Part shown: one piece after another, positions 1-64,000 of the stretch
Numbering within the stretch: the first letter of the stretch is position 1
Layout: every line of letters starts with the position of its first letter
Origin: a virus
Virus record (IMG/VR): IMGVR_UViG_3300045988_101799
Length of the DNA: 64,000 nucleotides
Strand: one strand, 5' to 3'
The notes under the pieces: generated by a model
Told to the model about the DNA's origin: nothing
Database searches by the model: none
Seen by the model: the letters and a program-made list of their open reading frames with translations, nothing else
Position numbers and translations under genes: made by a program

Positions 1-1
1 T

Positions 2-589
2 GATATTACAGGCAGGAAACGTGATGAACTTTCCCGCACGGAATGGCTTAAGCTCACAAATCAAATCAATAAACTTCAACCTGCAATCTTTTCTTTTAAG
101 GCTGGTGTAATATCCCATAGGATAGACAGGCCTTCCGAATGGGATGGAGAAGGAACGGTATATGTTAAGCCGTACATGCGGCCCTACGCAATCGAACTGG
201 AACGCACACACAATGGCGCGTGCATTGTCCGGCTCCACAAGTTGAAGTGGAATGGCACGGTGTGGAAACTTGCGGAGATGGCGGCTCTGACTGTGGGGGA
301 TGCTATAGAACTGGCAAAGCACTTTATTGCGGTGGTTAATCAGAACTGGCAGGAAGTGGGGTTGCGTATTGCGCAGGAAGCGAGGGCGGTGGACTTCATG
401 GTTGATGGTAGCCTCACCTATATGCGCTTCCGATTCCTCACACCCGATAAGGAATCCATGAATAAACTTAACTCCATAAAGGTTCGCAAGCTGGCAGAAC
501 GTTTCTTCCTCCCCTGCATGGTGAAGTTTACGAGCAACAAATGGCACGATGAATTGAATCTGGAAACCGTGAAGCTCGTACTCCGTTGA
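2..589 (+). CDS. hypothetical protein, 5'-truncated at window edge
   Basis: Frame of the 176..589 ORF stays open back to position 2 with no stop, so the gene starts upstream of the window. Confidence 0.5.
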   Translation, partial: DITGRKRDELSRTEWLKLTNQINKLQPAIFSFKAGVISHRIDRPSEWDGEGTVYVKPYMRPYAIELERTHNGACIVRLHKLKWNGTVWKLAEMAALTVGDAIELAKHFIAVVNQNWQEVGLRIAQEARAVDFMVDGSLTYMRFRFLTPDKESMNKLNSIKVRKLAERFFLPCMVKFTSNKWHDELNLETVKLVLR

Positions 590-619
590 ACCCTTAGAAA
601 CCTCACATAGCTCTATAGT

Positions 620-973
620 ATGACCTCCGAAAAAGAATCTAACGTCGTCATCCTCCGCAAGAACTGTCTCCACCACATCGGGCGAGCCGATAGGCTTCAT
701 GCCTTGTGGAGCATCGTGGAGCACCTCCATTCGGTAGTGGACATTGTTGCCCTCGTAAGTGCACTGGTTTGTTTAGGATACCTCCTTGCTACTGGTGAAC
801 TTCTCGTATCGTACCTTACATGGTGTGTTATCATCACGGGCTGGTTTGTCTTCCAGCTACTGGTAGAGTGGGGCATTGACATTATACGCCGACGCCTAAA
901 GCGGCACCAGCTGGAGGCAAATCGCCTCGCCCGTTGCCTTGAAGATATGGGATTTACTCGACCTATCTTCTAA
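620..973 (+). CDS. hypothetical membrane protein (2 predicted TM helices)
   Basis: 117-aa ORF with hydrophobic segments VVDIVALVSALVCLGYLLA and LTWCVIITGWFVF. Confidence 0.45.
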   Translation: MTSEKESNVVILRKNCLHHIGRADRLHALWSIVEHLHSVVDIVALVSALVCLGYLLATGELLVSYLTWCVIITGWFVFQLLVEWGIDIIRRRLKRHQLEANRLARCLEDMGFTRPIF

Positions 974-1004
974 TTAGAAACCTCAAAGCACGCTAGAAAT
1001 TATT

Positions 1005-1358
1005 ATGGAGAATTTTGACCTAATACTTAGCCAAGCAGAAACCGCAACTGGAAGGAAGCCGTACCCTGATAAGCCGAAAGAGCAGGACCTTCTTGCAATC
1101 AGCTTCAAAATATCTAGTCGGAAAAAGCGGATGTTACTCTGTCTTCAACAAACAATATCATCAAAGACTGGTGAAAACATCTTCCCCATACGAACCTATA
1201 GGCTGCCCTATTCTATGGTTGTCAAGGATATATACATTTATCTGTGCGGGTACGACCCGGATAACGTGACCTTCGTAATTGCTCGTGACGGCATCTTCCT
1301 TTACCTTGAATCCAGTGAGGACGGGTACCCGACTATTCGCTGGAAACTGGATATTTAG
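1005..1358 (+). CDS. hypothetical protein
   Basis: 117-aa ORF preceded by the TTAGAAACC motif. Confidence 0.35.
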   Translation: MENFDLILSQAETATGRKPYPDKPKEQDLLAISFKISSRKKRMLLCLQQTISSKTGENIFPIRTYRLPYSMVVKDIYIYLCGYDPDNVTFVIARDGIFLYLESSEDGYPTIRWKLDI

Positions 1359-1392
1359 AAACCATAAATCGCTCTACAAAAACAAAACAGAT

Positions 1393-1968
1393 ATGAAACC
1401 TATCGCACTCGCTCAACAAATCATGCTCCTTCATTCTTGGGCACGGGATAATAATGGTCGTACCGGAAAACTTGGAAGCCCTATGGTTCTTCCTGCCCAT
1501 GTCAAGGGAGAGTTCTATATTCCCCGGAACCCGGAGGATAATATTCTCCAATCTGAACAGACCAAATTCCAGATTGAATCCTTCGGTATTGGGGAGGTAT
1601 TCACGTCAGGCATCTTCTTTGCGGTTAGGACACTCTACGACCCGAATGCCTATGAGGATAGAACGGTGCGCATCATTCGTCTCAACTACCATAAGGTGAA
1701 GCGCGGAGAAAACCATGATTATGCCACCCTATTTTCCTACCATAATTTTTACGCCGTTAGGTATAGCAAAACCCTTTACGACGCTATGTTTAAGGCTCGT
1801 CCATCTCTTGCCCGCTCCGTTAAATTGGGTTGTATATTTCCTACGGAGCCGGGTGCGGAGATTCTGTCCATGACGCCTGACCACATGGTGCTTAACATGA
1901 GCACGCTATCTAAGGATGAAATCCTCTCGCTCCACAAAGATTCCTTCCAATGCAATCTAAGAGTTTAA
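1393..1968 (+). CDS. hypothetical protein
   Basis: ORF 1279..1968 trimmed to the internal ATG at 1393 (MKPIALAQ), just downstream of the TAGAAACC motif; trimming avoids the overlap with 1005..1358. Confidence 0.45.
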   Translation: MKPIALAQQIMLLHSWARDNNGRTGKLGSPMVLPAHVKGEFYIPRNPEDNILQSEQTKFQIESFGIGEVFTSGIFFAVRTLYDPNAYEDRTVRIIRLNYHKVKRGENHDYATLFSYHNFYAVRYSKTLYDAMFKARPSLARSVKLGCIFPTEPGAEILSMTPDHMVLNMSTLSKDEILSLHKDSFQCNLRV

Positions 1969-2082
1969 CCCAACAATTTCTTGCACTCCTTCGGGTTTCC
2001 CGTTTAACTCGGAAGATAATGCAGGAACAAAAAGAACAATACGAACGAAATCCAAAAAGTTATAACCACTACTATCAAGAAT

Positions 2083-2619
2083 ATGTTAGAACCCAAAGAA
2101 TTAGAAAAATTTATCGATGAGGACATTAACCCCGGTGACTACATTGTCAGAGAACTGGGTGGAGAGTATTACGTGGGGAGGGTAGTCGAGCTTTCCCCGA
2201 ACTTCTACAGATACAAAGTCTTAAATGCTTTCCCTCTGGGTGAGGGGGTTGTCCGTCATGAAGAAGCAATCAAATGTTACCCTACACCTCTTCGGAAGTT
2301 TAAGGAGGGGGACGAGGTAATTTGTAGGGAACATATAGGTAAATGGACTGTAATGGAGGACGAGAAGGATTCCGTTCTTGTCGGTATTAAGGATAAACGT
2401 ACAGGAACTATCAAAGCAGTAACCCCTGCCTCCCTTCTTCTCATCAGGCCAATCGACCTGCATTATCGGTTCAGAGTTATCGACGGAGCTATTTGGGACT
2501 TCAAGAAGAATCGGTCCTTACGTGTCAACCCTTCATGTGAGGGAACAACCGAAATGGAACGCCTCTGCAATCTTCTGAATGAATTAGACAGAAACGAAGA
2601 AACTTCTCTTGACAAGTAA
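2083..2619 (+). CDS. hypothetical protein
   Basis: 178-aa ORF in the co-directional plus-strand block. Confidence 0.5.
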   Translation: MLEPKELEKFIDEDINPGDYIVRELGGEYYVGRVVELSPNFYRYKVLNAFPLGEGVVRHEEAIKCYPTPLRKFKEGDEVICREHIGKWTVMEDEKDSVLVGIKDKRTGTIKAVTPASLLLIRPIDLHYRFRVIDGAIWDFKKNRSLRVNPSCEGTTEMERLCNLLNELDRNEETSLDK

Positions 2620-2645
2620 TAAAACCCAGATACTATTATCCGTAC

Positions 2646-3245
2646 ATGAACACCACAGAACCAAACGAATTGAGCCTCGATAATATTCAGGAAGAGGTAG
2701 CCCGCATTCTCACCGAACCGAAGTCTATCATGTTGAAGGAAAGACTGCAACGGGAGTGGGATGCAGTCCCCGCATTCAACCTGCCCATCGACGCGCCTGC
2801 GGATGCGGTTGCCGAGAAAGCTCTTGAACTGGGAGACTACGCCGCCAACATCTTTGATATTGAACCCCCGCCGCTGGCGGGAGTTCAGTTCATCATGGCA
2901 GAAGTCGCCGAGAACCTCGTCACTGTAAAGGAATACATTGCCTTCATGCAGGAGCTTGAGAACCCCGGCAAGGCGTGTAATGTCTTTACAGATTCCCACG
3001 TCATGATTAAGGCACTCGTCCTCTTCATGGCCATTCACCTCTTGATAGCGTATGCCAGTCAGAACGACCCGGACCGCATTGATGAAGAGAAGGGAGGCAT
3101 CTCCGCATTCCGTCTCTTCTCCGTGGCGAGCAATGTAATTTCCATGAACCTGATGGAACAGTCTACTCTTACCTTCGTAGATAAGTCGGAGCTTGCCGAG
3201 AAGGAAGCCAACGCTCGTAAAATTATTCTGCCTCATGAAGCATAA
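2646..3245 (+). CDS. hypothetical protein
   Basis: 199-aa ORF. Confidence 0.5.
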   Translation: MNTTEPNELSLDNIQEEVARILTEPKSIMLKERLQREWDAVPAFNLPIDAPADAVAEKALELGDYAANIFDIEPPPLAGVQFIMAEVAENLVTVKEYIAFMQELENPGKACNVFTDSHVMIKALVLFMAIHLLIAYASQNDPDRIDEEKGGISAFRLFSVASNVISMNLMEQSTLTFVDKSELAEKEANARKIILPHEA

Positions 3246-3552
3246 ACCACACTATAAACTGGCAGGGACAGTCATCGCGGCTATTATTTGCCTCGTTATT
3301 GTAACCATTTTATTTTCATGTAGACCACCAGAAAGCCCACCACCCAACGAAGAATATGAACAATTTGTTATTTTTGTAGGAGACCGTGCTGTGTTTAGCA
3401 GGAAGGGAGTATTAGCCAAAGACGTTATCACGCCGCTCTCTGTGCCGAATGGACAGATGAGGGTGCATGTAATCGGGCGGGATGCGGAGAACAAACCCAT
3501 CAACGTATTTGTGGAAGGAACTAACGTATCTGTATTAAAGCAATGGAAATGA
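3235..3552 (+). CDS. hypothetical membrane-anchored protein
   Basis: ATG at 3235 overlaps the upstream stop (ATGAAGCATAA); N-terminal TM segment LAGTVIAAIICLVIVTILF. Confidence 0.4.
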   Translation: MKHKPHYKLAGTVIAAIICLVIVTILFSCRPPESPPPNEEYEQFVIFVGDRAVFSRKGVLAKDVITPLSVPNGQMRVHVIGRDAENKPINVFVEGTNVSVLKQWK

Positions 3553-3794
3553 CTAGCGAACAGAAGAAATATCGTAAACTTGTACGGAAAATTATTCGGA
3601 CAATCTGTAAGAACTTAGTGAAGAAAGCTAGCGAGTATAACAAGGTTCCCTTAAGGATGGAGTATGTTACCTTATTGGAGTTTGTACTTATGCCGCCTTC
3701 AGATTGTCACGAGATAGTAGAGAAAGAACTTGACAATCTCATTAGCGAAGGTATTATTCCAGTCAGAAAGGAAGACGACAATGGAGATAGGTAA
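3543..3794 (+). CDS. hypothetical small protein
   Basis: 83-aa lysine-rich ORF; its 3' end overlaps the ligase start. Confidence 0.35.
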   Translation: MEMTSEQKKYRKLVRKIIRTICKNLVKKASEYNKVPLRMEYVTLLEFVLMPPSDCHEIVEKELDNLISEGIIPVRKEDDNGDR

Positions 3795-5775
3795 TCCTAA
3801 AAACATGAGCGTGATGGAGTTGGAAGAAGTGATTGCTATCTTCAATAGCTCCTACTACAAAGAGGGGAAAACCCTCCTCCCTGACACGGTTTACGATACT
3901 CTGGTTGAAGAACTGCGTTCCCGTTCCCCGGAATCCAAGGAACTCGATAGTCTTGGGGACGACGTACAACGGGGAGCCAAGACCTTCCGGCATCCTAATC
4001 CCGTGCTCTCCCTTGCCAAGATTCATGAGGGCAAGGACGGAATTGGTATGGACCAGCTTCGCGGCTGGATTGCCGGACGTGACGTCGTGGTTGAACCAAA
4101 GTATGATGGCCTCACCCTCGTTCTGTACATTGAAAAGGGACGGCTCGTCAAGGCCGTTACCCGTGGCAACGGAACCGAGGGGGAAGTAATCCCCCTTGAT
4201 AAGGTTCTCTATATGGCCCCGCCAAGTTATGGGAACTATACGGGAGCTATCCGTGGGGAAGTGGTTGTGGCTAAGAGCAACGAAGGGCAGGTGGAAAGCA
4301 TGGGGTACTCCAACCTCCGCGCCTGTGCCGTTGGTCAACTCCGCAACAATAAGCTCAAGTGGTCTGACTGGCTCATTACCTTCATCCCGTTCGATGCAAG
4401 TCCCTTCCCGGAGGGTGTTGAATCCCGCATGGAACTGCGTGGATGGCTGATGGAAATGTTTGACCTCGTAACTCTCCCCAACGTCTGGCCGGAAGGCGAA
4501 GCCCTGACGGATGAATATATCCGTGGCATGGTTCAGTACCTGCGGGAAGACAATGCCTATCCCACTGATGGTATTGTGTTTAAGTTGAACCAGAAGAATG
4601 CTATAATCCATGCGGGAGAGGCTACCGCCCATCACCCGAAGGATGCCGTTGCCTTTAAGTTCAACCCGCAGGGCGTAGAGACTACCCTTCGCGATGTCAT
4701 TTGGCAAGTAGGACGGACGGGGGTATTAACCCCGGTTGCTGTCTTCGATACGGTGAAGATTGGTGGAACCAATGTATCCCGTGCCACCCTCTCCAACGTG
4801 GCTAACGCGGCATCCTTCCACATTGGCGATACCGTGGAGGTGATTAAGGCAGGGGAGATTATTCCGTACATCCGCAAGGTTCGCGGCTGTGACAATACGG
4901 TTTCCGTTGTCCCTCTGACCTGCCCCTGTTGCGGCTCCACGTTATCCTCTAGTGACCTCAACATCTTCTGTACCAATCCGTTGTGCAGGGATAAGGTAGC
5001 GGCCAAGCTGGAATACGCATGCGGTAAGAACGCACTAGACATTGATGGCATGGGACTTGTATTCTCACGTATGATTGCAGACAAACTGCTCGCCGGGGAG
5101 AATGATGTAGAGCCTCCGACCGCAGAAACTGCTTACCTCCACCACCCGTTCCTGCTTCTCATGTCCGGCACGATGGACAATCTCATCAATGGAATCCCCG
5201 GAACCCAAGGGTACAGAGGATTCCTTGAAATCGTGGAGGAACGGAAGCACCATGCAACCCTTGCTCAATGGATTACTGCAATGGAGATTCCCCATGTCGG
5301 TTGCACTCGTGCGGAAAGTCTCTCCTATGCTTACCCCAATCTCTACGCTTTCCTCACTCTCTTCCCCGAAGATTTAAGGAACAAGCGTCATGCGGAGTTC
5401 GGCCCTCTGATGACCGAGGCAATTCTGAATTACATGGAGACCGTGCCAACGTGGAACGAGATGACGGCAATGGTTATGACAGGAGATATCCCCAATGCCG
5501 AGGGCAATGTTCCCAAGAGCACCGCGTTGCGGGGAGTAAACTTCGTCATCACGGGAACCCTGTCCCAGCCTCGCCATGTATATAACCTACTTGTTCAGGA
5601 CATGGGAGGCACGGTCAAGGAGAACGTGTCGAGGAAGACCAACTACCTAGTCGTCGGTAAGGAACCGGGGGAGCACAAGCAAAAGATTGCGAGGCTCCAC
5701 AAGATTCCTTCAATTACAGAAGAAGAATTCATGCAAATGATTAACCCTTCAATTACGAATGAAGAAAATTCCTAA
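3781..5775 (+). CDS. ligA: NAD-dependent DNA ligase
   Basis: Adenylation motif EPKYDGLT (KxDG), Zn-finger CPCCGS..C..C, OB/HhH region and C-terminal BRCT-like segment (NFVITGTLS...YLVVGKEPG); start taken as internal ATG 3781 (MEIGNPKN). Confidence 0.85.
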   Translation: MEIGNPKNMSVMELEEVIAIFNSSYYKEGKTLLPDTVYDTLVEELRSRSPESKELDSLGDDVQRGAKTFRHPNPVLSLAKIHEGKDGIGMDQLRGWIAGRDVVVEPKYDGLTLVLYIEKGRLVKAVTRGNGTEGEVIPLDKVLYMAPPSYGNYTGAIRGEVVVAKSNEGQVESMGYSNLRACAVGQLRNNKLKWSDWLITFIPFDASPFPEGVESRMELRGWLMEMFDLVTLPNVWPEGEALTDEYIRGMVQYLREDNAYPTDGIVFKLNQKNAIIHAGEATAHHPKDAVAFKFNPQGVETTLRDVIWQVGRTGVLTPVAVFDTVKIGGTNVSRATLSNVANAASFHIGDTVEVIKAGEIIPYIRKVRGCDNTVSVVPLTCPCCGSTLSSSDLNIFCTNPLCRDKVAAKLEYACGKNALDIDGMGLVFSRMIADKLLAGENDVEPPTAETAYLHHPFLLLMSGTMDNLINGIPGTQGYRGFLEIVEERKHHATLAQWITAMEIPHVGCTRAESLSYAYPNLYAFLTLFPEDLRNKRHAEFGPLMTEAILNYMETVPTWNEMTAMVMTGDIPNAEGNVPKSTALRGVNFVITGTLSQPRHVYNLLVQDMGGTVKENVSRKTNYLVVGKEPGEHKQKIARLHKIPSITEEEFMQMINPSITNEENS

Positions 5776-6079
5776 CGAATTTACACGCAACCCCTTCGTA
5801 TGTCGGCTCATCTTTCGTGAAGCTGGCGTTGCCATCTATGAGCTAACCCATAAAGGAAGCGGGAAGGTAAACAATTATGAGGTTGTCATCATCCGTCAGC
5901 ACAAAGCGGACAATGATTTCATCAAGGTTAAAGCCGGAGATGAATACCTCCCCAGCACCAGTGAGTGGGGCCAGTATGGATGGACATTCCCCACTCTTGA
6001 ACTCGCAAACTACAAAGCCAAACATATCATTCATGAACGTTCTATGGATAAATCAGGAAGTCACACTTCCGCTAACTAA
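5759..6079 (+). CDS. hypothetical protein
   Basis: 106-aa ORF. Confidence 0.4.
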   Translation: MKKIPNEFTRNPFVCRLIFREAGVAIYELTHKGSGKVNNYEVVIIRQHKADNDFIKVKAGDEYLPSTSEWGQYGWTFPTLELANYKAKHIIHERSMDKSGSHTSAN

Positions 6080-6695
6080 ATCAGTAATAGATAAACAGGT
6101 TGAGGCCGCAGAGATAATGGGTCGTATCTGCTATAAAAGCGAACCGAAGGGCGACCCCATTGCGTTTCTCTCCCGTATCATTAACCGCGGACATGAAAGT
6201 GTCATCGAGCATATCAATATTCCCGCAGTCCTCCTGACGGACAGGGCAGTTACCCACCAGCTTGTCCGTCATCGTCACATGAGCGTGAGCATGGAGAGCC
6301 AGAGGTTCGTCAACTACTCCCGGAAGGGAACCATTTGCTTCACTCGTCCGCAGTTCTTTAGCGACGAGAAGGTTGACCCGAAGACCATTGAAGAGTTTAA
6401 GGATACCTGCCAGAACCTTGCGGAGAAGTACGTGGAACTTATCCAAGGGGGACTGCCTCCCGAGGAGGCGCGGGGATTGCTTCCGAACTGCACGGCTACG
6501 GTGATTGGCGTGACTGCTAACCTCCGCGAGTGGAGGCACATCTTCCGTATGCGACTAGACGGTGCGGCCCAGCCGCAAATCCGTGCGCTCCTTCTGGCCC
6601 TCCGGCAAAAGATGGAATTGAAGTATGACCTCGCATGGGCATTCAAGGACATCCCAGTTGATACTAACCGACTTCATTCCGTTCCAGAACTATGA
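6033..6695 (+). CDS. thyX: flavin-dependent thymidylate synthase ThyX
   Basis: ThyX signature RHRHMSVSMESQR (RHRxxSxxxxSxR) and HESVIEH motif; start placed at ATG 6033; ATGA overlap with the next gene at 6692. Confidence 0.85.
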   Translation: MNVLWINQEVTLPLTKSVIDKQVEAAEIMGRICYKSEPKGDPIAFLSRIINRGHESVIEHINIPAVLLTDRAVTHQLVRHRHMSVSMESQRFVNYSRKGTICFTRPQFFSDEKVDPKTIEEFKDTCQNLAEKYVELIQGGLPPEEARGLLPNCTATVIGVTANLREWRHIFRMRLDGAAQPQIRALLLALRQKMELKYDLAWAFKDIPVDTNRLHSVPEL

Positions 6696-7297
6696 GCCGT
6701 ATCAGTCTCAAGAAGTATCGGGAACAGATGGAAGCCGATATGAAGGCCAATCGCCTAAAGCGTCGAAGAGGAAAGTTCAAGTGCAAGAAATATAAAGGAA
6801 AATTTTACTGGTATCGAGATAGTCCCGCGGAGCAAAGGAAGTTCTTGAGGGAGACAAAAGCTAACAAGCTTCGGTCTCGCATCATGCCTGAACATAAGCA
6901 ACTTATCCATGCCTCTCTCCGGTCGAAGAAACAACTGACCGAGGAACAACTAACCTATGGTCGCATCCTTGCGTCCAATAAAATATCTACTGGTGCAGTT
7001 GGAGAAACTACCCCAGATGAAACCCCTAGCTGGATTAAGGGGGACAACTCCTTTTTCTTCCAGTTTAAATTTCATGGCTATTTCATCAAAGGTATAGTCC
7101 CCGTGGCTCTTGTTGGAAGTTCCTCTGCGGTTCTGGAAATATGCAGGAAGGCGTACAAGTTCGCACGGAGAATTACAAGGAAGTGGACAGTCAAAGAAGG
7201 ATGTTTAACTCTACCCTCTCCCCGCCTCTTCGTCATAGCCAAGATGTCTATTCGCAAATATATCAACAAACAAATTTACAAGCACCTCACCAAATAA
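6692..7297 (+). CDS. hypothetical basic protein (K/R-rich N-terminus)
   Basis: 201-aa ORF translationally coupled (ATGA) to thyX. Confidence 0.45.
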   Translation: MSRISLKKYREQMEADMKANRLKRRRGKFKCKKYKGKFYWYRDSPAEQRKFLRETKANKLRSRIMPEHKQLIHASLRSKKQLTEEQLTYGRILASNKISTGAVGETTPDETPSWIKGDNSFFFQFKFHGYFIKGIVPVALVGSSSAVLEICRKAYKFARRITRKWTVKEGCLTLPSPRLFVIAKMSIRKYINKQIYKHLTK

Positions 7298-7298
7298 C

Positions 7299-7805
7299 AT
7301 GCACGCTCACGAAGCAATCAACGCAATCGTTTCAACCAAGGTAAACTCACAGGCTTTCCCCGACCTGCCGGAAGGAAAGGAATCCATGAACGATGCCGTC
7401 AACCACCCGAAGCATTACACCTCCCACCCCAGCGGAATCGAGACCATAGAAATTACTGGCAAGCTTCCCTTCGCATTAGGGAACGCCGTCAAGTATTTGA
7501 TGCGGTCACAGTACAAGAAGAACCGTATTGAAGACCTCAAGAAAGCACGATGGTATTTGGAGTACCACGCTAAGCACTGGTCCAAGGTGTTCGAAACGTT
7601 TGACCTTTACCTTATCCTTGAACAGTTCAGGCGTACAGTCATGAGCCATAGCTACCAACGTAGTCCCGAAGATTCCATTCTGGTACAGCTCTTCTATATC
7701 TGGGCGCATGATAAGTTGGTTGAGGTAAACCCCGCATCAGAATTGCAACGATGTATCGGAGAGATTACCCAGCTAATAGAATCCCTCGAAGCGAAACAGA
7801 ACTAA
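7299..7805 (+). CDS. DUF3310-type / MazG-like nucleotide pyrophosphohydrolase family protein
   Basis: Motifs NHPKHY..GIE.IE...F.LGNAVKYLMR......EDLKKARWYL, which I recognise as typical of the phage DUF3310 family. Confidence 0.55.
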   Translation: MHAHEAINAIVSTKVNSQAFPDLPEGKESMNDAVNHPKHYTSHPSGIETIEITGKLPFALGNAVKYLMRSQYKKNRIEDLKKARWYLEYHAKHWSKVFETFDLYLILEQFRRTVMSHSYQRSPEDSILVQLFYIWAHDKLVEVNPASELQRCIGEITQLIESLEAKQN

Positions 7806-7811
7806 AACAAA

Positions 7812-7847
7812 AACCCCGGAAGATATTTCCTTCCGGGGTTTTCGCTT
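7812..7847. terminator. Rho-independent terminator hairpin at the convergence of the plus and minus transcription units
   Basis: CCCCGGAAG-atatttc-CTTCCGGGG followed by TTTTCGCTT; A-run on the other side, so possibly bidirectional. Confidence 0.6.
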
Positions 7848-7928
7848 AGAACCCAAACAACTTACAGTCCAAACAGAATGATGTCGTTGCGGATTCTTTA
7901 TACCATGCAGTACCTATGATGTCAATAC

Positions 7929-8309
7929 CTAACTGACAGGAACTTCGTTTTTCTCAATGCTCGCCATCAGTTCGGCGAGCTTTTTCTTTTTGGTTTCGAG
8001 TTGTTGTTCGAGCCTCTCTATCTCTTTGACGTAATCATGGCACGCATGCTTGGCCGCGTCCTGATAGGTGAGGAAGACAGTGTGGTTGAGATAGCCATTA
8101 TCTATGGTTCTGAATCGGTGGTTGATGTATTCGATTCTGACACGAGAAACGAAACATTCGAAGGCGACATCAGATACTTCAACGGCTCTCACTGTGGGCA
8201 TGCCACCGCAATGTACGTTAATGTACACCGTGCATCCCTTATAAAGGGGGAGCTTGTTAGCTTCTTCTGCTGTGAATATTGAGTTCATACGGAGGGAAGT
8301 ATGTATCAA
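7929..8309 (-). CDS. hypothetical protein with C-terminal coiled coil
   Basis: 126-aa ORF, last gene of the long minus-strand operon. Confidence 0.45.
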   Translation of the reverse strand: MIHTSLRMNSIFTAEEANKLPLYKGCTVYINVHCGGMPTVRAVEVSDVAFECFVSRVRIEYINHRFRTIDNGYLNHTVFLTYQDAAKHACHDYVKEIERLEQQLETKKKKLAELMASIEKNEVPVS

Positions 8310-8328
8310 CTTGAAATAATGTCAAGGA

Positions 8329-8934
8329 CTATTTTAGCCAGCAGTCAGATTCAATATCGAAGTGAGCCTTTACTGATAGGTCGCAACCACATAAGGTACA
8401 ATAGAGAGGGGCCTTCCCGTTGGTCAGGTCCGCAAGCCCGGAAATTTTTTCCTTGAGGAATTTGCGGCCAGCTCCTTCGGCACCGCAGGTAGCGCACCCC
8501 TGTTTCTCTAAATCCGGGGGAGGCGTAGAGGTAGCATAAGGACAGGAGGCGCAGATAGCATAGCGGCGGCGAGCTTCTGCCTCATCTACAAACCTGTGTC
8601 CCCGTCGATACCAGAGAACCATAGTACCGAAGAAGGCCAATATCTTCTTGGCACTCATGGGTTCATACTCCTTCCATTCAATTCCCTTATCCCCGCAGGT
8701 GGTGCAGTACTGGGGAGGGAGAGAAGCGCAAAGCTCGGATTCAAAGAGCGCAACCTGAAAGGGTTCTCCGTTATTCATGAAGAGGCGTGCGACGGATTTG
8801 CGGAGTTGTTCCAGTGAACCCGCGGAAACCTTGGTTCCCTTGAGCCTGACACTCATGGATTCAGGGACAATAAACTTCCAGCCTCCCGGAGGGGTGGCCA
8901 TAATATGATTGGGTACTATACGAAAAGAGGGCAT
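8329..8934 (-). CDS. Cys-rich putative Zn-binding protein
   Basis: Four CxxC / CxC pairs (CTTCG, CASC, CATCG, CTLCGC). Confidence 0.5.
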   Translation of the reverse strand: MPSFRIVPNHIMATPPGGWKFIVPESMSVRLKGTKVSAGSLEQLRKSVARLFMNNGEPFQVALFESELCASLPPQYCTTCGDKGIEWKEYEPMSAKKILAFFGTMVLWYRRGHRFVDEAEARRRYAICASCPYATSTPPPDLEKQGCATCGAEGAGRKFLKEKISGLADLTNGKAPLYCTLCGCDLSVKAHFDIESDCWLK

Positions 8935-8985
8935 GGGAGAATTATATCTCCCATGCCCCCGAAGGTCAAGGATATAAACAGAGGA

Positions 8986-11900
8986 CTACTGCTTCATCCG
9001 ATTATGAATTTCCTCCGCACTCAATGCCCCATCAATCTGAATGCTACCCTTCCTCATGAGGTTGATAATGAGTTTCTTCTGCTCTTCGATTAGGCGTTTG
9101 CCCTCGTCCGTGGTATTAGACTTCTGCAATTCGCGGTTGAGCTTCGCGATAGCCTCACGTCCTGCTTGCGGGCTGATGATGTAGGGCATGATGCCTTTCA
9201 TGGCCGCGCCGTAGGTCTTGGCACTCATACCGGAAGTCTCAATCGCGGAAGCCAGAACTTCCTTCCGCAGAGCGGGGTCAAGCATGTTTGTAATTTCCGT
9301 AACAAACCGGACACTATTGACTAGCTTGGTGAAATTCTTCACGGCATCCGCGGTTTCCACGGCTTCCATGAGTTCCACATCCACCCCGGATTCCATTCTC
9401 TTGTAGAAGTCCGGACGAAGAACGCTCGTTCGCTTTGACTTAGTGACTGCCGCGTTGGCATTCTTTAACCCGGCGGCAAGGGCTTCGGTCAAATCCTTCG
9501 GACGACGGAGGCCCGCACCCAAGGACTGTAACCCGTATGCCGCGGCACTCATGTCAGGTGTATCGCTAAACGCTTGTTTACCTGACTTGACTGCCCAGCC
9601 GTAGAAGGGAATCTTTTTATTGGCAACCGTCGCGAATCGTTCAAGGACTTGCCATGTATGTCCACTGCCGAACGAGGGGTTCAGCCCTGCGGCCAACAGG
9701 ATTGCGTTGCCGACTGCCGGGAGAACGTTGACGCTTTCATCACCGGAGAGGCTATGCTTGTAATTGAAGTCTTCCTCATTAAACAATTCAGAAGCGGCAT
9801 TCAGAAGGAGGGATTCTTCAAGCACCGTATTTTCCAGCAGGTTTTTCAGTTCGGCAACCTTGTTCATCCCCCACTTGTCCACATCCATATCCATGAAGAG
9901 GCTGGGCAGGGTTTTGGCTAACACCTTGATGGTCTTGAACGGGTTCATGTATTCAAGGTTCAAATACTCGAACTCATGTCGCTTCATATCTATGATGCCA
10001 ATCAAGTCCCCGAACTTATCGTAGTCTGGAATTAGACCACTGTCTGCCAGCTTCCTCATGACTTCCGCGTCGTCAATGATTTTACGGTCATCGTCATCTC
10101 CCAAGACACTGGTGATAATCTGTCGGGCAACCCAGGAAGAGACCGCAGAGGTTGCAGAAATAGTTCCTACGGAACCAGCGATGCGAACGAAAGCGCGTCC
10201 CAAGAGGTAAGCCCCCTCCTTCTTCATGCCGTTATTGATAGCCCACACACCATCTACCCCTTCGCCTATGGCGTGGCCAAGGTTGTAGACTACAGACTGG
10301 GCGGTATGGTACTGGAACATGAAGAACGGAGCCGCAACTATATTCAGGGTTTTCACCCACGAAGGAGTACGTGAACCCGTGGGGAGCAAGCTCTTCACCA
10401 TGTGGGCAGTATACCTATCCACATACGCATTCCAACTCTGGGTAGTCTGGCTCGCGTCAATGAGTATCTGGTCCCGTGCATTGGGGGTGTCCTTGCCCAT
10501 CGCCCGTGCCAGTTGTACCTTTAATTGGGTATCGGCAATCGCTCTCTGGTTAGTGAAGAGAACAATCTTGGCCGCCGCGTCCGGCAAGCCATAGGCGAAG
10601 GACATCGTTTTGATGGGCCATGCTACGACTTTGCCCGCCATCTTGGCGGCATCCTTAGCCACCTCGCCCTTCGTCCGTTCCTGTTTCTCGTTCAGAGCTT
10701 CGGCCAGTTTGAAGAAGGAATCCTCATTCACTTCTTCAAATTCTCCTGCCATCTTACTGAACTCGTCAGACTTCCAGACGTTGCGCAGGAACTCCCCTTG
10801 ACCTGCGTCCAGCAGACCAAGCTCTTGCCAGTAGCGAATCTTCTCGTTGTACCTGTCTTCCGCGGCCAGCAGTCTATCCGCGGAAGCCTGTGAAGCAAGG
10901 TCCCTGCCCTGTGATAGCCACCATAGCTTACGCAACTGGACCCAGTCCCCGACAAGGTTTGCGATGTCTTTACTCCCCGTGAATGGAAGTGCACCCGCAT
11001 GGGTCATTTGAGCTACTGTACCATATAAGTTACGTAACGTGGAATTAGGACTCGCTATTAAGACAGAAAGGTTAGCCAAGCCACCCGCCTTACTCCACCA
11101 TTCTTGACCCTTGCCGGACTTCTGCCAGTACTTGCGCACCTTCTTATAGTCGTCCGTCCTGCTATTCAGGATGTCGTCGCTCGGTCTGTAGATGCGGTAG
11201 ATGGCATCGGCTACATCCTTGTCGGCGTACATTCCGTTCAACGCATTCTTCGTATTCTTCAAGGAGATTTCCACCATGTCCGAAGTACGGTTCGTGGAAT
11301 TCGGGGGTACGACCACACCCTGTGCCTTGAGCACGGAGGTATACTCGTCAGCAAGCAACTGGTTCACGGCAATCTTCGACTGCATGGATAGGGTATTCTG
11401 TAACGTCCCAATGGCATCCCCAATGGTGAGGTCGCTAAGTTCATACATAGCTTTCCTCTGCCATTCGGGCAAGCGTTTCCGCTGGGCCAGCGCATCTTCA
11501 TTCGTCCTCTTCTTGGACAGAACTTCGTCAATGGCCTTCATGGCATCGTTCACCGCAAGACGGGAGAGTTCCGGATATTGCAACACTTTCAAGTCGGTAG
11601 CGGAGATGACGTTGCCCATATTGTTCGCCCCCATGAGAATGCCCGCCTGACCGCGAAGAAGATTGAGCGTCTTGTCCAGTCGTTCTGCGGCATTCATATT
11701 CGGAGCGTTCCATATCTGGTCAATGGCCGAAGTCGGGATAGTGGGGATGACCTTGTTCACTTCGGAAGCCACGGATGCCGGGGAATCAAGACTGCCGATT
11801 TTGTCCGCAATCGTTTTTCCCGGAAGGTCGGAGAAGACTTCGGCGAGGAAACTATCTCTGGCTTTCATGTCCAGAGTTTCCTTCGTCTCTGTCATCTTTG

Positions 11901-14900
11901 ACTTCGTGTGATAGTCTGCCTGTGCTATCATGCTCATGGCCTTATCATATATGGCACTGATGTTGTGGCCGTCCCTCAAATCTGCAAGCATTTGAACCGC
12001 GCCGAAGTTGTTCTGAATGAAGTCAAGAATTTCCCGGTTCCTGTAGTTCTTGGCTACACCTTCGAACAGGAGTTTATAATTCGCAGAGGCTCCCGTGGGA
12101 GCTGACACCAGCGGAAGTTTCAACTCGTCGTGGAGCGCGGCCAATGCCTGCATGTTGTCCAGCACTTGGCTTACGTTTTCGGATAGTTCTCTCTGGTGCG
12201 CTTCGGCATGAGAGATTGCGGCTTCCTGCAACAGTTTCGTCAGACCGTCGTATTTCTGCGCCAGTTCTCCGTTGGGGTTTGCGATGATGTCCTTCATCGT
12301 CCGGGTGAAGTCTCCGGCATGGCGTCCTACGGCCATGTAGGTGCGATGAAGATAATTCATCTCCGCGGCGTTGTCAGCCATACGGCTATCTCCAATGAGC
12401 TTGGCAATAGAGATTTGCGTTGCGGCAATTTCTTTACGGGAATCGGCGATGACATTGTGGACCAGTTGACCTACAACCCCTTGTGACAGAAGCCACTGTT
12501 CAGCGGCATCCCGCTTAGCCATATACTCCGCTTGTTTTTGACGGCGTGCATTGAGGATAGCGTTGTCCCGTTTCAGCCACACGGAACCAGCAGGGGTAGC
12601 TACGCCAGCGCGAGTTACACCCGCCTTCTTTGTTGCGGCGTAGAAATCCTCCTTGGCTTCCCGGATGATTTGTTTAGCTTCGGCCCGTGCCTTAGCGATG
12701 TCCTGAATCATAGGAGCGACGGCGGGATGGTTTGTACTCTCCGCATAGAGGAAGTCATTGCGAAGGTTGGACCACCTGTCCAGAAGTTCATCCATAGAGA
12801 AGGGACTATCCGCTTCGTTAATCATATCCGCGAGATAGTTTTGCGTGTCGCGGGCAAGACCGAAGTAGGCAGTTTCCAGATTGGCATCCCCCGTCGCGGA
12901 GATACGAGAGCCGAGGTCGGAGAGCGATTTGTGAATCTGCTGGGAGAGCATGGGGAGAGCTACCTGCTTGTCCAGCATGGCACCATATCCCTTGCCGCTC
13001 ATGTCTTTAATCCGGCGCATCATGTCGTTGATTTCCAATCGCCCTTCACTATTAAGCGCAAGGGAGTTAGCCAGACGCACCGCTTCCGCGTGCCTATTGA
13101 CGGCATCGGTGACGGTCTTCTTAGCCAACGCGATACGGAAGTCGCGGGTCTGTTCATGCTGACGAACTTCTGCTTGAGCCTCTGCGTTAATGCGTGCAAC
13201 AGTTTCAGGGTCAATATCGTTGTCCATATTCCCCGACATGTCAAGAATGGACTTGCTCCATTTCTTTCGCGTAGCGGCATCCCAGCCCAGATTATCCGCA
13301 CGGCGTTGAAGCATATCGCCGATTTTGTCAATGCGTTTAATACTACGTTCGTATGCCGCATTCACGTTGGCCATTTGTTCCAGCACAACCAGCTTCTGTT
13401 CCTCGGACTTAACATTGATGCCAGCCTTGTCCCAGTTCTTGGTTACACCCAGCCATCCGTTCTTAATACTAGTCACCCAGTTCCCGGCATTCGTGCCAAT
13501 GATTTCTGCGCCAAGGCCGAAGGACAGTCTCCGGGTCATGTCAGTCTCATAGGCCATCGGGTTAAAATAATCTACCCCGTTGCCCATAGTATAATCCGTA
13601 TCGTCTACCTTCCATGACGGAGTGCGAGGCATATCGAACCACTTGCCGGGGGTCATGTCCGCGACGCGGGCCACATAGGAATCCCATTCAGCCACGCGTT
13701 CTGCGGCGGTGGTTCCGTCCATATCGTCCGCAGTTTGTCGCACGTCCCTAATCAAATCCTTAAGCCATTCGACGAGGCGCACATGAATAGGCTTCCGGCC
13801 TCCCGCCGCTTCGGCATAGCGAGCCAAATCCGTGATGGTGATATTGTCTCCACTAGCTTCCGCTACCATGAAGTTCATGACAGGATTGGAGAACGCGACA
13901 CTGGCAAATTCGTCCGGGCCGCGGAGACCGTAGTTGAGGTCGGAAGCGAGCGCGGCGATGGCATTCATCTCATTGATGTCCACGCTAGCGTCATACATAG
14001 CGGAGAGACTATCAACAATATTGTTGTAGTTCTCTGCAATCGCGCTTCTAATCTTATCCATCCGCTGGGAATAGTCCGTGTTGGTGGTACGAAGATGACG
14101 GTCAATGAGGTGGATGACTTCGTGTAGTACCGTTCCCGTTACGCTTTCAATCGCATTGTCCCGGTTCACGTACAGGTCAATGACACCGCCGACAAGCTTC
14201 CCGTCCGTGCCGTTCATGTAGGTGATACTGGCGGGGGAAGAGATGTTCGCCGGAGCATTGGTTGCACGGATAGCAACATCCAAACCAGCGGCATGCAGTG
14301 CGCGGAGCACTCCATCAATGGCCGCGGCCTGTGCGGGAGAAGCATTAACTTGAAGGTCCGAAAGGATGCCGTAGGCATTTGCGCCAGTCCCATCCGTCGG
14401 GAGATTGAGAGCGGAGACCTTGTCTCCCCACTTGGTGCTAGGTGTCCCTCCCTCACCTGCGTTGTACATGCTTGCGTGCGGAGCGATGACAATGGTTTCT
14501 CCCGTGTTGCTGGTAATCATGGGGGCGTTAATCCCGGTCATCTCGTTCAGGGAGACGAGCTTCGCGCCGCGCTCCAATGGCGTACCATAGGAGAGCCACG
14601 CACCAGTATTACTATCGAACGAGGCGATTGCCGCATCCATGTTATCCACGGTTTCCACGGAACTGGGGGTAACTACTCCCGTCTCTACCATAGCAGTGAT
14701 GGGGGCAATAGCATTGTCCCTCTCCTTCCGGGCAATAGCTACCGGGGATTCCTTGGGTTCCGTGGTAGCCGTGGTAGCCGGGGATTCCGTGGTAGCCGCG
14801 GCTTCCGTCAATCCGTTGATGACGTGAAGAGCGGCGTCGAGGTCTTCATCTCCTGTAGTAAGGATGGACAGGTCGTCGTCTACTTCGATAACCTGAACCC

Positions 14901-17900
14901 GGTCTCCCATAGCATCAAGGGCCTCCGAAAGCATGGTTCGCATGGTGTCGAGGTTTTCCTTATTTGGGAATGACAGGGTATTGGGCAAGTCGTTAATGGC
15001 TTCTGCCATGAAGGAGCTTGCCGCGGCACTGCCCTCATAGGTATGTATTTCGGAGGCCCGTTCAACTAGGTTGCGGAACTGGGTGAAGTTGCTGATACCC
15101 ATACGGACTGCGCCATCCACCCATGCCTTGCGGGTTTCGTCGGAGACAACTAGACTTTCATGGGCAATGGATTTGTCCACCCATTCGCGGGCAACTTCCG
15201 CGGCATCCCCCTTCTCCCCGGCAATCTCGATAACCTTCTTTCCGGTTTCTACCAAGCTTTCCGGCACATTGTTTTTGGTAATGGCTTTGCCCGTTTCCTC
15301 GATGATGTTGCTCGCATCTTTCGTAATATCCGGTAGCATGGAAGTAGCATCCTTTACATCGAGAGTGGGGGCGGCTTCGGTTTGGAAACGTATGTTCCCC
15401 TCACCAGCTAAGTGGCTACCAACGTAGCCGCCGATACCTCCGAGGAAAGCAATCTTCATAGCCCCACTAATCACTTGGTCAGTAGTGGCAATAGAAGATT
15501 CGGAGATTTCTCCGTTCTTCACCAGTTCGGTAAATGCCCATTCTTGGAATTCGTCTGTCAGTTCTTCGGTGGCTCCTTCCACTACGGCCTTGCTCGTGCT
15601 GTACAGATAGGAAGCAACGGCAAACGTCTTTTCCTTCGTGTTCATCTCCTTAAATGGCTTGCTTCTCCATCCGGCCATCTTCCGTTCAAGAGTTTGGAAT
15701 GGAGATTGACCGCGAAGGTTTTTAGCCCCAACAATCTTACGCATGTAGGAATCCATACCTGCGCGGTTGTTGATGAGAGTACTACCAGTAGATACGAGAG
15801 CCGCACCAAAGAGGGCACGCATGTTGGCAATGCTCTGTGCCCTGTTCGTGTTCTCGGCAGTCGGTTCCTTCCCTTCCATCTCCCTATCATAAATGGTATA
15901 GAAGATGTCGGAGTAAGCATTCGGTGCAACCTGCGAGATGATGCTAAGATTTACCCCAGCTCCGGCTCCTGCCCGTTCGAGGTTCAACGCCGCAAGGTTG
16001 TCGAGGTTGCGCTGAATAGTTCCACTCAAACGTCCCGCCAATCCCGGACGGGCGGCAGGGACAAGAGCTTCGGCCCGCTTCGCTACGACGTTAGCCGTTG
16101 CCTTCGCGAACCGCGATAGCGCGGTACGTTCCAGTGCACGGCCAGCGAGGCCGCCAACTTTACCAGCTCCCGCGGTCGCTACCATTTGGTAGCCGAGGTT
16201 AGCGATTTCCGCAGTATAGTCCGCAAGGATATTGCCTCGAACAAGTTCAGCTTCCGCTTCCTGTTTTTTGTTCAGCTGGTCCCAGAGGGTGCGGGTATGT
16301 TCCATCGCCGCACGACTGCCAACTGCATTCTGTGCAAAGAGAAGAGCACCATAGGCGGTACTTGTCCCAAGGTCGATTGCCTTGTGCGTACCTATCTGTA
16401 ACCCGCGGAGAACAGAGTTGATGGTGTCTTGCCCTTTCTCCTGCCATGCGGAGAGGATGTCCTCGTCGCTCTTGCCCGCTTCCTTCTGTTCGTTGTAAAA
16501 ATTCTTGAAGGAAAGGTGCTTGTCCAGATGCTTCATGGATTCAGTCAAGATAGGGTTGAACTGCAAGCCGGAGCCAAGCCACGTATCGCGAAGCGTCCCC
16601 AGCGTCTCGTCCAATGCAATGTTGTCCTTCACAAGTTCCTGTGCGGATTTCTTGCGGAGGTTCTGGAACTTCTCAATGGTGCGATTGATGAGACCTTCGT
16701 CCGCGCCACTAGCACGGAGAGCCTCTATGCTCTGGTCCATCAGCTTATCATTGTAGAGAGCATTGGGGTTCAGTTCGAGTGTGGCGTTCGTATCAACTTC
16801 CTTGGTGTGCGGGTTGTACGCAAAGAGACTGCCACGGCCAACACCCAAGTCACCCATACGTGCGGCATGGGAGAGGGAGTTAAGGGCATCGCGAGTACTT
16901 TCAATATGGTACTGGGCCATGTATTCCTTCAACTGTTCGGGACCTACTTCAAAGGATGGGCCGCCCGGCACGCCATACTGCCATGAGCCACGCTTCGTTC
17001 CCTTCCCCCATTCCATCAAGCTCATTGGGTCAGCGGTCTTACCCACACTATTATCCGGCTGGAAGGTAAGTACGTCCGCAATTTGTCCCGCCGTGCTTCG
17101 GTAGTTAGCCATTGCGCCTTTGACTGCATCCATGAGGGTGCCTCTCGGTGTAGCTTTGGCGGTATAGTCCTGAATCAGTTTGGTTACTCCCGCTTGACGC
17201 AGGGCGGATTTTGGAACCCCCGGAAACCTTGTGGCCACGGCTTCCAGTATAGCCTCACTCATGCCAATCTGTTCGGGGTTTTCGACGGTCAGAGGGCGGT
17301 CCTTCTGGCGGTGAACTTCCTCGGCAATGACCTTTGCCCGTGCACGTATTGCGTCCATGTCAGCACCGGGGACTAAAGACAGAAGGGCAGAGGCCGCGGC
17401 CTCTGGATTGAGAAGCGCGTCGCGAAGTTCGAGATAGGGAAGGCCAGTGTAGTCCTCTTCGAGGCGTCTTACGATTTTGTCTGCGGCTTCTATCTGTTCA
17501 CGAATCCTATCATCAACAGGTTTTTCTTTTTTTGAAATGAGTTTTGCTTGGTCTGTATGGAGTTGTTTCGCATACGCTGTAGCAGATTCCGGGGATTTAA
17601 TATCTTCCGTACTCCGGGAAAGGTAATCCCCGTAGTCGCGGACAAGCTGGAACATTTTGCTGGGAGACTTGGAAAGGTTGGCGAGTTCAGCAAAAACATT
17701 CCCAGTAAATGAAGGTGCTGAATCAGAGAATTCGCCAACGCCAAGCTCCCCCACGCTCGTTTGGCTGGGAGTTTTCTTCTGCACGCCCTCCGTCGAAGAA
17801 GAGCGGTGTTTGTCGTAAAGAGCCTTAGCGGCACGATAGTTGCCAATGTCTTCGCGCCTAATCGTATTGATGACGCTTTCTATTTCTTCTGCGGTGTAAG

Positions 17901-18681
17901 CAATAGGTGCGGTCTCGATGGCTTGTGCCGTAGGTTTACCTGTTCCAACATCTAGATTCGAGTTGAGGTAATCCTTCCGGGCCTTCTCCATTGTGGTGGC
18001 AATGGATTTGGCCACCGCCTTTGCGTTACGGTTTCTGTCCGCGGCAATGGCGAGGAACTTTTCCGTCACGACGGGGTTCCCGTCCTCTCCACTTCCGAAG
18101 CCAGAGCGGGATAAGAAGGCGGAGTGCGTAGGCGTAAGCTCGGAAGAAGACACAACGGTAATTCCCGTATTGTTAGCAAGCTTCTTAATGGCCTCGCTAT
18201 CGCCGCGGGAGGCGGCCGTCAAATCAACCAGTGCATCCTCTCCGCGCTCTACATAGTCTTTCATGTAGTCGAATCCCTCAAAGCTGTACCCACGGTTTCC
18301 TTTGTTCAAGATGTCGAGGGCTTTATTTTCCTCGGCGGTTTTCCATTCTTGTTCCGTATGGGCGCGGGATTTATCTTGCCATTCTACATTCTTCGCGTGT
18401 TCCGCATCCTTTTTCTGTTTCTCCGCAAAGTCATCAACAGACTTAAAGAGGAAGGTGTCATAGTCTGCGGTCGCCGTCGCTCCCTTCTCGGCACGGGTCT
18501 GTCTCTTTTCCGCTAACCTTTGCTCGCGGTCCAGTGCTTTCTGTTCTCGGTCCCGCTGTTTCTGCGCTTGCGTCTCTTGCCACGCGGCGTGCCTTTCTAC
18601 GGCACGCTGTTCACGTGCAATACTACTTCCCGACGTCGGAGTGAAGTCGGACATATTGGCGGTACTAAAGTCAATAGCCAT
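8986..18681 (-). CDS. 3231-aa multidomain virion-associated protein (function unknown); contains HExxH zincin-like motif
   Basis: Uninterrupted 9.7 kb ORF directly downstream of the tail genes; HEVIH in TGTVLHEVIHLIDRH; long predicted coiled-coil/alpha regions; no DxDGD RNAP motif seen. Confidence 0.75.
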   Translation of the reverse strand: MAIDFSTANMSDFTPTSGSSIAREQRAVERHAAWQETQAQKQRDREQKALDREQRLAEKRQTRAEKGATATADYDTFLFKSVDDFAEKQKKDAEHAKNVEWQDKSRAHTEQEWKTAEENKALDILNKGNRGYSFEGFDYMKDYVERGEDALVDLTAASRGDSEAIKKLANNTGITVVSSSELTPTHSAFLSRSGFGSGEDGNPVVTEKFLAIAADRNRNAKAVAKSIATTMEKARKDYLNSNLDVGTGKPTAQAIETAPIAYTAEEIESVINTIRREDIGNYRAAKALYDKHRSSSTEGVQKKTPSQTSVGELGVGEFSDSAPSFTGNVFAELANLSKSPSKMFQLVRDYGDYLSRSTEDIKSPESATAYAKQLHTDQAKLISKKEKPVDDRIREQIEAADKIVRRLEEDYTGLPYLELRDALLNPEAAASALLSLVPGADMDAIRARAKVIAEEVHRQKDRPLTVENPEQIGMSEAILEAVATRFPGVPKSALRQAGVTKLIQDYTAKATPRGTLMDAVKGAMANYRSTAGQIADVLTFQPDNSVGKTADPMSLMEWGKGTKRGSWQYGVPGGPSFEVGPEQLKEYMAQYHIESTRDALNSLSHAARMGDLGVGRGSLFAYNPHTKEVDTNATLELNPNALYNDKLMDQSIEALRASGADEGLINRTIEKFQNLRKKSAQELVKDNIALDETLGTLRDTWLGSGLQFNPILTESMKHLDKHLSFKNFYNEQKEAGKSDEDILSAWQEKGQDTINSVLRGLQIGTHKAIDLGTSTAYGALLFAQNAVGSRAAMEHTRTLWDQLNKKQEAEAELVRGNILADYTAEIANLGYQMVATAGAGKVGGLAGRALERTALSRFAKATANVVAKRAEALVPAARPGLAGRLSGTIQRNLDNLAALNLERAGAGAGVNLSIISQVAPNAYSDIFYTIYDREMEGKEPTAENTNRAQSIANMRALFGAALVSTGSTLINNRAGMDSYMRKIVGAKNLRGQSPFQTLERKMAGWRSKPFKEMNTKEKTFAVASYLYSTSKAVVEGATEELTDEFQEWAFTELVKNGEISESSIATTDQVISGAMKIAFLGGIGGYVGSHLAGEGNIRFQTEAAPTLDVKDATSMLPDITKDASNIIEETGKAITKNNVPESLVETGKKVIEIAGEKGDAAEVAREWVDKSIAHESLVVSDETRKAWVDGAVRMGISNFTQFRNLVERASEIHTYEGSAAASSFMAEAINDLPNTLSFPNKENLDTMRTMLSEALDAMGDRVQVIEVDDDLSILTTGDEDLDAALHVINGLTEAAATTESPATTATTEPKESPVAIARKERDNAIAPITAMVETGVVTPSSVETVDNMDAAIASFDSNTGAWLSYGTPLERGAKLVSLNEMTGINAPMITSNTGETIVIAPHASMYNAGEGGTPSTKWGDKVSALNLPTDGTGANAYGILSDLQVNASPAQAAAIDGVLRALHAAGLDVAIRATNAPANISSPASITYMNGTDGKLVGGVIDLYVNRDNAIESVTGTVLHEVIHLIDRHLRTTNTDYSQRMDKIRSAIAENYNNIVDSLSAMYDASVDINEMNAIAALASDLNYGLRGPDEFASVAFSNPVMNFMVAEASGDNITITDLARYAEAAGGRKPIHVRLVEWLKDLIRDVRQTADDMDGTTAAERVAEWDSYVARVADMTPGKWFDMPRTPSWKVDDTDYTMGNGVDYFNPMAYETDMTRRLSFGLGAEIIGTNAGNWVTSIKNGWLGVTKNWDKAGINVKSEEQKLVVLEQMANVNAAYERSIKRIDKIGDMLQRRADNLGWDAATRKKWSKSILDMSGNMDNDIDPETVARINAEAQAEVRQHEQTRDFRIALAKKTVTDAVNRHAEAVRLANSLALNSEGRLEINDMMRRIKDMSGKGYGAMLDKQVALPMLSQQIHKSLSDLGSRISATGDANLETAYFGLARDTQNYLADMINEADSPFSMDELLDRWSNLRNDFLYAESTNHPAVAPMIQDIAKARAEAKQIIREAKEDFYAATKKAGVTRAGVATPAGSVWLKRDNAILNARRQKQAEYMAKRDAAEQWLLSQGVVGQLVHNVIADSRKEIAATQISIAKLIGDSRMADNAAEMNYLHRTYMAVGRHAGDFTRTMKDIIANPNGELAQKYDGLTKLLQEAAISHAEAHQRELSENVSQVLDNMQALAALHDELKLPLVSAPTGASANYKLLFEGVAKNYRNREILDFIQNNFGAVQMLADLRDGHNISAIYDKAMSMIAQADYHTKSKMTETKETLDMKARDSFLAEVFSDLPGKTIADKIGSLDSPASVASEVNKVIPTIPTSAIDQIWNAPNMNAAERLDKTLNLLRGQAGILMGANNMGNVISATDLKVLQYPELSRLAVNDAMKAIDEVLSKKRTNEDALAQRKRLPEWQRKAMYELSDLTIGDAIGTLQNTLSMQSKIAVNQLLADEYTSVLKAQGVVVPPNSTNRTSDMVEISLKNTKNALNGMYADKDVADAIYRIYRPSDDILNSRTDDYKKVRKYWQKSGKGQEWWSKAGGLANLSVLIASPNSTLRNLYGTVAQMTHAGALPFTGSKDIANLVGDWVQLRKLWWLSQGRDLASQASADRLLAAEDRYNEKIRYWQELGLLDAGQGEFLRNVWKSDEFSKMAGEFEEVNEDSFFKLAEALNEKQERTKGEVAKDAAKMAGKVVAWPIKTMSFAYGLPDAAAKIVLFTNQRAIADTQLKVQLARAMGKDTPNARDQILIDASQTTQSWNAYVDRYTAHMVKSLLPTGSRTPSWVKTLNIVAAPFFMFQYHTAQSVVYNLGHAIGEGVDGVWAINNGMKKEGAYLLGRAFVRIAGSVGTISATSAVSSWVARQIITSVLGDDDDRKIIDDAEVMRKLADSGLIPDYDKFGDLIGIIDMKRHEFEYLNLEYMNPFKTIKVLAKTLPSLFMDMDVDKWGMNKVAELKNLLENTVLEESLLLNAASELFNEEDFNYKHSLSGDESVNVLPAVGNAILLAAGLNPSFGSGHTWQVLERFATVANKKIPFYGWAVKSGKQAFSDTPDMSAAAYGLQSLGAGLRRPKDLTEALAAGLKNANAAVTKSKRTSVLRPDFYKRMESGVDVELMEAVETADAVKNFTKLVNSVRFVTEITNMLDPALRKEVLASAIETSGMSAKTYGAAMKGIMPYIISPQAGREAIAKLNRELQKSNTTDEGKRLIEEQKKLIINLMRKGSIQIDGALSAEEIHNRMKQ

Positions 18682-18784
18682 GTTTGTTGAGTATTAGTCT
18701 AATAAGTTTGCCCCACTCATGTGGGTCTTCAACATCCTATCATGAGTGGGGCGAGGGTCAAGTGAAATATGTATTATGTCAAAT

Positions 18785-19921
18785 TTATTTTCGGAAGTCC
18801 AAGTGAGTGAACTCCGGTCCCTTCATCAGTTCAGTGTAGAGGGTGAGCTTCGCTTGCGGGTCTTTCTTCCGCAGTGCCTGATACTGCGCGTAATGCCGAG
18901 CGAAGCGGGGGTCCCGGATGTTGAGCCGATTCCTGAACATGTTGCTAAGTTCCTTTATTTTGGCGCGTTCCAATTTTTCGAGGGTCTTAATCTCCTTGCC
19001 ATACTTTTCCGGCTGGGCGTACATGGTTCGGACGCGGAGGTATGTTTGCGCCTGTGCTCTTGCTTCGGGGCTGGCCGTATCATCCCTCAAGGTTCGTAGC
19101 ATATTCTCGGCAGTTCCAGTGCCCGCAGTCGTCGGGACGCTCGTGGGTACGGGAGCATTGCCGGAGGGGAGAGCAGAGGCGGGGAACCTAGAGCCAGAGG
19201 GGGCGGCCGTGGTTCCCGCGGTAGCTCCCGCGGTAGCTCCCGCGGCGGGCGCATTCTTGGTCTGGCTCTCTACATACTTGCTATATATCGCGTTCCTCTG
19301 CGCTTCCGGCATGGACATGAATGTCTTGAACTTCTCCGGGCCAAGCATCTTCTCCGCATGCGCATAGAACCCAGCCGTGGTGGTGTCTGGGCTAGCGGTT
19401 GGAGCGGAAGCCGTGGAACCCTTGGAACCCGTGGAAGCCGTCGCTTGTGTCGGCATAGTCGGAGATATGACAGGCATCTGCCCACGGCTTATGTTCTGGT
19501 CCACGCCACGAAGCATAAGCCTGTCCTCCGCAGAGAGTTTCCCCGCCGCGGCTTGTTGCATGCCCGCCGCATAGGTCGCCCGTTGCTGGGCGGCGTAGGC
19601 CGCGCTGTTGGGGTCGACCGCTCCGGGCGTTGCTGGTTCAGTAATCCCCCGTCCATAGGGACTAGGAGACTGGGCCGCCGCGGGTGCCGCGGATGCCGGG
19701 GGATTCTTGATGCCGTGGTTACTATTGGCCGCGGCGATGGTGTTCATCTCCTTCGCGTCGACGGGTTTGTTCGGGTCGTTGTTATTCATTGGACGGAGGG
19801 GGATGTCGGGGTTCGTCTTCGGAAGCACCTCGTCCATCGTCTTCTGCTTAATGGACTTGGCGGCGGGGATACCCCCGCTCGCGCTCGTCTCGCTCGATAT
19901 GTCTGTACGTTTGGTTGCCAT
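18785..19921 (-). CDS. Ala/Pro/Thr-rich low-complexity structural protein
   Basis: 378-aa ORF with ATAGATAGTTAAPSG-type tracts, co-oriented in the late operon. Confidence 0.5.
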   Translation of the reverse strand: MATKRTDISSETSASGGIPAAKSIKQKTMDEVLPKTNPDIPLRPMNNNDPNKPVDAKEMNTIAAANSNHGIKNPPASAAPAAAQSPSPYGRGITEPATPGAVDPNSAAYAAQQRATYAAGMQQAAAGKLSAEDRLMLRGVDQNISRGQMPVISPTMPTQATASTGSKGSTASAPTASPDTTTAGFYAHAEKMLGPEKFKTFMSMPEAQRNAIYSKYVESQTKNAPAAGATAGATAGTTAAPSGSRFPASALPSGNAPVPTSVPTTAGTGTAENMLRTLRDDTASPEARAQAQTYLRVRTMYAQPEKYGKEIKTLEKLERAKIKELSNMFRNRLNIRDPRFARHYAQYQALRKKDPQAKLTLYTELMKGPEFTHLDFRK

Positions 19922-19923
19922 AA

Positions 19924-20667
19924 TTACATGAGGTTAAGTCCGGGGCACTGCATGATGCCGCCATTCTGAATAATGTTCGGAGCCTGATACGTGCCCTGAC
20001 GATATTTGCGCAGGTGGTCGTTCAGGTATTTGACGGCAAGGCCGTAGCTGTCCGTCCCCATTTGGGTATTGCCCTGCTCGTTATAGACCACGGCCAGCAT
20101 CATCGCCTTCAATGCGGGAAGACATCCGGGGTAGATACGAACCTCCTTGTCCTCCCATGCCGCGTCATCATAAATGTTAAGGGACAGGCCGCGCAATGCG
20201 CACCGTGCCGAAACCGTCATGACGTTGCTCGTAGGATTATCGTTGATGCCGTTACTGCCAGACAATACCGAGTAGGTACGGAGGTTCTGTTCATTCAGCC
20301 CCATGTCCAGCATGATAGCATGATAGCCGCTGTCGTGCTTGGGATATTCGGAACGGAACCAAGTATTGCTTTCGAACATGGCCCGGTCGATGATGTTGTA
20401 TTTCTTGCCGCTGGGCGACCATGCCTCGACAATACTATCATATTCTTCGGGCAGGGAGATAGAACCCCCGCGAGGGATTCCTTCAAAGTCCAAGGTATCC
20501 ACGGAATCCGGGGATACCGTGGCCTCATTGAGCAGGAGGTTCTGCGCTTCCTTCAATATGCGACGGAAGTCAACGTTGGACTTTGACGGCGGCTGGTTTG
20601 TAATGAGCATACAAAGCTCGTCACAAACATTGCGATAGGTCAAATAGGATTTGGTAATAAATGCCAT
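19924..20667 (-). CDS. hypothetical virion/tail protein
   Basis: 247-aa ORF abutting the neighbouring structural genes. Confidence 0.45.
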   Translation of the reverse strand: MAFITKSYLTYRNVCDELCMLITNQPPSKSNVDFRRILKEAQNLLLNEATVSPDSVDTLDFEGIPRGGSISLPEEYDSIVEAWSPSGKKYNIIDRAMFESNTWFRSEYPKHDSGYHAIMLDMGLNEQNLRTYSVLSGSNGINDNPTSNVMTVSARCALRGLSLNIYDDAAWEDKEVRIYPGCLPALKAMMLAVVYNEQGNTQMGTDSYGLAVKYLNDHLRKYRQGTYQAPNIIQNGGIMQCPGLNLM

Positions 20668-20671
20668 AAGC

Positions 20672-23563
20672 TTAACTGGGAGGATAGATTGTTACTTTCT
20701 TGCAAAGCATTCCACCGTTCCACGGGGATGCGTAATAGGAGGTCACGGGTTTCCAATCTGTGTGGGTAGTTCCCGGAAAGTTCGTATTAAACCCGCCGGG
20801 AAGCCACTTGGCGTCCTGATTGCCGATAGTTACGGATATAGTCAGCGGGCCGTGGAGGCATGCGGGCAGACGGTAATCGCAAAGCGGTGAAGAGAAATAT
20901 CCACTGTTCGTCGTGAACTGTACCGACGTCCCAAGGCCCCAGCCTTTAGGCCATGTACCATCAGGGGAGAAGGCTTCCTCTACCACGGCGGTGCAAGGGC
21001 CGGAGTAACTGTCCCTCATCATCTTGGTCTGCGGGAAGTACTTGCCCTCCTGTCTACCGGAGAGGTCGGGCCTCGTATCCCACGGAATCCAATAAACCGA
21101 ACCGAACACGGCAGGGAAACTGTAGTTCATCGTCGTGGTATATTTTTTGTAGTACCCGATTCCCGGAATCTGCATGTAACTATCTACGGCGTAACAGGGG
21201 TTCACCCATTGGCGCAGGACGACGCGTTGAATCTTATCACTTGTCGCGACCTTCTTAAAGGTAGACCCCGTAAGTGCGCACAGGGTAAGATTAAATTGGA
21301 AATAGGGAAACTTTTGCCCGCTGTAGGATAGCGTCAGTTTATTGACTACCTCCGCATTGAGAACATAATCCCCAGCATGGTATTCCTGCTTAGCGGCAGT
21401 GGTGTTCTGAACCGTAAGAACCTTTTGCGTATCTAGGTCCACGGTTTCTACGTCAATGTCGAACGCCTTCTCACCATTAATCAGAATGGGAATAGTGCCA
21501 TTGATTGCAGACCCTCTGGGATTAGCTATGACTACTAGGTTAAGCCGCCCATATTGGATGTCCAGATATGCCCCCTGTATCCCGGAAGGAAGCGACCCTA
21601 CGGAGAACATCATTTCAGAAGTATACGAAGCATCTCGTTGAAAGAAGGTAAGCCCTTGGGCGTTTCCTACGGGGAAGGTCCAAGTTTCGTTCGTAACAAT
21701 TTCGGCATACAGGGTGGACTGAATAACGGTCTCCATATCTATCTTAACCTGTCCGTCTTCGGTGTACCACGGGCCTTGTGGATTGACGGCAAAGTATGCG
21801 TAGTCAAGCCAGAAGGTCCCCGGCGAATAAGTTGTAGGATAGCTGTTCTGAATATACAGGTTCCACAATCGTTTATCACGGAAATAGATGCCGAAGTTTC
21901 CTCCCCTGTCAGAGGTAGAACCGTCGGGTGGAGCACTAAGAATCCCGCTAACGCCCATAAAACCTTGGTACTCTGGGTAGTTAGGGTCGTTCATACCGTA
22001 GTTCAAATAGGGAATGCCCAGTATCTCGGTAGGGATTACGGAATCTTCTTGAACCGTCAGGTCCCAAGATTCCACATTTTCAATAGTAGTCCACCTCATG
22101 TCAGGGACGGTGACGGGAACCAGCGTAACAGGCTTCTCCAACTTCCGGCCATAGTAGGTATTGCCCACGGCATCCGTGTATTTCTTGAACCCTTCTTCCT
22201 GCCAATCGGTGTCGAAGTCAGTGCTCGGATTATGTACAATCTTCCGCAGTACAGGATAGACCTGATTGGTTATCCTATCAAACGAGGATTCCCAGAACTC
22301 GTCAATCTGGTCGTAGGTGGTGCAACTCTTTCGCGTTTCCTTGTGGCTATATCCTTCATGTACTACCACAGAGGAATCTACACGCCATTGGCTACAGTTC
22401 TCGCCGGGGTCAGGAGGGTCAATCGCCGGGACATCGCCGTTCGCTGTCCAGTCAACGGACTGGCTAGTCGTCACTGTCGTATTGATGCACCGGACAAAAC
22501 GGGAATCAGGGTTACAACAATTACCGGAGAGGCTGTTCTGTTCCTCTTTCTCCGTGATGTTGCTGTTCCGTTTGTACATAGATACAAGGGTGTACATCTG
22601 CGTACTCGGATAACTGCCCTTGTCCCAGCCCGCACTAACGGGCTTATTGTCCAGTTCAAGGAGGGGCATGTGAGGAATGCGGGCCTGACCCGGTTCCGTC
22701 CCTCCACCATCGACGGGCCAAAGCGGCGCGGCCCAGACCTCTCTCGATAACTTAATTGCAGTCTGCGCCACCCATTCAGATTCGGGCAGGGACGTTCCCG
22801 GACCACCTTCATCCCACACCGTATCTCCCTTCTGCCAAATGTTATAAGGGACGAACTCTTTAACCACCGGGCCGGGCAGGGTTTTATACACGCGGATGAC
22901 CTTACGAAAGTACTTGCGCAGGTGTTCCTCTTCGAACTGGGCTACTTCTTCATATACCAGCTGGGCATCGTATGCCGTGTAGAAATGCTGGTCATAGAAG
23001 TCAGGGTCAAGCTTTTCGTTGCTGGGGTCAAACGAGCCAAGGGGGAGCGGGGCATACGCGGAATCCGTGGGTTCCACCCATTCCCGTGTAATCTCGTAGA
23101 AGTCCTTCAACTCTTCCGTGTCTGCATCCGGACCCATGAACTTACCCGTAGCGGCAGTATCTTTCAACGTATAGCCGTCACGGATTTTCTTCATGTCCTG
23201 AATGTTATATCGGAACTGCTGTTCCGGTGGGACCATGTAGTAGAAACGATAAACGTGCTGTCTCGCCGCCTCATTGACGGGTTCGACATGCACGAGAACT
23301 GCATCCCGCATAAACGGGAGGAAGGTCGTACCTGCGGTAGGTACGAACGGGGTTCCCAATTCAATGGTAATCTCGCTGGGATTCTTGGCAATCCTCTCAA
23401 CGAAGAACATCACGTTCTTTACCACAGGAGTGGGAAAGTTAATTATCGGCTCACCCATTGGCCTGTCAGGACTGAACCCATTGCGCCACGTGGAATCCGT
23501 GGTTCCAATGGGTATCGTCGGAGGCTGTGGGTTGGAGGCCGGAGTGTTAGGAATTAAGGCCAT
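20672..23563 (-). CDS. large tail/baseplate-type structural protein
   Basis: Roughly 960-aa ORF (start trimmed to MALIPNTP at 23563); size and position suggest a tail component. Confidence 0.5.
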   Translation of the reverse strand: MALIPNTPASNPQPPTIPIGTTDSTWRNGFSPDRPMGEPIINFPTPVVKNVMFFVERIAKNPSEITIELGTPFVPTAGTTFLPFMRDAVLVHVEPVNEAARQHVYRFYYMVPPEQQFRYNIQDMKKIRDGYTLKDTAATGKFMGPDADTEELKDFYEITREWVEPTDSAYAPLPLGSFDPSNEKLDPDFYDQHFYTAYDAQLVYEEVAQFEEEHLRKYFRKVIRVYKTLPGPVVKEFVPYNIWQKGDTVWDEGGPGTSLPESEWVAQTAIKLSREVWAAPLWPVDGGGTEPGQARIPHMPLLELDNKPVSAGWDKGSYPSTQMYTLVSMYKRNSNITEKEEQNSLSGNCCNPDSRFVRCINTTVTTSQSVDWTANGDVPAIDPPDPGENCSQWRVDSSVVVHEGYSHKETRKSCTTYDQIDEFWESSFDRITNQVYPVLRKIVHNPSTDFDTDWQEEGFKKYTDAVGNTYYGRKLEKPVTLVPVTVPDMRWTTIENVESWDLTVQEDSVIPTEILGIPYLNYGMNDPNYPEYQGFMGVSGILSAPPDGSTSDRGGNFGIYFRDKRLWNLYIQNSYPTTYSPGTFWLDYAYFAVNPQGPWYTEDGQVKIDMETVIQSTLYAEIVTNETWTFPVGNAQGLTFFQRDASYTSEMMFSVGSLPSGIQGAYLDIQYGRLNLVVIANPRGSAINGTIPILINGEKAFDIDVETVDLDTQKVLTVQNTTAAKQEYHAGDYVLNAEVVNKLTLSYSGQKFPYFQFNLTLCALTGSTFKKVATSDKIQRVVLRQWVNPCYAVDSYMQIPGIGYYKKYTTTMNYSFPAVFGSVYWIPWDTRPDLSGRQEGKYFPQTKMMRDSYSGPCTAVVEEAFSPDGTWPKGWGLGTSVQFTTNSGYFSSPLCDYRLPACLHGPLTISVTIGNQDAKWLPGGFNTNFPGTTHTDWKPVTSYYASPWNGGMLCKKVTIYPPS

Positions 23564-24059
23564 GTATATTGGTTTGATAGAACGGCATGATTGCACCGGG
23601 AAGCGGGGGTGTCCACAACATGTGCACATGTCCGTTCAACGTTAATTGCATTGGTTCTCCCCGCTGAAAACTTACTGTCTCGCCCCGATAATAGGTGCGG
23701 TTTGTTCTCCTGTCAATAACATATCCTCGTATGACAAGTAATTTATGGCTTCTCTCCGCGTCAATGATTCTCGGCAGTTGAACTTCTTCACGAGTTTTAA
23801 CCTGTGTAACCGAAGAGGTAAGGGTTTCTCCGTCATAACGAACTCCTACTTTCCCCCGTAAAAAATAGGCCCACTGGTTTCTGGGCAGTTTCAGCTCACC
23901 CTCGCGACCAAGAGGAAGGGAGGCATAGAACCGATTCCTTGAGCGGAGTTTTTCAGTACACGCACGGAGGCTTTCCTGTAATTGATTAAGATTCTGGGTC
24001 AACTCGTTTTCGAGTTGTTCCTGCTCGGGGCTTTTTCGGAACAGATTGAATAGTTTCAT
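23547..24059 (-). CDS. hypothetical protein
   Basis: 170-aa ORF. Confidence 0.4.
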   Translation of the reverse strand: MKLFNLFRKSPEQEQLENELTQNLNQLQESLRACTEKLRSRNRFYASLPLGREGELKLPRNQWAYFLRGKVGVRYDGETLTSSVTQVKTREEVQLPRIIDAERSHKLLVIRGYVIDRRTNRTYYRGETVSFQRGEPMQLTLNGHVHMLWTPPLPGAIMPFYQTNIHGLNS

Positions 24060-24408
24060 TTCTGTCGGAGGGGTGTGTATCTTGTTGCGAGATAGCGTAG
24101 AAGGCGCGGTCGATTATCTCTTCATGGTCGCTTCGTAGATTGTCTATTTTTCCATGTAGTTGGTCTAGAGAATCATCCAACTCGGATATAACTCTTAGAG
24201 CTTCTTGCAATAGTATGAGAAATGACTTCTCCTTGTCAAGACTAAACTCTATCTTTTTTGAGAGGTACTTATATGCCAGCTTTACTGCCACGTAAATAAC
24301 TCCCACAAATACGAGATATGCGGGAGACATTTCATCGACGATACGAGTGAGAAACAATGCCCACACGTTGCCGTCAGTAGCATTAAGCTGTGCGATGAAA
24401 TTAAACAT
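23986..24408 (-). CDS. single-pass membrane protein, possible holin/lysis accessory
   Basis: TM segment LVFVGVIYVAVKLAY; lies immediately downstream of the endolysin-like gene. Confidence 0.35.
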   Translation of the reverse strand: MFNFIAQLNATDGNVWALFLTRIVDEMSPAYLVFVGVIYVAVKLAYKYLSKKIEFSLDKEKSFLILLQEALRVISELDDSLDQLHGKIDNLRSDHEEIIDRAFYAISQQDTHPSDRNETIQSVPKKPRAGTTRKRVDPES

Positions 24409-24475
24409 GGCGGCAAGGAATTACCTCACCACCATGTTAGCATTTGGGATTTAATGGGTCAAGAAAATTCCCTGC

Positions 24476-25234
24476 TTATTTCCTTGACAACAGAGTAAGA
24501 GCGTAGGCAAGCCGTGCATTGCATCGGTTGGACCAGCCGGAGAGAAACTTCGCCTTCACTGGATTGGCCCTTACAATGGAACAGTAGCGGGCACGACAAG
24601 CACGGTCCAGCGAATCGAGAACTACCTTTTCATCCCATGATTGAATGGCGTCTGTCCATTTGGCTTGGGTATTTTTCCCCCACTTGCCGTCAATACCAAG
24701 GTCGAGCATGCGCTGGACAACCTTGGTCGTTCCCGCCACACCCATGTTGAAGGTCATGTCGCGAAGCATGAACTCAATGGCGTAGCATCCTGCAACTCCC
24801 TTGGCAACCAGTGGTTCCGTATTGGCGAGAACATAGCGGAGACATTCATCCCATGCCGCATCTCTATCGCCCCGGTCCAACATGGATTTGATTAGATTGA
24901 ATTCCTTGGGTTCAATCCCATCACAGATACCTGCAATCTCCCACTTGCCACCGCCGTCACCAGAGGGGAGGCGAGTTACGCGCAGAGATTCCGGCCCGGT
25001 AATCTTGTAATCCTCCATGTTGAGAATCTTCTTAGCCATGCCCTTGCGGACAAGCTCTGCCGGGGACACGTATGCCGCGGATACCGGGGAATCGTTGGGT
25101 TGTTCATCGGGTACCGGGGATTCCGTGGGTTGTATCTTCTTCCATATAGCATCAATGGTCTTATCACCAAGGATACCGTCGGGCGTAGTTCCCGCCCACT
25201 TCTGTATTTCCTTAATTTTGTTTTTGCTTGTCAT
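24476..25234 (-). CDS. endolysin, GH108 lysozyme-like with N-terminal PG_binding_1 and C-terminal PG_binding_3-like region
   Basis: N-terminal TPDGILGDKTIDAIWK (peptidoglycan-binding motif); central GGKWEIAGI...YAIEFMLRDMTFNMG and C-terminal KFLSGWSNR resemble GH108/PG_binding_3. Confidence 0.55.
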   Translation of the reverse strand: MTSKNKIKEIQKWAGTTPDGILGDKTIDAIWKKIQPTESPVPDEQPNDSPVSAAYVSPAELVRKGMAKKILNMEDYKITGPESLRVTRLPSGDGGGKWEIAGICDGIEPKEFNLIKSMLDRGDRDAAWDECLRYVLANTEPLVAKGVAGCYAIEFMLRDMTFNMGVAGTTKVVQRMLDLGIDGKWGKNTQAKWTDAIQSWDEKVVLDSLDRACRARYCSIVRANPVKAKFLSGWSNRCNARLAYALTLLSRK

Positions 25235-25679
25235 TAGTTTTTTCTACTTTGATTCCATCCGAGGTTAGCTTCCCCAATGAGATTTGAAGGTTAATAATGT
25301 TCGCCATCGACTGGGCAATTTCTCTGGCCCAGCTTTCGAAGTGAAGAGTGCCCAATGGGGTGGCAATGTCCGTGAGAATGGTGGCAATAGTGTCCCCATT
25401 CATGGACACCCTCACGGCATCCGAGAATTCTTCTACCTTGGCTTTCGCGGGTAAGTGGTCGATTTCGTACCACATAACATCCTGTATCTCTTCGTCTTCA
25501 TCATCCGCTTGGGGATATTGGACACGAACGACACCAGCAACATCCTCGTCGGACATTACCCGGAGGATAGACCCTGTTGGGATGCTATCCCCACACATGC
25601 CACATCTCCCCGTATCTATCCGAAGAACAACGTCGCCGCACTTAAATCTGGTCTTAACTTTTCCGGGTCCTGCTTTCAT
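25212..25679 (-). CDS. hypothetical protein of the KxGDxV small-barrel family with CxxC
   Basis: FKCGDVVLRIDTGRCGMCGD; acidic C-terminal half. Confidence 0.45.
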   Translation of the reverse strand: MKAGPGKVKTRFKCGDVVLRIDTGRCGMCGDSIPTGSILRVMSDEDVAGVVRVQYPQADDEDEEIQDVMWYEIDHLPAKAKVEEFSDAVRVSMNGDTIATILTDIATPLGTLHFESWAREIAQSMANIINLQISLGKLTSDGIKVEKTNDKQKQN

Positions 25680-26091
25680 TTTCGTTTTTGGTTTTGTTTA
25701 TATCTGGTAATATGACATGCTCGTTGAGGTCTTCAACAATCTGCTTGGCCCAGTCCACTAATTCCTCGCACATATCGACCTCTTGGTCGCCCAGCCGGTA
25801 CTTGGTAGGTATGCGGAGAACGGGCTGATAGTTGAAGAGGATGATAGCCTCGTCCCGTGTGTATCGGACGAAGACTTCATGTTCGGTCTCTTCCACTAGC
25901 TCAAACTCATAGAAGGGATACCACTTCCCTTCGTTGTCCTCGGTCTTGATAAGGATGCAGTGGTTTCTATCTTCCCCGCTTTGAACATACGCTAAAGAAC
26001 CCTCCGCTAGGCTCTCCCATATTTCTGGATGTCTTCCTGTGTTGATGAACCGAACAAGGTCTCCCTTTTTGAATCTGCGTTTGTTAGTCAT
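25654..26091 (-). CDS. hypothetical protein, KxGDxV family
   Basis: Start trimmed to MTNKRRFKKGDLVRF at 26091; same N-terminal motif as 25212..25679 and 33741..34220. Confidence 0.45.
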   Translation of the reverse strand: MTNKRRFKKGDLVRFINTGRHPEIWESLAEGSLAYVQSGEDRNHCILIKTEDNEGKWYPFYEFELVEETEHEVFVRYTRDEAIILFNYQPVLRIPTKYRLGDQEVDMCEELVDWAKQIVEDLNEHVILPDINKTKNENESRTRKS

Positions 26092-26341
26092 TGAAGATTG
26101 GTTGTTCCTTTTCGACGAAGGTAATCCCCGTGTCGGATTCTTCCGTCGTGCATTTCTTAATCTTGTCACGAAGTTCGATTGCCATTTCGAGGGCGAAGTC
26201 TCTTGTCGGAAGTCCCTTCTCATCCTCATTCCTGTGATAGGGGAACATAGCGATACGGTAGTTTCGATGAATCACCGCAATGATTCCTGCTCGCGGGTAT
26301 TCCATTAAGAAGGTTTCCAGTAGATATTTATCGTTGGTCAT
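26084..26341 (-). CDS. tandem paralog family member E (about 85 aa)
   Basis: Start MTNDKYLL at 26341; 8-nt overlap with the downstream gene; shares the beta-beta-alpha pattern and the K-rich helix. Confidence 0.5.
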   Translation of the reverse strand: MTNDKYLLETFLMEYPRAGIIAVIHRNYRIAMFPYHRNEDEKGLPTRDFALEMAIELRDKIKKCTTEESDTGITFVEKEQPIFND

Positions 26342-26564
26342 TGTTGTTCCTTTTAAGTTTAAATCCTTTTTCGGTTTCGATAATCGTGCTCTTCTCAATT
26401 TTGTGGGCAATCTTCGTTGCCAGTTTCTTTGCCGCGTCTCGCGTCATGAAGCCCCGTTCGTCCCACTCTGTGTAGTAGAAAAATTGGGCAACGGCAATCC
26501 CATCATATTCCACTTCGAACCCGCCGAGCATTTTATTCTCGAAAATTCTTACTTTGTCGTTCAT
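26328..26564 (-). CDS. tandem paralog family member A2 (78 aa)
   Basis: MNDKVRIFENK...TRDAAKKLATKIAHKIEKS...KLKRNNNDQR; about 60% identity to the 27493 copy. Confidence 0.55.
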   Translation of the reverse strand: MNDKVRIFENKMLGGFEVEYDGIAVAQFFYYTEWDERGFMTRDAAKKLATKIAHKIEKSTIIETEKGFKLKRNNNDQR

Positions 26565-26567
26565 GAT

Positions 26568-26816
26568 TTATTCGTCTTGGATTGTACAGTCCGTCGGGCA
26601 AAGGTCAATGCCCCTTTCTGTCATAACGGGATTCGTGTGGATGAGATGGCGAGCAACCATCTTCGCCATTTCTATAGCCCTTTCGCGCGTGGGATAACAC
26701 TGTTCCTTCTCGCCTCCCTCCCGACAATAGTTAAAGATGGCAAAGGTAGCTCCCTCATATTTCACCTTGAGGATTCCTACTCTCTTATTATCTACAATAC
26801 TAATCTCGTTGGTCAT
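26568..26816 (-). CDS. tandem paralog family member D (about 82 aa)
   Basis: Start MTNEISIV at 26816; divergent copy. Confidence 0.5.
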   Translation of the reverse strand: MTNEISIVDNKRVGILKVKYEGATFAIFNYCREGGEKEQCYPTRERAIEMAKMVARHLIHTNPVMTERGIDLCPTDCTIQDE

Positions 26817-27042
26817 TGTTGTTCCTTTTAAGTTTAAATCCTTTTTTGGTTTTGATGGTCGTACTATTTTCAATTTTGCGGACTAGCTTCTCGGTCAGCT
26901 TCTTGGCTTGCTTCTTGGTGAAATGTCCTTCCTCGCCTTCCGTGCAATAGTAAAAGGCGGCAACGCAACAGTTTTCAAGCATGACCCGGAAAAATCCGGC
27001 AATGGGGTCATCTACGGTGGTAATATTTAGAGTGTCAGTCAT
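26800..27042 (-). CDS. tandem paralog family member B2 (80 aa)
   Basis: MTDTLNITTVDDP...FTKKQAKKLTEKL; about 75% identity to the 27264 copy. Confidence 0.55.
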   Translation of the reverse strand: MTDTLNITTVDDPIAGFFRVMLENCCVAAFYYCTEGEEGHFTKKQAKKLTEKLVRKIENSTTIKTKKGFKLKRNNNDQRD

Positions 27043-27271
27043 TAGTATTGTTCCTTTTAAGTTTGATTCCCATCTTTGTTTCTATGACCGTGCTCTTCTC
27101 AATTTTGCGGGCGAGCTTGATGGCTAGTTTCTTAGCTTGCTTCTTGGTGAAGAAGCCGCTTTCATCTGCCACGCAATAGTTGAAAACGGCGACGCAACTT
27201 CCTCTGTGCCTGACGTGGAACATTCCGCTAGTAGGGAGGTCATAAACACGGGTATCTGAATCGTTATTCAT
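27035..27271 (-). CDS. tandem paralog family member C (78 aa)
   Basis: MNNDSDTRVYDLP...FTKKQAKKLAIKLARKIEKS. Confidence 0.55.
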   Translation of the reverse strand: MNNDSDTRVYDLPTSGMFHVRHRGSCVAVFNYCVADESGFFTKKQAKKLAIKLARKIEKSTVIETKMGIKLKRNNTND

Positions 27272-27500
27272 TGATGTTGTTCCTTTCCAATTTGATTCCC
27301 TTTTCGGTTTCGATAATCATGCTCTTCTTAATTTTGCGGGAGAGCTTGTCGGCCAGTTTCTTAGCTTGCTTCTTGGTGAAGAAGCCACTATCATCTTTCG
27401 CGCAATAGTAAAAGGTGGCAACGCAACAGTTTTCAAGCAGGACCCAGAAAAATCCGATATCGGGGTCATCTATGGTGGTAATATTTAGAGTGTCAGTCAT
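27264..27500 (-). CDS. tandem paralog family member B1 (78 aa)
   Basis: MTDTLNITTIDDP...FTKKQAKKLADKL. Confidence 0.55.
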   Translation of the reverse strand: MTDTLNITTIDDPDIGFFWVLLENCCVATFYYCAKDDSGFFTKKQAKKLADKLSRKIKKSMIIETEKGIKLERNNINE

Positions 27501-27732
27501 TGGTGTTGAAATAGATTTGGTTAAGTGATACTCCCTCGATGGTACAAACTGTCCCTCTGCTAACTACGTAGCGGGCAATCTTCGTTGCCAGTTTCTTTGC
27601 GGAATCTCGTGTCATATATCCTTGTTCACCAGAGCCAGTGCAGTAAAGAAAATCTGCAATGACACTTCCACAGTGAGTTACTCGGAAGAATCCAAATCCT
27701 TTGTCTTCTAAAATAGCTACTTTGTCGTTCAT
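27493..27732 (-). CDS. tandem paralog family member A1 (79 aa)
   Basis: MNDKVAILEDK...TRDSAKKLATKIARYV. Confidence 0.55.
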   Translation of the reverse strand: MNDKVAILEDKGFGFFRVTHCGSVIADFLYCTGSGEQGYMTRDSAKKLATKIARYVVSRGTVCTIEGVSLNQIYFNTND

Positions 27733-27743
27733 GATTTATTCGT

Positions 27744-28253
27744 CTATACGTTTGCGGTTTCAATTTTTGAGGGGTCGCCGGGAATGGCAATCTCCCAACA
27801 GAAGGAGGCGATGAAATCGTTGCGAAGAGTTACCTCTTCTCCGACTTTATACCATCCGTCGGGAAGGAGATAATCCCTCTTCATATCAATGGCGGCTCCT
27901 GCCTCTATTGGTTCCAACGCCATGAAACGGTAGTCCCATTCGTTGTTTTCCGTCTTAAAGGATTGCAGGATGAACCAAGGGGTAACGTCGGCGGCTTCAT
28001 CCCCATCTTCGGTTTCCTCCCCAGTAGGCGTTCCTACGACGCGGGCACAATAACCGTTCCTCATGTTCTCCAAGGCAACCCCGAAGGGCAGGTTGAAGTG
28101 AGAGAGGGAATAGGCAATAACGCCCCATGTCAAGGACCGGGCGCGGGAGCAAACCCCGTCAAGCCTTGGAAGTACCGTGGCTATTACTTCGGGGTTGCTC
28201 TCCGGGCCGTCGGAGCAGAGGAAAAATTCTCGGACGCGAGTTGTTGTAGGCAT
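27744..28253 (-). CDS. hypothetical protein
   Basis: 169-aa ORF. Confidence 0.45.
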   Translation of the reverse strand: MPTTTRVREFFLCSDGPESNPEVIATVLPRLDGVCSRARSLTWGVIAYSLSHFNLPFGVALENMRNGYCARVVGTPTGEETEDGDEAADVTPWFILQSFKTENNEWDYRFMALEPIEAGAAIDMKRDYLLPDGWYKVGEEVTLRNDFIASFCWEIAIPGDPSKIETANV

Positions 28254-28261
28254 GGGTTCTA

Positions 28262-28714
28262 TTAGACGATTTGAAGAGTGAAGGGGAAGGTGCGGGTCCA
28301 GTCAACCGTATTGGAGAACTCAACAGTCATCCAGTAGGTCCCGGCAGGATATTCGTCAGAATCTAATTCAAAGATGTCCGTAGAAAGGATAATGGTGTCA
28401 GCAGTGCCTCCGGGTTTCACCGAGGACGTCATGCCAGACGCGACTGTCTTCCATACAGGCAAGGCTCCGGCGTTGAGCGGGGCTAACTGAATCTTCCATG
28501 CAAAGGGGCTTGACGGGGAGACGTTGACAAGAAGAGCGGAGGCATGGGAGAAATTAAATTGGAGGTCTCCCTTAAATCCTGCGCCAAAATGGAGGGCAAG
28601 GGAGGACATTCCATGCTGAACTTCCAACGTGGGATTTACGCTTACCTGTTCATAGTTCGCCTTGCGAATGAACTGTCCGAGGCTTCCGTCAAAATATAAT
28701 TGGTTCGTGTTCAT
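28262..28714 (-). CDS. hypothetical beta-rich protein
   Basis: 150-aa ORF. Confidence 0.45.
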   Translation of the reverse strand: MNTNQLYFDGSLGQFIRKANYEQVSVNPTLEVQHGMSSLALHFGAGFKGDLQFNFSHASALLVNVSPSSPFAWKIQLAPLNAGALPVWKTVASGMTSSVKPGGTADTIILSTDIFELDSDEYPAGTYWMTVEFSNTVDWTRTFPFTLQIV

Positions 28715-28728
28715 GGTGTGAATGAAGA

Positions 28729-29406
28729 TTAAATATTGTGTTTGGGTTTGTCAACCATAATCTGCACGCGGCGCGGATAATCCGCAGAGCAGGGAGCGGT
28801 GCTTGCGCTCTTTTCCCAGCCGCGTTTCACGGCGATGTCGAGAACCTCCTTGTCGTATTGGTAGTCGAGGCTCACTCCGAAGTGTCCGGCGAACGCGTCA
28901 TGATAGACATAATAGATACTTCTCATTTTCTTAATGGCTTTCAGGTCGCTATCGTGCCGGAACCCCCACACACTACCGTCAACTATACTGGTCCATGCAG
29001 GGAAGTCTTCGATGGCCGCCCGCTTCATTCCCATGTATGCGGAGATGAAGATGACATCTTTCTCGGTAGCTATCTGGCTAGCCATAACATCGAGAAGGTC
29101 CGCTTCGCGCACCGGGCATTGAGTATCGAGCACCATGATGTCCATTCCCGCATGCTCTGCGGCGATGGAGAGGATGGCTTCATCGGGTGCGTCAGGGACG
29201 CGGGCAACGTTCAGCCCCTCCGCTTTGGCCCATGAAAGAACGCCAAGGTCCTCGGACATGACAGTAATGCGCTCGCCGGGGATGTGCAGGGATTTAAGAT
29301 AATTGACCGTGTAATGGATTAGGTTTGATTCCCTCTCCGGCCAATGAAGGGAGGGGTTATACGAGCTAATGATGTAATGGAAGTTATTGTCCATGCCCGC
29401 CATCAT
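28729..29406 (-). CDS. putative cytidylyltransferase-like (NeuA/KdsB-type, GT-A fold) nucleotide-sugar enzyme
   Basis: Pattern ERITVMSEDLGVLSWAKAEGLNVARVPD...MDIMVLDTQCPVREADL resembles CTP_transf_3 family cytidylyltransferases; tentative. Confidence 0.35.
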   Translation of the reverse strand: MMAGMDNNFHYIISSYNPSLHWPERESNLIHYTVNYLKSLHIPGERITVMSEDLGVLSWAKAEGLNVARVPDAPDEAILSIAAEHAGMDIMVLDTQCPVREADLLDVMASQIATEKDVIFISAYMGMKRAAIEDFPAWTSIVDGSVWGFRHDSDLKAIKKMRSIYYVYHDAFAGHFGVSLDYQYDKEVLDIAVKRGWEKSASTAPCSADYPRRVQIMVDKPKHNI

Positions 29407-29483
29407 ACACAGAAGAAGATTCTGGTCAAGAAATTTTTAATTGGTATGACACAACCGCACACGCTAGTGCCGAGGGTGCAACG

Positions 29484-29580
29484 AAGGAACCCACGGAACC
29501 CATTGTGACCATTTGGCCGTGGGTTCCGTGGGTTCCGTGGGATTTAACGTCCTGACATTTCGATGTACGAAATCGATAAG
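29484..29580. promoter_or_regulatory. intergenic nested inverted repeats (two hairpins)
   Basis: GAACCCACGGAACCCA...TGGGTTCCGTGGGTTCCGTGGG, and ATTTCG-atgta-CGAAAT. Confidence 0.5.
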
Positions 29581-29592
29581 CCAGTTGTACTG

Positions 29593-30390
29593 CTACATTG
29601 AATTGTCAGAAGGATAGACACATTCACGTAACTCCTTCATGGCTAATGCCCTAAGGCTTCTCGGCTTGAAGGAGGGCATAACCATACCGAAGGTGACCAC
29701 CGAAAAGTGTTTATACTTTTCCGGGGTTACGGTGAAGCTCATCCAGTTCCATGCAGTCCATCTCGCCGAAGGGGTCGATGGCGTCCAAGGAAACTCTTTA
29801 AGAATGTTTTCCTCTCCCACGATAGTGGAAGCCAGTCGATATATCTCTAAATCTTCCGGAGCCGTTTCTGACCAATCTGTCCAAGACAAAGATTTCTGAA
29901 ATGCTTGCTTTGCCAGCTTCCCCGTCATGGCATAACATGTTCCGTGTATATAGTAAATGTCCTTCCATGCAGTATAGCGTGAGCTACATCCAGCCATGCT
30001 CTTCCCCTGCGCTAGCATGTCTTCAATCCAGTCCGCAGACAGAAGACAAGTATCGGAATCTAGCTTTATCACAATGTCTTCGTCTTCGGCCTTTTGTGCT
30101 AGGTAGGAGAGGATGCCTCGCACACATTCGGGACCGTTAAGATTTCCCCTTCGATTAAATTGGCTTCGCTCATAATGTGTGGCTCCAGCTTGTAGGAACT
30201 GGGTTTCTGCGCCTTCCGTACACGGGGAATTTCCATCATCGACTACAGTAATAACTGCATGAGGGAGAGTTTTTCTCGCGCAACGTACACATTCCAGCGC
30301 ATCTGGCTGGTCTCTTCTGTAAGTGAATATATAGATGTAGGTCATGGGGCTGGGGGGTTTAAGCAGGACCAAAGACAAATTCAGAACCAA
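29593..30390 (-). CDS. family-2-like (GT-A) glycosyltransferase
   Basis: N-terminal Rossmann-like region with VVDDGNS and DxD-like LDSD motifs. Confidence 0.5.
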   Translation of the reverse strand: MVLNLSLVLLKPPSPMTYIYIFTYRRDQPDALECVRCARKTLPHAVITVVDDGNSPCTEGAETQFLQAGATHYERSQFNRRGNLNGPECVRGILSYLAQKAEDEDIVIKLDSDTCLLSADWIEDMLAQGKSMAGCSSRYTAWKDIYYIHGTCYAMTGKLAKQAFQKSLSWTDWSETAPEDLEIYRLASTIVGEENILKEFPWTPSTPSARWTAWNWMSFTVTPEKYKHFSVVTFGMVMPSFKPRSLRALAMKELRECVYPSDNSM

Positions 30391-30919
30391 TGAATACGGC
30401 CCCTCTGTGTAATTGCTGAATGTACCCGTTGGTTCCTTTTCGAGTTCGAGCTACGGGAAGAGAAAAGAAGGCATCCGGCGATGGCACACTACTTACCATA
30501 GACAGACTATAATCATCTCTATTGACGTTAAGATACCATATAATATCATCATCAAGGGGTGCCATTTCTCCACTGGCTACGGGGTGTAAATTTCCGGGAG
30601 CACCACCTATGTTAAAAACCGCGCTTCCAGATACAATAACCCCGGCCACAAACATGACCGCCGCGTTAGGTCCGGAATTCGTTGGGTCATACACGATGGA
30701 GAACATGCTCTCTTCCCGGTTGCGCATGAGGGGGTCATCATTATATACCGGGGTATGGAACACTCCTATGTCGCTCTCACCGTATACTGGGGCAATCGGG
30801 TCCGGCATTGAATCAAACGGCGGGGCCTCATTAAACATCTCCGTACCCACGGGAACCGAGGGTACGGGATGATTAAAGAGGTCAGGAGCTTGTGGAATCT
30901 CGCTGTACTCTTCTGCCAT
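30359..30919 (-). CDS. hypothetical protein
   Basis: 186-aa ORF. Confidence 0.4.
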   Translation of the reverse strand: MAEEYSEIPQAPDLFNHPVPSVPVGTEMFNEAPPFDSMPDPIAPVYGESDIGVFHTPVYNDDPLMRNREESMFSIVYDPTNSGPNAAVMFVAGVIVSGSAVFNIGGAPGNLHPVASGEMAPLDDDIIWYLNVNRDDYSLSMVSSVPSPDAFFSLPVARTRKGTNGYIQQLHRGAVFIGSEFVFGPA

Positions 30920-30920
30920 A

Positions 30921-31355
30921 TTATTTGCAGTATTCTTTGGAGGGAATTACTACCGGACCTGCATCCGTCTTGGGCTGTTCCTGCGTAAAGGTCAACCTTC
31001 CGGGGCTAACGATTACACAGGATTCTCCATTGCAGATAACTGCGCGGTCCTTACTCACATCCGCGTAGGTGCAACTACTCTGCCCCAACGCTCCAAACAT
31101 GGCTAAAGCTCCAAGGGCGGCACTAATAATCCCGGAGATGATAGTCTTGTACTTGCCGGGTACGCCAAGGGCGACGCAGTACTTCGCCGTCAGCTGGGCA
31201 AAGATGTCAGCCTCTCCCTTGATTAGTTTGCCCGCCATGTTCATGTAGGGCTTCTTCTTTACCGCGGTGAGCTGGTCCCACGGGGTTGGAAGTTCAGCCA
31301 TGCTATAGAGCTTGGCCGCGACTTCTACCTGTTCATCGATATTGTTCTTTTCCAT
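30921..31355 (-). CDS. hypothetical membrane protein
   Basis: TM segment IISGIISAALGALAMFGALG. Confidence 0.4.
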   Translation of the reverse strand: MEKNNIDEQVEVAAKLYSMAELPTPWDQLTAVKKKPYMNMAGKLIKGEADIFAQLTAKYCVALGVPGKYKTIISGIISAALGALAMFGALGQSSCTYADVSKDRAVICNGESCVIVSPGRLTFTQEQPKTDAGPVVIPSKEYCK

Positions 31356-31363
31356 GTCGTTGA

Positions 31364-31717
31364 TTAGATTGTTTGTGGCCGGAAGATGTCACGACAGAAA
31401 GTGATACCTTTCGGAGTTAGTTTACTTTTAGTCTGTCTCCTCGACCCCCTCACTCCCTCGTATTCAATATACCCTTTTTCTTCCAGCTTGCGCAGGATAG
31501 AGTAAAGAGAAGATATGGGGATGCGAGTGCCCTCACTTATTGTCGGATTCTCATGTTTCTGCTCGAAGCCATTGGCGTGCATGTACAGAAGGACACGTAT
31601 GTTATCAATGGTGAGGGAGAAGTCAAGGAGGTCAATATTCAGAAGGAGACCGAGCAAGGCTCGCTGATTGCTCTGGCCCTTCTGTACGGTTCTGGTTGTG
31701 GAGTAGGTCGTTCTCAT
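31364..31717 (-). CDS. winged-helix (PadR/MarR-like) DNA-binding protein
   Basis: ISSLYSILRKLEEKGYIEYEG, a typical PadR-like recognition helix/wing. Confidence 0.45.
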   Translation of the reverse strand: MRTTYSTTRTVQKGQSNQRALLGLLLNIDLLDFSLTIDNIRVLLYMHANGFEQKHENPTISEGTRIPISSLYSILRKLEEKGYIEYEGVRGSRRQTKSKLTPKGITFCRDIFRPQTI

Positions 31718-32190
31718 ACGTCAGAGCTATCTAAACCTAAATGGGACAACAAGTCAACCAGATTGTACGCGAATCGTGTCCTACGACCGCGAGGGTCGCT
31801 ATCATCACGATACCGTACACGTTGAACCTTGCCCCGCTTGAATAGGGTGGTCAGATACGCCGGAGACTTCAAGCCCGTAGATTCCAATGCGGTAGCTACA
31901 TCAACGTATCCTTCCGGGATACTGTCATATAGGCCTTTGACCTGCATCTGAATATAGTCATTGGCTCCTTCCCCTTCCCAGTACATGGTGTGACCGCAAC
32001 GAACGTGTTTGACCTTCAATCGGTTCAGGGCGTGAATTACCCACACGGAGCTTCTCCCGATTTTATCAGCAATCTCCCCGGTGGCAATGTAGCCCTTCGG
32101 TATGTTCTTTACCGGGGGAGTACTATGCCGGGGCCTCCGTGGATGTTTCAATCCGGGATGGACGATTAGTCCTCTACTGTTCTTCTTCAT
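31714..32190 (-). CDS. putative HTH DNA-binding protein
   Basis: YIATGEIADKIGRSSVWVIHALNRL helix-turn-helix-like segment. Confidence 0.4.
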   Translation of the reverse strand: MKKNSRGLIVHPGLKHPRRPRHSTPPVKNIPKGYIATGEIADKIGRSSVWVIHALNRLKVKHVRCGHTMYWEGEGANDYIQMQVKGLYDSIPEGYVDVATALESTGLKSPAYLTTLFKRGKVQRVRYRDDSDPRGRRTRFAYNLVDLLSHLGLDSSDV

Positions 32191-32277
32191 GCAGGGGTAA
32201 AGTCGTTGTCGTTATTGTTCTCGATGATGTAGTATAAGAGAATACCGAGAAGGAATCCGATTAGTATATACATACGT

Positions 32278-32508
32278 TTAGCGAAAGAATTTGGCTGTAC
32301 GGCTCAATACGTCGTTAGGGATTAGAAGAATCTCGTCTCCGGTCGTATAGCCACCGTTGTATGGTATGGCGAAGAAGAATCCTTTTTTGAGGACTGTGTC
32401 AATGAGGTCTTCGTCGGAGGCTAGACCAACTTCGATAGGGGAGAGAATGTGCTCTTCAATAAGAAATTGGCGAAGCCCTTTCATTTGTCCAATGTATGGA
32501 AGGTTCAT
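32278..32508 (-). CDS. hypothetical small protein
   Basis: 76-aa ORF. Confidence 0.35.
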   Translation of the reverse strand: MNLPYIGQMKGLRQFLIEEHILSPIEVGLASDEDLIDTVLKKGFFFAIPYNGGYTTGDEILLIPNDVLSRTAKFFR

Positions 32509-32605
32509 GAGATGAAATGTTATGCGGCGAGGTCTCCCTCCGCGATTAGTATTGAGTTAATGGGGAGGACGAATCCTCCCCCGCTAATGGTTATCCAGTG
32601 GTTGT

Positions 32606-33622
32606 TCATTTTTCTTGGGACTTCATAGTTAATACGAAGCTATTCCAGTGGGCTACCGCTTCTTCGCGAGTGCGGCCATGAATGGAAATGCTATGTGGAA
32701 GAAGCTTGGTCCCGTTGCAGACAACATAGCAATGTTTCTCTCCGGGGTAGATGGTTTCCTCCACGACCTCCGGGATTTCTCCACAGTAGGGGCAGGGACG
32801 TGGATGGGCGTCGCAGGCTTCAAAATACCGTCGCACCTCTTGCCCCACTCTTTCGGTAAACATATCAACAATATGCTGTGGCACGATTCCTTTGATTCCG
32901 GAACCCACGGTGCCTTCGTCCCCGGATTCCGTGGCTTCCTCGTAGTTCAGGGGATGGTCCAGCCCCTCGTCGAAACAGGAAGCACAGGGTCCCACGGTTC
33001 CGGGCAAGTCCCCGTACTTGCATGTGGAGCAGGGGGAGAGGACATCCTCTTCATCCTCTTCCGCTTCTTCATATTCCGGGTACTCAATTCCCCGCTCCTG
33101 TCGGCAATGAGAGCATGGAGGATTGCAACGGAGGTTATCCCGGTGAGTGCAAGTATTGCACGGTTCGATGACATCATCGTTCTCGTCTGTACCTTCGGCA
33201 CATGGGGCAGATTCATCTGGGGTATAATTCTGATAGCCGTTGCAGGAGATGCAGGGTTCCTCTTCGATAGATACCCCCTTATGTTTACATGTCAGACAGG
33301 TAGGACCAGCCATCTCGGCTTCCCTCCGCTTTGCTTCTTCCCGCTTCATCATCTCCATCGCCGCCAGCTTGTTGGTATCGGAGGTGAAGCTGGGAAGTCC
33401 GGGAGTGAGAGCACACTTCTGACAGGGGGATTGCACCAGCAAGGTATCACGGAATTTGCAGAGGGAGCACCTCCGTGCATCCTCGCTTGCCGCGGTGTCC
33501 GTCGCTTGCGTGGATTCCGTGGATTCAAAGTGGCTAAAGTACATGTCACAACTGGCGCAGGGTTCCGCGGTGTCGGGGAGGTCACGGTATGCGCAGGTAA
33601 TACAATTCGGTTCGTCGTTCAT
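32606..33622 (-). CDS. protein with five tandem zinc-ribbon modules
   Basis: Five repeats of C-x2-C-x(3)-[DG]-x(5-8)-C-x2-C (CITCAYRD..CASC; CSLCKFRD..CQKC; CLTCKHKG..CISC; CNTCTHRD..CSHC; CSTCKYGD..CASC), plus a terminal CPYC. Confidence 0.55.
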   Translation of the reverse strand: MNDEPNCITCAYRDLPDTAEPCASCDMYFSHFESTESTQATDTAASEDARRCSLCKFRDTLLVQSPCQKCALTPGLPSFTSDTNKLAAMEMMKREEAKRREAEMAGPTCLTCKHKGVSIEEEPCISCNGYQNYTPDESAPCAEGTDENDDVIEPCNTCTHRDNLRCNPPCSHCRQERGIEYPEYEEAEEDEEDVLSPCSTCKYGDLPGTVGPCASCFDEGLDHPLNYEEATESGDEGTVGSGIKGIVPQHIVDMFTERVGQEVRRYFEACDAHPRPCPYCGEIPEVVEETIYPGEKHCYVVCNGTKLLPHSISIHGRTREEAVAHWNSFVLTMKSQEK

Positions 33623-33740
33623 TTTCTTTTGATGTATTTCTTAATGGTTTCGATTACCCACAGGGTGAATAGGGCGAGTGCGCACAGAGCAATAGCACCC
33701 CATGCGAGGATGTCAGTAATACCAACAAATATTGTCATGG

Positions 33741-34220
33741 TTAGTCGATTAGTTTGAGGTCAAAGAACATAACGGTGTTGAAGTAGCTAGTGGTCACTCC
33801 ATCGATAGCTACCCAGCCGTCGCTGTCTTCATCATCGTAAACCGCGTACTCCTGATAGGGTGTAGGCTCTTCATCGTAGCTTACCCAGCCGCGAGGAACG
33901 TATTGTACCCTATCCCCTCTCTTGAACGGTCGCCGGGGTTTGGCGGTGTTATTGCAACTGGCGCGGACAGATTCTTCTGGCGCATCTAGAACTTCTTCTG
34001 GCGCATCTAGAACTTCTTCTGGCGCATCTAGAACTTCTTCCATCTGGTAAGCAGAGGCCCACTCCGCTAATCCTCCCGAATAGCGTACCTTGTACGGGTA
34101 GAAGTCCTTTTCGTTGTCGATTTCCACGACGCGACCGCAAGGGCCGTAGTCGACGCGGACAATCATTCCGAGTTTAACTTGATTCTTTTCCATGTTAGAA
34201 TTTGATGTTTGGGTATTCAC
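33741..34220 (-). CDS. hypothetical protein, KxGDxV family, with 3x EEVLDAP coding repeat
   Basis: Alternative start MEKNQ at 34193; KLGMIVRVDYGPCGRVV and KRGDRVQYVP motifs; 21-nt perfect repeat x3. Confidence 0.45.
   Translation of the reverse strand: MNTQTSNSNMEKNQVKLGMIVRVDYGPCGRVVEIDNEKDFYPYKVRYSGGLAEWASAYQMEEVLDAPEEVLDAPEEVLDAPEESVRASCNNTAKPRRPFKRGDRVQYVPRGWVSYDEEPTPYQEYAVYDDEDSDGWVAIDGVTTSYFNTVMFFDLKLID
33972..34040. repeat. 21-nt perfect tandem repeat x3 (encodes EEVLDAP x3)
   Basis: ttctggcgcatctagaacttc repeated three times. Confidence 0.9.
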
Positions 34221-34656
34221 GGTAAAGTCGATAGCGGGTCATCCACATGAAAACCCCCGTGGTTATGTAGTTAGATACAACAATAAAGAGATACCATGCG
34301 GCAATCCATGCGGAGATAAGAGAGAGGACATAAAGCGGAGGTGCGGGAAGAGTGAAGAGGCACTCGGCAATGATACTTACAGTTAGTCCGATTAGCCCAA
34401 AGATAACCCACTGAACCGAGATATTGAAGATATGGTTGTATATGTTCTCCATTTCCTTGCGCTCATATAGGGTATACTCGCTTCCTCTCGTCCGGTAGCT
34501 ATTGGTCTCAATGCCAATGAGCTTCAAGTGAGCTTTCAGTTGCTTTGCCATCGCGGTAAGAGCCGTGCCGCCGAACCCACGGAGAGCTACACCCGCAAGC
34601 GCGAAAAGGCCCGCAAGCGCGAAGTATTGTGTGGTTGATAGATGCAATGCGTTCAT
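34195..34656 (-). CDS. multi-pass membrane protein
   Basis: Three to four hydrophobic helices. Confidence 0.45.
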   Translation of the reverse strand: MNALHLSTTQYFALAGLFALAGVALRGFGGTALTAMAKQLKAHLKLIGIETNSYRTRGSEYTLYERKEMENIYNHIFNISVQWVIFGLIGLTVSIIAECLFTLPAPPLYVLSLISAWIAAWYLFIVVSNYITTGVFMWMTRYRLYREYPNIKF

Positions 34657-34674
34657 GATTGTTCTCCTTCATGG

Positions 34675-35259
34675 TTACTCGGCTTGCTCCATTCCCCACG
34701 GCCATTCAACTATATTGCCGGGTTCAATGCTTCGCCCATCCTCCAACAGGATGCGCATGGAGACGCGGGTTCTTCCTGCAACGATTCCGGTATGCCGACG
34801 GAACATACCATCGAAGTACTGGATTTCGGAACCGGGTTGAAGACGCAGAAGCGGAGGACAATGGTCAATGAAGAATCGAGCATTATTCCATGCCTCTTCA
34901 TACGCTGTCTCCGGGTCATCGTTATCACATCCTTGCACGGCCAGTGAGCAACTCACACATTGAATGAACTCGTAGTTACCCTTCCGTCTTTCTTCCAGCA
35001 GACCACCGCAGATAGGACAGAACAGTGGGGGAGGTTCTTCCTCTGGGAATGCCTCATCAAAGGCCTTCTCAACTACTGCTTGCGATTCTACGGATTCATC
35101 GCGAAAAGAGAATTCGCTCTTGGTAGGAATGTTCGTTGGGGCCGTGGTATTGGCTTTAACTATTTTCGGGCTAAGGTCTGACATATAAACGTGTGTCAAG
35201 CCATTGGCCTCGTCAATAACAATCTTGGTTATCTGTTTGGGGTTTGATGTCTTGGACAT
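34675..35259 (-). CDS. Zn-ribbon protein
   Basis: CPICGG...CVSC. Confidence 0.45.
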   Translation of the reverse strand: MSKTSNPKQITKIVIDEANGLTHVYMSDLSPKIVKANTTAPTNIPTKSEFSFRDESVESQAVVEKAFDEAFPEEEPPPLFCPICGGLLEERRKGNYEFIQCVSCSLAVQGCDNDDPETAYEEAWNNARFFIDHCPPLLRLQPGSEIQYFDGMFRRHTGIVAGRTRVSMRILLEDGRSIEPGNIVEWPWGMEQAE

Positions 35260-35295
35260 GGCACCACCATATAATAGTTTTATTATTTGTCAAGA

Positions 35296-35330
35296 AATTA
35301 TTTCAATAAAAATCCCCGGAGGGGTTAGCC
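35296..35330 (-). terminator. Rho-independent terminator (minus strand)
   Basis: Hairpin CCCCGGAGG-ctaa-CCCCTCCGGGG followed by ATTTTTATTG on the minus strand; a TTGACA-containing putative promoter follows. Confidence 0.55.
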
Positions 35331-35397
35331 TCCGGGGCGATGTGCTACTTGCGCTTCCAGCCAAGTAAGTCAAGAAGTTCGAGTAAGCTCATGATTA

Positions 35398-35790
35398 TCA
35401 TCCTTTTGTGAAGAAGTTAAAGAAGGATAGTGTACCGCTATCGGTGAGTACGAACTGGGGATATTGGTCAGGGGTAAATATTTTTGTACCCCCGGAATCC
35501 CCGGTAGCCTCGACAGTCAGAAGGACTGCGGGCACCTTGTCCGTCGGGCTGGATGGAGATGGAATATCTCCCAATCGTGCCCAAACTTGGCACGCTTGCC
35601 ACTGTTCGTCAAGAGCGGCAATGGCCTCGATAGCCTTGGCTATTGCAGGTATCTGCTCATCCGGAACTGTGGTCTCACTGTACTGGTCAAGGTGCGTAAA
35701 GCCCAGTGCGTCCACGTAGATTACACTCATAATGAGCTTGGTCCAGTTGCCGGGCTGCGGGAACTGAATTTGTATTTCTGCGTCGTTCAT
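35398..35790 (-). CDS. hypothetical protein
   Basis: 130-aa ORF, 4-nt overlap with the upstream fibre gene. Confidence 0.45.
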   Translation of the reverse strand: MNDAEIQIQFPQPGNWTKLIMSVIYVDALGFTHLDQYSETTVPDEQIPAIAKAIEAIAALDEQWQACQVWARLGDIPSPSSPTDKVPAVLLTVEATGDSGGTKIFTPDQYPQFVLTDSGTLSFFNFFTKG

Positions 35791-35792
35791 GA

Positions 35793-37931
35793 TTAGAGAG
35801 GTATGTTAATATCTTCAAAATCAGCTGTTTCCTCGGATTCAATGGCATTGACGGCCATTGCTTCCAGTCCATAAAAGACCGGGTTCGTGCCTCCCGGCTG
35901 GTAATAGGTGTGTTCTCCGTCACCTGCATTGATGTAAGTGTCACCAGACGAATTATTCACCACATCAGTTACCCAGCTAATAATACCGGAGTTTGTCTCA
36001 AAGTTACTGACACCGCGGCATGTGGCAATTTTATACAGATTATTTGCCTGACCTCCGGTGAGCATGAGCCAGAGTGTACCCAGATTATCATACTGGGCAA
36101 TATCGGCCGGAGCGTTCTGCTGGTAAATAACCTTGGCAATCGTCCAAGGGATGGGTTCGTTTTGATTGGCCGGGATGAAGCTGGTGGTGGTTTTCACCAG
36201 CCAGCCCGCCGTGGAATCGAGTGCGAAAATCTCACGCACCCGCACCGTATAACCGTTGCGCTGGGTATCTCTGACGTTGTCAAAGGTAATATCCAGAATT
36301 TCGCCATGATTGTACGCCAAATCGTTTGCCGGGATAATACTGTAAGAATCTATGGAAAGGTCGGGACGAACCGTCTTCGCGCCACGGCCGATACCAAAGG
36401 TCAACTTTGCGGCATCAGTAGCACGCCAAACGAAAGAGAACCCTGCGAAACTGGAATAATTCCAGCGGGCATTAACTCCCACAAAGGCCGCCTGAATGGT
36501 CGAATGAGTTCCCGGTGGAACCTTAATAGTAGCTATATGGTAGGGGACTTTTTGGGTCACCGTCGAAGTCCCTGTCTTGGTAATGGTCGCCGTATTGAGG
36601 AAAGCATTAGTGGTCAGGATGTTCGTCTCGCCAGCCAATCCTAGCGCATAAAAGCGATTAACCGCCCCCGTATTCGTCGGTGCACCCGCGGCCAGCGGGA
36701 TGTTAATCCCGGCGTTGGCATTAGGAGTTTTGGTGAACGTCAGAACACCGTCCACGGAAATGGTGCCGTACATACGGGTTTGGACGTTGAACGTAACTAC
36801 CCCGTTATGGTTTTCATTTCTGTAGACCCACAAGTGCCCAGCCCCATCGATGGTCATTGTCTTATCGTTGACGTTATTAGGGTCCGTTATGGAGAGGAAA
36901 CCGTTGGATTCTTCGTAAAGTATGGCTCGCGTAGGACCGCTCTCCTTGCCGAAGAGGATGCACTTCATCTTCTCGCCAGTGGTGGCAACGAAGCTAATGC
37001 CGTCATCAAAAGTGGTGGGGTTTTGGAACTTGACAGGAATCGCAACGTCCATGTGAGAAGCGCTCGTCCCCTCAATGACTGCGGCTCCGTTACCATCGCC
37101 GTGGATTTTAAGAGCATTTTCTCCTTGTCCGAGAACTAAAGGAACTTCGTTTCCGAGAACCAATCCCGCCGTGTTGGTGAAACTCCATGCCCCGGAGATT
37201 GTCTGGTCACTAGCTGGGTCAAAGCCAGTGCCAGAACCGCCACCCTCACCGGAGCCTAAACTAAAATTTCGGATAGAGACGAAGAAGTCCGCTTCTTCAA
37301 TCGTACTGCCGAGAGAAAGAATTGCGGAAGTTTCAGTTGCCACAAAGACCAGCTGGTCAGTAGTCTTACCGCCAGCGAGGAATGCCTTAGGATTGTTGTC
37401 GGCTCCTACGCTAAAGAGCGCATAGCTGAATTCCGGATTAGGCTTCGTTTCCATCAAGCCACCCAAGTCAGGATGCACATTGATAGAGTAGAGCTTACCA
37501 CTTTCGAGGTTGGAGATTTTGTAGAAACCTTCGGAGACAGGACCATCACCGTCCAGCGGGAGGGCCTGATACTCTTGGTCGTAGTCGAACCCCAGCGGGT
37601 GAAGTGCAATCGTCGCGTGTGCACTTTCGACGGAGGCGTTCTTGTCCTGCGCGTTAGTGGGGACGACGAAGTACTTACCGTCGGGGGATTCAATCTCAAT
37701 CACCTGTCCCGCGACCGAGCCATTGATGATGAACTGTTCCGGCGTAATGTTGGACCACAGTTCGTCAGTAGGAGCGGTAGCGGAAAGCTTGAAGAGACAG
37801 GGAGAACTGGAAGCAAGAAGCCACGCGGTGTGCGTGTCGGCATCGCCCAGCTTATAGGTTACGCCCGGTGTAATAGGAGAACCGTTGACGTAATTTTCAA
37901 TTTGGATTTCAGAAGAACGTTTACGTGCCAT
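35793..37931 (-). CDS. tail fibre / receptor-binding protein
   Basis: 712 aa, Gly/Ser/Thr-rich beta-type sequence (GSGEGGGSGTGFDPASDQTISGAWSF); position downstream of the head genes. Confidence 0.5.
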   Translation of the reverse strand: MARKRSSEIQIENYVNGSPITPGVTYKLGDADTHTAWLLASSSPCLFKLSATAPTDELWSNITPEQFIINGSVAGQVIEIESPDGKYFVVPTNAQDKNASVESAHATIALHPLGFDYDQEYQALPLDGDGPVSEGFYKISNLESGKLYSINVHPDLGGLMETKPNPEFSYALFSVGADNNPKAFLAGGKTTDQLVFVATETSAILSLGSTIEEADFFVSIRNFSLGSGEGGGSGTGFDPASDQTISGAWSFTNTAGLVLGNEVPLVLGQGENALKIHGDGNGAAVIEGTSASHMDVAIPVKFQNPTTFDDGISFVATTGEKMKCILFGKESGPTRAILYEESNGFLSITDPNNVNDKTMTIDGAGHLWVYRNENHNGVVTFNVQTRMYGTISVDGVLTFTKTPNANAGINIPLAAGAPTNTGAVNRFYALGLAGETNILTTNAFLNTATITKTGTSTVTQKVPYHIATIKVPPGTHSTIQAAFVGVNARWNYSSFAGFSFVWRATDAAKLTFGIGRGAKTVRPDLSIDSYSIIPANDLAYNHGEILDITFDNVRDTQRNGYTVRVREIFALDSTAGWLVKTTTSFIPANQNEPIPWTIAKVIYQQNAPADIAQYDNLGTLWLMLTGGQANNLYKIATCRGVSNFETNSGIISWVTDVVNNSSGDTYINAGDGEHTYYQPGGTNPVFYGLEAMAVNAIESEETADFEDINIPL

Positions 37932-38031
37932 GATAGTAAAAATTTGGGGCTGAACCCATAGAAGTTTAGCTCATGAGTTCAGCCCCGTCAAGGTTTAATT
38001 GTTGGTTATGCGATATTTCCAACGAAGGTAA

Positions 38032-38310
38032 TCACCGCAGTCCCTTAAAGGTCCCGGCATCACCGCCCGTAGGAATCTGGAACGAGGCAACGGCGGCTTG
38101 CTGTCCCGCATCAAGAGCGGTTCCCTGTGAAAAGATAAGAGTTCCTCGAAGGTTCTTACCAGTCACAATACCCTGCGCGGCCGCGAGAGGAAGAAGACCT
38201 TGCGCCCCTGCTTCCCCAACTACGTTGGTAAGGACTACGTTCTGGTTCTGGATAGTGATGTTGCCATCGTATAGGAATTCAGGCGCGGTGGCCTCTGTCA
38301 CGAAGTCCAC
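38032..38310 (-). CDS. same-frame C-terminal extension ORF of 38380..38982 (separated by a single TAG)
   Basis: GTG-initiated 92-aa ORF lying in frame with the upstream gene; see finding. Confidence 0.4.
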   Translation of the reverse strand: MDFVTEATAPEFLYDGNITIQNQNVVLTNVVGEAGAQGLLPLAAAQGIVTGKNLRGTLIFSQGTALDAGQQAAVASFQIPTGGDAGTFKGLR

Positions 38311-38350
38311 GCGGTAATATCCGGCAGGGGTAGGACCTACAAGAGCTACG

Positions 38351-38410
38351 TCGGAAACGGTGTCCGAAAGGGTCGTAAGCTAGGGAGCGGTGTCCGAGAG
38401 GGTCGTAAGC
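38351..38410. repeat. 30-nt in-frame tandem duplication spanning the stop codon of 38380..38982
   Basis: tcggaaacggtgtccgaaagggtcgtaagc / tagggagcggtgtccgagagggtcgtaagc (about 25/30 identical). Confidence 0.85.
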
Positions 38411-38982
38411 GGGGGAGCGGCTACGATGTCAACGTTAGCCTTTACTGCTCCATCTACGTATACCCACGCATTCGTACCGGTGGAAGTGAAACGAGTGGTC
38501 CCTGCGGCAGTTACAAACGGAGGTTCTTCTATTGCGCCTGCAATGGTATCTCCTGTCTTGACAAATACGGTTACAGGGACTTCCGCACTTACTTTCAATT
38601 CATACCCCGTACCTGCGACTAAATTACCGATACTATACCACTTGTCAGGTAATAAGCCTGCGGGAAGAGTTGCTTCTGTGGGAACCGGAATTTCGTCAGC
38701 CTTCATAGTCAAGGTAATCTCCGCGCCCTCAAGGGCATCGATGCGGAGGTAAGCTTTAGTCTGACCACCCTCCGTCGCGAAGTAGAAAGCACGGCCAAAA
38801 AGATACCCTTCGGCTTGCACCTGCTCCAACGCTTCATCTTTCGCGATGACCACATGCGGGCACTTGGTAGACGTGACAATAAACTTATACCGAGTAGCCT
38901 TGGTCAGTCCGGTAAGCTGATAGATTTGCCCGCGAGCGATAGTTGCATTCTCTGCGGGGATGGGAAGATTTTCTATTGCCAT
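38380..38982 (-). CDS. virion structural protein (Ig-like/decoration or tail candidate)
   Basis: 200-aa beta-rich ORF between the MCP and fibre genes. Confidence 0.5.
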   Translation of the reverse strand: MAIENLPIPAENATIARGQIYQLTGLTKATRYKFIVTSTKCPHVVIAKDEALEQVQAEGYLFGRAFYFATEGGQTKAYLRIDALEGAEITLTMKADEIPVPTEATLPAGLLPDKWYSIGNLVAGTGYELKVSAEVPVTVFVKTGDTIAGAIEEPPFVTAAGTTRFTSTGTNAWVYVDGAVKANVDIVAAPPLTTLSDTAP

Positions 38983-39012
38983 AATTCTTCGTTAAGAGTT
39001 TTAGTTAAAAGG

Positions 39013-39282
39013 TTATGCTCCAAAGCCAGAGGCGATAATAGAACCAATGTCGGCTCCTTCTGCCAGTTCTTCGGCTTCTTCGGTTTCGGTTTCCTGTTTG
39101 GGAGATTCGGTTTCTTCTTCTTCGGAGTTATCGTCACTATCATCGTCACCTATTTCTTGGTCCTCGATAGAAACAATCTCAATAGATTTGCCGTCATCTG
39201 AAACAACGCCAACTCCCATGAGCTGAACATCATCCCCCGGTTTAAGGTCTCCAAATTTTTCAGGGTCATACGTAATCTTCAT
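39013..39282 (-). CDS. small acidic protein
   Basis: 89 aa, with DDDSDDNSEEEETESPKQETETEEAEE. Confidence 0.45.
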   Translation of the reverse strand: MKITYDPEKFGDLKPGDDVQLMGVGVVSDDGKSIEIVSIEDQEIGDDDSDDNSEEEETESPKQETETEEAEELAEGADIGSIIASGFGA

Positions 39283-39299
39283 GCAGATAAAAAATTGAG

Positions 39300-39342
39300 G
39301 CGAACGGGTCCATCCCGCCCGCCTCGGTTTAAGAGTTATAGG
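39300..39342 (-). terminator. Rho-independent terminator after the major capsid gene
   Basis: On the minus strand GAGGCGGGCGGGATGGACCCGTTCGCCTC followed by AATTTTTTATC. Confidence 0.55.
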
Positions 39343-39349
39343 TTTAGGC

Positions 39350-40606
39350 TTAGAGGCCCGGCACTGCCGCGGGAGTACTTACCAGAGAGCCAACGGGCTT
39401 ACCGTCAGCACCAACGAGTTCGCGGCCAGCGGTCGTGCGAATGTGTCGGATGACTACACCGTGACGCGGGAAGACAGGCATCGGAGCGGCAGAAAGCGTC
39501 GCGATGAACATGCCCTGCGTACCCATGTAGTTATCGCCGTTGTCCTTGTTGTTCACCCAAACCAGCTCACCAGCGTAAGTCACGGGGTCCCACTTGGCCT
39601 GACCGTAGGAAGACACCGGACGAGGAACGAGGGACTTGTACACGTCCTTCACAAAGATAATCGTATCTTCGTAGGGGGCGTTCATGTACGCGGGGTTCGG
39701 CACATAGCGGTTACCAACAGTCGTTTCCACCTTGATATACTGGGGAACTTCCACCCACTTCTGACCAGTCGGCTTGGTGTCGTCGAAGGTGTAGCGGGGG
39801 TTCATGTTGTCCACGATGTAGGTAAAGCCCTTGTACGTCCACTTCACGCCCAGCTGACGCAGGAGGGTAGCATCCTTGCCTTCCGCGGCCTCTGCGAAGT
39901 TCCAGTCCTTGCGGATAACTTCGTTGTGACGCAGGATGAAGTCCACGGTGTCCTTCGAGGTGTAAGCCAAGAAGACAGGGGAACCTTGGTCCATCAGAGC
40001 GGCAGATTCGCCAGCACCTTCATTGATGAGCAACTGCCAAGCTTGGTTCATCAGGTCGTCGTTCAGAGCGGCTTCGGGCTTAACTTCCGGCATGGAGTTA
40101 ATATCGTTGCTCACGACATCGAGACCAACAACACCCGCCTTCGTGGGGATGAGTTTGTAGCTGGCGATGTTGATGTAGCTCTGACGATAGAAGCGAGACC
40201 AAGTATTACCGACGGCACGGACCAACTGCTTCACCGCATTCTCGGCCTGTTGCTTAGCTTGCCAAGACTGACGCATACGGAGTACGTCCAGTTTCTGGGA
40301 GGAAAGCCTCGTGATGAAGCGGCTGTAGGAGTATTCCGTAGCCCCCGTATCATTTACCGTAATCGGAATCTGGTTGGAGGTGGAAGCGAGGTTAATGTTC
40401 ATCCATTCGGCACGGGGGTCCGTAGCACCGAAGGTTGCGATGCGCCCGGAATCACCAACACCGTCAGTCCATTCTCCCGTCATAATCATCTGAGAGTTCC
40501 ACGGAGAAGTACGAGCAAAGGTGCTGAACATGTTGGCGTTAAGAAGGTTGGTCATCGTGACCAGCTTCAATTCTTGGGCCTGAATATCGTTAGGAGAAGT
40601 AGCCAT
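39350..40606 (-). CDS. major capsid protein (putative)
   Basis: 418-aa ORF immediately downstream of the scaffold gene and followed by a strong terminator; size and position typical of an HK97-fold MCP; no motif proof. Confidence 0.55.
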   Translation of the reverse strand: MATSPNDIQAQELKLVTMTNLLNANMFSTFARTSPWNSQMIMTGEWTDGVGDSGRIATFGATDPRAEWMNINLASTSNQIPITVNDTGATEYSYSRFITRLSSQKLDVLRMRQSWQAKQQAENAVKQLVRAVGNTWSRFYRQSYINIASYKLIPTKAGVVGLDVVSNDINSMPEVKPEAALNDDLMNQAWQLLINEGAGESAALMDQGSPVFLAYTSKDTVDFILRHNEVIRKDWNFAEAAEGKDATLLRQLGVKWTYKGFTYIVDNMNPRYTFDDTKPTGQKWVEVPQYIKVETTVGNRYVPNPAYMNAPYEDTIIFVKDVYKSLVPRPVSSYGQAKWDPVTYAGELVWVNNKDNGDNYMGTQGMFIATLSAAPMPVFPRHGVVIRHIRTTAGRELVGADGKPVGSLVSTPAAVPGL

Positions 40607-40818
40607 TTGTAAATTAAATTTGGTTTAATTTGCAACGCCTAGTTCTCTTTGGAAGATTTTGTTTTGGGGTCTTACGCGGTCATGGCAGGGTCAGGACCAA
40701 GAATTTTCACACCTGCATAAAGGTTTGTTTTGGTTTGCTCGCGGGAAAGCAAGAATGGGGCACCGCATTTGATGCCCCATTCTTGTCATAAAATTACCAG
40801 TATGTCAAGGAAAATTTA

Positions 40819-42039
40819 TTATAATCCGAAGGCACTACCAATAATGTCCCCGACTGCGGTCGGCCCGGCGGGTGGCTGGGTCTCCGGAGCTTTGGAGCTA
40901 CCACTGTTAGCGGAGGGGCGGGCCTTGCGGAGTTTGGCCACCTTCACGTTGAGAGCCTCGATTGTCGCGCGAGCATCTGCCAGTTCCTTGACCATGAGTT
41001 CGGCCAGTGCGCCGTCCATGAAGGAACCATTATTTATCTTGTGAGCAAGATGGCGGGCATGCTTCACATTCTCTTCGGTAATCTCCGTGGTCATGCCCAG
41101 TTCCTTGGCGCGTTCCTTCATCGCTTCCAACGTGTAGTTGTCGAGGTTGACGGTGTAGGTCCCGGCCTCCGACTTGCCGCCGCGGCTGGCTTTCAACTCT
41201 TCCACATACTTGTCGGCTTCGGCCTGATAGTTTCCGTGGGCGACAATGGCCGCGTCGCGGACCTTAGCCATGCGGACAAATTTGAACATGGCAGAATCGC
41301 TGATGCCCAGTTCCTTCCCAATGGCCTCATACGCTTCTTCCCGGTCGTACTCGTCGAGGTCGGGATTAAGGGCAACTTCATTCAGCTTGTCCATGTCGAG
41401 AGAGGCTCCGCTCGCGCGGGCAATCTCCGCAAGTTTGGCGTTAGCCTTATTGTACGGGGCAGTTACATTGGTCTTGTATTCTTCGGTTGCGGTGAAGGCA
41501 TAGCCGCGTACAATTTCTCGCAGAGATTCAAGCTCTTCATTGCTTGACGTGGACTTACCCGCTTCTTCCAGCTTGGCCTTCAAGTCCGCGATTTCTTTCT
41601 TCGCGCCCCTCAACTGGACGCGCATTTCAGCGAATGCCTTGCTCGCCGCCTTGCTGGCCCGTTGTTCCTTCGGCCCATCATCTTTCTTTTCTTCCTTCTT
41701 CTCTTCTTCGTTTTCTTCCTCTTCGTTTTCCCCCTCTTCGTTTTCCCCCTCTTCGTTCTGTTCTTCCTCGGTTTCCTCGGATTCCGTGTCATCCGTGGGA
41801 ACCGGGGTTCCCGTGGTATTGACTACTTCATCATCCGCGATGCGAGGCCCAGCATCTGGCATGACTACCGTACCATCCGGGGATTCAATGGGAGCCGTGG
41901 GGTTAGCGGGATTGGTGGGTTGAGTGGAATCCGTGGAATCCGGGGCGAACAGGGTCTGTTCAAAAATGCTATGTACGTCGTTGTGAATGGCACCACCTAT
42001 GATGCCCTCCGCTACTGCGGGAATATTTACATTATCCAT
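40819..42039 (-). CDS. scaffolding protein (putative)
   Basis: Acidic, coiled-coil-rich, with EENEEGENEEGENEEEENEEEKKEEKK; lies between the portal and MCP. Confidence 0.5.
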   Translation of the reverse strand: MDNVNIPAVAEGIIGGAIHNDVHSIFEQTLFAPDSTDSTQPTNPANPTAPIESPDGTVVMPDAGPRIADDEVVNTTGTPVPTDDTESEETEEEQNEEGENEEGENEEEENEEEKKEEKKDDGPKEQRASKAASKAFAEMRVQLRGAKKEIADLKAKLEEAGKSTSSNEELESLREIVRGYAFTATEEYKTNVTAPYNKANAKLAEIARASGASLDMDKLNEVALNPDLDEYDREEAYEAIGKELGISDSAMFKFVRMAKVRDAAIVAHGNYQAEADKYVEELKASRGGKSEAGTYTVNLDNYTLEAMKERAKELGMTTEITEENVKHARHLAHKINNGSFMDGALAELMVKELADARATIEALNVKVAKLRKARPSANSGSSKAPETQPPAGPTAVGDIIGSAFGL

Positions 42040-42046
42040 CTATGTA

Positions 42047-42364
42047 TTACTTGTTTGGTGAAAGTGAGTTAATCCAAGCGTTACGCTCGGTCATGGGATG
42101 ATTCATCATAGTTACCGGGGATTCGGTTTCTTCATTCTCTTCGGCCAGATTGAAGAGAGCGGCGATAACGGATTTAGCCCCAGCCGCGAAAGCTCCATTC
42201 AATGCGGCGGCTTCCATTGTGGGCTGTAATGTCGCATTGAGTTTTGACTGAACAATGCAGAGAGCTTCTTCCATTACCGGGTCATGCAGGAGTTCAGCAA
42301 GGCGGCCAGTCGCCGCCTTGTTGCTTTTGAACCCTTCGACAGTGTAGGTAGGAACTGCCTTCAT
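42047..42364 (-). CDS. hypothetical head-module protein
   Basis: 105-aa ORF overlapping the portal stop. Confidence 0.4.
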   Translation of the reverse strand: MKAVPTYTVEGFKSNKAATGRLAELLHDPVMEEALCIVQSKLNATLQPTMEAAALNGAFAAGAKSVIAALFNLAEENEETESPVTMMNHPMTERNAWINSLSPNK

Positions 42365-44631
42365 CGTGCACCTCCCAGCGATTGAGCCGCTTTAGCGTTG
42401 GCTTCTACGGCGTTACGAGTAATCTCGGCATCCTGCTTTTCCTTAGCCAACTGGATTTCAGCTTCCGTCTTCATGCGCTTCAATTCAATTTCGGCTTCGG
42501 CTTTCATCTGTTCAGGAGTAGGTCCTTCTTGAGGAGCCGCTTCTTCGTTCTGTTGCATCGCTTCCAAGGCCCGCATGCCGTTGGTAATAACCTCGTTGCA
42601 CCTCTTGACCAGTTTCTCGTACTGTTCAAATTCGGGGACAACTTCCTTGGCGGCCTGCAAATAGTCCATGTGTCCTGCCAACTGGGCGACCAGAAGCTGT
42701 AGCGGCTGGGCAAGCTGGGCCATCTCTTCGGGTTCCAGCTGTGCGTCCGGTAGCATGGACATGATGAAGTTGGCATGCACTTCCGCGTGCGTTCTGTGGT
42801 CCTCGTTCGGCATAACCGGAACTTCCTGCCCTGCCATGAGCTGGTTGTTCTGGATGGATGCGATAGAGGCGGCCACGGTTTCGGACGGGTTGGGGTCATC
42901 CTTCAACGGCATGAACAACTGCGCGGTGCGTCCATTCGTTTCGTTGGCAATGGCCATGCGGATGAGACGTTCCTGCCCAGCTCGTGGCATGAACTGCATG
43001 TAGTTGAGACACTGACGGAGAGCCATCGTGCGGCGAACCTTACTGCCCGCGCCAATGGGAGGAAGAGCGGTAACGCTGTCAAGGTCGATAGCGAAGAAGG
43101 CATCCCTTGGCACACCTGCTTCGTCCAGACGTTGGAGCATGCGTTCACGTTCCTTAAACCCGCCAATCCCTTCATCGTAGTCCTTGCGGATGATACGGCG
43201 AACGATTTCACGGAGAAGGATGGTCATGTGCTCCAAGAGCATATCCATGATGTTATTGCTGACCTTGCTCGCATTGCCCATACGGATTTCAGCTTCCAGC
43301 TGGGTGCGGCCCATGCCTCCATCAGCATTCACGTCAATCTCGCCCAAGCGTTCCCGGATTTGGTTCTGCAAGAATGCGAGGGGAGTTCCGGCAACCTGTT
43401 GCAGATTCGGCACGGGATTAGGAACCACTTGCGTTGACGGGTCCAAAATGGTATAGGCCCCCATCGGGTTCACCATTGCGGAGAGACGGGAGGTTTCATT
43501 GGTGGCAGAGACGTTTAACGCCATGCCGAGGAACGCCGCGTCCGTCGCTTGGTTCATCAACTTGTCAATGACACGAGTGTGAGGCAGAAGGTCATTGCCA
43601 TATCCGCGAAGGGCATGAATATCTCCATTGGTGCTACTGCCCAGCGGGAAGAGAATGAAGGCTTCTTCCATAGAGTTGTAGGCTCCTTCCTTGGTGTAGA
43701 GGAACTTGGTGTCATCTACATCGCGGTTCTGGTCACGCTTCACATCCTGACCATTGCCGCCGCTTCCGTTGACGAAGAAAATGGAATGAGTAACCGTACC
43801 GTTGAATTCGCGAACCCACATGTGGGCAATCGGAATACTGGTTCCAATTACGTCGGTCAGGGTGTAGTCTCCGTTTTTGAGCATCTTCTCGGTCTCCCAA
43901 GAGATACGCTGGGGCTGTACTGTCTGATTGTAACTACAGGTCTTCAACACCTTCATGACCTCTTCCACATCCCAGCCCGCTTCCCTTGCGGTCTGCGGGT
44001 CACGAATGAAATCGTAGAGTTCATGGGCACGAAGGGTACGAGTAGCAAACACAACCTCAAGGGTGCTACTGTCCGGCTTAACCTTTCGCTCGAAGGCAAA
44101 CTCGTTCAGACTACCTGCCTTGAAGTACCAAGTGTCAGGGTCCTCAAAGTAGGCAAGGCCGAAGCCGTGGAAGGAGAAGTTGTGAAGAAGGTCTGTCATG
44201 ATGGAAGTGAATCCCGGCATGGACTTGACCATCTTCGTCACCTCGGTGGAAAGGATGTCTGAATAAATGGGGCGACGAGCATTATCTCCGAAGGTGGTTT
44301 GCACCGAAACAAGTTCGGGGTTATCCCATACTTCGCGGAGGCTAGCCGCCACCTTTTCACGAACAATCCGCATCGTGCGGAAGTTGTAGTTGGTTCGATA
44401 ATTCTGACCAACTGCGGAAAGGGCCATTGGGTCATACGGGCGTTGTCCGTCCAGCTCTGCCTGTGCCTCTGTCCTCGCTTGCATGGATAGCTGGTCAGCG
44501 GTGAGGCAGAAGTAGAGCAAGGCGCGGGCTTGGTCAGCGGTCGGAACCCTTCGCTTGAGAAGAGTTCCGTTCTCGTCAACCACGCCGATAACCCCCGGAC
44601 CTACGGGAGCATTTGCGTCTGGTTTCGGCAT
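42361..44631 (-). CDS. portal protein (putative)
   Basis: 756 aa; position between the terminase region and the scaffold/MCP; size typical. Confidence 0.65.
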   Translation of the reverse strand: MPKPDANAPVGPGVIGVVDENGTLLKRRVPTADQARALLYFCLTADQLSMQARTEAQAELDGQRPYDPMALSAVGQNYRTNYNFRTMRIVREKVAASLREVWDNPELVSVQTTFGDNARRPIYSDILSTEVTKMVKSMPGFTSIMTDLLHNFSFHGFGLAYFEDPDTWYFKAGSLNEFAFERKVKPDSSTLEVVFATRTLRAHELYDFIRDPQTAREAGWDVEEVMKVLKTCSYNQTVQPQRISWETEKMLKNGDYTLTDVIGTSIPIAHMWVREFNGTVTHSIFFVNGSGGNGQDVKRDQNRDVDDTKFLYTKEGAYNSMEEAFILFPLGSSTNGDIHALRGYGNDLLPHTRVIDKLMNQATDAAFLGMALNVSATNETSRLSAMVNPMGAYTILDPSTQVVPNPVPNLQQVAGTPLAFLQNQIRERLGEIDVNADGGMGRTQLEAEIRMGNASKVSNNIMDMLLEHMTILLREIVRRIIRKDYDEGIGGFKERERMLQRLDEAGVPRDAFFAIDLDSVTALPPIGAGSKVRRTMALRQCLNYMQFMPRAGQERLIRMAIANETNGRTAQLFMPLKDDPNPSETVAASIASIQNNQLMAGQEVPVMPNEDHRTHAEVHANFIMSMLPDAQLEPEEMAQLAQPLQLLVAQLAGHMDYLQAAKEVVPEFEQYEKLVKRCNEVITNGMRALEAMQQNEEAAPQEGPTPEQMKAEAEIELKRMKTEAEIQLAKEKQDAEITRNAVEANAKAAQSLGGAR

Positions 44632-44636
44632 ATCTA

Positions 44637-45527
44637 CTATTTGTCAATTTCGTCTTTACCCTCAACCGCATCAGCCTTCATGGCTTTCTTGGTCTTGGGC
44701 TTCACAGGTGCAGGTGTAACAACTTTCGCGCTGGGTGTCAAGTCTTCTGCTTCACTTAAATCCTCGCGGGCTTTAGTTGCTCCACCTACTTGCTCGGACT
44801 GTCCCATCATATTGATAGATTCCGCTTTGATGCTGGCGATAGATACCTCGGCAGGGGTCGTTACCGTCACCTCGCCCAAAACTTGGGGAAGCTTAAAGTT
44901 GTCCGCGTCGGGGATTTCACCAACGGTGATGAGGTCGTCCCAGTTCTCCACGTTGAAGCACTTCTCGGTCAGCACCTTGTCAAGGAAGAGACGGAAATGC
45001 GGGGAGATGGTGACGTAGGGAACTCGCTGGGGATAGAGCTTCGCCATCTGGCTGGACATGACGAAGGTTCCGTCCACGGTGCGGGATTCGTAGGAACATT
45101 CGGTAGCGGGAACGGTGAAGTATTTACCCGCAATAACCGGAGCCTTCTTGCGATAGAACGTTGCATCCAGCGTATCAATCGCGCCGGGTTTAAACTTTTC
45201 ATTGCCGCGTTCGGAAACCCAAATGATAGCTCGTTCGTCCGGCGCGTTCTCGTAAGCCAGAGCCTGTTGCAGTCGGGCGAAGAGATGAGTAACGAGTGCG
45301 TAGCTACCCGTGACAGGGGTCAGCAACTCAATCGTGCGAAGGTCCCGGAACTGATTCTTCAAGATTTTAATCATGGGTTCAGCGGCGGCCTTGGCCCGGT
45401 AAGGGAGCAGGAGCCAAACATCGTGGTCGCCACGGCTGGAAGCCGCAACGCTGTCAATGAGGTTCTGTGCAATGTTCGCGCCGTTGATGAGGACGCGAGG
45501 TTCACAAGGGATTGCTATTGTAGCCAT
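44637..45527 (-). CDS. hypothetical protein
   Basis: 296-aa ORF. Confidence 0.45.
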   Translation of the reverse strand: MATIAIPCEPRVLINGANIAQNLIDSVAASSRGDHDVWLLLPYRAKAAAEPMIKILKNQFRDLRTIELLTPVTGSYALVTHLFARLQQALAYENAPDERAIIWVSERGNEKFKPGAIDTLDATFYRKKAPVIAGKYFTVPATECSYESRTVDGTFVMSSQMAKLYPQRVPYVTISPHFRLFLDKVLTEKCFNVENWDDLITVGEIPDADNFKLPQVLGEVTVTTPAEVSIASIKAESINMMGQSEQVGGATKAREDLSEAEDLTPSAKVVTPAPVKPKTKKAMKADAVEGKDEIDK

Positions 45528-45533
45528 TGTCGT

Positions 45534-46025
45534 TTATTTTGGTTTACTTGCTTTGAGGGCGCGGCGTTCAGCCTGTATGCCCAAGGATGTGTCCGCTTGA
45601 GGCGGCAGGATATTGAATGCCCATTCAGTTACCAACTGCTGGAAGAGATACCAGCGGAAGTAGAGCTGGGATTCGACGAGAGGCTCATACATTAGATAGG
45701 AGAAGAAGGGGTACTTTCGAGGACTGCCCGGAGTTAGCGTGAGGGGTCTAACGAGTGGGGTTTCCGTACTATTCGAGAATATCTTTGTCCGAAAGTATTT
45801 AGGACGCACTCCATATATGGGGTCAACATCCTTAAAGGCCATCACGTGTGTAGGGTTCGCCCGGTCAGGGTAGGGGTGCATGACCTCGCCACGTGTAGGC
45901 GCAAGCCTCGCGGACTTCCCGTTCACCCACGCAAGGTAGTAGGCACGGTATCTCCATGCTTTTCCCCACACCTCCTTATCCTGTGCTACCTCATGGAAGA
46001 TAGCCGCGTTCTCACTTATCGCCAT
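45534..46025 (-). CDS. hypothetical protein
   Basis: 163-aa ORF. Confidence 0.4.
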   Translation of the reverse strand: MAISENAAIFHEVAQDKEVWGKAWRYRAYYLAWVNGKSARLAPTRGEVMHPYPDRANPTHVMAFKDVDPIYGVRPKYFRTKIFSNSTETPLVRPLTLTPGSPRKYPFFSYLMYEPLVESQLYFRWYLFQQLVTEWAFNILPPQADTSLGIQAERRALKASKPK

Positions 46026-46776
46026 TGTCGGACGTGGGTTTCAGGTTTTTATCCTCTTGTGCGTCTGCAAGGTAGTTGACGAAGTTAATGAAGGTAGCCG
46101 CGTCAAATTCGGGCAGTTCGTTCTTGTAACTGGCATACGCGCTTGTATTCGCCATCGGGATTGCGGGCCAAGGTTTATATTCCTTGGTCAGCTTCTCGGC
46201 AATACTGCGTAAGAACTGACTATATTCCTCCGACGGTGCGATGAGGGAAAGGAAGACGTCCACCCCGTCAGGGCTACCGGAGGTCTCTACCTCCCTGTCA
46301 AACGTCAGCGGGTCGTCCGCGTACTCGACATGGGAGAGCTTGGCATTGTACTTGTTCGTTCTCTTGACGGTCTTCTTGTACTTCTTCGCGTGTTCGCGAA
46401 GCTTGTCAAGGTCATCGAGCCACAGAGGAACCTGTTGCCACCATGAACGCATAGCTTCTACCCGCAAGCGGATAAGATAGGATGAGCGCATGATTTGGGT
46501 CAGGCATCCACAATGATGTTGCTTGCGCGTTAATTGCAGACGGTTCATCGTGACTACATTCCCACATGCACATTGCGCGACATACGGATATCGGACATCG
46601 TGAGAGTACCCGATAACTGTTAGAATCCCTTGGGTATGACCAACAGGCAACGGTTCATCATCCGTTCCCATATAATCGGGGAACGTTTCTGGGGTCTTCA
46701 CTTCCTCCGGCAAACCCATAAGGGCTACCGGGGTCCAACGACGGAATACTTCTTGGATTGATTCGGGTTTGGACAT
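46012..46776 (-). CDS. hypothetical protein, possible HNH-like Zn motif
   Basis: CACGNVVTMNRLQLTRKQHHCGC loosely fits C..C...N...H..C..C; weak. Confidence 0.4.
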   Translation of the reverse strand: MSKPESIQEVFRRWTPVALMGLPEEVKTPETFPDYMGTDDEPLPVGHTQGILTVIGYSHDVRYPYVAQCACGNVVTMNRLQLTRKQHHCGCLTQIMRSSYLIRLRVEAMRSWWQQVPLWLDDLDKLREHAKKYKKTVKRTNKYNAKLSHVEYADDPLTFDREVETSGSPDGVDVFLSLIAPSEEYSQFLRSIAEKLTKEYKPWPAIPMANTSAYASYKNELPEFDAATFINFVNYLADAQEDKNLKPTSDNGDK

Positions 46777-46812
46777 GGTCCCACTATACGCGAATGGACG
46801 ACGTTGTCAATG

Positions 46813-47481
46813 TTATTTTTCGTCAGCTTCGGGCTTTTCGCCCTTCTTCTTGAGCTTCAAGGTGATGGTACGGGCCGCGCTTCCTTCTTCCAGTTCGGGA
46901 CGGGTTCCGTCCTTGTTCAGAGTTACTGGTCCACCCTGCAATCCCATCTGTGTCACTATCTCGGTTTGTTCCAGCTCGAACTGCTGGATGACCTGTGACA
47001 GTAGGTCCATGTCGCGCTTCGCAATCGCTTCGTTAAACTTCTCCCACAGACCGTGGCTTCGCTCCATGATAGAGAGGAAGAGAGGTACATCCTTAATTGA
47101 TTGTATCTCTGCGTCGGCCATGAAGGAAGCGACACGGGAGAATCCACTGTTCATCAGTTCTTTGTACTGGCTACTCATGGATTCAACGATGTCAAGCTCT
47201 ATCTTCGTCCTCGCCTCTTGGCGTTGGAGGATGCGTGCCTGTGTGTTCTGTGTGTACGTATTGAGAAGTTCATTGCGGATAGCCAGTTCCTCCTTCGAGA
47301 GTTGGACGCTATCAACAATCTTATCAACACGTTCACGGGGGAGGCCAGTAACTTCCGAGATGACAGGAACCGGGGTCCCTGCCTTGTACATCTCAATGGC
47401 CTTCCTTATAACGGTGTTCTCGTTAGTGATTGGTTTGGGGGCGGCTATCTTTGCGGCGGCTCTTAAATCCATCAGTTCCAA
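46813..47481 (-). CDS. HTH-containing protein adjacent to TerL (small terminase subunit candidate)
   Basis: 222 aa; N-terminal HTH-like AGTPVPVISEVTGLPRERVDKIV; overlaps the TerL stop. Confidence 0.4.
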   Translation of the reverse strand: MELMDLRAAAKIAAPKPITNENTVIRKAIEMYKAGTPVPVISEVTGLPRERVDKIVDSVQLSKEELAIRNELLNTYTQNTQARILQRQEARTKIELDIVESMSSQYKELMNSGFSRVASFMADAEIQSIKDVPLFLSIMERSHGLWEKFNEAIAKRDMDLLSQVIQQFELEQTEIVTQMGLQGGPVTLNKDGTRPELEEGSAARTITLKLKKKGEKPEADEK

Positions 47482-49316
47482 AGGGTTTGCATTGCGGCGG
47501 TTACGTCGGAGGCAAAGGTGTCGCGGGCAGGAGCGGAGGCAGGAGCGGGGGCATTGCCTCCGACGAAGCCTCCGAGGTACCTGCCAATGTCTGCGGCTTC
47601 GATGTACGCAGTCCCGTCTTCGCGATATTTGATTACCTCTTGATGTTCTACCACCTTATGGTTCTGAATGTCAAGCCTAATCTTACCGAACTCCGGCCCC
47701 ATGATTCCCCGGCACACGTGCACCAATAGTGCTAGTGCGTCCGCGTTGTCCGGGGATTTATGAATCCGCTTCTTCATGGCCGCCTTGGGTTCCACGGCAA
47801 TTCGGGTTCCATTCATGGTGTAGAGCCGGGATTTAAGCTCGACGATAGTTGTCGGGTCGAGGCCATAAAGTTGGCGAGCGTTGATTGCCAGTTTCATACA
47901 TCCCCAAAGCTCGGAGACCTTGTTGCTATATTGCTGACATGCCTCCTGATTCTGCAACAGGCCAATGGGCACTTTGCTCGCCATACCCGCGAAGCTGACC
48001 GTCTGGAAGTCTGTGCCGACATGCTGGGCGAGGATGTCGATGAAACCAGTACCTCCGGTTACGTCCACGGCAAGGTACTTACTTTCAACCCCGTTGGCCC
48101 GGAGAATCTCTCCAACTTGCTGGGCGATGTCGAAGTTTCGTTGCTTCATCCGTTCCTTGTCGGACGTAGACTTCAACAAATAGGTACGGAAGACTGCACA
48201 AGCCCAAAGCCCTTCAACCGTTCGTCCGACTTTGGCGAGTTTAAGGCAGGACTGGTCGCCGCCGTTGGTGTAGGCAGGGTCCAATCCTGCGATGGTAATC
48301 AACTCGCCGTCTCCCCAGACGGGCATGGCATCCGCGCCACTGCCGTAAATTTCAGCCTCCGACATTAGTGAACCTTCTTCCGTATCATCTGAAAAGGTAG
48401 CCCGGTGGAACCGCATCACGAACGGACTATTCTCCCCGTACTGTTCAATCGTTTGCTGAACGATGTTCAACGGGGTGTAGAAGCTCCAATCCTCGCGGCC
48501 ATATTTGATGCGGGGGTTTTGAGTGTTATCGAAGCGGATGTAAATCCCGTCCTTGGTCTCCCATTCATATTCCTCAAAGATGTCAACGCTGTTCCACCCA
48601 TCCTTGGGCATAGCCATAACACCAAAGGCATCGGTGCGGCTCTTGGGGTTAGAGGCGGCCATCAGGGTAGGCGGCGTGTCCGCTCTGTTGGTGATGAGGT
48701 TGGTACGCCACACCTCGACGAGTTCAATCGGCAATTCGGAAAGCTCGTCATAAAATACGTGCATGTTCTTTGCCTTAATACCGATAAATCGGCTACTGGG
48801 GTCGCCGACGTTCGCGCAGGGGATAATGGAGATGCCGCGGGAATCATCAATATCTCCGTCCTCGTTCACGCCTTTAATCTGTCCCTTACCATCAACGAGC
48901 TTACCCGGAAATTCCTTGCGCCACAACCGTTTAATATCCTTGAAGATACGTTTCTTCGCACCCTCAATAGTAGTCGATGTGACTAGGCAAAGAGTATCGA
49001 CGGGGTCGGCCAGATAGAAGAGCGTCGCCATGATAGCCATAGATAATGACTTCCCAGAGGACGAGCCTCCACCCATGATGACCACATCATATTTGCACGC
49101 GGTTTCAATCATCCGTTCAATCCACGGTGTCCAGATAATGGGAGTAGGACTGCCCTTGTAATTCCACAGGAGATTGATGGCGTTCTTAGCGTGTCCATAC
49201 CTGCCCAGCCCTCCCTTCTCTTCGGGCCATGCGTATTTGAAGCACCAGAGTTCGATGTCCAATTCCGAAACTCCGTACTCCCATTGTCGTCCATAGCGGG
49301 TAAAGTGTCGTGCCAT
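47472..49316 (-). CDS. terL: terminase large subunit
   Basis: Walker A VIMGGGSSSGKS; ATPase plus C-terminal nuclease-domain length (614 aa). Confidence 0.85.
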   Translation of the reverse strand: MARHFTRYGRQWEYGVSELDIELWCFKYAWPEEKGGLGRYGHAKNAINLLWNYKGSPTPIIWTPWIERMIETACKYDVVIMGGGSSSGKSLSMAIMATLFYLADPVDTLCLVTSTTIEGAKKRIFKDIKRLWRKEFPGKLVDGKGQIKGVNEDGDIDDSRGISIIPCANVGDPSSRFIGIKAKNMHVFYDELSELPIELVEVWRTNLITNRADTPPTLMAASNPKSRTDAFGVMAMPKDGWNSVDIFEEYEWETKDGIYIRFDNTQNPRIKYGREDWSFYTPLNIVQQTIEQYGENSPFVMRFHRATFSDDTEEGSLMSEAEIYGSGADAMPVWGDGELITIAGLDPAYTNGGDQSCLKLAKVGRTVEGLWACAVFRTYLLKSTSDKERMKQRNFDIAQQVGEILRANGVESKYLAVDVTGGTGFIDILAQHVGTDFQTVSFAGMASKVPIGLLQNQEACQQYSNKVSELWGCMKLAINARQLYGLDPTTIVELKSRLYTMNGTRIAVEPKAAMKKRIHKSPDNADALALLVHVCRGIMGPEFGKIRLDIQNHKVVEHQEVIKYREDGTAYIEAADIGRYLGGFVGGNAPAPASAPARDTFASDVTAAMQTLWN

Positions 49317-49317
49317 G

Positions 49318-49833
49318 CTATATCCTTTCTATATCCCAGTTGTCGAGGGTCAGTGTGTGGTCGTCGTTCAGTTCCCGGTACGCGTACAATAGAATGAGAA
49401 GAGCGTCCGCGTTCTGCAATGTCACCTTCGCGCCGGGGAAGTTCTCCATTGCGATGCGCTTCAAGTTATTCTTCCACTTGGTCCGGTCCCTTGCGGTTAG
49501 TCCCGTATCATACGCGCCCATAGCCCGCATCCATACGATTGGGGAAACCTTTGTGACAGTGTACCCCGCCGCCGCGGCATAACCGAGGACCTTCCCGGTT
49601 GCCTCTCCCAATATGCCACTACTTCTCGGATTGGACACCTTGCCGCCTCCGCTCATGGCATAGCTCATCTTCTCAATGTACATGATACGATGACGGCTAC
49701 GTGGCAGTTTGTTCAATATGATTTCCAGTTCCCTTTCGTCCTCTGGCATGTGCTTTATCCAGATTTTCTTGCTCCGGGTGTCCGCGAGTACAAGGGCACC
49801 GTGGGTTCCGGGGTCAACTCCTACTAGTTGCAT
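49318..49833 (-). CDS. RuvC-like Holliday junction resolvase
   Basis: N-terminal VGVDPGTHGALVL (RuvC GxDPG motif); size 171 aa. Confidence 0.7.
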   Translation of the reverse strand: MQLVGVDPGTHGALVLADTRSKKIWIKHMPEDERELEIILNKLPRSRHRIMYIEKMSYAMSGGGKVSNPRSSGILGEATGKVLGYAAAAGYTVTKVSPIVWMRAMGAYDTGLTARDRTKWKNNLKRIAMENFPGAKVTLQNADALLILLYAYRELNDDHTLTLDNWDIERI

Positions 49834-49879
49834 AGGAGAATATATCCCACAAAGTCCAGAAGGTCAAGCACAAAAATAA

Positions 49880-49920
49880 GACGGCCACCATAGCGTACTA
49901 TGATGGCCGAATGGAACGTG
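49880..49920 (-). terminator. Rho-independent terminator (minus strand)
   Basis: GGCCATCATAG-tacg-CTATGGTGGCC followed by GTCTTATTTTTGTG on the minus strand. Confidence 0.5.
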
Positions 49921-49978
49921 CCCCTTTTTTACCCGCAATGCGGTGCTACGGGATAAACCCGTCAGGGCCGGGAGGGGG

Positions 49979-50743
49979 TTACTTGGTCACGGCGGAAAGG
50001 AGGCCCATCTCTTGGATGGCTTCAACCTGTCCTTCCACCGGATGCGGCTTGAACTTGAGGAACGCTTTGGCGTAGCTGTTCTTCCCGTCGCGGGAGACGG
50101 CGCGTTGTGCACCAATCTGCACACGGAAGGGCAGGGAGCCAAGCTTATTACCTTTCAACATCATGAACTGGATGAAGGGAGCACCAACGCCCGTGTACTG
50201 ATTACCTTCCGGGGTGTATCGTGCCAGCGTCCACTGGTCGCCCATGAAGTCAATAGTGAAGAGAGCGTCAAGGTCATCCTCGGTGGTACTTGCGTCCTTA
50301 ATACCCTGCGGCTTCTTAACCAGTAGCCACATGGCAAGGGCACGGTTGACCTGCGACTTGTCGAATCCTTCTGCTTCATACTCTTCCTTCGTATTCCACG
50401 TCTTAGCATATACGCCGGGCTGACGTTCGTTGTACGGGATGTATTCGCGGAAGAACTTACGAGCCTTCAATACGATACATTCAAGAGGATTATTGCGCTC
50501 GGCAACGACCAGACCGTTGAGAAGGAACGCACCCAAACTGCCAATCGGTTCTTCCAATTTGGCTTCATCGCAAGAGGCTTGCCACAGTTTGAGGTAGGGA
50601 ATCTGAATGTCCGAAGCGTCGGTCTCACCCTCGAAGGAGTGGTATTCCGTAGCGGTTGCGAGTTGATTGGGTTCCGGGGTTCCCAGTTCCAATGCGTCTC
50701 CCGGGTCTATTCCTAAGGTTTCGTGTTCGGTTTTCTTAGCCAT
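49979..50743 (-). CDS. putative ssDNA-binding/annealing protein of the recombination module
   Basis: 254-aa ORF between the Cas4-like nuclease and RuvC; assignment by context only. Confidence 0.35.
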   Translation of the reverse strand: MAKKTEHETLGIDPGDALELGTPEPNQLATATEYHSFEGETDASDIQIPYLKLWQASCDEAKLEEPIGSLGAFLLNGLVVAERNNPLECIVLKARKFFREYIPYNERQPGVYAKTWNTKEEYEAEGFDKSQVNRALAMWLLVKKPQGIKDASTTEDDLDALFTIDFMGDQWTLARYTPEGNQYTGVGAPFIQFMMLKGNKLGSLPFRVQIGAQRAVSRDGKNSYAKAFLKFKPHPVEGQVEAIQEMGLLSAVTK

Positions 50744-50852
50744 GTTATTCTAGTATTCTTGGTTTTGGGTTGAGGGCTTCTTTGGCGAGTGAACTACCCT
50801 CGGTAACTTCTCTGACGCGACTATATCACAAGTTCGAAGAAAGTCAAGATGT

Positions 50853-52067
50853 TTATTTGATTTTGAGCAAAGCCATCGCGCTCGTCACTTCCTTCACTAC
50901 TCCAAGTTCTTGAAGCTCTTCGAGTAATGATTCCTTGACCTCCTTCATCTCGGCACGGGTGGCTCCTTCAACTTTGTTTTTATCTACCACCATGTCAAGA
51001 AGCTTCGACACAGGAAGGCGGGAGATGCTGTCCAGAATTTCCTCTGGGGAAATGTACTGCTCGACGTAGGCACGGAAGGCATCATTGTCCACCTTCACGG
51101 TATTACCTCGCCGTGCATACTTCCATCCGGGAACATCAATGCCGCAAGCGAAGAGGGTCTTGGCATAGTCCTTATGCACCTTGTTGGCCTCCGCGATAAT
51201 GTTCGCAAAGGAAAGAAGGGAGCCAAGGGTTTCCGGGTTGTCCATCGCCGTACCGACATTGTCAATCATTCCCTCGGCTAGGTCCTTGTCCTTCAACACT
51301 TTGAGCGAGAAGTTACGGGCCATGCTAGTCACCTTCTTACACCGGGCGAGACGGGAACAGTAGGGGCAGACATGCGGAGAGGATGAGTAGGCATAGGGAT
51401 TCTCCGCATCACGACAATGGCGGGCAATGACTGCGGACATGTTTCCCCTTGCGGTAGCCTCGTCCATAGGGACTGCGGACATGTCGGTGGTAAATTTTGG
51501 ACCCTTACCGTCGCGGTAGAACGCCGCAATCTTCATGCTTTCGGTCTGGCTGGGTTGTACCACCGCAAGGATAATACGCTTACATTCAGGGCGTTCTGCC
51601 ATTTCCAGCAAACCATAGTAGATGAACTGGGTATTCTCGGCAGGGTCGGATACAGGGACCATCCCCATTTTGTAGTCGATAATCATGGAAGTATCGCCAT
51701 GCCGGACAAGAACGTCAGCCGTTCCGGTTTGTGCTTCGTCGTCTGGGTTGAAGACGATTCCTTCGAACTTATGTTCCGGGAGTACTTCTACCTTGTCCGT
51801 TTGTACCTCGGTTGCGAAGATGGACATGAGCCGTTCGACCATGTTGGAGGCCGCGGTGTAGAGGATGTGCTCATGCTTGGTCAAAAGGGAATCTGGGTTC
51901 TTGGTTTCGAGGGCCGCGTGAACACGGGTCCCAATGGCCGCCGGGGAGAAGTCATCCTCTTCTTCCTCTTTAGTCATGGGGCGTGGGACATATCCGGGAC
52001 AGGTAGCGAGCAATGCCATCTTACTCGGACTGTACTTGCTGTGAGTGTTGGTTTCGTTGTTAGCCAT
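50853..52067 (-). CDS. PD-(D/E)XK nuclease, Cas4/RecB-like with C-terminal Cys cluster
   Basis: GTRVHAALE ... DVLVRHGDTSMIIDYKMG (D..D-YK core) and C-terminal HCRD..CPYCSRLARC. Confidence 0.6.
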   Translation of the reverse strand: MANNETNTHSKYSPSKMALLATCPGYVPRPMTKEEEEDDFSPAAIGTRVHAALETKNPDSLLTKHEHILYTAASNMVERLMSIFATEVQTDKVEVLPEHKFEGIVFNPDDEAQTGTADVLVRHGDTSMIIDYKMGMVPVSDPAENTQFIYYGLLEMAERPECKRIILAVVQPSQTESMKIAAFYRDGKGPKFTTDMSAVPMDEATARGNMSAVIARHCRDAENPYAYSSSPHVCPYCSRLARCKKVTSMARNFSLKVLKDKDLAEGMIDNVGTAMDNPETLGSLLSFANIIAEANKVHKDYAKTLFACGIDVPGWKYARRGNTVKVDNDAFRAYVEQYISPEEILDSISRLPVSKLLDMVVDKNKVEGATRAEMKEVKESLLEELQELGVVKEVTSAMALLKIK

Positions 52068-53415
52068 TTGATGTTAATGCGTTAAAGCAAATTTCTTTTG
52101 TGTTGAGTGATTGTATGATTCGTTCCTCCACCGTACCGGAGGCGGTCACAATGTACTGCAAGGTGTGTGACTTTGCACCGAGGCGGGCGATACGTCCTTG
52201 AGCTTGCAGGAGTGACGAGAGGGAAAAATCGGGCGAGATAAGTGCGGCGCGGGGGTGGCCTCCCTCGGTATCGTGAAGCGACACCCCAGTTCCTCCTGCA
52301 CTAATCTGCACGAGAGCGAGAGGAACTTCATTCCGTTGGAACTTGTCCACCTCTTCCTGTCGGTTCTTCCCAGTCACCGCTCCACTAATCTCGGAGTAGG
52401 GAACTGTTCTCCCCGATTTATTGTTAATGAGTTCCGAGAGTGTGGAGAGACTGTCGAGGAAAGACACGAAGATGGCGACGCTATATCCACTATCCAGAAG
52501 TTCGACTGCCTTCTCTGCCATCGTGGGGAGCTTAGCCAATTCAGATTGCTGGCGAAGCCGAAGGAGTTCAACGATAGCAGGAAGTTCGATTCCCTTCTCG
52601 TTAGCCCGTTCGATGGACTGGTCCCATGATTTGTCCAGCTTGTCAAGTGCTTTCTGTAATTGTTTAATCTCTTTCATACCTTTCATGTCTACGTCCACGG
52701 ACAGATATTCGATTCTATTCTCCGGGAAGAATGTGTCAAGTCTATCCTTGTCAATCTCTGTCATAACCCCAGCAGTGAAGAGCTTTTGTTTCAGGTTCTC
52801 CATCATGGCGTGGTTACGTGGGTTGAGCTTAAACTCGATACCTCCCCAGAAGCTGTCGGTGCATCCGTGCATACGTGCCCAGAGCCAGAACCCTCGCCGG
52901 GGGTCTTGAATCCACTTGGCATATGTTGCGGGGACACTCATATCGAGGGGAGACATAAAAGGAGTGGCAGAGAGCATAATCGTCGGAAGTCCTTGATGGG
53001 CCGCAGTTAATGCCATGATGTTGCTTTGGCTACCATAGGTTTTGGCCTTATGGCTTTCATCAAGGACCAGCAAGGAATCGTCGGGAAGGGTCCAAGCCCC
53101 GAAGACTATCCGGGACTTGGGAACCTTTGTAGGGCGTTTGTAGTAGGAGGTACTTCCCCTGCGCACCTTCTCCCATGAGAGGACATCCACCGCGTCCGCT
53201 CCTTGCTGTTCAATCGCTCGCTTCCATTGGGTCACTACGATGGCAGGGCAGACGACGAGAAGTCTCTTGCCCATAGCCTTCGCGGTTTCGATAGTAACCA
53301 ATGTCTTCCCCGTACCCGTGCAGGATTTATTTATCACATAGCCGTGCCGGGTAATTGCATCCACCATATCGTGGATGCAATCTTCTTGAGGAGGGAATGG
53401 AGTAAGTGCGCTCAT
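52060..53415 (-). CDS. SF2 helicase, SNF2/DEAD-like
   Basis: Walker A SCTGTGKT, DExH-box LVLDESHKAK, helicase C-domain motifs QAQGRIARLG. Confidence 0.75.
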   Translation of the reverse strand: MSALTPFPPQEDCIHDMVDAITRHGYVINKSCTGTGKTLVTIETAKAMGKRLLVVCPAIVVTQWKRAIEQQGADAVDVLSWEKVRRGSTSYYKRPTKVPKSRIVFGAWTLPDDSLLVLDESHKAKTYGSQSNIMALTAAHQGLPTIMLSATPFMSPLDMSVPATYAKWIQDPRRGFWLWARMHGCTDSFWGGIEFKLNPRNHAMMENLKQKLFTAGVMTEIDKDRLDTFFPENRIEYLSVDVDMKGMKEIKQLQKALDKLDKSWDQSIERANEKGIELPAIVELLRLRQQSELAKLPTMAEKAVELLDSGYSVAIFVSFLDSLSTLSELINNKSGRTVPYSEISGAVTGKNRQEEVDKFQRNEVPLALVQISAGGTGVSLHDTEGGHPRAALISPDFSLSSLLQAQGRIARLGAKSHTLQYIVTASGTVEERIIQSLNTKEICFNALTSNG

Positions 53416-55331
53416 TTGCGATACTTGTCCATGATTTCAGGTTCGGCAAGGAGCGGAAGGGATGAAGCCCACTGCGGAGTTTCTTCCATTATCTGTTCGA
53501 TGCGCTGGGCGTATTCCTCGGCACGGTCAGCCGGAACCATCACTACGGCTTCGTCATGTACGAGAAGGATAGGTTGCGCACCCTCTAATTCCTTGCACAG
53601 GCGGTTGAACGTGCGGACCATGAGGTCACGTGCGATTGACTGGATGTTATTATTGCTAAGGAGGTTAGTATTGACAATGGAGGACTTGTATCCGAAATCG
53701 ACGCAGGTTGCGAAATAGGGACGACGACCATCCTTGGGTTGAATGAGTTTCTTGTAACAGTTACGATAATAGAGCTTCCGGCCAGAGGGAAGGGAGAGCG
53801 CGAAGCTATGGGAGGGGGTACGATAGCCGCGAGCCGCTAATGCGTCCAACTCTCTCCACCATGCCACCACTTCCGGGCTACGACTGCGGTACATGTCCAC
53901 AATCGCTTGGCACTGGTCCCTGTCCATTCCGGGGTTCGAGCGTTGAATAGCCTTCCATCCAGCACTAAAGCCGCAAGCAAGTACCCCCGCCTTCACATGC
54001 TGACGAAGGTCCGCTTGCCCCGGAGTTTCCTTGCAGTACTGTTTGAAGTCCTTGACATCCGCGGGGATGAGGCCCCAACCTTTCGCGTTAGCGGCATAGA
54101 TGTCCTTCTCACCAGCACGGAGGGTATCAAGAATTTTCTCCTGCCCGCAGAGCCAAGCGGTCAGACGTGCTTCAATCCCGGCCCAGTCACATACCACGAG
54201 CTTATACCCTTCGGGTGCTTGAATGGCGTTGCGCTGGTTAAAGCCCAGAACGTCTTCACGGTTAAGCTGTTGCAGGTTGAGCTTGTCGCCCCCGGCAGTC
54301 CAACGGCCCGTGCTTGCGCCACAGTAGGTCAGCGTATAGGGGAGACGTTCTATCCCTTCATGGTCAGTATAGACGCGGGAAAGCATGCGCTCGGTAATGC
54401 TAATCATGCGGTTCACGCTCCTGTACTTCCCGATAAGAGTTACCCACGGGACGAGGTGGCCATACTCTTCCAGCCAGTCCGTAAAATCTTCGCTGGACTT
54501 GCTGGTGGTTGTGGGGGGCGGGATGTTCAGTTCCTCGCACGCTCTACGTAGTTGGGGAATGGAGAGTTTCTTTTCAAGCGGGATAGCTTCCTTGTATTCC
54601 TCCTGTGCCTGATGGAGTTTCTCCAATCCGTCAAGAAGATACTGACGGGAAGTCGGAACTCCGCGCCATCCCATGATGCAGGTATTGAGCCAACAGGCGC
54701 GTTCATCTTCCGGCCAGAAGTTCTTCATCTTGTCCCACAAGGCGAGACAGTAGTAACTATCGCCCGCCACGTATTCCTTCATGTCGTCGGGGATGACCTC
54801 CATCTTGCGGAAGTCAACGCCTTCGGCCTTGGCTCGGACTTCCTTGCTAATCTCTACACCCCAAAGCTTTGCGACAATCTTGTCAAGAGAGCCATAGATG
54901 GCAAGATAGTTGGAAGCGGCACGGGAACAGAGCCACTCCTTGAAGGGCGGCCGGAAACTGGGAGTACATGGGATGCCCTTGGCCCCCGGCGCGTGAAGAC
55001 CGAAGAGGTAAACGGCATAGTCGAAGCTGGCGTTAAACGCGACGAGGGTTTTGTCCTTCGTAGTTTTCTCCCAGTCAAAATCCTTCGGATGTCCTACCCA
55101 GCAATACTTCCCGTCATAGACGGACATGATGTATGCGTCGAACCGTGGGTCCAGACAGTAGGAATGCGGGTCCATGCACTTGAGGGAGTAGTTGCCCTCG
55201 TAGTATGTTTCAAAGTCAACGGCAAGAGTATCGCCTGTGAGTTTGGTCTGGTCGTCTGTAATCTCCATTTCATACCCCGGAATGCGAGGCAGTGAAAATG
55301 ATATAGGGTTCTTATCTAATTCTTCGTGCAT
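53412..55331 (-). CDS. DNA polymerase I (family A) with 3'-5' exonuclease domain
   Basis: Exo motif LAVDFETYY; pol motifs VCDWAGIEARL (motif A), K..ANA..YG-like region and LVHDEAVV (motif C); start re-assigned to the ATG at 55331 (ATGA overlap with the upstream gene) rather than 55466. Confidence 0.85.
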   Translation of the reverse strand: MHEELDKNPISFSLPRIPGYEMEITDDQTKLTGDTLAVDFETYYEGNYSLKCMDPHSYCLDPRFDAYIMSVYDGKYCWVGHPKDFDWEKTTKDKTLVAFNASFDYAVYLFGLHAPGAKGIPCTPSFRPPFKEWLCSRAASNYLAIYGSLDKIVAKLWGVEISKEVRAKAEGVDFRKMEVIPDDMKEYVAGDSYYCLALWDKMKNFWPEDERACWLNTCIMGWRGVPTSRQYLLDGLEKLHQAQEEYKEAIPLEKKLSIPQLRRACEELNIPPPTTTSKSSEDFTDWLEEYGHLVPWVTLIGKYRSVNRMISITERMLSRVYTDHEGIERLPYTLTYCGASTGRWTAGGDKLNLQQLNREDVLGFNQRNAIQAPEGYKLVVCDWAGIEARLTAWLCGQEKILDTLRAGEKDIYAANAKGWGLIPADVKDFKQYCKETPGQADLRQHVKAGVLACGFSAGWKAIQRSNPGMDRDQCQAIVDMYRSRSPEVVAWWRELDALAARGYRTPSHSFALSLPSGRKLYYRNCYKKLIQPKDGRRPYFATCVDFGYKSSIVNTNLLSNNNIQSIARDLMVRTFNRLCKELEGAQPILLVHDEAVVMVPADRAEEYAQRIEQIMEETPQWASSLPLLAEPEIMDKYRK

Positions 55332-55714
55332 CAGTGTTTGGGTGTATTTAGTTGTTCCTTCGCTTGCGCGTAGTATTCTTGGGGTGTGCTCATAGGAATT
55401 CCGGCGGTTCTGTCCTTCTTGTACAGTTTCACGGCACGGTTCATGCGGTTTACGACTTCCCGGCATTTTTCGTTTGTGAGGAATATCCCATCCTCAAAGG
55501 AGAAACCTTCATCCCGTCCGGTCGCCGCGACGAGGCGCAATGCGAGAATGGCGATGTCGGTTGCCTCCTTTACGCGGTCCTCCGCGTCAGCTTCCCGGTA
55601 TTCTTCAATCTCCCACAGAAGATGGCGCAGGAGGTCAGCGGCGGATTCCTCTAATCCCATATAGGAGAAGTGGGAATCAACAGTTTGGGCGGCGATGGCA
55701 ATTTCGTTGTACAT
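55331..55714 (-). CDS. MazG-like NTP pyrophosphohydrolase (all-alpha)
   Basis: LWEIEEYREADAEDRVKEATDIAILALRL fits the MazG/HisE EExxE...D helix pair. Confidence 0.45.
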   Translation of the reverse strand: MYNEIAIAAQTVDSHFSYMGLEESAADLLRHLLWEIEEYREADAEDRVKEATDIAILALRLVAATGRDEGFSFEDGIFLTNEKCREVVNRMNRAVKLYKKDRTAGIPMSTPQEYYAQAKEQLNTPKH

Positions 55715-55717
55715 AGT

Positions 55718-55978
55718 TTAGAATGATATGATAATGAAGAAGAGGGTGACCAATGTTGCGGAGAGGCCAAAGATATTGACGTTCATGTCCCGGTTACTCC
55801 GTTTCAATAGATGCGTGATGGTGATGTAGATGAAGGACCACACCCACAGAACGATGAGGACGAGAATGAGCGAGAAGATGAGGGAGGCCAGTAGGGGCAT
55901 ACCATTGACCAGAAAGCCCGCGAATAGGGAGAGGTAATAGATGCCCATGTAGGGGGATAATTCTGCTAGGTCTTTCAT
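55718..55978 (-). CDS. small membrane protein (2 TM)
   Basis: Highly hydrophobic 86-aa ORF. Confidence 0.4.
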   Translation of the reverse strand: MKDLAELSPYMGIYYLSLFAGFLVNGMPLLASLIFSLILVLIVLWVWSFIYITITHLLKRSNRDMNVNIFGLSATLVTLFFIIISF

Positions 55979-55983
55979 GATGT

Positions 55984-56283
55984 CTATATGTTAATACCCA
56001 TCCAGTGGCAGAAGAGGGAGGGGACAATAAAGAAGGCAGTACCGAGAATGACCAGTCCGTAGAACATATGCTCCTTCTTCGGAATAGAAATCATGGCCGC
56101 GGCAAAGAGAATCTGAATCAGGCTCATGCCGACAACGGTCAAGAAGCACATCATCCAAGAAGACTGGGGCAGGTGTGATTTAAGGTACGTGACAAAGTAT
56201 AAAGGACAGATGAAGGCATACGGAAGCATCCGTACCATGTCCATGAAGTTATCCCTAAATCTTTGAGAGTATGTTGTAGTCAT
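55984..56283 (-). CDS. small membrane protein (3 TM)
   Basis: Hydrophobic 99-aa ORF. Confidence 0.4.
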   Translation of the reverse strand: MTTTYSQRFRDNFMDMVRMLPYAFICPLYFVTYLKSHLPQSSWMMCFLTVVGMSLIQILFAAAMISIPKKEHMFYGLVILGTAFFIVPSLFCHWMGINI

Positions 56284-56436
56284 GTTTATTGCTTGTTTGC
56301 TTTTATTATTCTATGGGATTAGCGGAACGGGATTGGCCCCGCCCCGGAATCCCGGTGACGAGGCCAATATATCACGTGTTAGATTTTTGTCAAGAAGTTT
56401 TTAGAAGAAATTTTTGAGGGAGTTGTAACTCGCTCA

Positions 56437-59367
56437 CTATCCTACAATTACTTCTTGGCGTTGTTTGTCCTGTTCTTCCCATTCGGGGAAGTCCCGATAC
56501 CAACGGGCCTTAGTACTGTCGCTTGCGTACTTGAGCCAGTCCTCTACATAAAGGAACCTCATGCGCCTCCTTCCTCCCGACATCTGTTTTGCTTTCCACA
56601 ATGCTTCATCTTGGAAGTAGGTAACGACGGCTGTCTTAAACCCGGTGATGGCCTGACGCTTAGGAACGTTGTTGGAACGGGGCTGGTCGGTTACTACTCC
56701 TGTATCTCGAATGGTGTAGAGAATTTGCAGGAGAGCTTGCGGCCCCGTATAGGTGAGAGGAATGCGCTTCCACAGGGGGTTGCCATCCTTGTCCGTATCT
56801 ACATCCCAATCAACGGGACGAAGCTGGGTTACAAAGGATTCTTCCGCGGATTCCCGCATACCATACTTGGTGTTTATCTCTTGGGACTTCTGCACTACTC
56901 GGTCTACCAACTCGTTAATGTCCTCGCTTAGTGAGTGGTAGTTCTGATGCACTTGTGCCCATAGTTGCTGTATATCTATGGAATCACGGACCTTCTTCGC
57001 CTTTGCTAGGTCTCCTCCCACACTGCGGACATAAAGGACAGAGTAGCGGCGGTTCCCCGTAGTATCCGTCAGCGGGTTGGGGTCGTTGGTAGTACCAATG
57101 AACACTGCCTTCGGATTATACTTCTGCTGGTTGCGCTGGTATGCCGCACGGGTTTTAGCAGGTTGGAGGTCAAGGGAGTTCTTCACTTCGTTAGCCTTAT
57201 CCGGGTCCGAGAGGATTCGGTCAATCTCGTCCAGCTGGATGACATGGGTACTGCTCTTCTGCACGATAGCATCCTTCTCGTTGCGAATGTCGAAGCTACC
57301 CGAAAAGCATCCGGGATAGTTGGCAAGAAGCTTAGTAGTCCAATGGGATTTACCGCATCCTTGGCCCCCAATGAAGATGGGGCAGAAGATGGAGCACATG
57401 TTGTTGACATCCTCCATCGACTTCTCCACGTGGTCGATAACCGTGTAGAGCCATGTACGAAGCACGAATTCGAGCCATTCCTTCTCGGTATAGCCTTCCG
57501 GGGCCATGCCCTCTTCCAGTTCGAGGGTATGGATGTACTGTCCCACTCGGTCAATACCATCCCAAGGCTTTACGCGCAGTGTGGAAGCGAGGGGGTGATA
57601 GAAGTAGTTGGTGGAGACACTAAGGAAAGTTGCGTCCAGTTCGTGTTGTACTTTGGGAGTGGACATCCCTCCGGCCAGATATTTGGCCCACTTGCCCGCG
57701 ATGTGGTTCACGAATTCCGGGTCGTAGGGGTAGAGCTTTTTACCCACGAGGTCCAATACCAGCTTGGTATCATTGGCAACATCGGTCACAATGCGGAGAC
57801 CAATAGAGGCAAGAAGGAATTCAACGTTCTCATATATTACGGGAACAGTGCCTCTCTTCTGGTCTCTGGTCGGGAAGTCGAAGTCAGCCCAGCGTTCCGG
57901 TTTCTTCGCCTGATAGTGCTTCCCTTCCGGCAGAGGTCCGGCCTCGGCTAGGATTTTCTTTAACGCCTCGTCGGGGTTATATATCTTAGCCAGTAGGGAT
58001 TCGGATTCAGATTCCGAAGCGGAGGGTGCGATGGGAGCGATGTCTCTGTTCTCGATGTCCAGCACATACATGCGGAACAGGTCATTCATGCTCTTCACCT
58101 TCCGGTCCTTGTCTTGGCAGGAGCTATGGAGGCAATGGAACCATGAGGTAGATGGGAAGTCCCGGACAATGTTGAATTGAAGGTCCCGGTCAGCACGATG
58201 CCCCGTACATACATGGGCGCATGCGGGGCACATGCCGTACATGTGATTCCCTTCCCAGCGCATTGCCCGGAAGCCCTCGGCCTGTTCGGTGTAGCCATTA
58301 TCGTCCAGCCACTTGGGGAACTCGGAGATAAGAATGGGAAGCGGGTCCCGCTCGGTCAGGAGGTCATCCTCTGCCGCGGGAGCCACGGTTTCCTTGGTAG
58401 CCCGTTCGACCAGCTTGTCAAGGGAGGGCACGGTAAATACCCGCGGCGTATCCTTAGCCCGTTCCACCAACTCCCCGTGGTAGAGGAACTGCAACCGGGA
58501 GATGTCCTTACATGCGGGGTCGCAGGTCAGACCGGAGAGGTTGTACACTTGGTCCCACAGGTATTTGCAGATTAGCTGGTGGCGAGCCTGACGAATAGCC
58601 GCGAGGTACTTGCCCATGTCAGGGATATGGGTATCCGTGGAATCCGTGGAATCCGTGGAATCCGTGGAATCCGTGGAATCCGTGGAATCCGTGGAATCCG
58701 GGGGTTCCGAGATGTTGAGAGCCTCGCGTGCCCGTTCATCGACTTGGACGAAGAACTTGAACCCGCCGCTGGGGCTGACGTACCCGAACAAGTAACCGGG
58801 CAAGTGGGAGAGCTTATCCTCGGCAATGCGTTTAAGTTCCTCCGTAGTGGCGGGGTTCGTATCTTCATCCTTCTTCTTTAGGTCAATGTCCAGACCAATG
58901 ATGCCGGAGTGGGACCAGAAGGAGATAGCCCGGCGCAATGCGGTACGTGGGTCAACGGTCTTCTTATTCTCGCCCAGCATAGATGAGACGGAATGGAAGA
59001 TGACGGAAGGGATGAGGGCAGGAAGCGCGTTCTTGACCTTCACCTCACCGTCAGGGCTATTCTCCTTCCATCGGGTATAGACCTTCTCATAGGCGGGAGC
59101 CAATGGCGCACGAAGCGGCCGCCCTGCCTGTTTATCGAGAAGGAGTGATAATTGGAGACTTGTCTTTAACCGCTCGTCCGCGATGTCGTTACTGCGGAGG
59201 AAGTTAATGAGACAGTCGATTGTAATTGCCTGTGGATTCTTTCCGCTTCCGGTAAAGACGCGAGGAGCGTTACTCCGCTCCAACAAATCCCAAGGCGTGG
59301 GGATTAGAGTAATGGATTGCATACTTTTATGTGTAAGGCATAGGGGCGTGGACGGCGTAGTCCGCAC
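56437..59367 (-). CDS. DNA primase/helicase (D5-like SF3 helicase with N-terminal primase region)
   Basis: Walker A FIGGQGCGKSHWTTKL, Walker B VIQLDEIDR, Zn-binding HCLHSSCQDKDRK; 976 aa; contains the (STD)n repeat. Confidence 0.7.
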   Translation of the reverse strand: MRTTPSTPLCLTHKSMQSITLIPTPWDLLERSNAPRVFTGSGKNPQAITIDCLINFLRSNDIADERLKTSLQLSLLLDKQAGRPLRAPLAPAYEKVYTRWKENSPDGEVKVKNALPALIPSVIFHSVSSMLGENKKTVDPRTALRRAISFWSHSGIIGLDIDLKKKDEDTNPATTEELKRIAEDKLSHLPGYLFGYVSPSGGFKFFVQVDERAREALNISEPPDSTDSTDSTDSTDSTDSTDSTDTHIPDMGKYLAAIRQARHQLICKYLWDQVYNLSGLTCDPACKDISRLQFLYHGELVERAKDTPRVFTVPSLDKLVERATKETVAPAAEDDLLTERDPLPILISEFPKWLDDNGYTEQAEGFRAMRWEGNHMYGMCPACAHVCTGHRADRDLQFNIVRDFPSTSWFHCLHSSCQDKDRKVKSMNDLFRMYVLDIENRDIAPIAPSASESESESLLAKIYNPDEALKKILAEAGPLPEGKHYQAKKPERWADFDFPTRDQKRGTVPVIYENVEFLLASIGLRIVTDVANDTKLVLDLVGKKLYPYDPEFVNHIAGKWAKYLAGGMSTPKVQHELDATFLSVSTNYFYHPLASTLRVKPWDGIDRVGQYIHTLELEEGMAPEGYTEKEWLEFVLRTWLYTVIDHVEKSMEDVNNMCSIFCPIFIGGQGCGKSHWTTKLLANYPGCFSGSFDIRNEKDAIVQKSSTHVIQLDEIDRILSDPDKANEVKNSLDLQPAKTRAAYQRNQQKYNPKAVFIGTTNDPNPLTDTTGNRRYSVLYVRSVGGDLAKAKKVRDSIDIQQLWAQVHQNYHSLSEDINELVDRVVQKSQEINTKYGMRESAEESFVTQLRPVDWDVDTDKDGNPLWKRIPLTYTGPQALLQILYTIRDTGVVTDQPRSNNVPKRQAITGFKTAVVTYFQDEALWKAKQMSGGRRRMRFLYVEDWLKYASDSTKARWYRDFPEWEEQDKQRQEVIVG
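58632..58703. repeat. 9-nt coding microsatellite (AATCCGTGG)x~8 encoding (STD)n inside the primase/helicase
   Basis: Six perfect plus two degenerate copies. Confidence 0.9.
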
Positions 59368-59460
59368 CCTCGTGGCCTATGGTTTGAATTGCCGAACGGT
59401 GTCCGTCGGTGTCCAAAGCTACCACGGGTTCCGGGGGTTGTCAAGTAGAATCTACGGCCT

Positions 59461-59960
59461 ATAACAAGCACGTAACAAGCAATATTTAGAGTAGTTGTTA
59501 CGGTAAGTGATTGAGTATATACGACTTAACAACTATAACAAGCATAACAAGCAAAAATCGTAGTTAAACGTGTACGCACCTCGTCCTCGTGCCGTATGGC
59601 GGTCGCGCTACGCGCTCCGCGGACCATGTTTTTATGATAGGGACAGGGCTAAATCGAAGAGGTATTGAAACTGAATGAGTTAGCGTAACAACCTATCAAA
59701 ATCTCGACGTAAGATGTTAAGAGCCAAGGACTTAACAACTGAAGCACGAAAGAGGTTGTTACGCTGGACCATTGAAACTGAATGAGTTAACAACTATAAC
59801 AAGCAAACAAGCAAATTCTACAGACTCTATATATGTGTATATATGGCCTCCCCTATACCCTCTTTTCTTATATATCTTCTATTTTTGCTTGTTTTGGTTG
59901 TTATAGTTGTTAAACTATTAAAAAAGAAGGGGTTAGCGTAACAACTACTCTAAATCATAC
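59461..59960. repeat. iteron-rich AT-rich region (putative replication origin) upstream of the primase/helicase
   Basis: Multiple direct and inverted copies of TAACAAGCA, TTAACAACTATAACAAGCA, CGTAACAAC, ATTGAAACTGAATGAGTTA, plus a TATATATGTGTATATAT tract. Confidence 0.55.
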
Positions 59961-60325
59961 TTGTTATAGGTTGTTAGTAGATGTTACAAGATTGAGAATG
60001 AATGGATTAAGAGAACAGCATTGGGCGTCAGCCCCTTATGAGTATGGGGTTCTCCGGCTAAAGAAAAACCCTTCGGAAGCAGGACATGCCTACCTCCGAA
60101 GGGCTACGCCTTGGGAACATCAACCTAGGAGATGGGTGACAGGAGGGCGTTGCTTCGAGTAGGTCTTACTTCTTACCTTACTGCCTACCCTCCGCGCGTT
60201 GCCCTCCTGTCTGGCCGTATAATACCAGCCCGCTCGAAAAAGTCAAGACAATCCTCTGCCAATATGTTATTTTGTTATGCACGCGTATATACGCGCCCAC
60301 ATGTGTGTATGCACCATCTCCAAAT

Positions 60326-60396
60326 CCCCTGAATTTAATCGAGGGTCCTACCCTAGAACGCGCCGCACGGGGCGGTCCGCTACAACTGTCCACCCG
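60326..60396. repeat. about 60-70 bp direct repeat, copy 1
   Basis: GAATTTAATCGAGGGTCCTACCCTAGAACGCGCC...GGTCCGCTACAACT; second copy at 60804..60874. Confidence 0.8.
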
Positions 60397-60803
60397 GACC
60401 CCATCCCCTCCTTCTACCCCGCCACACTGGATTAAATTCGTAAACGCGCCATCACACCAATTTCCTCTTGACTTTCTCCCCTGATGTGATATGTTGCACC
60501 TGTTCGCTCCGAACGGCAACCGAACCAGCTAAGCTCAATGCTTCTGGCTATCCCAAGCAAGGAACTTGCTCGCCACAGGAGCGGACCAAACACTCTCCTT
60601 TCTACAGGCATTTTCCATAGTTACGCCCGTGGGTAGTCTCGTCAAGCTACCTGCGGGCTTTTTCTTTACCGCCAAATCCGCGAGAGCCGCTCCGACGCAT
60701 CATGCCCGCCGTGCGCAAATTTGGTCGATGGTAGTGCCCTATCTCCTGTTTCATGACTAATGTACCCTCTCGCTACCTATACCCCGTCACACTCTTGTAA
60801 ATT

Positions 60804-60874
60804 TGCCCGAATTTAATCGAGGGTCCTACCCTAGAACGCGCCACAACCGCTGGTCCGCTATAACTACCCGCCCG
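60804..60874. repeat. about 60-70 bp direct repeat, copy 2
   Basis: 34 bp identical to copy 1, followed by a similar tail. Confidence 0.8.
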
Positions 60875-60904
60875 AAGAGTATACCCGCCTTCTAGGTCGA
60901 TACG

Positions 60905-61038
60905 TCCCCGTGGAATGGCCGCATGTCGATTTTGCTTGACGTGGCAGGAATGGGGTGCAGACCAGATGAGGCTGAAACAGACCAGAAGTATATTCCACCC
61001 GTGGAACGGCCGCGTGTCGATTTTGCTTGACATGCCCA
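60905..61038. repeat. two roughly 40-bp direct repeats containing TTGAC
   Basis: CCGTGGAA(T/C)GGCCGC(A/G)TGTCGATTTTGCTTGAC occurs twice, about 90 bp apart. Confidence 0.75.
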
Positions 61039-61715
61039 GAAGGGTACCCCCTCCCCCGTACCCCACGGAAAAAATTTGACCCAACTATTTACTATGGGCC
61101 GCGTGCAACCCCGGAGCCTGGGAAACCGTGGTGGTGTTTGGATTTCCTTGGCATCCAATTTCCCCCCTATACCCACGGAATCGGTGCATCACGGAACCTT
61201 TTTGCCCCTGATTGCACCGGGAACGGTATGTTTCAGGGGCCTGCCTATCCCCCACATGTAGCGGAATCGGTATGATAGGCCACCGTATTGCAACGGGAAC
61301 GGTGCATTGCTTGCCCTGAACTGCCCTCGCCCCTGTCACGGGAACGGTACGCCATGCAACCCATTGAATCCCCTGAATCTGTTGCAACCGTTTGATGATA
61401 AGGAACTTATGGTATGAAGTGGTCTGTAGGTCTACATGGGAACCGAGGGTGCAAAGTCTGTTTCCCATTGGCACCCTGTTTTGCGTAACTCGTTGATACT
61501 CTAAGCAATCCGCTTCCATACTTCGCATAATACATATAATGCAAAATCGCGTTCCGGTTTTCCTACTAATCCGATAGGAATTGAAATTGAAGGTGCTGGA
61601 GAAGGCAGAAAAGGGGCAGGGTCTTGCCCTCAAATTGTTAAGGATACTTAATAGTTTCGATTCTTTAACTATTTTGGATACCCATGAGGGTATAGGTATC
61701 TAAACTCCCTTAAAA

Positions 61716-61950
61716 CTTACAAAGTTAGTCCAGACTTACAATGTTAGCCCAGACTTACAAAGTTAGTCCAGACTTACAAAGTTAGACGGCACTTACAATG
61801 TTAGCCCAGACTTACAAAGTTAGTCCAGACTTACAAAGTTAGGCAGGACTTACAAAGTTAGTCCAGACTTACAAAGTTAGACGGCACTTACAATGTTAGC
61901 CCAGACTTACAAAGTTAGTCCAGACTTACAAAGTTAGGCAGGACTTACAC
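61716..61950. repeat. 17-bp tandem repeat, about 14 copies, with roughly 85-bp higher-order periodicity
   Basis: CAGACTTACAAAGTTAG(T/A/G)C units with variants TTAGCC/TTAGAC/TTAGGC. Confidence 0.9.
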
Positions 61951-62025
61951 GAGGAATGTTTAAGAATCCTTAATAGTCAAATATTGGACTAATGGTTTTA
62001 CAATTTTGTAAAGCCCCTATATCTT

Positions 62026-62087
62026 GAACCCGTTGAACCCGTTGAAGCCGTTGAACCCGTTGAAGCCGTTGAACCCGTTGAAGCCGC
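62026..62087. repeat. 9-bp tandem repeat, about 7 copies
   Basis: GAACCCGTT/GAAGCCGTT alternating. Confidence 0.9.
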
Positions 62088-62200
62088 TATCCCACCACAA
62101 CTACCGGATTGCCCGATTGCCCGATTGTTCCACATGGAACAATCTATGCAATTCAAAAAGATACCAAAAGAAGCCAAAAGAATACCCTACACTATATAAA

Positions 62201-62295
62201 AGGGGGACCGGGAATCCGGGGGAACCGGGTGTGCCGTCTCTCTCTCTCTATATATATATAGGGGGAACCGGGGGAACCGGGGGAACCGAAGGGTT
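62201..62295. repeat. GGGAACCG repeats flanking a (CT)6(TA)6 alternating tract
   Basis: gggggaccgggaatccgggggaaccggg...ctctctctctctatatatatata...gggggaaccgggggaaccgggggaaccg. Confidence 0.85.
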
Positions 62296-62451
62296 GTATG
62301 ACACAATTATAACACGCAGATAATGAGCGAGTTACAACGCGCCGGAAAGAAAACCACTTGACGCCCCTCACAATCATGTTAAATTGCAATCATCCACCGG
62401 GGGAACAACCCGGAACAATGAGAACACTAACTAAAAGAAAGGATTAAAATC

Positions 62452-62814
62452 ATGATTATTGAATTGCCCGCCGCCACGGCCGAAAAGCTCGCACTAGTCC
62501 GCAAGGTTGCCGCCCGTCTCCGCCGCAAGATTAAGCGCGAACGCCTCGCGATTGTGCATGACAGACGCTTAGGGGACGTTGACTATCTGGAAACGGTGGA
62601 AGCTCTCACTTGCGGCGAGCTTGGTACAGAAGACCCTAACCCTACGGAGATTTTAATCTCTGTCACATATGGCGCAGGGCTGCCCGCCGCACAAGCGGAA
62701 GCGATTGAAGACGCCCTTCTTTCTTCTGTTAAGGCCCTGCCATTTCCCGCTGATGACATTTTCCGGGGTTCAGGGGACGGTACAAAAGAGTACACGGCTC
62801 TCTTCACCCTTTAA
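62452..62814 (+). CDS. hypothetical protein
   Basis: 120-aa ORF, first plus-strand gene after the control region. Confidence 0.45.
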   Translation: MIIELPAATAEKLALVRKVAARLRRKIKRERLAIVHDRRLGDVDYLETVEALTCGELGTEDPNPTEILISVTYGAGLPAAQAEAIEDALLSSVKALPFPADDIFRGSGDGTKEYTALFTL

Positions 62815-62936
62815 GCATCAGGAACTTACGATTTTTGTCATACAAAACAAAAAACTAGTTGACAAGGTAAGAAAATCTGCTAAAGTGGAATCATCAACGG
62901 GGGACAACCCTTAGAAACAATAGAAAGAATAATACT

Positions 62937-63326
62937 ATGAAAGACATATCAGAATTACATATCAGAAAGGAAATCAAAGTAGAAGGCAACGGAAAAGTTC
63001 ACCTCGCCATTGAAAGCTTTAATTCCTTGCACCGAAAAGAGTATACCCTTTCCCCCGCCATGTGGGCGGCTTCGGAAGTACTACAGGACAAGGTTTCCCG
63101 GCCGGGAAGTATGTACCTGAAAGATACGTTTTCTATATATCGCGTAGGTGCTTATGACGTTATGATAATTTCATCCGTGAATGAATCTCCGTATTTAACC
63201 CTTGAAAGATTGTCGCTAGCGGAAAAGATAGCATGGTTCCCTTTCGGCATTGAAAACGTCCAACAGGTAGAAGATACCCGGCATTCTGATTCTCAACATG
63301 TATCTTATCTGCGTATCATTCAATGA
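62937..63326 (+). CDS. hypothetical protein
   Basis: 129-aa ORF preceded by AACAATAGAAAGAA. Confidence 0.45.
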   Translation: MKDISELHIRKEIKVEGNGKVHLAIESFNSLHRKEYTLSPAMWAASEVLQDKVSRPGSMYLKDTFSIYRVGAYDVMIISSVNESPYLTLERLSLAEKIAWFPFGIENVQQVEDTRHSDSQHVSYLRIIQ

Positions 63327-63405
63327 ATATGGGACCCGTTAAAGCTGAATAACTACGCCGCCCTACAATATCCAACCAACAAAACAATAGAAAGAAAACT
63401 AAACC

Positions 63406-63933
63406 ATGAATTCATTTCCTAAAATGCTCAATGTATCAGACTACGCCCTTATTCACGACATTCCAGAATGGGCAATCTATTTCCTTGAATATGGAGAAGG
63501 CGAAGAAGATATGGCAGATGAAGACCTTAAAATCCTTGAAGAGTGGGAAAAAGACTACTACCCTGTTTCCTCGGTAGACGACCAGCCGGAAGCACATTTC
63601 ACCAGCACGCCCGCCTTTGGTTTGCCCTGTGACTGTGTAAAATATTATGTTCTTCCTTGCTATGTAAATGCCGTCTATATGTGGGTAAATCCCAGATGCC
63701 GCATGACAAATTGTTACCTTAAGTTCACGCTAGTCACAGGCTCGCAGGTAAAGGTGTATCTGAACGGGCATCAAACCCTACGCAGTGCTATCCGCAATCT
63801 GATAAGGCAGGTAGAAATGGGGCATACTTTCACAGACGTGAACGGGCATGAAGTTACTCCAAAAGCCCGCGATATCATTAACTTCTGGATTTGTACAATG
63901 CAAGGGCAAACCCTAGCTACAGGACGCATTTAA
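63406..63933 (+). CDS. hypothetical protein
   Basis: 175-aa ORF preceded by AACAATAGAAAGAA. Confidence 0.45.
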   Translation: MNSFPKMLNVSDYALIHDIPEWAIYFLEYGEGEEDMADEDLKILEEWEKDYYPVSSVDDQPEAHFTSTPAFGLPCDCVKYYVLPCYVNAVYMWVNPRCRMTNCYLKFTLVTGSQVKVYLNGHQTLRSAIRNLIRQVEMGHTFTDVNGHEVTPKARDIINFWICTMQGQTLATGRI

Positions 63934-63970
63934 CATATTAACAATAAAACAATAGAAAGAAATAAAACCA

Positions 63971-64000
63971 TGAATGAAGACGAAAAGAAAACGGCAATCA
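63971..64000 (+). CDS. hypothetical protein, 3'-truncated at window edge
   Basis: ATG at 63971 (MNEDEKKTAI) preceded by the same AACAATAGAAAGAA motif. Confidence 0.3.

Follow-up and report, generated by a model that had tools for sequence, protein, structure and literature searches.

Several described systems share features with the array reported here. Domains of the AP2/ERF and ApiAP2 type (PF00847; e.g., SIP2 of P. falciparum, PDB 6sy0) are the fold neighbours of the modelled array protein, and the N-terminal arm-type DNA-binding domain of tyrosine integrases belongs to the AP2-integrase superfamily (PMC1702500). In phage T4, tandem amplification of the counter-defence gene tifA has been described as a 'genomic accordion' (PMC9391042). 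The internal proteins of T-even phages (IPI, IPII, and IPIII) are small, variable between phages, non-essential, late-encoded, and packaged into the virion, some of them featuring anti-defence functions: IPI blocks GmrSD, and IPIII is required for growth on strain ECOR17 (PMC9391042).

The sequence analyzed in this study, referred to as the window, is a stretch of 64,000 nucleotides of the virus record IMGVR_UViG_3300045988_101799. Positions 26,084 to 27,732 of its minus strand are filled exactly by seven consecutive paralogous open reading frames of 78 to 85 aa, arranged head to tail (Table 1), as stated in the preliminary description. All seven copies (c1 to c7) could be aligned from end to end, with the invariant residues G14, V18, A26, F28, Y30, T41, A45, and G67, and a family HMM recognized each of them with E-values between 1e-24 and 1e-38. 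Beyond these copies, the window translated in all six frames gave no score below E=2.6. The reading frames are intact in all seven copies; those of c5 and c7 begin with an ATG inside a longer TTG open reading frame, in agreement with the gene calls of their relatives, the c5 orthologue in the related locus L001 being called at 82 aa. The seven-gene run is a genuine set of maintained paralogous genes.

Table 1. Array copies and flanking genes, listed in the direction of transcription (positions refer to the window).
Feature	Position	Strand	Characteristics
169-aa gene	27744..28253	-	Conserved; separated from copy 1 by 11 nt on its upstream side; 32 viral contigs with differing arrays share it at 93-99% identity
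Copy 1 (c1)	27493-27732	-	79 aa; conserved type; HMM E=1e-34; sheet-segment pN/pS 0.14 within type
Copy 2 (c2)	27264-27500	-	78 aa; fast-evolving type common to copy 4; 8-nt overlap with copy 1
Copy 3 (c3)	27035-27271	-	78 aa; most basic copy, net charge +7; 8-nt overlap with copy 2
Copy 4 (c4)	26800-27042	-	80 aa; 8-nt overlap with copy 3
Copy 5 (c5)	26568-26816	-	82 aa; acidic, helix non-basic; 17-nt overlap with copy 4
Copy 6 (c6)	26328-26564	-	78 aa; sole junction without overlap (3-nt gap after copy 5); copy used for modelling
Copy 7 (c7)	26084-26341	-	85 aa; most divergent, acidic; 14-nt overlap with copy 6
145-aa gene	25654..26091	-	8-nt overlap with copy 7, same AAT-GAC/ATG-AC junction; SH3-like domain at the N-terminus, a paralog of the one in the 155-aa gene
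155-aa gene	25212..25679	-	N-terminal SH3/KOW/Tudor-like barrel
Endolysin	24476..25234	-	23-nt overlap with 155-aa gene; PG_binding_3 E=1.3e-10; PHROG endolysin E=1.3e-16

Some details of the preliminary description had to be revised. Overlaps of 8 nt, assumed for all junctions, apply to three of the six junctions within the array and to that between c7 and the following gene; two further junctions overlap by 17 and 14 nt, respectively, and c5 and c6 are separated by 3 nt. The proposed DNA period of ~237 bp corresponds to the gene length, the start-to-start spacing being 232, 229, 229, 226, 252, and 223 nt. Pairwise protein identities range from 23% to 67%, instead of from about 75% down to 30-40%. 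Nevertheless, the subtype order A-B-C-B-D-A-E appears reasonable, c2 and c4 sharing 67% and c1 and c6 49% identical residues. The motif set given for all copies (GFFRV...CVA.F.YC, GFFTKKQAKKLA, and KGFKLKRNN) is complete in c2 to c4 and partial in c6, but c1, c5, and c7 have nothing beyond the scaffold residues in common with the other copies. At the DNA level, the copies are 43% to 80% identical, and the absence of any tandem repeat in the TRF analysis fits old, diverged copies.

To evaluate the distribution of the family, sequence, profile, and structure databases were searched. Only 22 representative clusters were found among 1.84 billion proteins, and all 198 word-index matches were unannotated and located on contigs of up to ~70 kb from human-gut samples. 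The family was detected neither in GTDB genomes nor in deposited phages. Megablast and tblastn searches of 50,697 deposited phages with the region, the giant open reading frame, and the terminase gave no match, and the DNA polymerase of the phage is at most 27% identical to those of deposited phages. Furthermore, no bacterial genome among the genome contigs scanned carries the 169-aa gene flanking the array, so no clue to a host or prophage was obtained from this gene. As judged from these searches, this orphan family is restricted to a single uncultured lineage of ~70-kb human-gut phages.

Likewise, none of the copies was assigned to a characterized family. No Pfam model reached its threshold, the NCBIfam scan gave nothing meaningful, PADLOC matched none of the seven copies, and PHROGs yielded a best E-value of 0.04 for one of the seven, with no similarity to any virion or internal protein. 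The profile search of PDB sequences returned only noise (best E=0.063), Foldseek found nothing at E≤0.001 among the BFVD viral models, and a literature search retrieved no description of such an array. The impression that it does not correspond to any described system thus holds for profile, fold, and literature searches.

Each product is a single domain of ~9 kDa. As modelled for c6, its predicted fold comprises an antiparallel sheet of three strands that packs against one helix, followed by a beta-hairpin. The N-terminal part, previously taken for a beta-hairpin, is accordingly modelled as a three-stranded sheet. The predicted core is AP2/integrase-arm-like, as the AP2 arrangement of a three-stranded antiparallel sheet against one helix is present in the modelled structure. 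A YegP/DUF1508-like core (PF07411), as suggested before, was not recovered as a Pfam match or a structural neighbour, the likeness being limited to a small mixed strand/helix module; the structural neighbours found were AP2 domains, and below threshold, Pfam pointed to Arm-DNA-bind_4 (PF14657). The latter, representing the same fold class, was the only Pfam model matched recurrently (18 of 48 family members, the matched region spanning the last strand and the helix), but no match reached the gathering score of 22.3 bits, the best E-value being 0.013 and the score of c6 11.7 bits. The AP2 model itself matched one of the 48 members (E=0.15, below the gathering score) and none of the seven copies.

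Compared to AP2 domains, the array proteins possess an extra C-terminal beta-hairpin and, in several copies, acidic or hydrophobic sheet faces, and they are encoded in tandem as stand-alone 9-kDa phage proteins. The Arg and Trp residues contacting DNA in AP2 domains are not conserved. In contrast to the integrase arm domain, the array genes are also devoid of a recombinase catalytic domain; no integrase is adjacent, and the neighbouring genes lack recombinase domains.

Column entropy alternates along beta2 and beta3: V18, A26, F28, and Y30 show at most 0.3 bit, whereas columns 17, 19, 23, 27, and 29, which would face outward as deduced from this alternation, are the most variable (2.2-3.0 bits). 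The hydrophobic core positions are invariant over 230 distinct sequences. This pattern suggests a constant scaffold made up of inward sheet residues and the helix, and a variable surface comprising the outward sheet positions together with the beta1-beta2 loop. The chemistry of this surface is basic, acidic, or hydrophobic depending on the paralog; c6 has an acidic outward face (E17, E19, and D21), and c2, c4, and c7 have a hydrophobic one. The net charge of the copies ranges from -4 to +7, c5 and c7 being net acidic (pI 5.2-5.7), and the conserved helix and tail are strongly basic in four copies.

The preliminary description had proposed a comparison of selection between copies, and pN/pS values were calculated within orthologous types. 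In most segments, values between 0.14 and 0.5 were obtained, representing purifying selection and indicating that the genes are maintained. However, in the sheet segment of the type comprising c2 and c4, nonsynonymous changes exceeded synonymous ones (pN/pS ~2.9), an excess due to replacement alleles of intermediate frequency (of the variable columns over 32 codons, 11 were replacement and 4 silent) and expressed as a simple ratio in which recombination is ignored. For the c3 sheet segment, the value was 0.94, with replacements at outward-facing positions. The replacements in these sheet segments result from changes of single nucleotides and affect columns 6, 8, 10, 12, 13, 17, 19, 21, 23, and 27. 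The array was also considered as a target of a diversity-generating retroelement (DGR); the substitutions at variable codons are mixed (TGG/CGG/CAG, CTG/ATG, GTT/GAT/ATT, and ACC/GCC) and not adenine-specific, and exchange of whole segments also contributes to the variation, both of which argue against it.

Within the window, the DNA of the copies is a segmental mosaic, including exact matches of 27 to 41 nt. The first 100 nt at the 5' end of c2 are 96-100% identical to c4, its middle part is 97% identical to c3, and c4 and c6 have a 41-nt exact tract at the 3' end in common. Arrays of homologues, for which a search in related phages had been recommended, were indeed found. Using the upstream 169-aa gene as an anchor, ~40 related loci were retrieved that carry between one and seven copies per array in variable order, with chimeric combinations of N- and C-terminal parts. 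Copy number and order differ even between near-identical genomes, arrays of two to seven copies occurring next to flanks with 93-99% identity. Some constituents are widespread: the c5 type was present in 27 of ~34 arrays, the c7 type (type 6.5.6) was the final copy in all 31 arrays having it, and the c7 C-terminal segment is kept in arrays collapsed to a single gene. The chimera P0079 was found on at least ten contigs from six independent samples, four of these loci being collapsed to P0079 alone. At every locus examined, at least one copy is kept. Some of the mosaics could be chimeras of short-read assembly.

These observations, together with the selection values, bear out the view of old, actively diversified paralogs as opposed to a recent repeat. 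Homologous recombination in short identical tracts, situated in the helix-coding DNA and the gene junctions, drives the evolution of the array, altering copy number (one to seven) and order and creating chimeras of N-terminal (sheet) and C-terminal parts, and point substitutions add further diversity on the variable surface. The phage genome encodes a Holliday-junction resolvase and an exonuclease. As for tifA in T4, a small phage gene of ~80 aa varies in tandem copy number through recombination at short homologies, which takes place in a host-defence context in T4. However, the T4 amplifications are recent, identical, and dosage-raising, whereas the array copies are old, individually maintained, and diversified on one surface, with a role in defence being only proposed.

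Regarding function, we tentatively favour the explanation that the array constitutes a repertoire of small binding proteins that is driven by recombination and probably serves counter-defence or host takeover. Each copy would recognize a different host target or target variant, with the variable face as the putative binding face. Such a role would account most simply for the way the array evolves; its expansion, collapse, and reshuffling between closely related phages fit an arms-race locus. One point speaking against binding proteins of this kind is that the family has no homology link to any target or activity. In a more specific form, which we consider rather doubtful, the repertoire would be combinatorial and independent of a dedicated diversification enzyme: ordinary homologous recombination would shuffle sheet against C-terminal segments, expand and contract the set, and thereby track polymorphic host targets, e.g., defence proteins. 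The AP2-fold scaffold would then have been repurposed from DNA to protein recognition, and the two downstream genes with SH3 fusions would belong to the same toolkit.

Alternatively, the products could be sequence-specific nucleic-acid binders that, in the mode of AP2 and integrase-arm domains, insert the sheet into the major groove, each paralog reading its own DNA or RNA site as a regulator or genome-associated protein of phage or host. That all fold neighbours are DNA-binding domains, and that four copies feature the strongly basic helix and tail, supports this possibility and counts against a repertoire of protein binders. It nevertheless seems rather unlikely, because conserved basic or aromatic residues are missing from the outward face, c5 and c7 are acidic overall, the Pfam AP2 and Arm models all stay under threshold, and arrays of one to seven copies among near-identical genomes are unusual for regulators. 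The wide charge range, together with the acidic face of c6 and the hydrophobic faces of c2, c4, and c7, argues against a uniform DNA-binding role, and proteins are more likely than DNA to be the targets of at least some copies.

The genomic context brings a further possibility into play. The array lies within a run of tightly overlapping genes toward the endolysin, surrounded by a long block of genes that could not be annotated, and is located downstream of the terminase and of large genes of structural size; its earlier designation as part of an accessory island is plausible. Owing to the overlap between the endolysin and the 155-aa gene, the array and the lysis gene seem to share one transcript; no terminator was predicted along the coding strand, and the genes are probably part of a late transcription unit. 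The scan for sigma-70 promoters and terminators was uninformative, as phage and host promoters may not follow this consensus. Searches for tRNAs and Rfam families found none, and the conserved tail codons AAA-AGG-AAC are unlikely to act as a Shine-Dalgarno sequence, a similar motif being present in just 3 of 33 other genes; this scarcity of Shine-Dalgarno motifs suggests a host among the Bacteroidota. A site adjacent to the endolysin is atypical for early-acting takeover genes, unless their products are packaged.

Internal proteins of T-even phages carry an N-terminal capsid-targeting sequence that is cleaved by the prohead protease. The array products could, by comparison, be late virion-associated (internal or ejected) proteins or accessory proteins of morphogenesis or lysis, possibly anti-defence factors delivered with the DNA, as suggested by the co-oriented, contiguous genes leading into the endolysin and by the likewise small, variable, and packaged T-even proteins. 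We regard this as improbable: the array family has no sequence or fold relationship to these proteins and no recognizable capsid-targeting or cleavage motif, and the T-even internal proteins do not form a paralogous recombining array. Finally, a functionless by-product, i.e., neutral tandem duplications, decaying pseudogenes, or assembly artefacts of the metagenomes, is highly improbable and already largely refuted, since, despite individually dispensable copies and short identical tracts that could mislead short-read assemblers, all frames are intact, pN/pS is well under 1 in most segments, core positions are invariant, every locus examined retains a copy, and independent samples and different assemblers repeatedly yielded the same arrangements and chimeras.

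If the favoured repertoire of binding proteins is real, the array would represent a compact natural case of a virulent gut phage building such a repertoire via duplication, gene conversion, and unequal crossing-over, with the variable surface mapping clearly onto a simple scaffold, and it would add protein binding or another non-canonical use to the AP2/integrase-arm fold. The seven distinct but related 9-kDa proteins and hundreds of natural chimeras provide a set for screening against gut-bacterial defence systems. As a recombination hotspot, the array is also usable for strain-typing of this abundant, uncultured phage lineage. Should the products merely be DNA-binding regulators or virion components, the locus would still be a clear case of paralog-array dynamics, although of modest general interest.

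The two genes between the array and the endolysin are related to each other, the 145-aa protein matching the N-terminus of the 155-aa protein in BLASTP (E=1e-7) and an SH3-domain HMM with E=1.8e-29. The C-terminal part of the 155-aa protein is probably a diverged copy of the array module. An equivalent assignment of the C-terminal half of the 145-aa protein is unsupported (E between 0.14 and 0.31; hhalign against the family E=0.31). Natural fusions of the 145-aa gene type with array copies were found in three cases (P0095, P0121, and P0135).

Seven ORFs of 78-85 aa follow one another on the minus strand of the region 26084-27732 (copies c1 to c7, numbered in transcription order). The end-to-end alignment of the seven proteins revealed invariant residues at G14, V18, A26, F28, Y30, T41, A45, and G67, and a family HMM recovered each copy with E-values between 1e-24 and 1e-38, whereas E=2.6 was the best value for any other ORF when the window was translated in six frames. 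This gap indicates paralogy far beyond chance and exactly seven copies in the window, so that the tandem series of paralogous genes proposed in the preliminary description was borne out by ORFs, alignment, and HMM. The start of c5 and c7 is an ATG internal to a longer TTG-initiated ORF, which matches the conserved start position of the other copies and was also chosen by gene callers in a related contig. The 8-nt overlaps previously assigned to all junctions were found at three of them, but the others overlap by 17 and 14 nt, with a 3-nt gap between c5 and c6. An 8-nt overlap with the same AAT-GAC/ATG-AC junction also connects c7 to the next gene (145 aa). Start spacing varies between 223 and 252 nt instead of following a ~237-bp period, and pairwise identity, earlier estimated at ~75% down to 30-40%, ranges from 23% to 67% for protein and from 43% to 80% for DNA. 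No DNA tandem repeat was detected in the array by TRF, as expected for old copies. A 183-aa ATG ORF (26280-26831, plus strand) lies antisense to copies 4-7 and is most readily accounted for as a side effect of codon bias in the minus-strand genes; the selection analysis favours the minus-strand frames over it. The sole non-overlapping array junction has a sigma-70-like match (TTGACC-16-TACAAT, 26581-26608, minus strand) immediately ahead of copy 6, which may be a chance occurrence, since the sigma-70 consensus may not be that of this host.

Features of the phage genome surrounding the array
Feature	Position	Strand	Basis
Primase/helicase	56437-59367		
DNA polymerase	53412-55466		
Helicase	52060-53415		
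Exonuclease	50853-52067		
Holliday-junction resolvase	49318-49833		
Large terminase	47472-49316		
Unannotatable gene block	terminase to array		
Array	26084-27732	-	
c1	27493-27732	-	ORF call
c2	27264-27500	-	ORF call
c3	27035-27271	-	ORF call
c4	26800-27042	-	ORF call
c5	26568-26816	-	ORF call
c6	26328-26564	-	ORF call
c7	26084-26341	-	ORF call
145-aa gene	25654-26091		
155-aa gene	25212-25679		
Endolysin	24476-25234		
3231-aa ORF	8986-18681	-	

The array family is an orphan, lineage-restricted, and undescribed one. The profile of the seven paralogs retrieved 198 unannotated proteins of 76-86 aa in a word-index search, and when 1.84 billion representative proteins were scanned exhaustively with HMMER, only 22 clusters reached E≤0.001, all belonging to this phage lineage. 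Searches of the array copies against Pfam, PHROGs, NCBIfam, and PADLOC yielded zero matches at threshold. The sole recurrent signal was Arm-DNA-bind_4 (PF14657), covering the last strand and the helix in 18 of 48 members, all under the gathering score (best E 0.013); AP2 was matched by one of the 48 (E 0.15). AlphaFold2 modelling of copy 6 from a 48-sequence alignment (pLDDT 84, pTM 0.69) gave three strands (5-10, 15-20, and 23-30), one helix (42-58), and a hairpin (59-64 and 67-72), so that an AP2-like core of sheet and helix followed by a hairpin is predicted with confidence. This predicted fold agrees with the Arm signal, since a passage of PMC1702500 citing Balaji et al. 2005 treats AP2 and integrase arm domains as a single superfamily. 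The likeness to both families lies at the level of the fold, and by sequence no copy qualifies as a member of either. The YegP/DUF1508-like module suspected earlier found no support in the searches, and this guess at the fold was wrong, the predicted one being AP2/arm-like. Foldseek against viral models returned nothing significant.

Column entropy over 230 distinct family sequences revealed a single hypervariable face on a constant scaffold. In beta2 and beta3, positions of low and high entropy alternate: V18, A26, F28, and Y30 are essentially invariant (≤0.3 bit), whereas positions 17, 19, 23, 27, and 29, together with the beta1-beta2 loop (12 and 13), are the most variable of the protein (2.2-3.1 bits). 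Helix residues A45, K46, K47, L48, and A49 are conserved. The variable positions probably form a solvent-exposed face of differing chemistry (c1, c3, and c5, basic; c6, acidic with E17, E19, and D21; c2, c4, and c7, hydrophobic or aromatic); the net charge of the copies ranges from -4 to +7. Pooled pairwise pN/pS within orthologous types across 34 loci was 0.14-0.5 for most segments, indicating that the genes are maintained. Exceptions were the sheet segments of the c2/c4 type (2.9) and the c3 type (0.94), an excess which falls short of a positive-selection call because these are pooled pairwise ratios and not recombination-aware site models. Sheet replacements are single-nucleotide and multi-allelic (e.g., TGG/CGG/CAG, CTG/ATG, and GTT/GAT/ATT) and fall on outward-facing and loop positions (columns 6, 8, 10, 12, 13, 17, 19, 21, 23, and 27). 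Variable columns numbered 11 for replacement versus 4 for silent changes, so that the excess reflects replacement alleles at intermediate frequency.

At the DNA level, the window copies are segmental mosaics: c2 and c4 share 96-100% identity over the 5' ~100 nt, c2 and c3 up to 97% in the helix region, c4 and c6 96-100% at the 3' end (41-nt exact tract), and c1 and c6 up to 93% in the helix (28-nt exact tract). The 34 loci, retrieved via the conserved 169-aa gene flanking the array upstream (93-99% identical among loci), contain two to seven copies per array, seven being found in the window and in the related locus L001. Copy order differs among arrays, with the c7 type last in 31 of the 31 arrays having it. 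N-terminal (sheet) and C-terminal segment types are variously combined, N5 with C1, C2, C4, or C7, N2 and N3 each with C2, C3, or C4, and N1 with C1 or C2. In the natural chimera P0079, a c1 sheet is joined inside the shared helix to a c7 C-terminus, as expected if the first and the last gene had undergone unequal crossing-over; the chimera is the sole remaining copy in four loci. Individual mosaics could be assembly artefacts; the recurrence of P0079 speaks against this as a general explanation, since at least 10 contigs carry it and these come from six independent samples and from different assemblers. The array thus expands, collapses, and reshuffles in the population through homologous recombination, and the phage has its own resolvase and exonuclease genes. 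Diverged copies, selection pattern, and reshuffling together support the initial reading of an old, actively diversified duplication series. In many relatives, an additional 123-aa gene separates a 150-aa gene from the 169-aa gene (L002 4617-4988, L036 1349-1720); it is missing from the window (28254-28261) and L001. The 145-aa and 155-aa genes also vary in presence among relatives (e.g., L036 and L040), indicating that the plastic zone reaches beyond the array. An IS605-type OrfB/TnpB gene (PF01385, PF12323), absent from the window, was observed ~2 kb upstream of the array region in L036 and L037 (locus coordinates 1-450).

The C-terminal half of the 155-aa protein follows the element order of the array module in its predicted structure (pLDDT ~90) and aligns in register with the family profile (E 2.3e-5, probability 76%). 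The tails are alike (GIKVEKTNDK and GIKLKRNNTND in the array), and natural in-register chimeras with array copies exist (P0122 and P0128). The 155-aa protein is therefore a probable diverged, domain-fused family member. Membership of the 145-aa protein was not supported (E 0.14-0.31); fusions of it to array copies were found (P0095, P0121, and P0135). A 159-aa ORF (33741-34220, minus strand) weakly matched the profile of the SH3-like N-domains of both proteins (E 0.0019) and may represent a third distant paralog.

The window represents most of a ~70-kb phage genome with nearly all genes on the minus strand, and GC content within this block is lowest in the array (44.8% vs. ~51-53%). The INPHARED collection contained no genome resembling this phage: its DNA polymerase is at most 27% identical to any entry, and the terminase and 3231-aa ORF had no match. 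The latter also lacked Pfam and PHROG matches, as did the ORFs of 985, 247, and 378 aa preceding it in transcription order. Relatives originated from human-gut metagenomes and IMG/VR, and a scan of 185,579 representative bacterial genomes yielded none. Shine-Dalgarno-like motifs precede only 3 of 33 non-array genes in the whole window, and this near-absence suggests a Bacteroidota-like host with SD-independent initiation. The AAGGA that precedes five starts in the array region stems from Lys-Arg-Asn tail codons. The 169-aa gene ends 11 nt before the array, every gene from c7 to the endolysin overlaps the next (8, 26, and 23 nt), and no coding-strand terminator was predicted. Overlaps and terminator prediction are most simply read as a single transcription unit comprising the array and the lysis gene.

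The variable face would serve as a binding surface, and the array as a repertoire aimed at variable host targets. A role in counter-defence or host takeover is likely on this inference, and the corresponding suggestion of the preliminary description is plausible. Protein targets are favoured for at least some copies, since acidic or hydrophobic sheet faces are hard to fit to the AP2 mode of DNA reading. Binding of nucleic acid is a serious rival, as helix and tail are basic in c2, c3, c4, and c6 and every fold neighbour is DNA-binding; the same acidic or hydrophobic faces speak against it for some copies. The adjoining endolysin raises a third possibility: products made late or packaged, in analogy to the internal proteins of T-even phages, of which some act against host defences (PMC9391042). 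The small T4 counter-defence gene tifA is tandemly amplified by recombination (PMC9391042); in contrast, the array copies are ancient and diversified, not recent dosage repeats. The locus was rated as a hypervariable phage accessory multigene locus on a predicted AP2/arm-like fold, useful as a hypothesis generator.

A 338-aa ORF (32606-33622, minus strand) displayed a weak C-terminal match to the Lar-like zinc ribbon of the restriction alleviation family (Pfam E 9e-4, below threshold; PHROG 599 E 1.8e-4). Finally, the ORF-poor, repeat-packed region 59400-62400, which separates the minus-strand block from the plus-strand genes, contains TAACAAC/TAACAAG clusters in direct and inverted orientation (59473-59978; 5 matches vs. 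0.01 expected), direct repeats of 89 and 47 nt (60328-61044), a 19-bp tandem repeat (ACTTACAAAGTTAGTCCAG, 12.4 units, 61715-61949), a 9/18-bp tandem repeat (TTGAACCCG/TTGAAGCCG, 7 units, 62024-62086), and three units of GGGGGAACC (62261-62288), and by its repeat content looks like an origin/iteron and regulatory region.

Follow-up and report, generated by a model that had tools for sequence, protein, structure and literature searches.

The origin of phage lambda, with its O protein, and the ori and crr of satellite phage P4, with the alpha primase-helicase, are iteron origins tied to the gene of their initiator. Short phage RNAs that end at a terminator include lambda oop and the 6S RNA of the PR'-tR' unit. 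Another is the lambda small RNA PreS, also called LPR1 (bioRxiv 10.1101/2024.10.31.621285; review PMC12197685). In phage T5, the injection-stop (iss) region is non-coding and 1,662 bp long. It has many direct and inverted repeats and palindromes, as well as a unit repeated nine times in tandem, and it is better conserved than the neighbouring ORFs (bioRxiv 10.1101/866236). The lytic cycle of phages phi29 and Nf is suppressed through Spo0A sites that lie close to early promoters and origins (PMC2731898).

The locus considered here belongs to an uncultured phage of the human gut with a genome of about 70 kb, and was studied in a stretch of 64,000 nucleotides (the window). With no integrase among the roughly 50 window ORFs scanned, the phage is probably virulent, and it probably infects a gut Firmicute, not E. 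coli. On balance, the gene-free gap between its divergent arms is likely to be a real multi-part control region, in which three modules with different evolutionary behaviour would bring together an origin, two small RNAs and arrays of protein-binding sites.

A gene-free gap with three modules

The gap extends from 59325 to 62451, that is ∼3.1 kb, slightly more than first stated. The original prediction placed it between divergent early and replication arms and saw no credible ORF in it, and both points are borne out. The longest gap ORFs (113, 103 and 182 aa) all lie on the minus strand, have TTG starts and find no match in Pfam or PHROG, and in relatives all three contain indels of 1-4 nt. 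A 3-base periodicity of substitutions is absent throughout 59368-61640 in comparisons of 11-16 relatives. These frameshifts, the lack of periodicity at variable sites and the lack of protein matches also make it very improbable that the gap hides protein genes, whether for small proteins or read with a reassigned stop codon. One minus-strand frame does stay open for 428 codons across 61738-60454 when TAG is not counted as a stop, but its translation is unlike protein and the rest of the genome is readable with the standard code. Searches for tRNAs and Rfam families found none in the gap. Over the whole window, the Rfam 15 covariance models, including those of GOLLD, ROOL, CsrB and 6S, gave no match at gathering score, and the sole match at E≤10 inside the gap is a spurious miRNA (E=8.9).

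The same region is found in dozens of independent human-gut contigs (IMG/VR, ENA and Logan). Assemblies do break here at the tandem arrays, but the ordered set of elements is shared by many samples and assemblers in gap-spanning contigs such as L001, L006, L011, L017, L044, L048, L050 and L059. Because independent human-gut assemblies have the same region, it is extremely unlikely that the repeats are assembly artefacts. Every repeat family that the original prediction had listed is present, with corrections below to the size, copy number or orientation of several. Their description as unrelated was overstated, since several have a common GGAAY/GRAAYC core; GGAAYSG sites in the gap lie on the plus strand in 13 cases out of 13.

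Comparison with relatives divides the gap into module A (59325 to ∼60290), next to the primase gene, module B (∼60290-61640) and module C (61640-62450), which ends at the first early gene.

An origin-like cassette exchanged with the primase gene

The primase-helicase gene (56437..59324, minus strand) encodes a VapE-like NTPase with a BT4734-like N-terminal domain (Pfam VapE-like_dom, E=1e-27, with a match to DUF5906 as well). The true start is likely to be ATG 59324. This codon corresponds to M16 of the 976-aa ORF, a residue that is invariant in the alignment (A1); GTG 59367 is not the conserved start. A promoter-like site for the primase arm, TTGACA-N17-TAGCTT, was found by our own scan at 59416..59444 on the minus strand. 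It shares its class with about 24 sites of the window that lie close to genes.

Upstream of this gene, and next to its promoter-like site, an origin-like iteron cluster occupies 59461..59980. The word TAACAAGCA occurs in five copies, all within 59462-59805, against 0.30 expected by chance, and TAACAAC/GTTGTTA, in both orientations, has 10 of its 13 window copies inside the gap. A composite unit of ∼30 bp, TTAACAACTATAACAAGCA(T/A)AACAAGCAAA, is found at 59526 and 59787 on the plus strand and at 59884 on the minus strand, thus twice in direct and once in inverted orientation. The A/T-rich tracts TATATATGTGTATATAT (59827-59843) and TTTTCTTATATATCTTCTATTTTT (59862-59884) lie between the inverted units. 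The 19-mer ATTGAAACTGAATGAGTTA, previously described in both orientations, is indeed repeated, at 59664 and 59771, but as a direct repeat with only degenerate inverted copies. One inverted repeat of module A, at 59660-59779, gives a local fold signal in sliding windows.

Module A and the primase gene are replaced together. In four relatives (L038, L063, L064 and L072), PolA is 94-98% identical in nucleotides to that of the window, yet the primase gene and the segment 59325-60290 are different. In L063, L064 and L072 just 0-12% of the primase gene and this segment aligns, while L038 has a diverged primase homologue (76% aligns, at 76% nucleotide identity) and a module A of which 12% is aligned. 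Outside the cassette, the genomes between which it is swapped are ∼95% identical. Similarity breaks off at 60138-60314 overall, and at 60291-60314 at the cassette boundary, near a 14-bp perfect palindrome, CGCGTATATACGCG (60282..60295), which lies between two divergent promoters described below. The repeat word changes with the primase: it is TAACAAGC/TAACAAC with primases 100% and 49-50% identical to that of the window, TAACAAC only with a primase at 64%, CCTAACAAACC (10 copies) at 45%, ATGTCACAAA (six copies) at 34% and CTAACAGAG (four copies) at 30%. Some cassette types have in addition a helper gene of 249-337 aa without known family.

An iteron-type origin is expected to combine at least three short repeats clustered far above chance, an adjacent A/T-rich tract, and linkage and co-variation with an initiator gene. 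All of these are found here, and A/T runs of 10-27 nt are present in every cassette type. The original proposal of an origin upstream of the primase gene is therefore supported for the primase-proximal part of the gap, which is swapped with the primase. Because the iteron word changes with primase type, module A is, by its sequence, the best origin candidate. In the mechanism that we infer, the TAACAAGCA and TAACAAC copies would be bound by the adjacent primase-helicase, leading to opening of the duplex, with a binding logic like that of O at lambda ori and alpha at P4 ori; in other cassette types the helper protein may bind the iterons instead. Origin and initiator gene would then travel between genomes as a single cassette. 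The true initiator sites could instead be a 9-bp array of 7.6 copies within the primase gene (58633-58700) or the 19-bp array of module C. Cumulative GC skew, proposed earlier as a check, does have an extremum at 59-60 kb, but it is a maximum, not a minimum. The transcribed strand switches at the same place, and since such a switch would give this polarity, the skew is not diagnostic of an origin.

Two predicted small-RNA genes

Promoters of the sigma70 type form a class that is enriched genome-wide, with 18 sites on the minus strand and six on the plus strand against about three expected per strand, most of them just 5' of genes. Two members of this class are predicted to diverge within the gap, from 60246 on the minus strand and from 60468 on the plus strand, in support of the divergent promoters and structured non-coding RNAs that had been suggested for the region. 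Folding, terminators and paired changes point to two previously undescribed small-RNA genes, each of which is predicted to have its own promoter and a Rho-independent terminator and contains no ORF. Each promoter would thus give a short, structured, terminator-ended RNA. A sliding-window fold scan also picks out both segments.

The minus-strand unit (60056..60246) has the promoter TTGACT-N16-(TG)TATTAT at 60246-60219 and an intrinsic terminator at 60105-60067 followed by a T-run. Its predicted transcript of ∼155 nt has a fold of -68.7 kcal/mol (z=-4.2). Promoter and terminator are common to all cassette types, with a body varying from about 75 to 230 nt, and 6 of the 15 terminator pairs are preserved through double changes across cassette types. 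As this RNA would be transcribed toward the candidate origin, it may prime or activate it, or act as a regulated terminator.

The plus-strand unit (60468..60668) has the promoter TTGACT-N16-(TG)TATGTT at 60468-60495 and a terminator at 60625-60658 followed by a T-run, giving a predicted transcript of ∼165 nt with a fold of -57.6 kcal/mol (z=-4.1). Mean column identity is 97% among 10 variants, and covariation is thin because the sequence is almost invariant. Helix 4 is swapped in a compensatory manner, and in the body 2 of 42 pairs are changed on both sides, probably in a single event; in the whole consensus 8 of 19 predicted pairs are kept through two-sided changes, nearly all of them in the terminator. 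Relatives with a PolA identity of no more than 76-77% still have the architecture and a CCUUUCUAYWGG motif.

In the plus-strand RNA, CUCCUUUCUA is predicted to be single-stranded at 60595-60604, and its 10 nt are identical to what we take to be the 3' tail of 16S rRNA. The RNA would most likely act by pairing with ribosome-binding regions. A more specific reading, unlikely on present evidence, is that it mimics the anti-Shine-Dalgarno tail of 16S rRNA and masks messages led by a Shine-Dalgarno sequence, either host mRNAs in general or phage early genes; on this reading most phage genes, having no Shine-Dalgarno sequence or being leaderless, would escape. If true, this would be an RNA-only take-over of translation or a shut-off of early genes. 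Start regions of phage early genes contain CCAAUAGAAAGA, distant relatives have CCCUCCUUUCUA in place of CUCCUUUCUA, and in a duplex-energy scan no phage ribosome-binding region ranked above background.

Conserved repeats and boxes in module B

Module B is conserved to about the same degree as the DNA polymerase. The two direct repeats noticed earlier 478 bp apart are real and longer than the ∼65 bp assigned to them: they measure 89 nt, lie on the plus strand at 60328..60416 (R1) and 60806..60894 (R2), and are 80% identical. The 19-bp near-palindrome TCGAGGGTCCTACCCTAGA, at 60339-60357 and 60817-60835, is confined to these repeats. The TTGAC-containing repeats, first described as 40 bp long, are likewise present as two plus-strand repeats of 47 nt with 85% identity (60907..61044, starting at 60907 and 60998). 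Each contains a 24-nt box, GCCGCrTGTCGATTTTGCTTGACA, at 60918-60941 and 61009-61032 (two matches in the window against 0.00 expected). The box is the gap element conserved furthest across the clade, with two to four copies in constant orientation in every relative.

Its 18-nt core, TGTCGATTTTGCTTGACA, has exact matches at 21 loci in about 13 viral contig lineages that are unrelated (GC 33 to 65%), upstream of genes that are mutually unrelated. In about half of them, chiefly those of low GC, a TATAAT-like hexamer follows at ∼17 nt. The two boxes of the window have no recognisable -10 hexamer at the right spacing, and for this reason may be operators rather than promoters. In the proposed scheme, the boxes with their -35 hexamer would be read as promoter or operator, followed by a one-strand cluster of GGAAY-type sites.

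The reader of the boxes, and perhaps of other arrays, could also be a regulator of the host, for instance the Spo0A protein of a spore-forming Firmicute, whose docking there would couple early transcription and replication to host physiology, as in phi29 and Nf. The recurrence of the core before unrelated genes in unrelated viral contigs argues for a reader on the host side. Within the core, TGTCGAT differs from the 0A box TGTCGAA at one position, and a contig binned to Oscillibacter begins with the same 54-nt box-promoter. We nevertheless regard this reading as rather improbable. Where the Spo0A consensus TGNCGAA would be expected at the promoter, the box has TGTCGAT; TGNCGAA occurs once in the gap (59390), such words are unenriched, and a search for parS-like sites found none. 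Moreover, the host assignment depends on a single MAG contig, and the start of this contig has the look of a junction or chimera; the 18-mer could be no more than an upstream promoter element joined to a strong -35 hexamer. This binned Oscillibacter contig is the sole hint of a host.

A conserved block follows at 61034..61165 (plus strand), with nhmmer matches in three distant relatives. Beyond it, the motif previously written GG(G)AAYCGGT forms a genuine cluster, with five exact GGRAWCGGT copies at 61177..61348 instead of six, 32-45 bp apart and all on the plus strand. The window holds 10 such sites against 2.8 expected, and GGGAAC and GGAATC swap at them between relatives. High conservation of the central 1.3 kb and numerous GGAA motifs on one strand, some with the potential to form hairpins of the ACCG-GGAA-CGGU type, would fit one large ornate RNA of the GOLLD or ROOL kind, or a CsrB-like sponge with GGA loops. 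Such an RNA is highly unlikely, as the segment 61040-61640 folds like shuffled sequence on both strands (z=+0.57 and -0.19) and the central block has no Rfam match even at E≤10, apart from the spurious miRNA. Structure in sliding windows is limited to the two small RNAs, the 59660-59779 inverted repeat of module A, and the 19-bp array and a 22-bp palindrome of module C. As a whole, module B would serve transcriptional and RNA-level control.

Tandem arrays before the first early promoter

Module C opens with a tandem array on the plus strand at 61715..61949. It had been described as 14 units of 17 bp with a higher-order structure of ∼85 bp; the array is real, and consists of 12.4 units of 19 bp with a higher-order unit of 95 bp. 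Each unit has a dyad core, ACTnAC-N3-GTnAGT, and a variable 5-nt tail, and five units make up the 95-bp pattern A-C-B-A-D, which is present twice. Copy number and unit sequence differ among relatives, and the array gives a fold signal in sliding windows. A hairpin and a promoter-like TTTACA-N17-TATCTT (61994..62025, plus strand) come next, 91-97% identical in relatives and flanked by variable sequence. The 9-bp array of seven TTGAA(C/G)CCG units reported earlier is confirmed at 62024..62086 on the plus strand; contig 117010 has seven copies of TTGCACCCA instead. Three elements not recorded before make up a block at 62107..62186 with a local fold of z=-6.3: GATTGCCC in 2.6 copies (62107-62127), the 22-bp palindrome GATTGTTCCACATGGAACAATC (62123-62144) and a 10-bp array of three copies (62156-62186). 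The repeats around a (CT)6(TA)6 tract had also been seen correctly. There, GGGGGAACC(G) repeats occupy 62201..62295 on the plus strand, with GGGAACCG at 62220, 62263, 62272 and 62281; they number seven in one relative, and a 17-mer replaces them in contig 117010. The first early promoter, TTGACG-N16-TAAATT, and its leader (62358..62451, plus strand) precede ATG 62452, and the leader contains the hairpin CCGGGGGAACAACCCGG and AGAAAGGA.

The order of the arrays is conserved among relatives, with changes in units and copy numbers. Their most likely role, immediately upstream of the first early promoter, is that of multimeric protein-binding platforms, with slippage as the way in which they evolve. 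The sole DNA-binding candidate found is a sub-threshold winged helix at 31364-31717. Despite the arrays, a partition centromere is not indicated, the roughly 50 window ORFs scanned including no partition-protein family. The word TAACTTTG occurs nine times in the 19-bp array, on the minus strand, at 11 or 30 nt from the neighbouring TTTG, which does not fit the 19-21 nt spacing of the -33 (TTTG) and -7 (TAnnTTTG) elements of Bacteroidota sigma-A, and it is at chance level genome-wide.

A doubtful alternative, compatible with an origin and small RNAs in the same gap, is that modules B and C chiefly represent a genome end, with a packaging recognition site, a direct terminal repeat that has been collapsed and perhaps an element that controls injection. 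The repeats would then work in DNA entry and packaging, not in transcription. The arrays lie directly upstream of the first early promoter, where the first-entering end is expected, and many contigs of ∼70 kb from independent assemblies begin or end within 61600-62300. The iss of T5 is the closest precedent for such a conserved, non-coding and repeat-rich region (bioRxiv 10.1101/866236). Nevertheless, the contig ends are spread over several repeats instead of sharing one nucleotide, and one checked contig closes by an exact 55-nt self-overlap in a tandem array, consistent with a join of assembler k-mer length. The paired DnaA boxes proposed as the defining feature of the iss are absent from the gap (no TT[AT]TNCACA site, one in the window), and no relative of TerL was detected among 50,697 phage records. 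Protein-binding platforms stay the preferred reading of the arrays.

Comparison with known systems

Like the T5 iss, this region is a kilobase-scale stretch without genes that lies by the earliest genes, with many direct and inverted repeats, palindromes and a tandem array of roughly nine copies, the order of these elements being conserved among relatives. It differs in having no DnaA boxes in the gap, in giving no sign that it lies in a terminal repeat, and in holding small-RNA units and an origin-like cassette as well. With phi29 and Nf it shares a host-factor-like word, TGTCGAT, just upstream of -35 hexamers in a lytic control region; unlike theirs, this word is one mismatch off the 0A box, is unenriched and is not accompanied by parS sites.

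The two predicted RNAs have no relation in sequence or in Rfam to oop, 6S or PreS, and the seed of the plus-strand RNA resembles what is presumably the 16S 3' tail. They nevertheless resemble these RNAs in having their own promoter, a length of ∼75-200 nt, an intrinsic terminator and a place in a control region by replication genes, as well as in their proposed action by pairing or as a regulated terminator, which in the known cases has been shown or proposed.

Compared with the lambda and P4 origins, the repeat words are unrelated, the candidate origin lies outside the initiator gene and upstream of its promoter, and some cassettes carry the 249-337-aa helper gene without known family. The initiator is a primase-helicase of the P4-alpha/D5 type (VapE-like, with DUF5906 matches). 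As in lambda and P4, short direct and inverted repeats are clustered beside an A/T-rich tract, beside or within the initiator gene, and origin and initiator vary together and are swapped as a single module.

A gene-free control region in a distant phage lineage

The 64-kb window represents most of a phage genome of ∼70 kb, whose two divergent arms are separated by a gene-free region at 59325-62451. The − strand arm (8329-59324) runs from the primase-helicase through PolA, a helicase, an exonuclease and the large terminase TerL to presumed structural genes, with 0 family matches for the latter; the + strand arm starts at 62452, continues at 176-7805 and includes an NAD-dependent ligase and ThyX. 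Judged by its genes, the lineage is very distant from cultured phages, because tblastn with TerL (47472-49316) finds nothing in 50,697 phage records and an ORF of 3231 aa among the presumed structural genes (8986-18681) has no match in Pfam or PHROG. No DNA similar to the window is found among the 50,697 cultured-phage records, and in DNA and protein searches at close and remote range against cultured phages, the gap had 0 DNA matches and the primase only remote ones (23-31% identity over about one-third of its length). The closest relatives are contigs of ∼70 kb from numerous human-gut metagenomes. The lineage therein recurs without any cultured relative and most of its proteins lie outside known families; the regulatory programme of such genomes can be read in non-coding DNA alone. 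The tetranucleotide GATC is wholly absent from the 64 kb (0 copies for ∼250 expected), an avoidance indicative of a host restriction system specific for GATC.

The non-coding nature of the gap, proposed in the original prediction, is borne out. No tRNA is present in the gap, and Rfam gives no family there at gathering score or at E≤10. In an alignment of 11 sequences, the variable sites of each 150-nt bin are distributed evenly among the three codon positions. The longest ORFs have no match in Pfam or PHROG and contain indels of 1-4 nt in relatives. A TAG-recoded gene at 61738-60454 (−) was considered and rejected, as its translation is implausible, codon periodicity is absent and relatives have frameshifting indels. 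The extent of the gap needs adjustment: it was placed from 59368, after a mechanical ORF call of the primase at GTG 59367, but, with ATG 59324 as the conserved start of the primase, it begins 43 nt earlier, at 59325.

Every repeat family that had been listed is present and above chance. The feature is genuine and more elaborate than the original description of it. Some descriptions change. The array given as 17 bp in 14 copies with a higher order of ∼85 bp has a period of 19 bp, 12.4 copies and a higher order of 95 bp; the 19-mer of the iteron cluster forms a direct repeat, its inverted copies being degenerate; and the GG(G)AAYCGGT(R)-type motif, counted six times, has five exact GGRAWCGGT copies, located in module B (see below). 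Nor are all the families unrelated, as several have a common GGAAY core, for which 13 of 13 sites in the gap lie on the + strand.

Cassette exchange and the candidate origin

Whole-locus comparison of relatives divides the gap into module A (59325-∼60290), module B (∼60290-61640) and module C (61640-62450). Four loci in metagenome contigs (L038, L063, L064 and L072) have PolA 94-98% identical to that of the window and are the same phage at the backbone level; the amino acid identity of their primases to that of the window is 64, 34, 34 and 30%, respectively. Three of the four carry an additional helper gene (291-315 aa or similar), and the DNA from the primase to ∼60140-60314 also differs from the window. 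To the right of this boundary, identity returns to 94-96% up to ∼61640, beyond which it is 73-81% with patchy coverage, as in the early genes. Module B is thus no more conserved than coding DNA, its 94-96% equalling the 94-98% of PolA; its apparent ultra-conservation arises because it is compared with the variable primase gene. The outlier is the primase cassette, which is unusually variable. At least five primase types are seen (100/88, 64, 45-50, 33-34 and 30% identity), and the helper proteins (249-337 aa across cassettes) belong to no family. The exchanged cassette (56272-60314), observed in loci L020, L038, L063, L066 and L072 among genomes with 94-98% PolA identity, comprises the primase, with or without the helper gene, and the putative origin.

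Module A contains TAACAAGCA in five copies, TAACAAC/GTTGTTA in ten, and three composite units of ∼30 bp (two direct, one inverted) that flank A/T-rich and alternating purine-pyrimidine tracts, together with a GC-rich segment and the primase promoter (59444-59416, −). Across cassettes, primase type and repeat word change together: primases of 100% and 49-50% identity are accompanied by TAACAAGC/TAACAAC, those of 64% by TAACAAC alone, those of 45% by CCTAACAAACC (ten copies), those of 34% by ATGTCACAAA (six copies) and those of 30% by CTAACAGAG (four copies). An origin and its initiator are expected to be co-inherited and to co-vary. The assignment of module A as a candidate origin, with the P4-alpha/D5-type primase-helicase as putative initiator, is well supported by comparative evidence, because the repeat cluster is co-inherited and co-varies with the primase-helicase; initiator binding to module A and firing of the origin are predictions. 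The original prediction of an origin upstream of the primase is supported by this co-variation and gains nothing from the proposed GC-skew check: the cumulative maximum at 59-60 kb coincides with the switch of transcribed strand and is confounded by transcription direction, and its polarity is wrong for a bacterial-type origin. Swapping of a putative origin-initiator cassette between near-identical genomes offers a natural experiment on origin specificity.

A perfect 9-bp array of 7.6 copies (ATCCGTGGA) lies inside the primase-helicase ORF at 58633-58700 and encodes (DST)x8. In sequence, this 9-bp word is similar both to the CCACGGAAY words of the gap and to the arrays that two relatives (L056 and L057) carry in their non-coding cassette. 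In phage lambda, the O gene contains an initiator site, and the array could be an in-gene site of that kind.

Two predicted small RNAs

Divergent promoters of the sigma70-type class are found at 60246 (−) and 60468 (+), each followed by ∼155-165 nt and then by a strong intrinsic terminator, which delimits a − strand unit at 60056-60246 and a + strand unit at 60468-60668. The structured non-coding RNAs suggested for the region correspond to these two promoter-to-terminator units, whose folds give z=-4.2 and -4.1 against shuffled controls. Both segments are flagged by a sliding-window fold scan, along with an inverted repeat of module A (59660-59779), the 19-bp array and the 22-bp palindrome. 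Their assignment as small-RNA genes is well supported by comparative evidence, and the predicted RNAs would form two new families with defined ends.

All cassette types have the − strand unit; its promoter and terminator are conserved, and its body is 75-230 nt long. Pairing in its terminator is retained through double changes at 6 of 15 pairs. The RNA is directed toward the origin, and an origin-activating or priming role, or that of a regulated terminator, is favoured for it as a putative function.

The + strand RNA is 97% invariant (ten variants) and has one helix swapped compensatorily, from GCAAG/CUUGC to GCGGG/UCCGC. The same architecture occurs in relatives with PolA only 76-77% identical, where a promoter at the 24-nt box described below drives an RNA whose closed 5′ domain is joined to the terminator by a linker of ∼35 nt. 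Within the linker only the motif CCUUUCUAYWGG is retained. Its window version, CUCCUUUCUA, is taken to be the 16S rRNA 3′ terminus of Firmicutes and of numerous other bacteria; the seed would then be identical to the mRNA-binding tail of the ribosome. At 6-9 nt upstream of the ATG, early genes have (C)CAAUAGAAAGA(A) or AGAAAGGA; in TerL the sequence is UAGAAAGGA. The RNA is thereby complementary to these start regions over 7-11 nt. A duplex-energy scan for targets gave no support, because GC-rich chance duplexes dominate and the early-gene and TerL sites have no special rank. Most likely, the RNA would act by pairing with ribosome-binding regions.

Conserved boxes of module B

Two 47-nt repeats downstream of the + strand RNA each contain one GCCGCrTGTCGATTTTGCTTGACA box. 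This 24-nt box is the element kept furthest across the clade, with 2-4 copies per genome, all oriented toward the early arm. In relatives, certain copies come with a good extended −10 and act as the promoter of the + strand RNA; an extended −10 of that kind is absent from both window copies. An exact match to the 18-nt core TGTCGATTTTGCTTGACA is found at 21 loci (within L077-L098) from ∼13 unrelated viral contig lineages of 33-65% GC. In about half of them, chiefly of low GC, a TATAAT-like hexamer lies ∼17 nt after the 18-mer, ahead of unrelated genes; there, the 18-mer supplies the −35 half of a canonical promoter. The box is interpreted as a putative promoter or operator word that a host-side factor would read, and a promoter-associated word common to unrelated phages hints that this factor is shared. 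Its TGTCGAT resembles the Spo0A box (PMC2731898), a lead only, because the word differs from the consensus; a literature search found no paper with the box sequence.

In a contig assigned by binning to Oscillibacter, the 18-nt core lies at the extreme start (L075:1-54), joined to a 5′-truncated DeoR-like gene. Chimerism or a junction with a mobile element may account for this start; a prophage junction is the less favoured reading, as the phage ORFs scanned include no integrase or recombinase. In four relatives (L001, L003, L026 and L027), tandem GACAACC heptamers are inserted directly after the TTTTGCTT of the box (position ∼61026 of the window), because of which the TTGAC of the box can, on sequence, belong to a heptamer array.

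Two 89-nt direct repeats, R1 (60328-60416) and R2 (60806-60894), are 80% identical, both hold the near-palindrome TCGAGGGTCCTACCCTAGA and precede a TTGAC hexamer by ∼110-120 bp. Within R1, a stretch of 8 nt (60368-60375) is hypervariable among otherwise identical relatives (CGGGGCGG versus ACCCTCCC, ACCATCCC or ACCTTCCC), the rest of R1 being invariant. Module B further contains a conserved block at 61034-61165. No RNA-folding signal is seen at 61040-61640, where a large structured RNA or CsrB-like sponge was rejected (z=+0.57 and -0.19, no Rfam match).

Tandem arrays and genome ends

Module C consists, in order, of the 19-bp array, a conserved hairpin/promoter-like site, a 9-bp array, an 8-bp array, the 22-bp palindrome, 10-bp repeats, G-rich 9-mers and the first early promoter. 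Relatives retain the order and differ in units and copy numbers: TTGAACCCG becomes TTGCACCCA, GGGGGAACC becomes a 17-mer, and copies of the 19-bp unit number from 2-3 to 12. The core of the 19-bp unit, absent elsewhere in the window, is dyad-symmetric (ACTnAC-N3-GTnAGT), as is usual for the sites of dimeric DNA-binding proteins. The arrays would be protein-binding platforms evolving by slippage; as with the boxes, their roles are predictions. Ordered and fast-changing, they are traceable across samples.

Contig ends cluster within the arrays. They are uninformative about physical ends, since the one contig checked closes on itself by an overlap of exactly 55 nt, consistent with a join of assembler k-mer length. 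The same data fit a collapsed terminal repeat and circular permutation alike.

Promoters and leaders

Sigma70-type promoters (TTGAC-N17-19-TAnnnT, often extended TG) number 18 on the − strand and 6 on the + strand, for ∼3 expected per strand, and the majority lie directly upstream of genes. A Shine-Dalgarno-like sequence is found at only ∼10% of genes. At many genes TTGACA-N17-TAnnnT ends 5-7 nt before the ATG, for example at 46810-46783, 35293-35266, 29429-29402 and 8969-8941 (−), which implies that such genes would have leaderless mRNAs. Other promoter classes were rejected: Bacteroides −7 boxes in the 19-bp array have the wrong spacing and no genome-wide use, the phage using TTGACA-N17-TAnnnT, and a sigma-54 promoter (TGGCAC...TTGC, 61473) is unconserved, with the right spacing in L057 alone.

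Promoter-plus-leader cassettes are repeated between small early genes (62340-62451, 62820-62936, 63382-63396, 63947-63961 and 589-601). They contain AATCATC..GGGGGA(A)CAACCC and the start-region word CAATAGAAAGAA, and numerous shuffled copies occur in relatives.

Comparison with known systems

T4-type phages have mobile promoter-stem-loop cassettes, which the early-gene cassettes recall. The origin, small RNAs, shared word and arrays are open to study in public metatranscriptomes and viromes before culture. Phage T5 provides a precedent for the gap in its iss, a conserved, repeat-rich and gene-free region beside the earliest genes (bioRxiv 10.1101/866236), although DnaA boxes, a proposed hallmark of the iss, are absent from the gap. 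The parts are of known kinds, namely an iteron origin, terminator-ended phage small RNAs, promoter/operator boxes and binding arrays; what is new here is the sequence families and the unusual combination of these parts.
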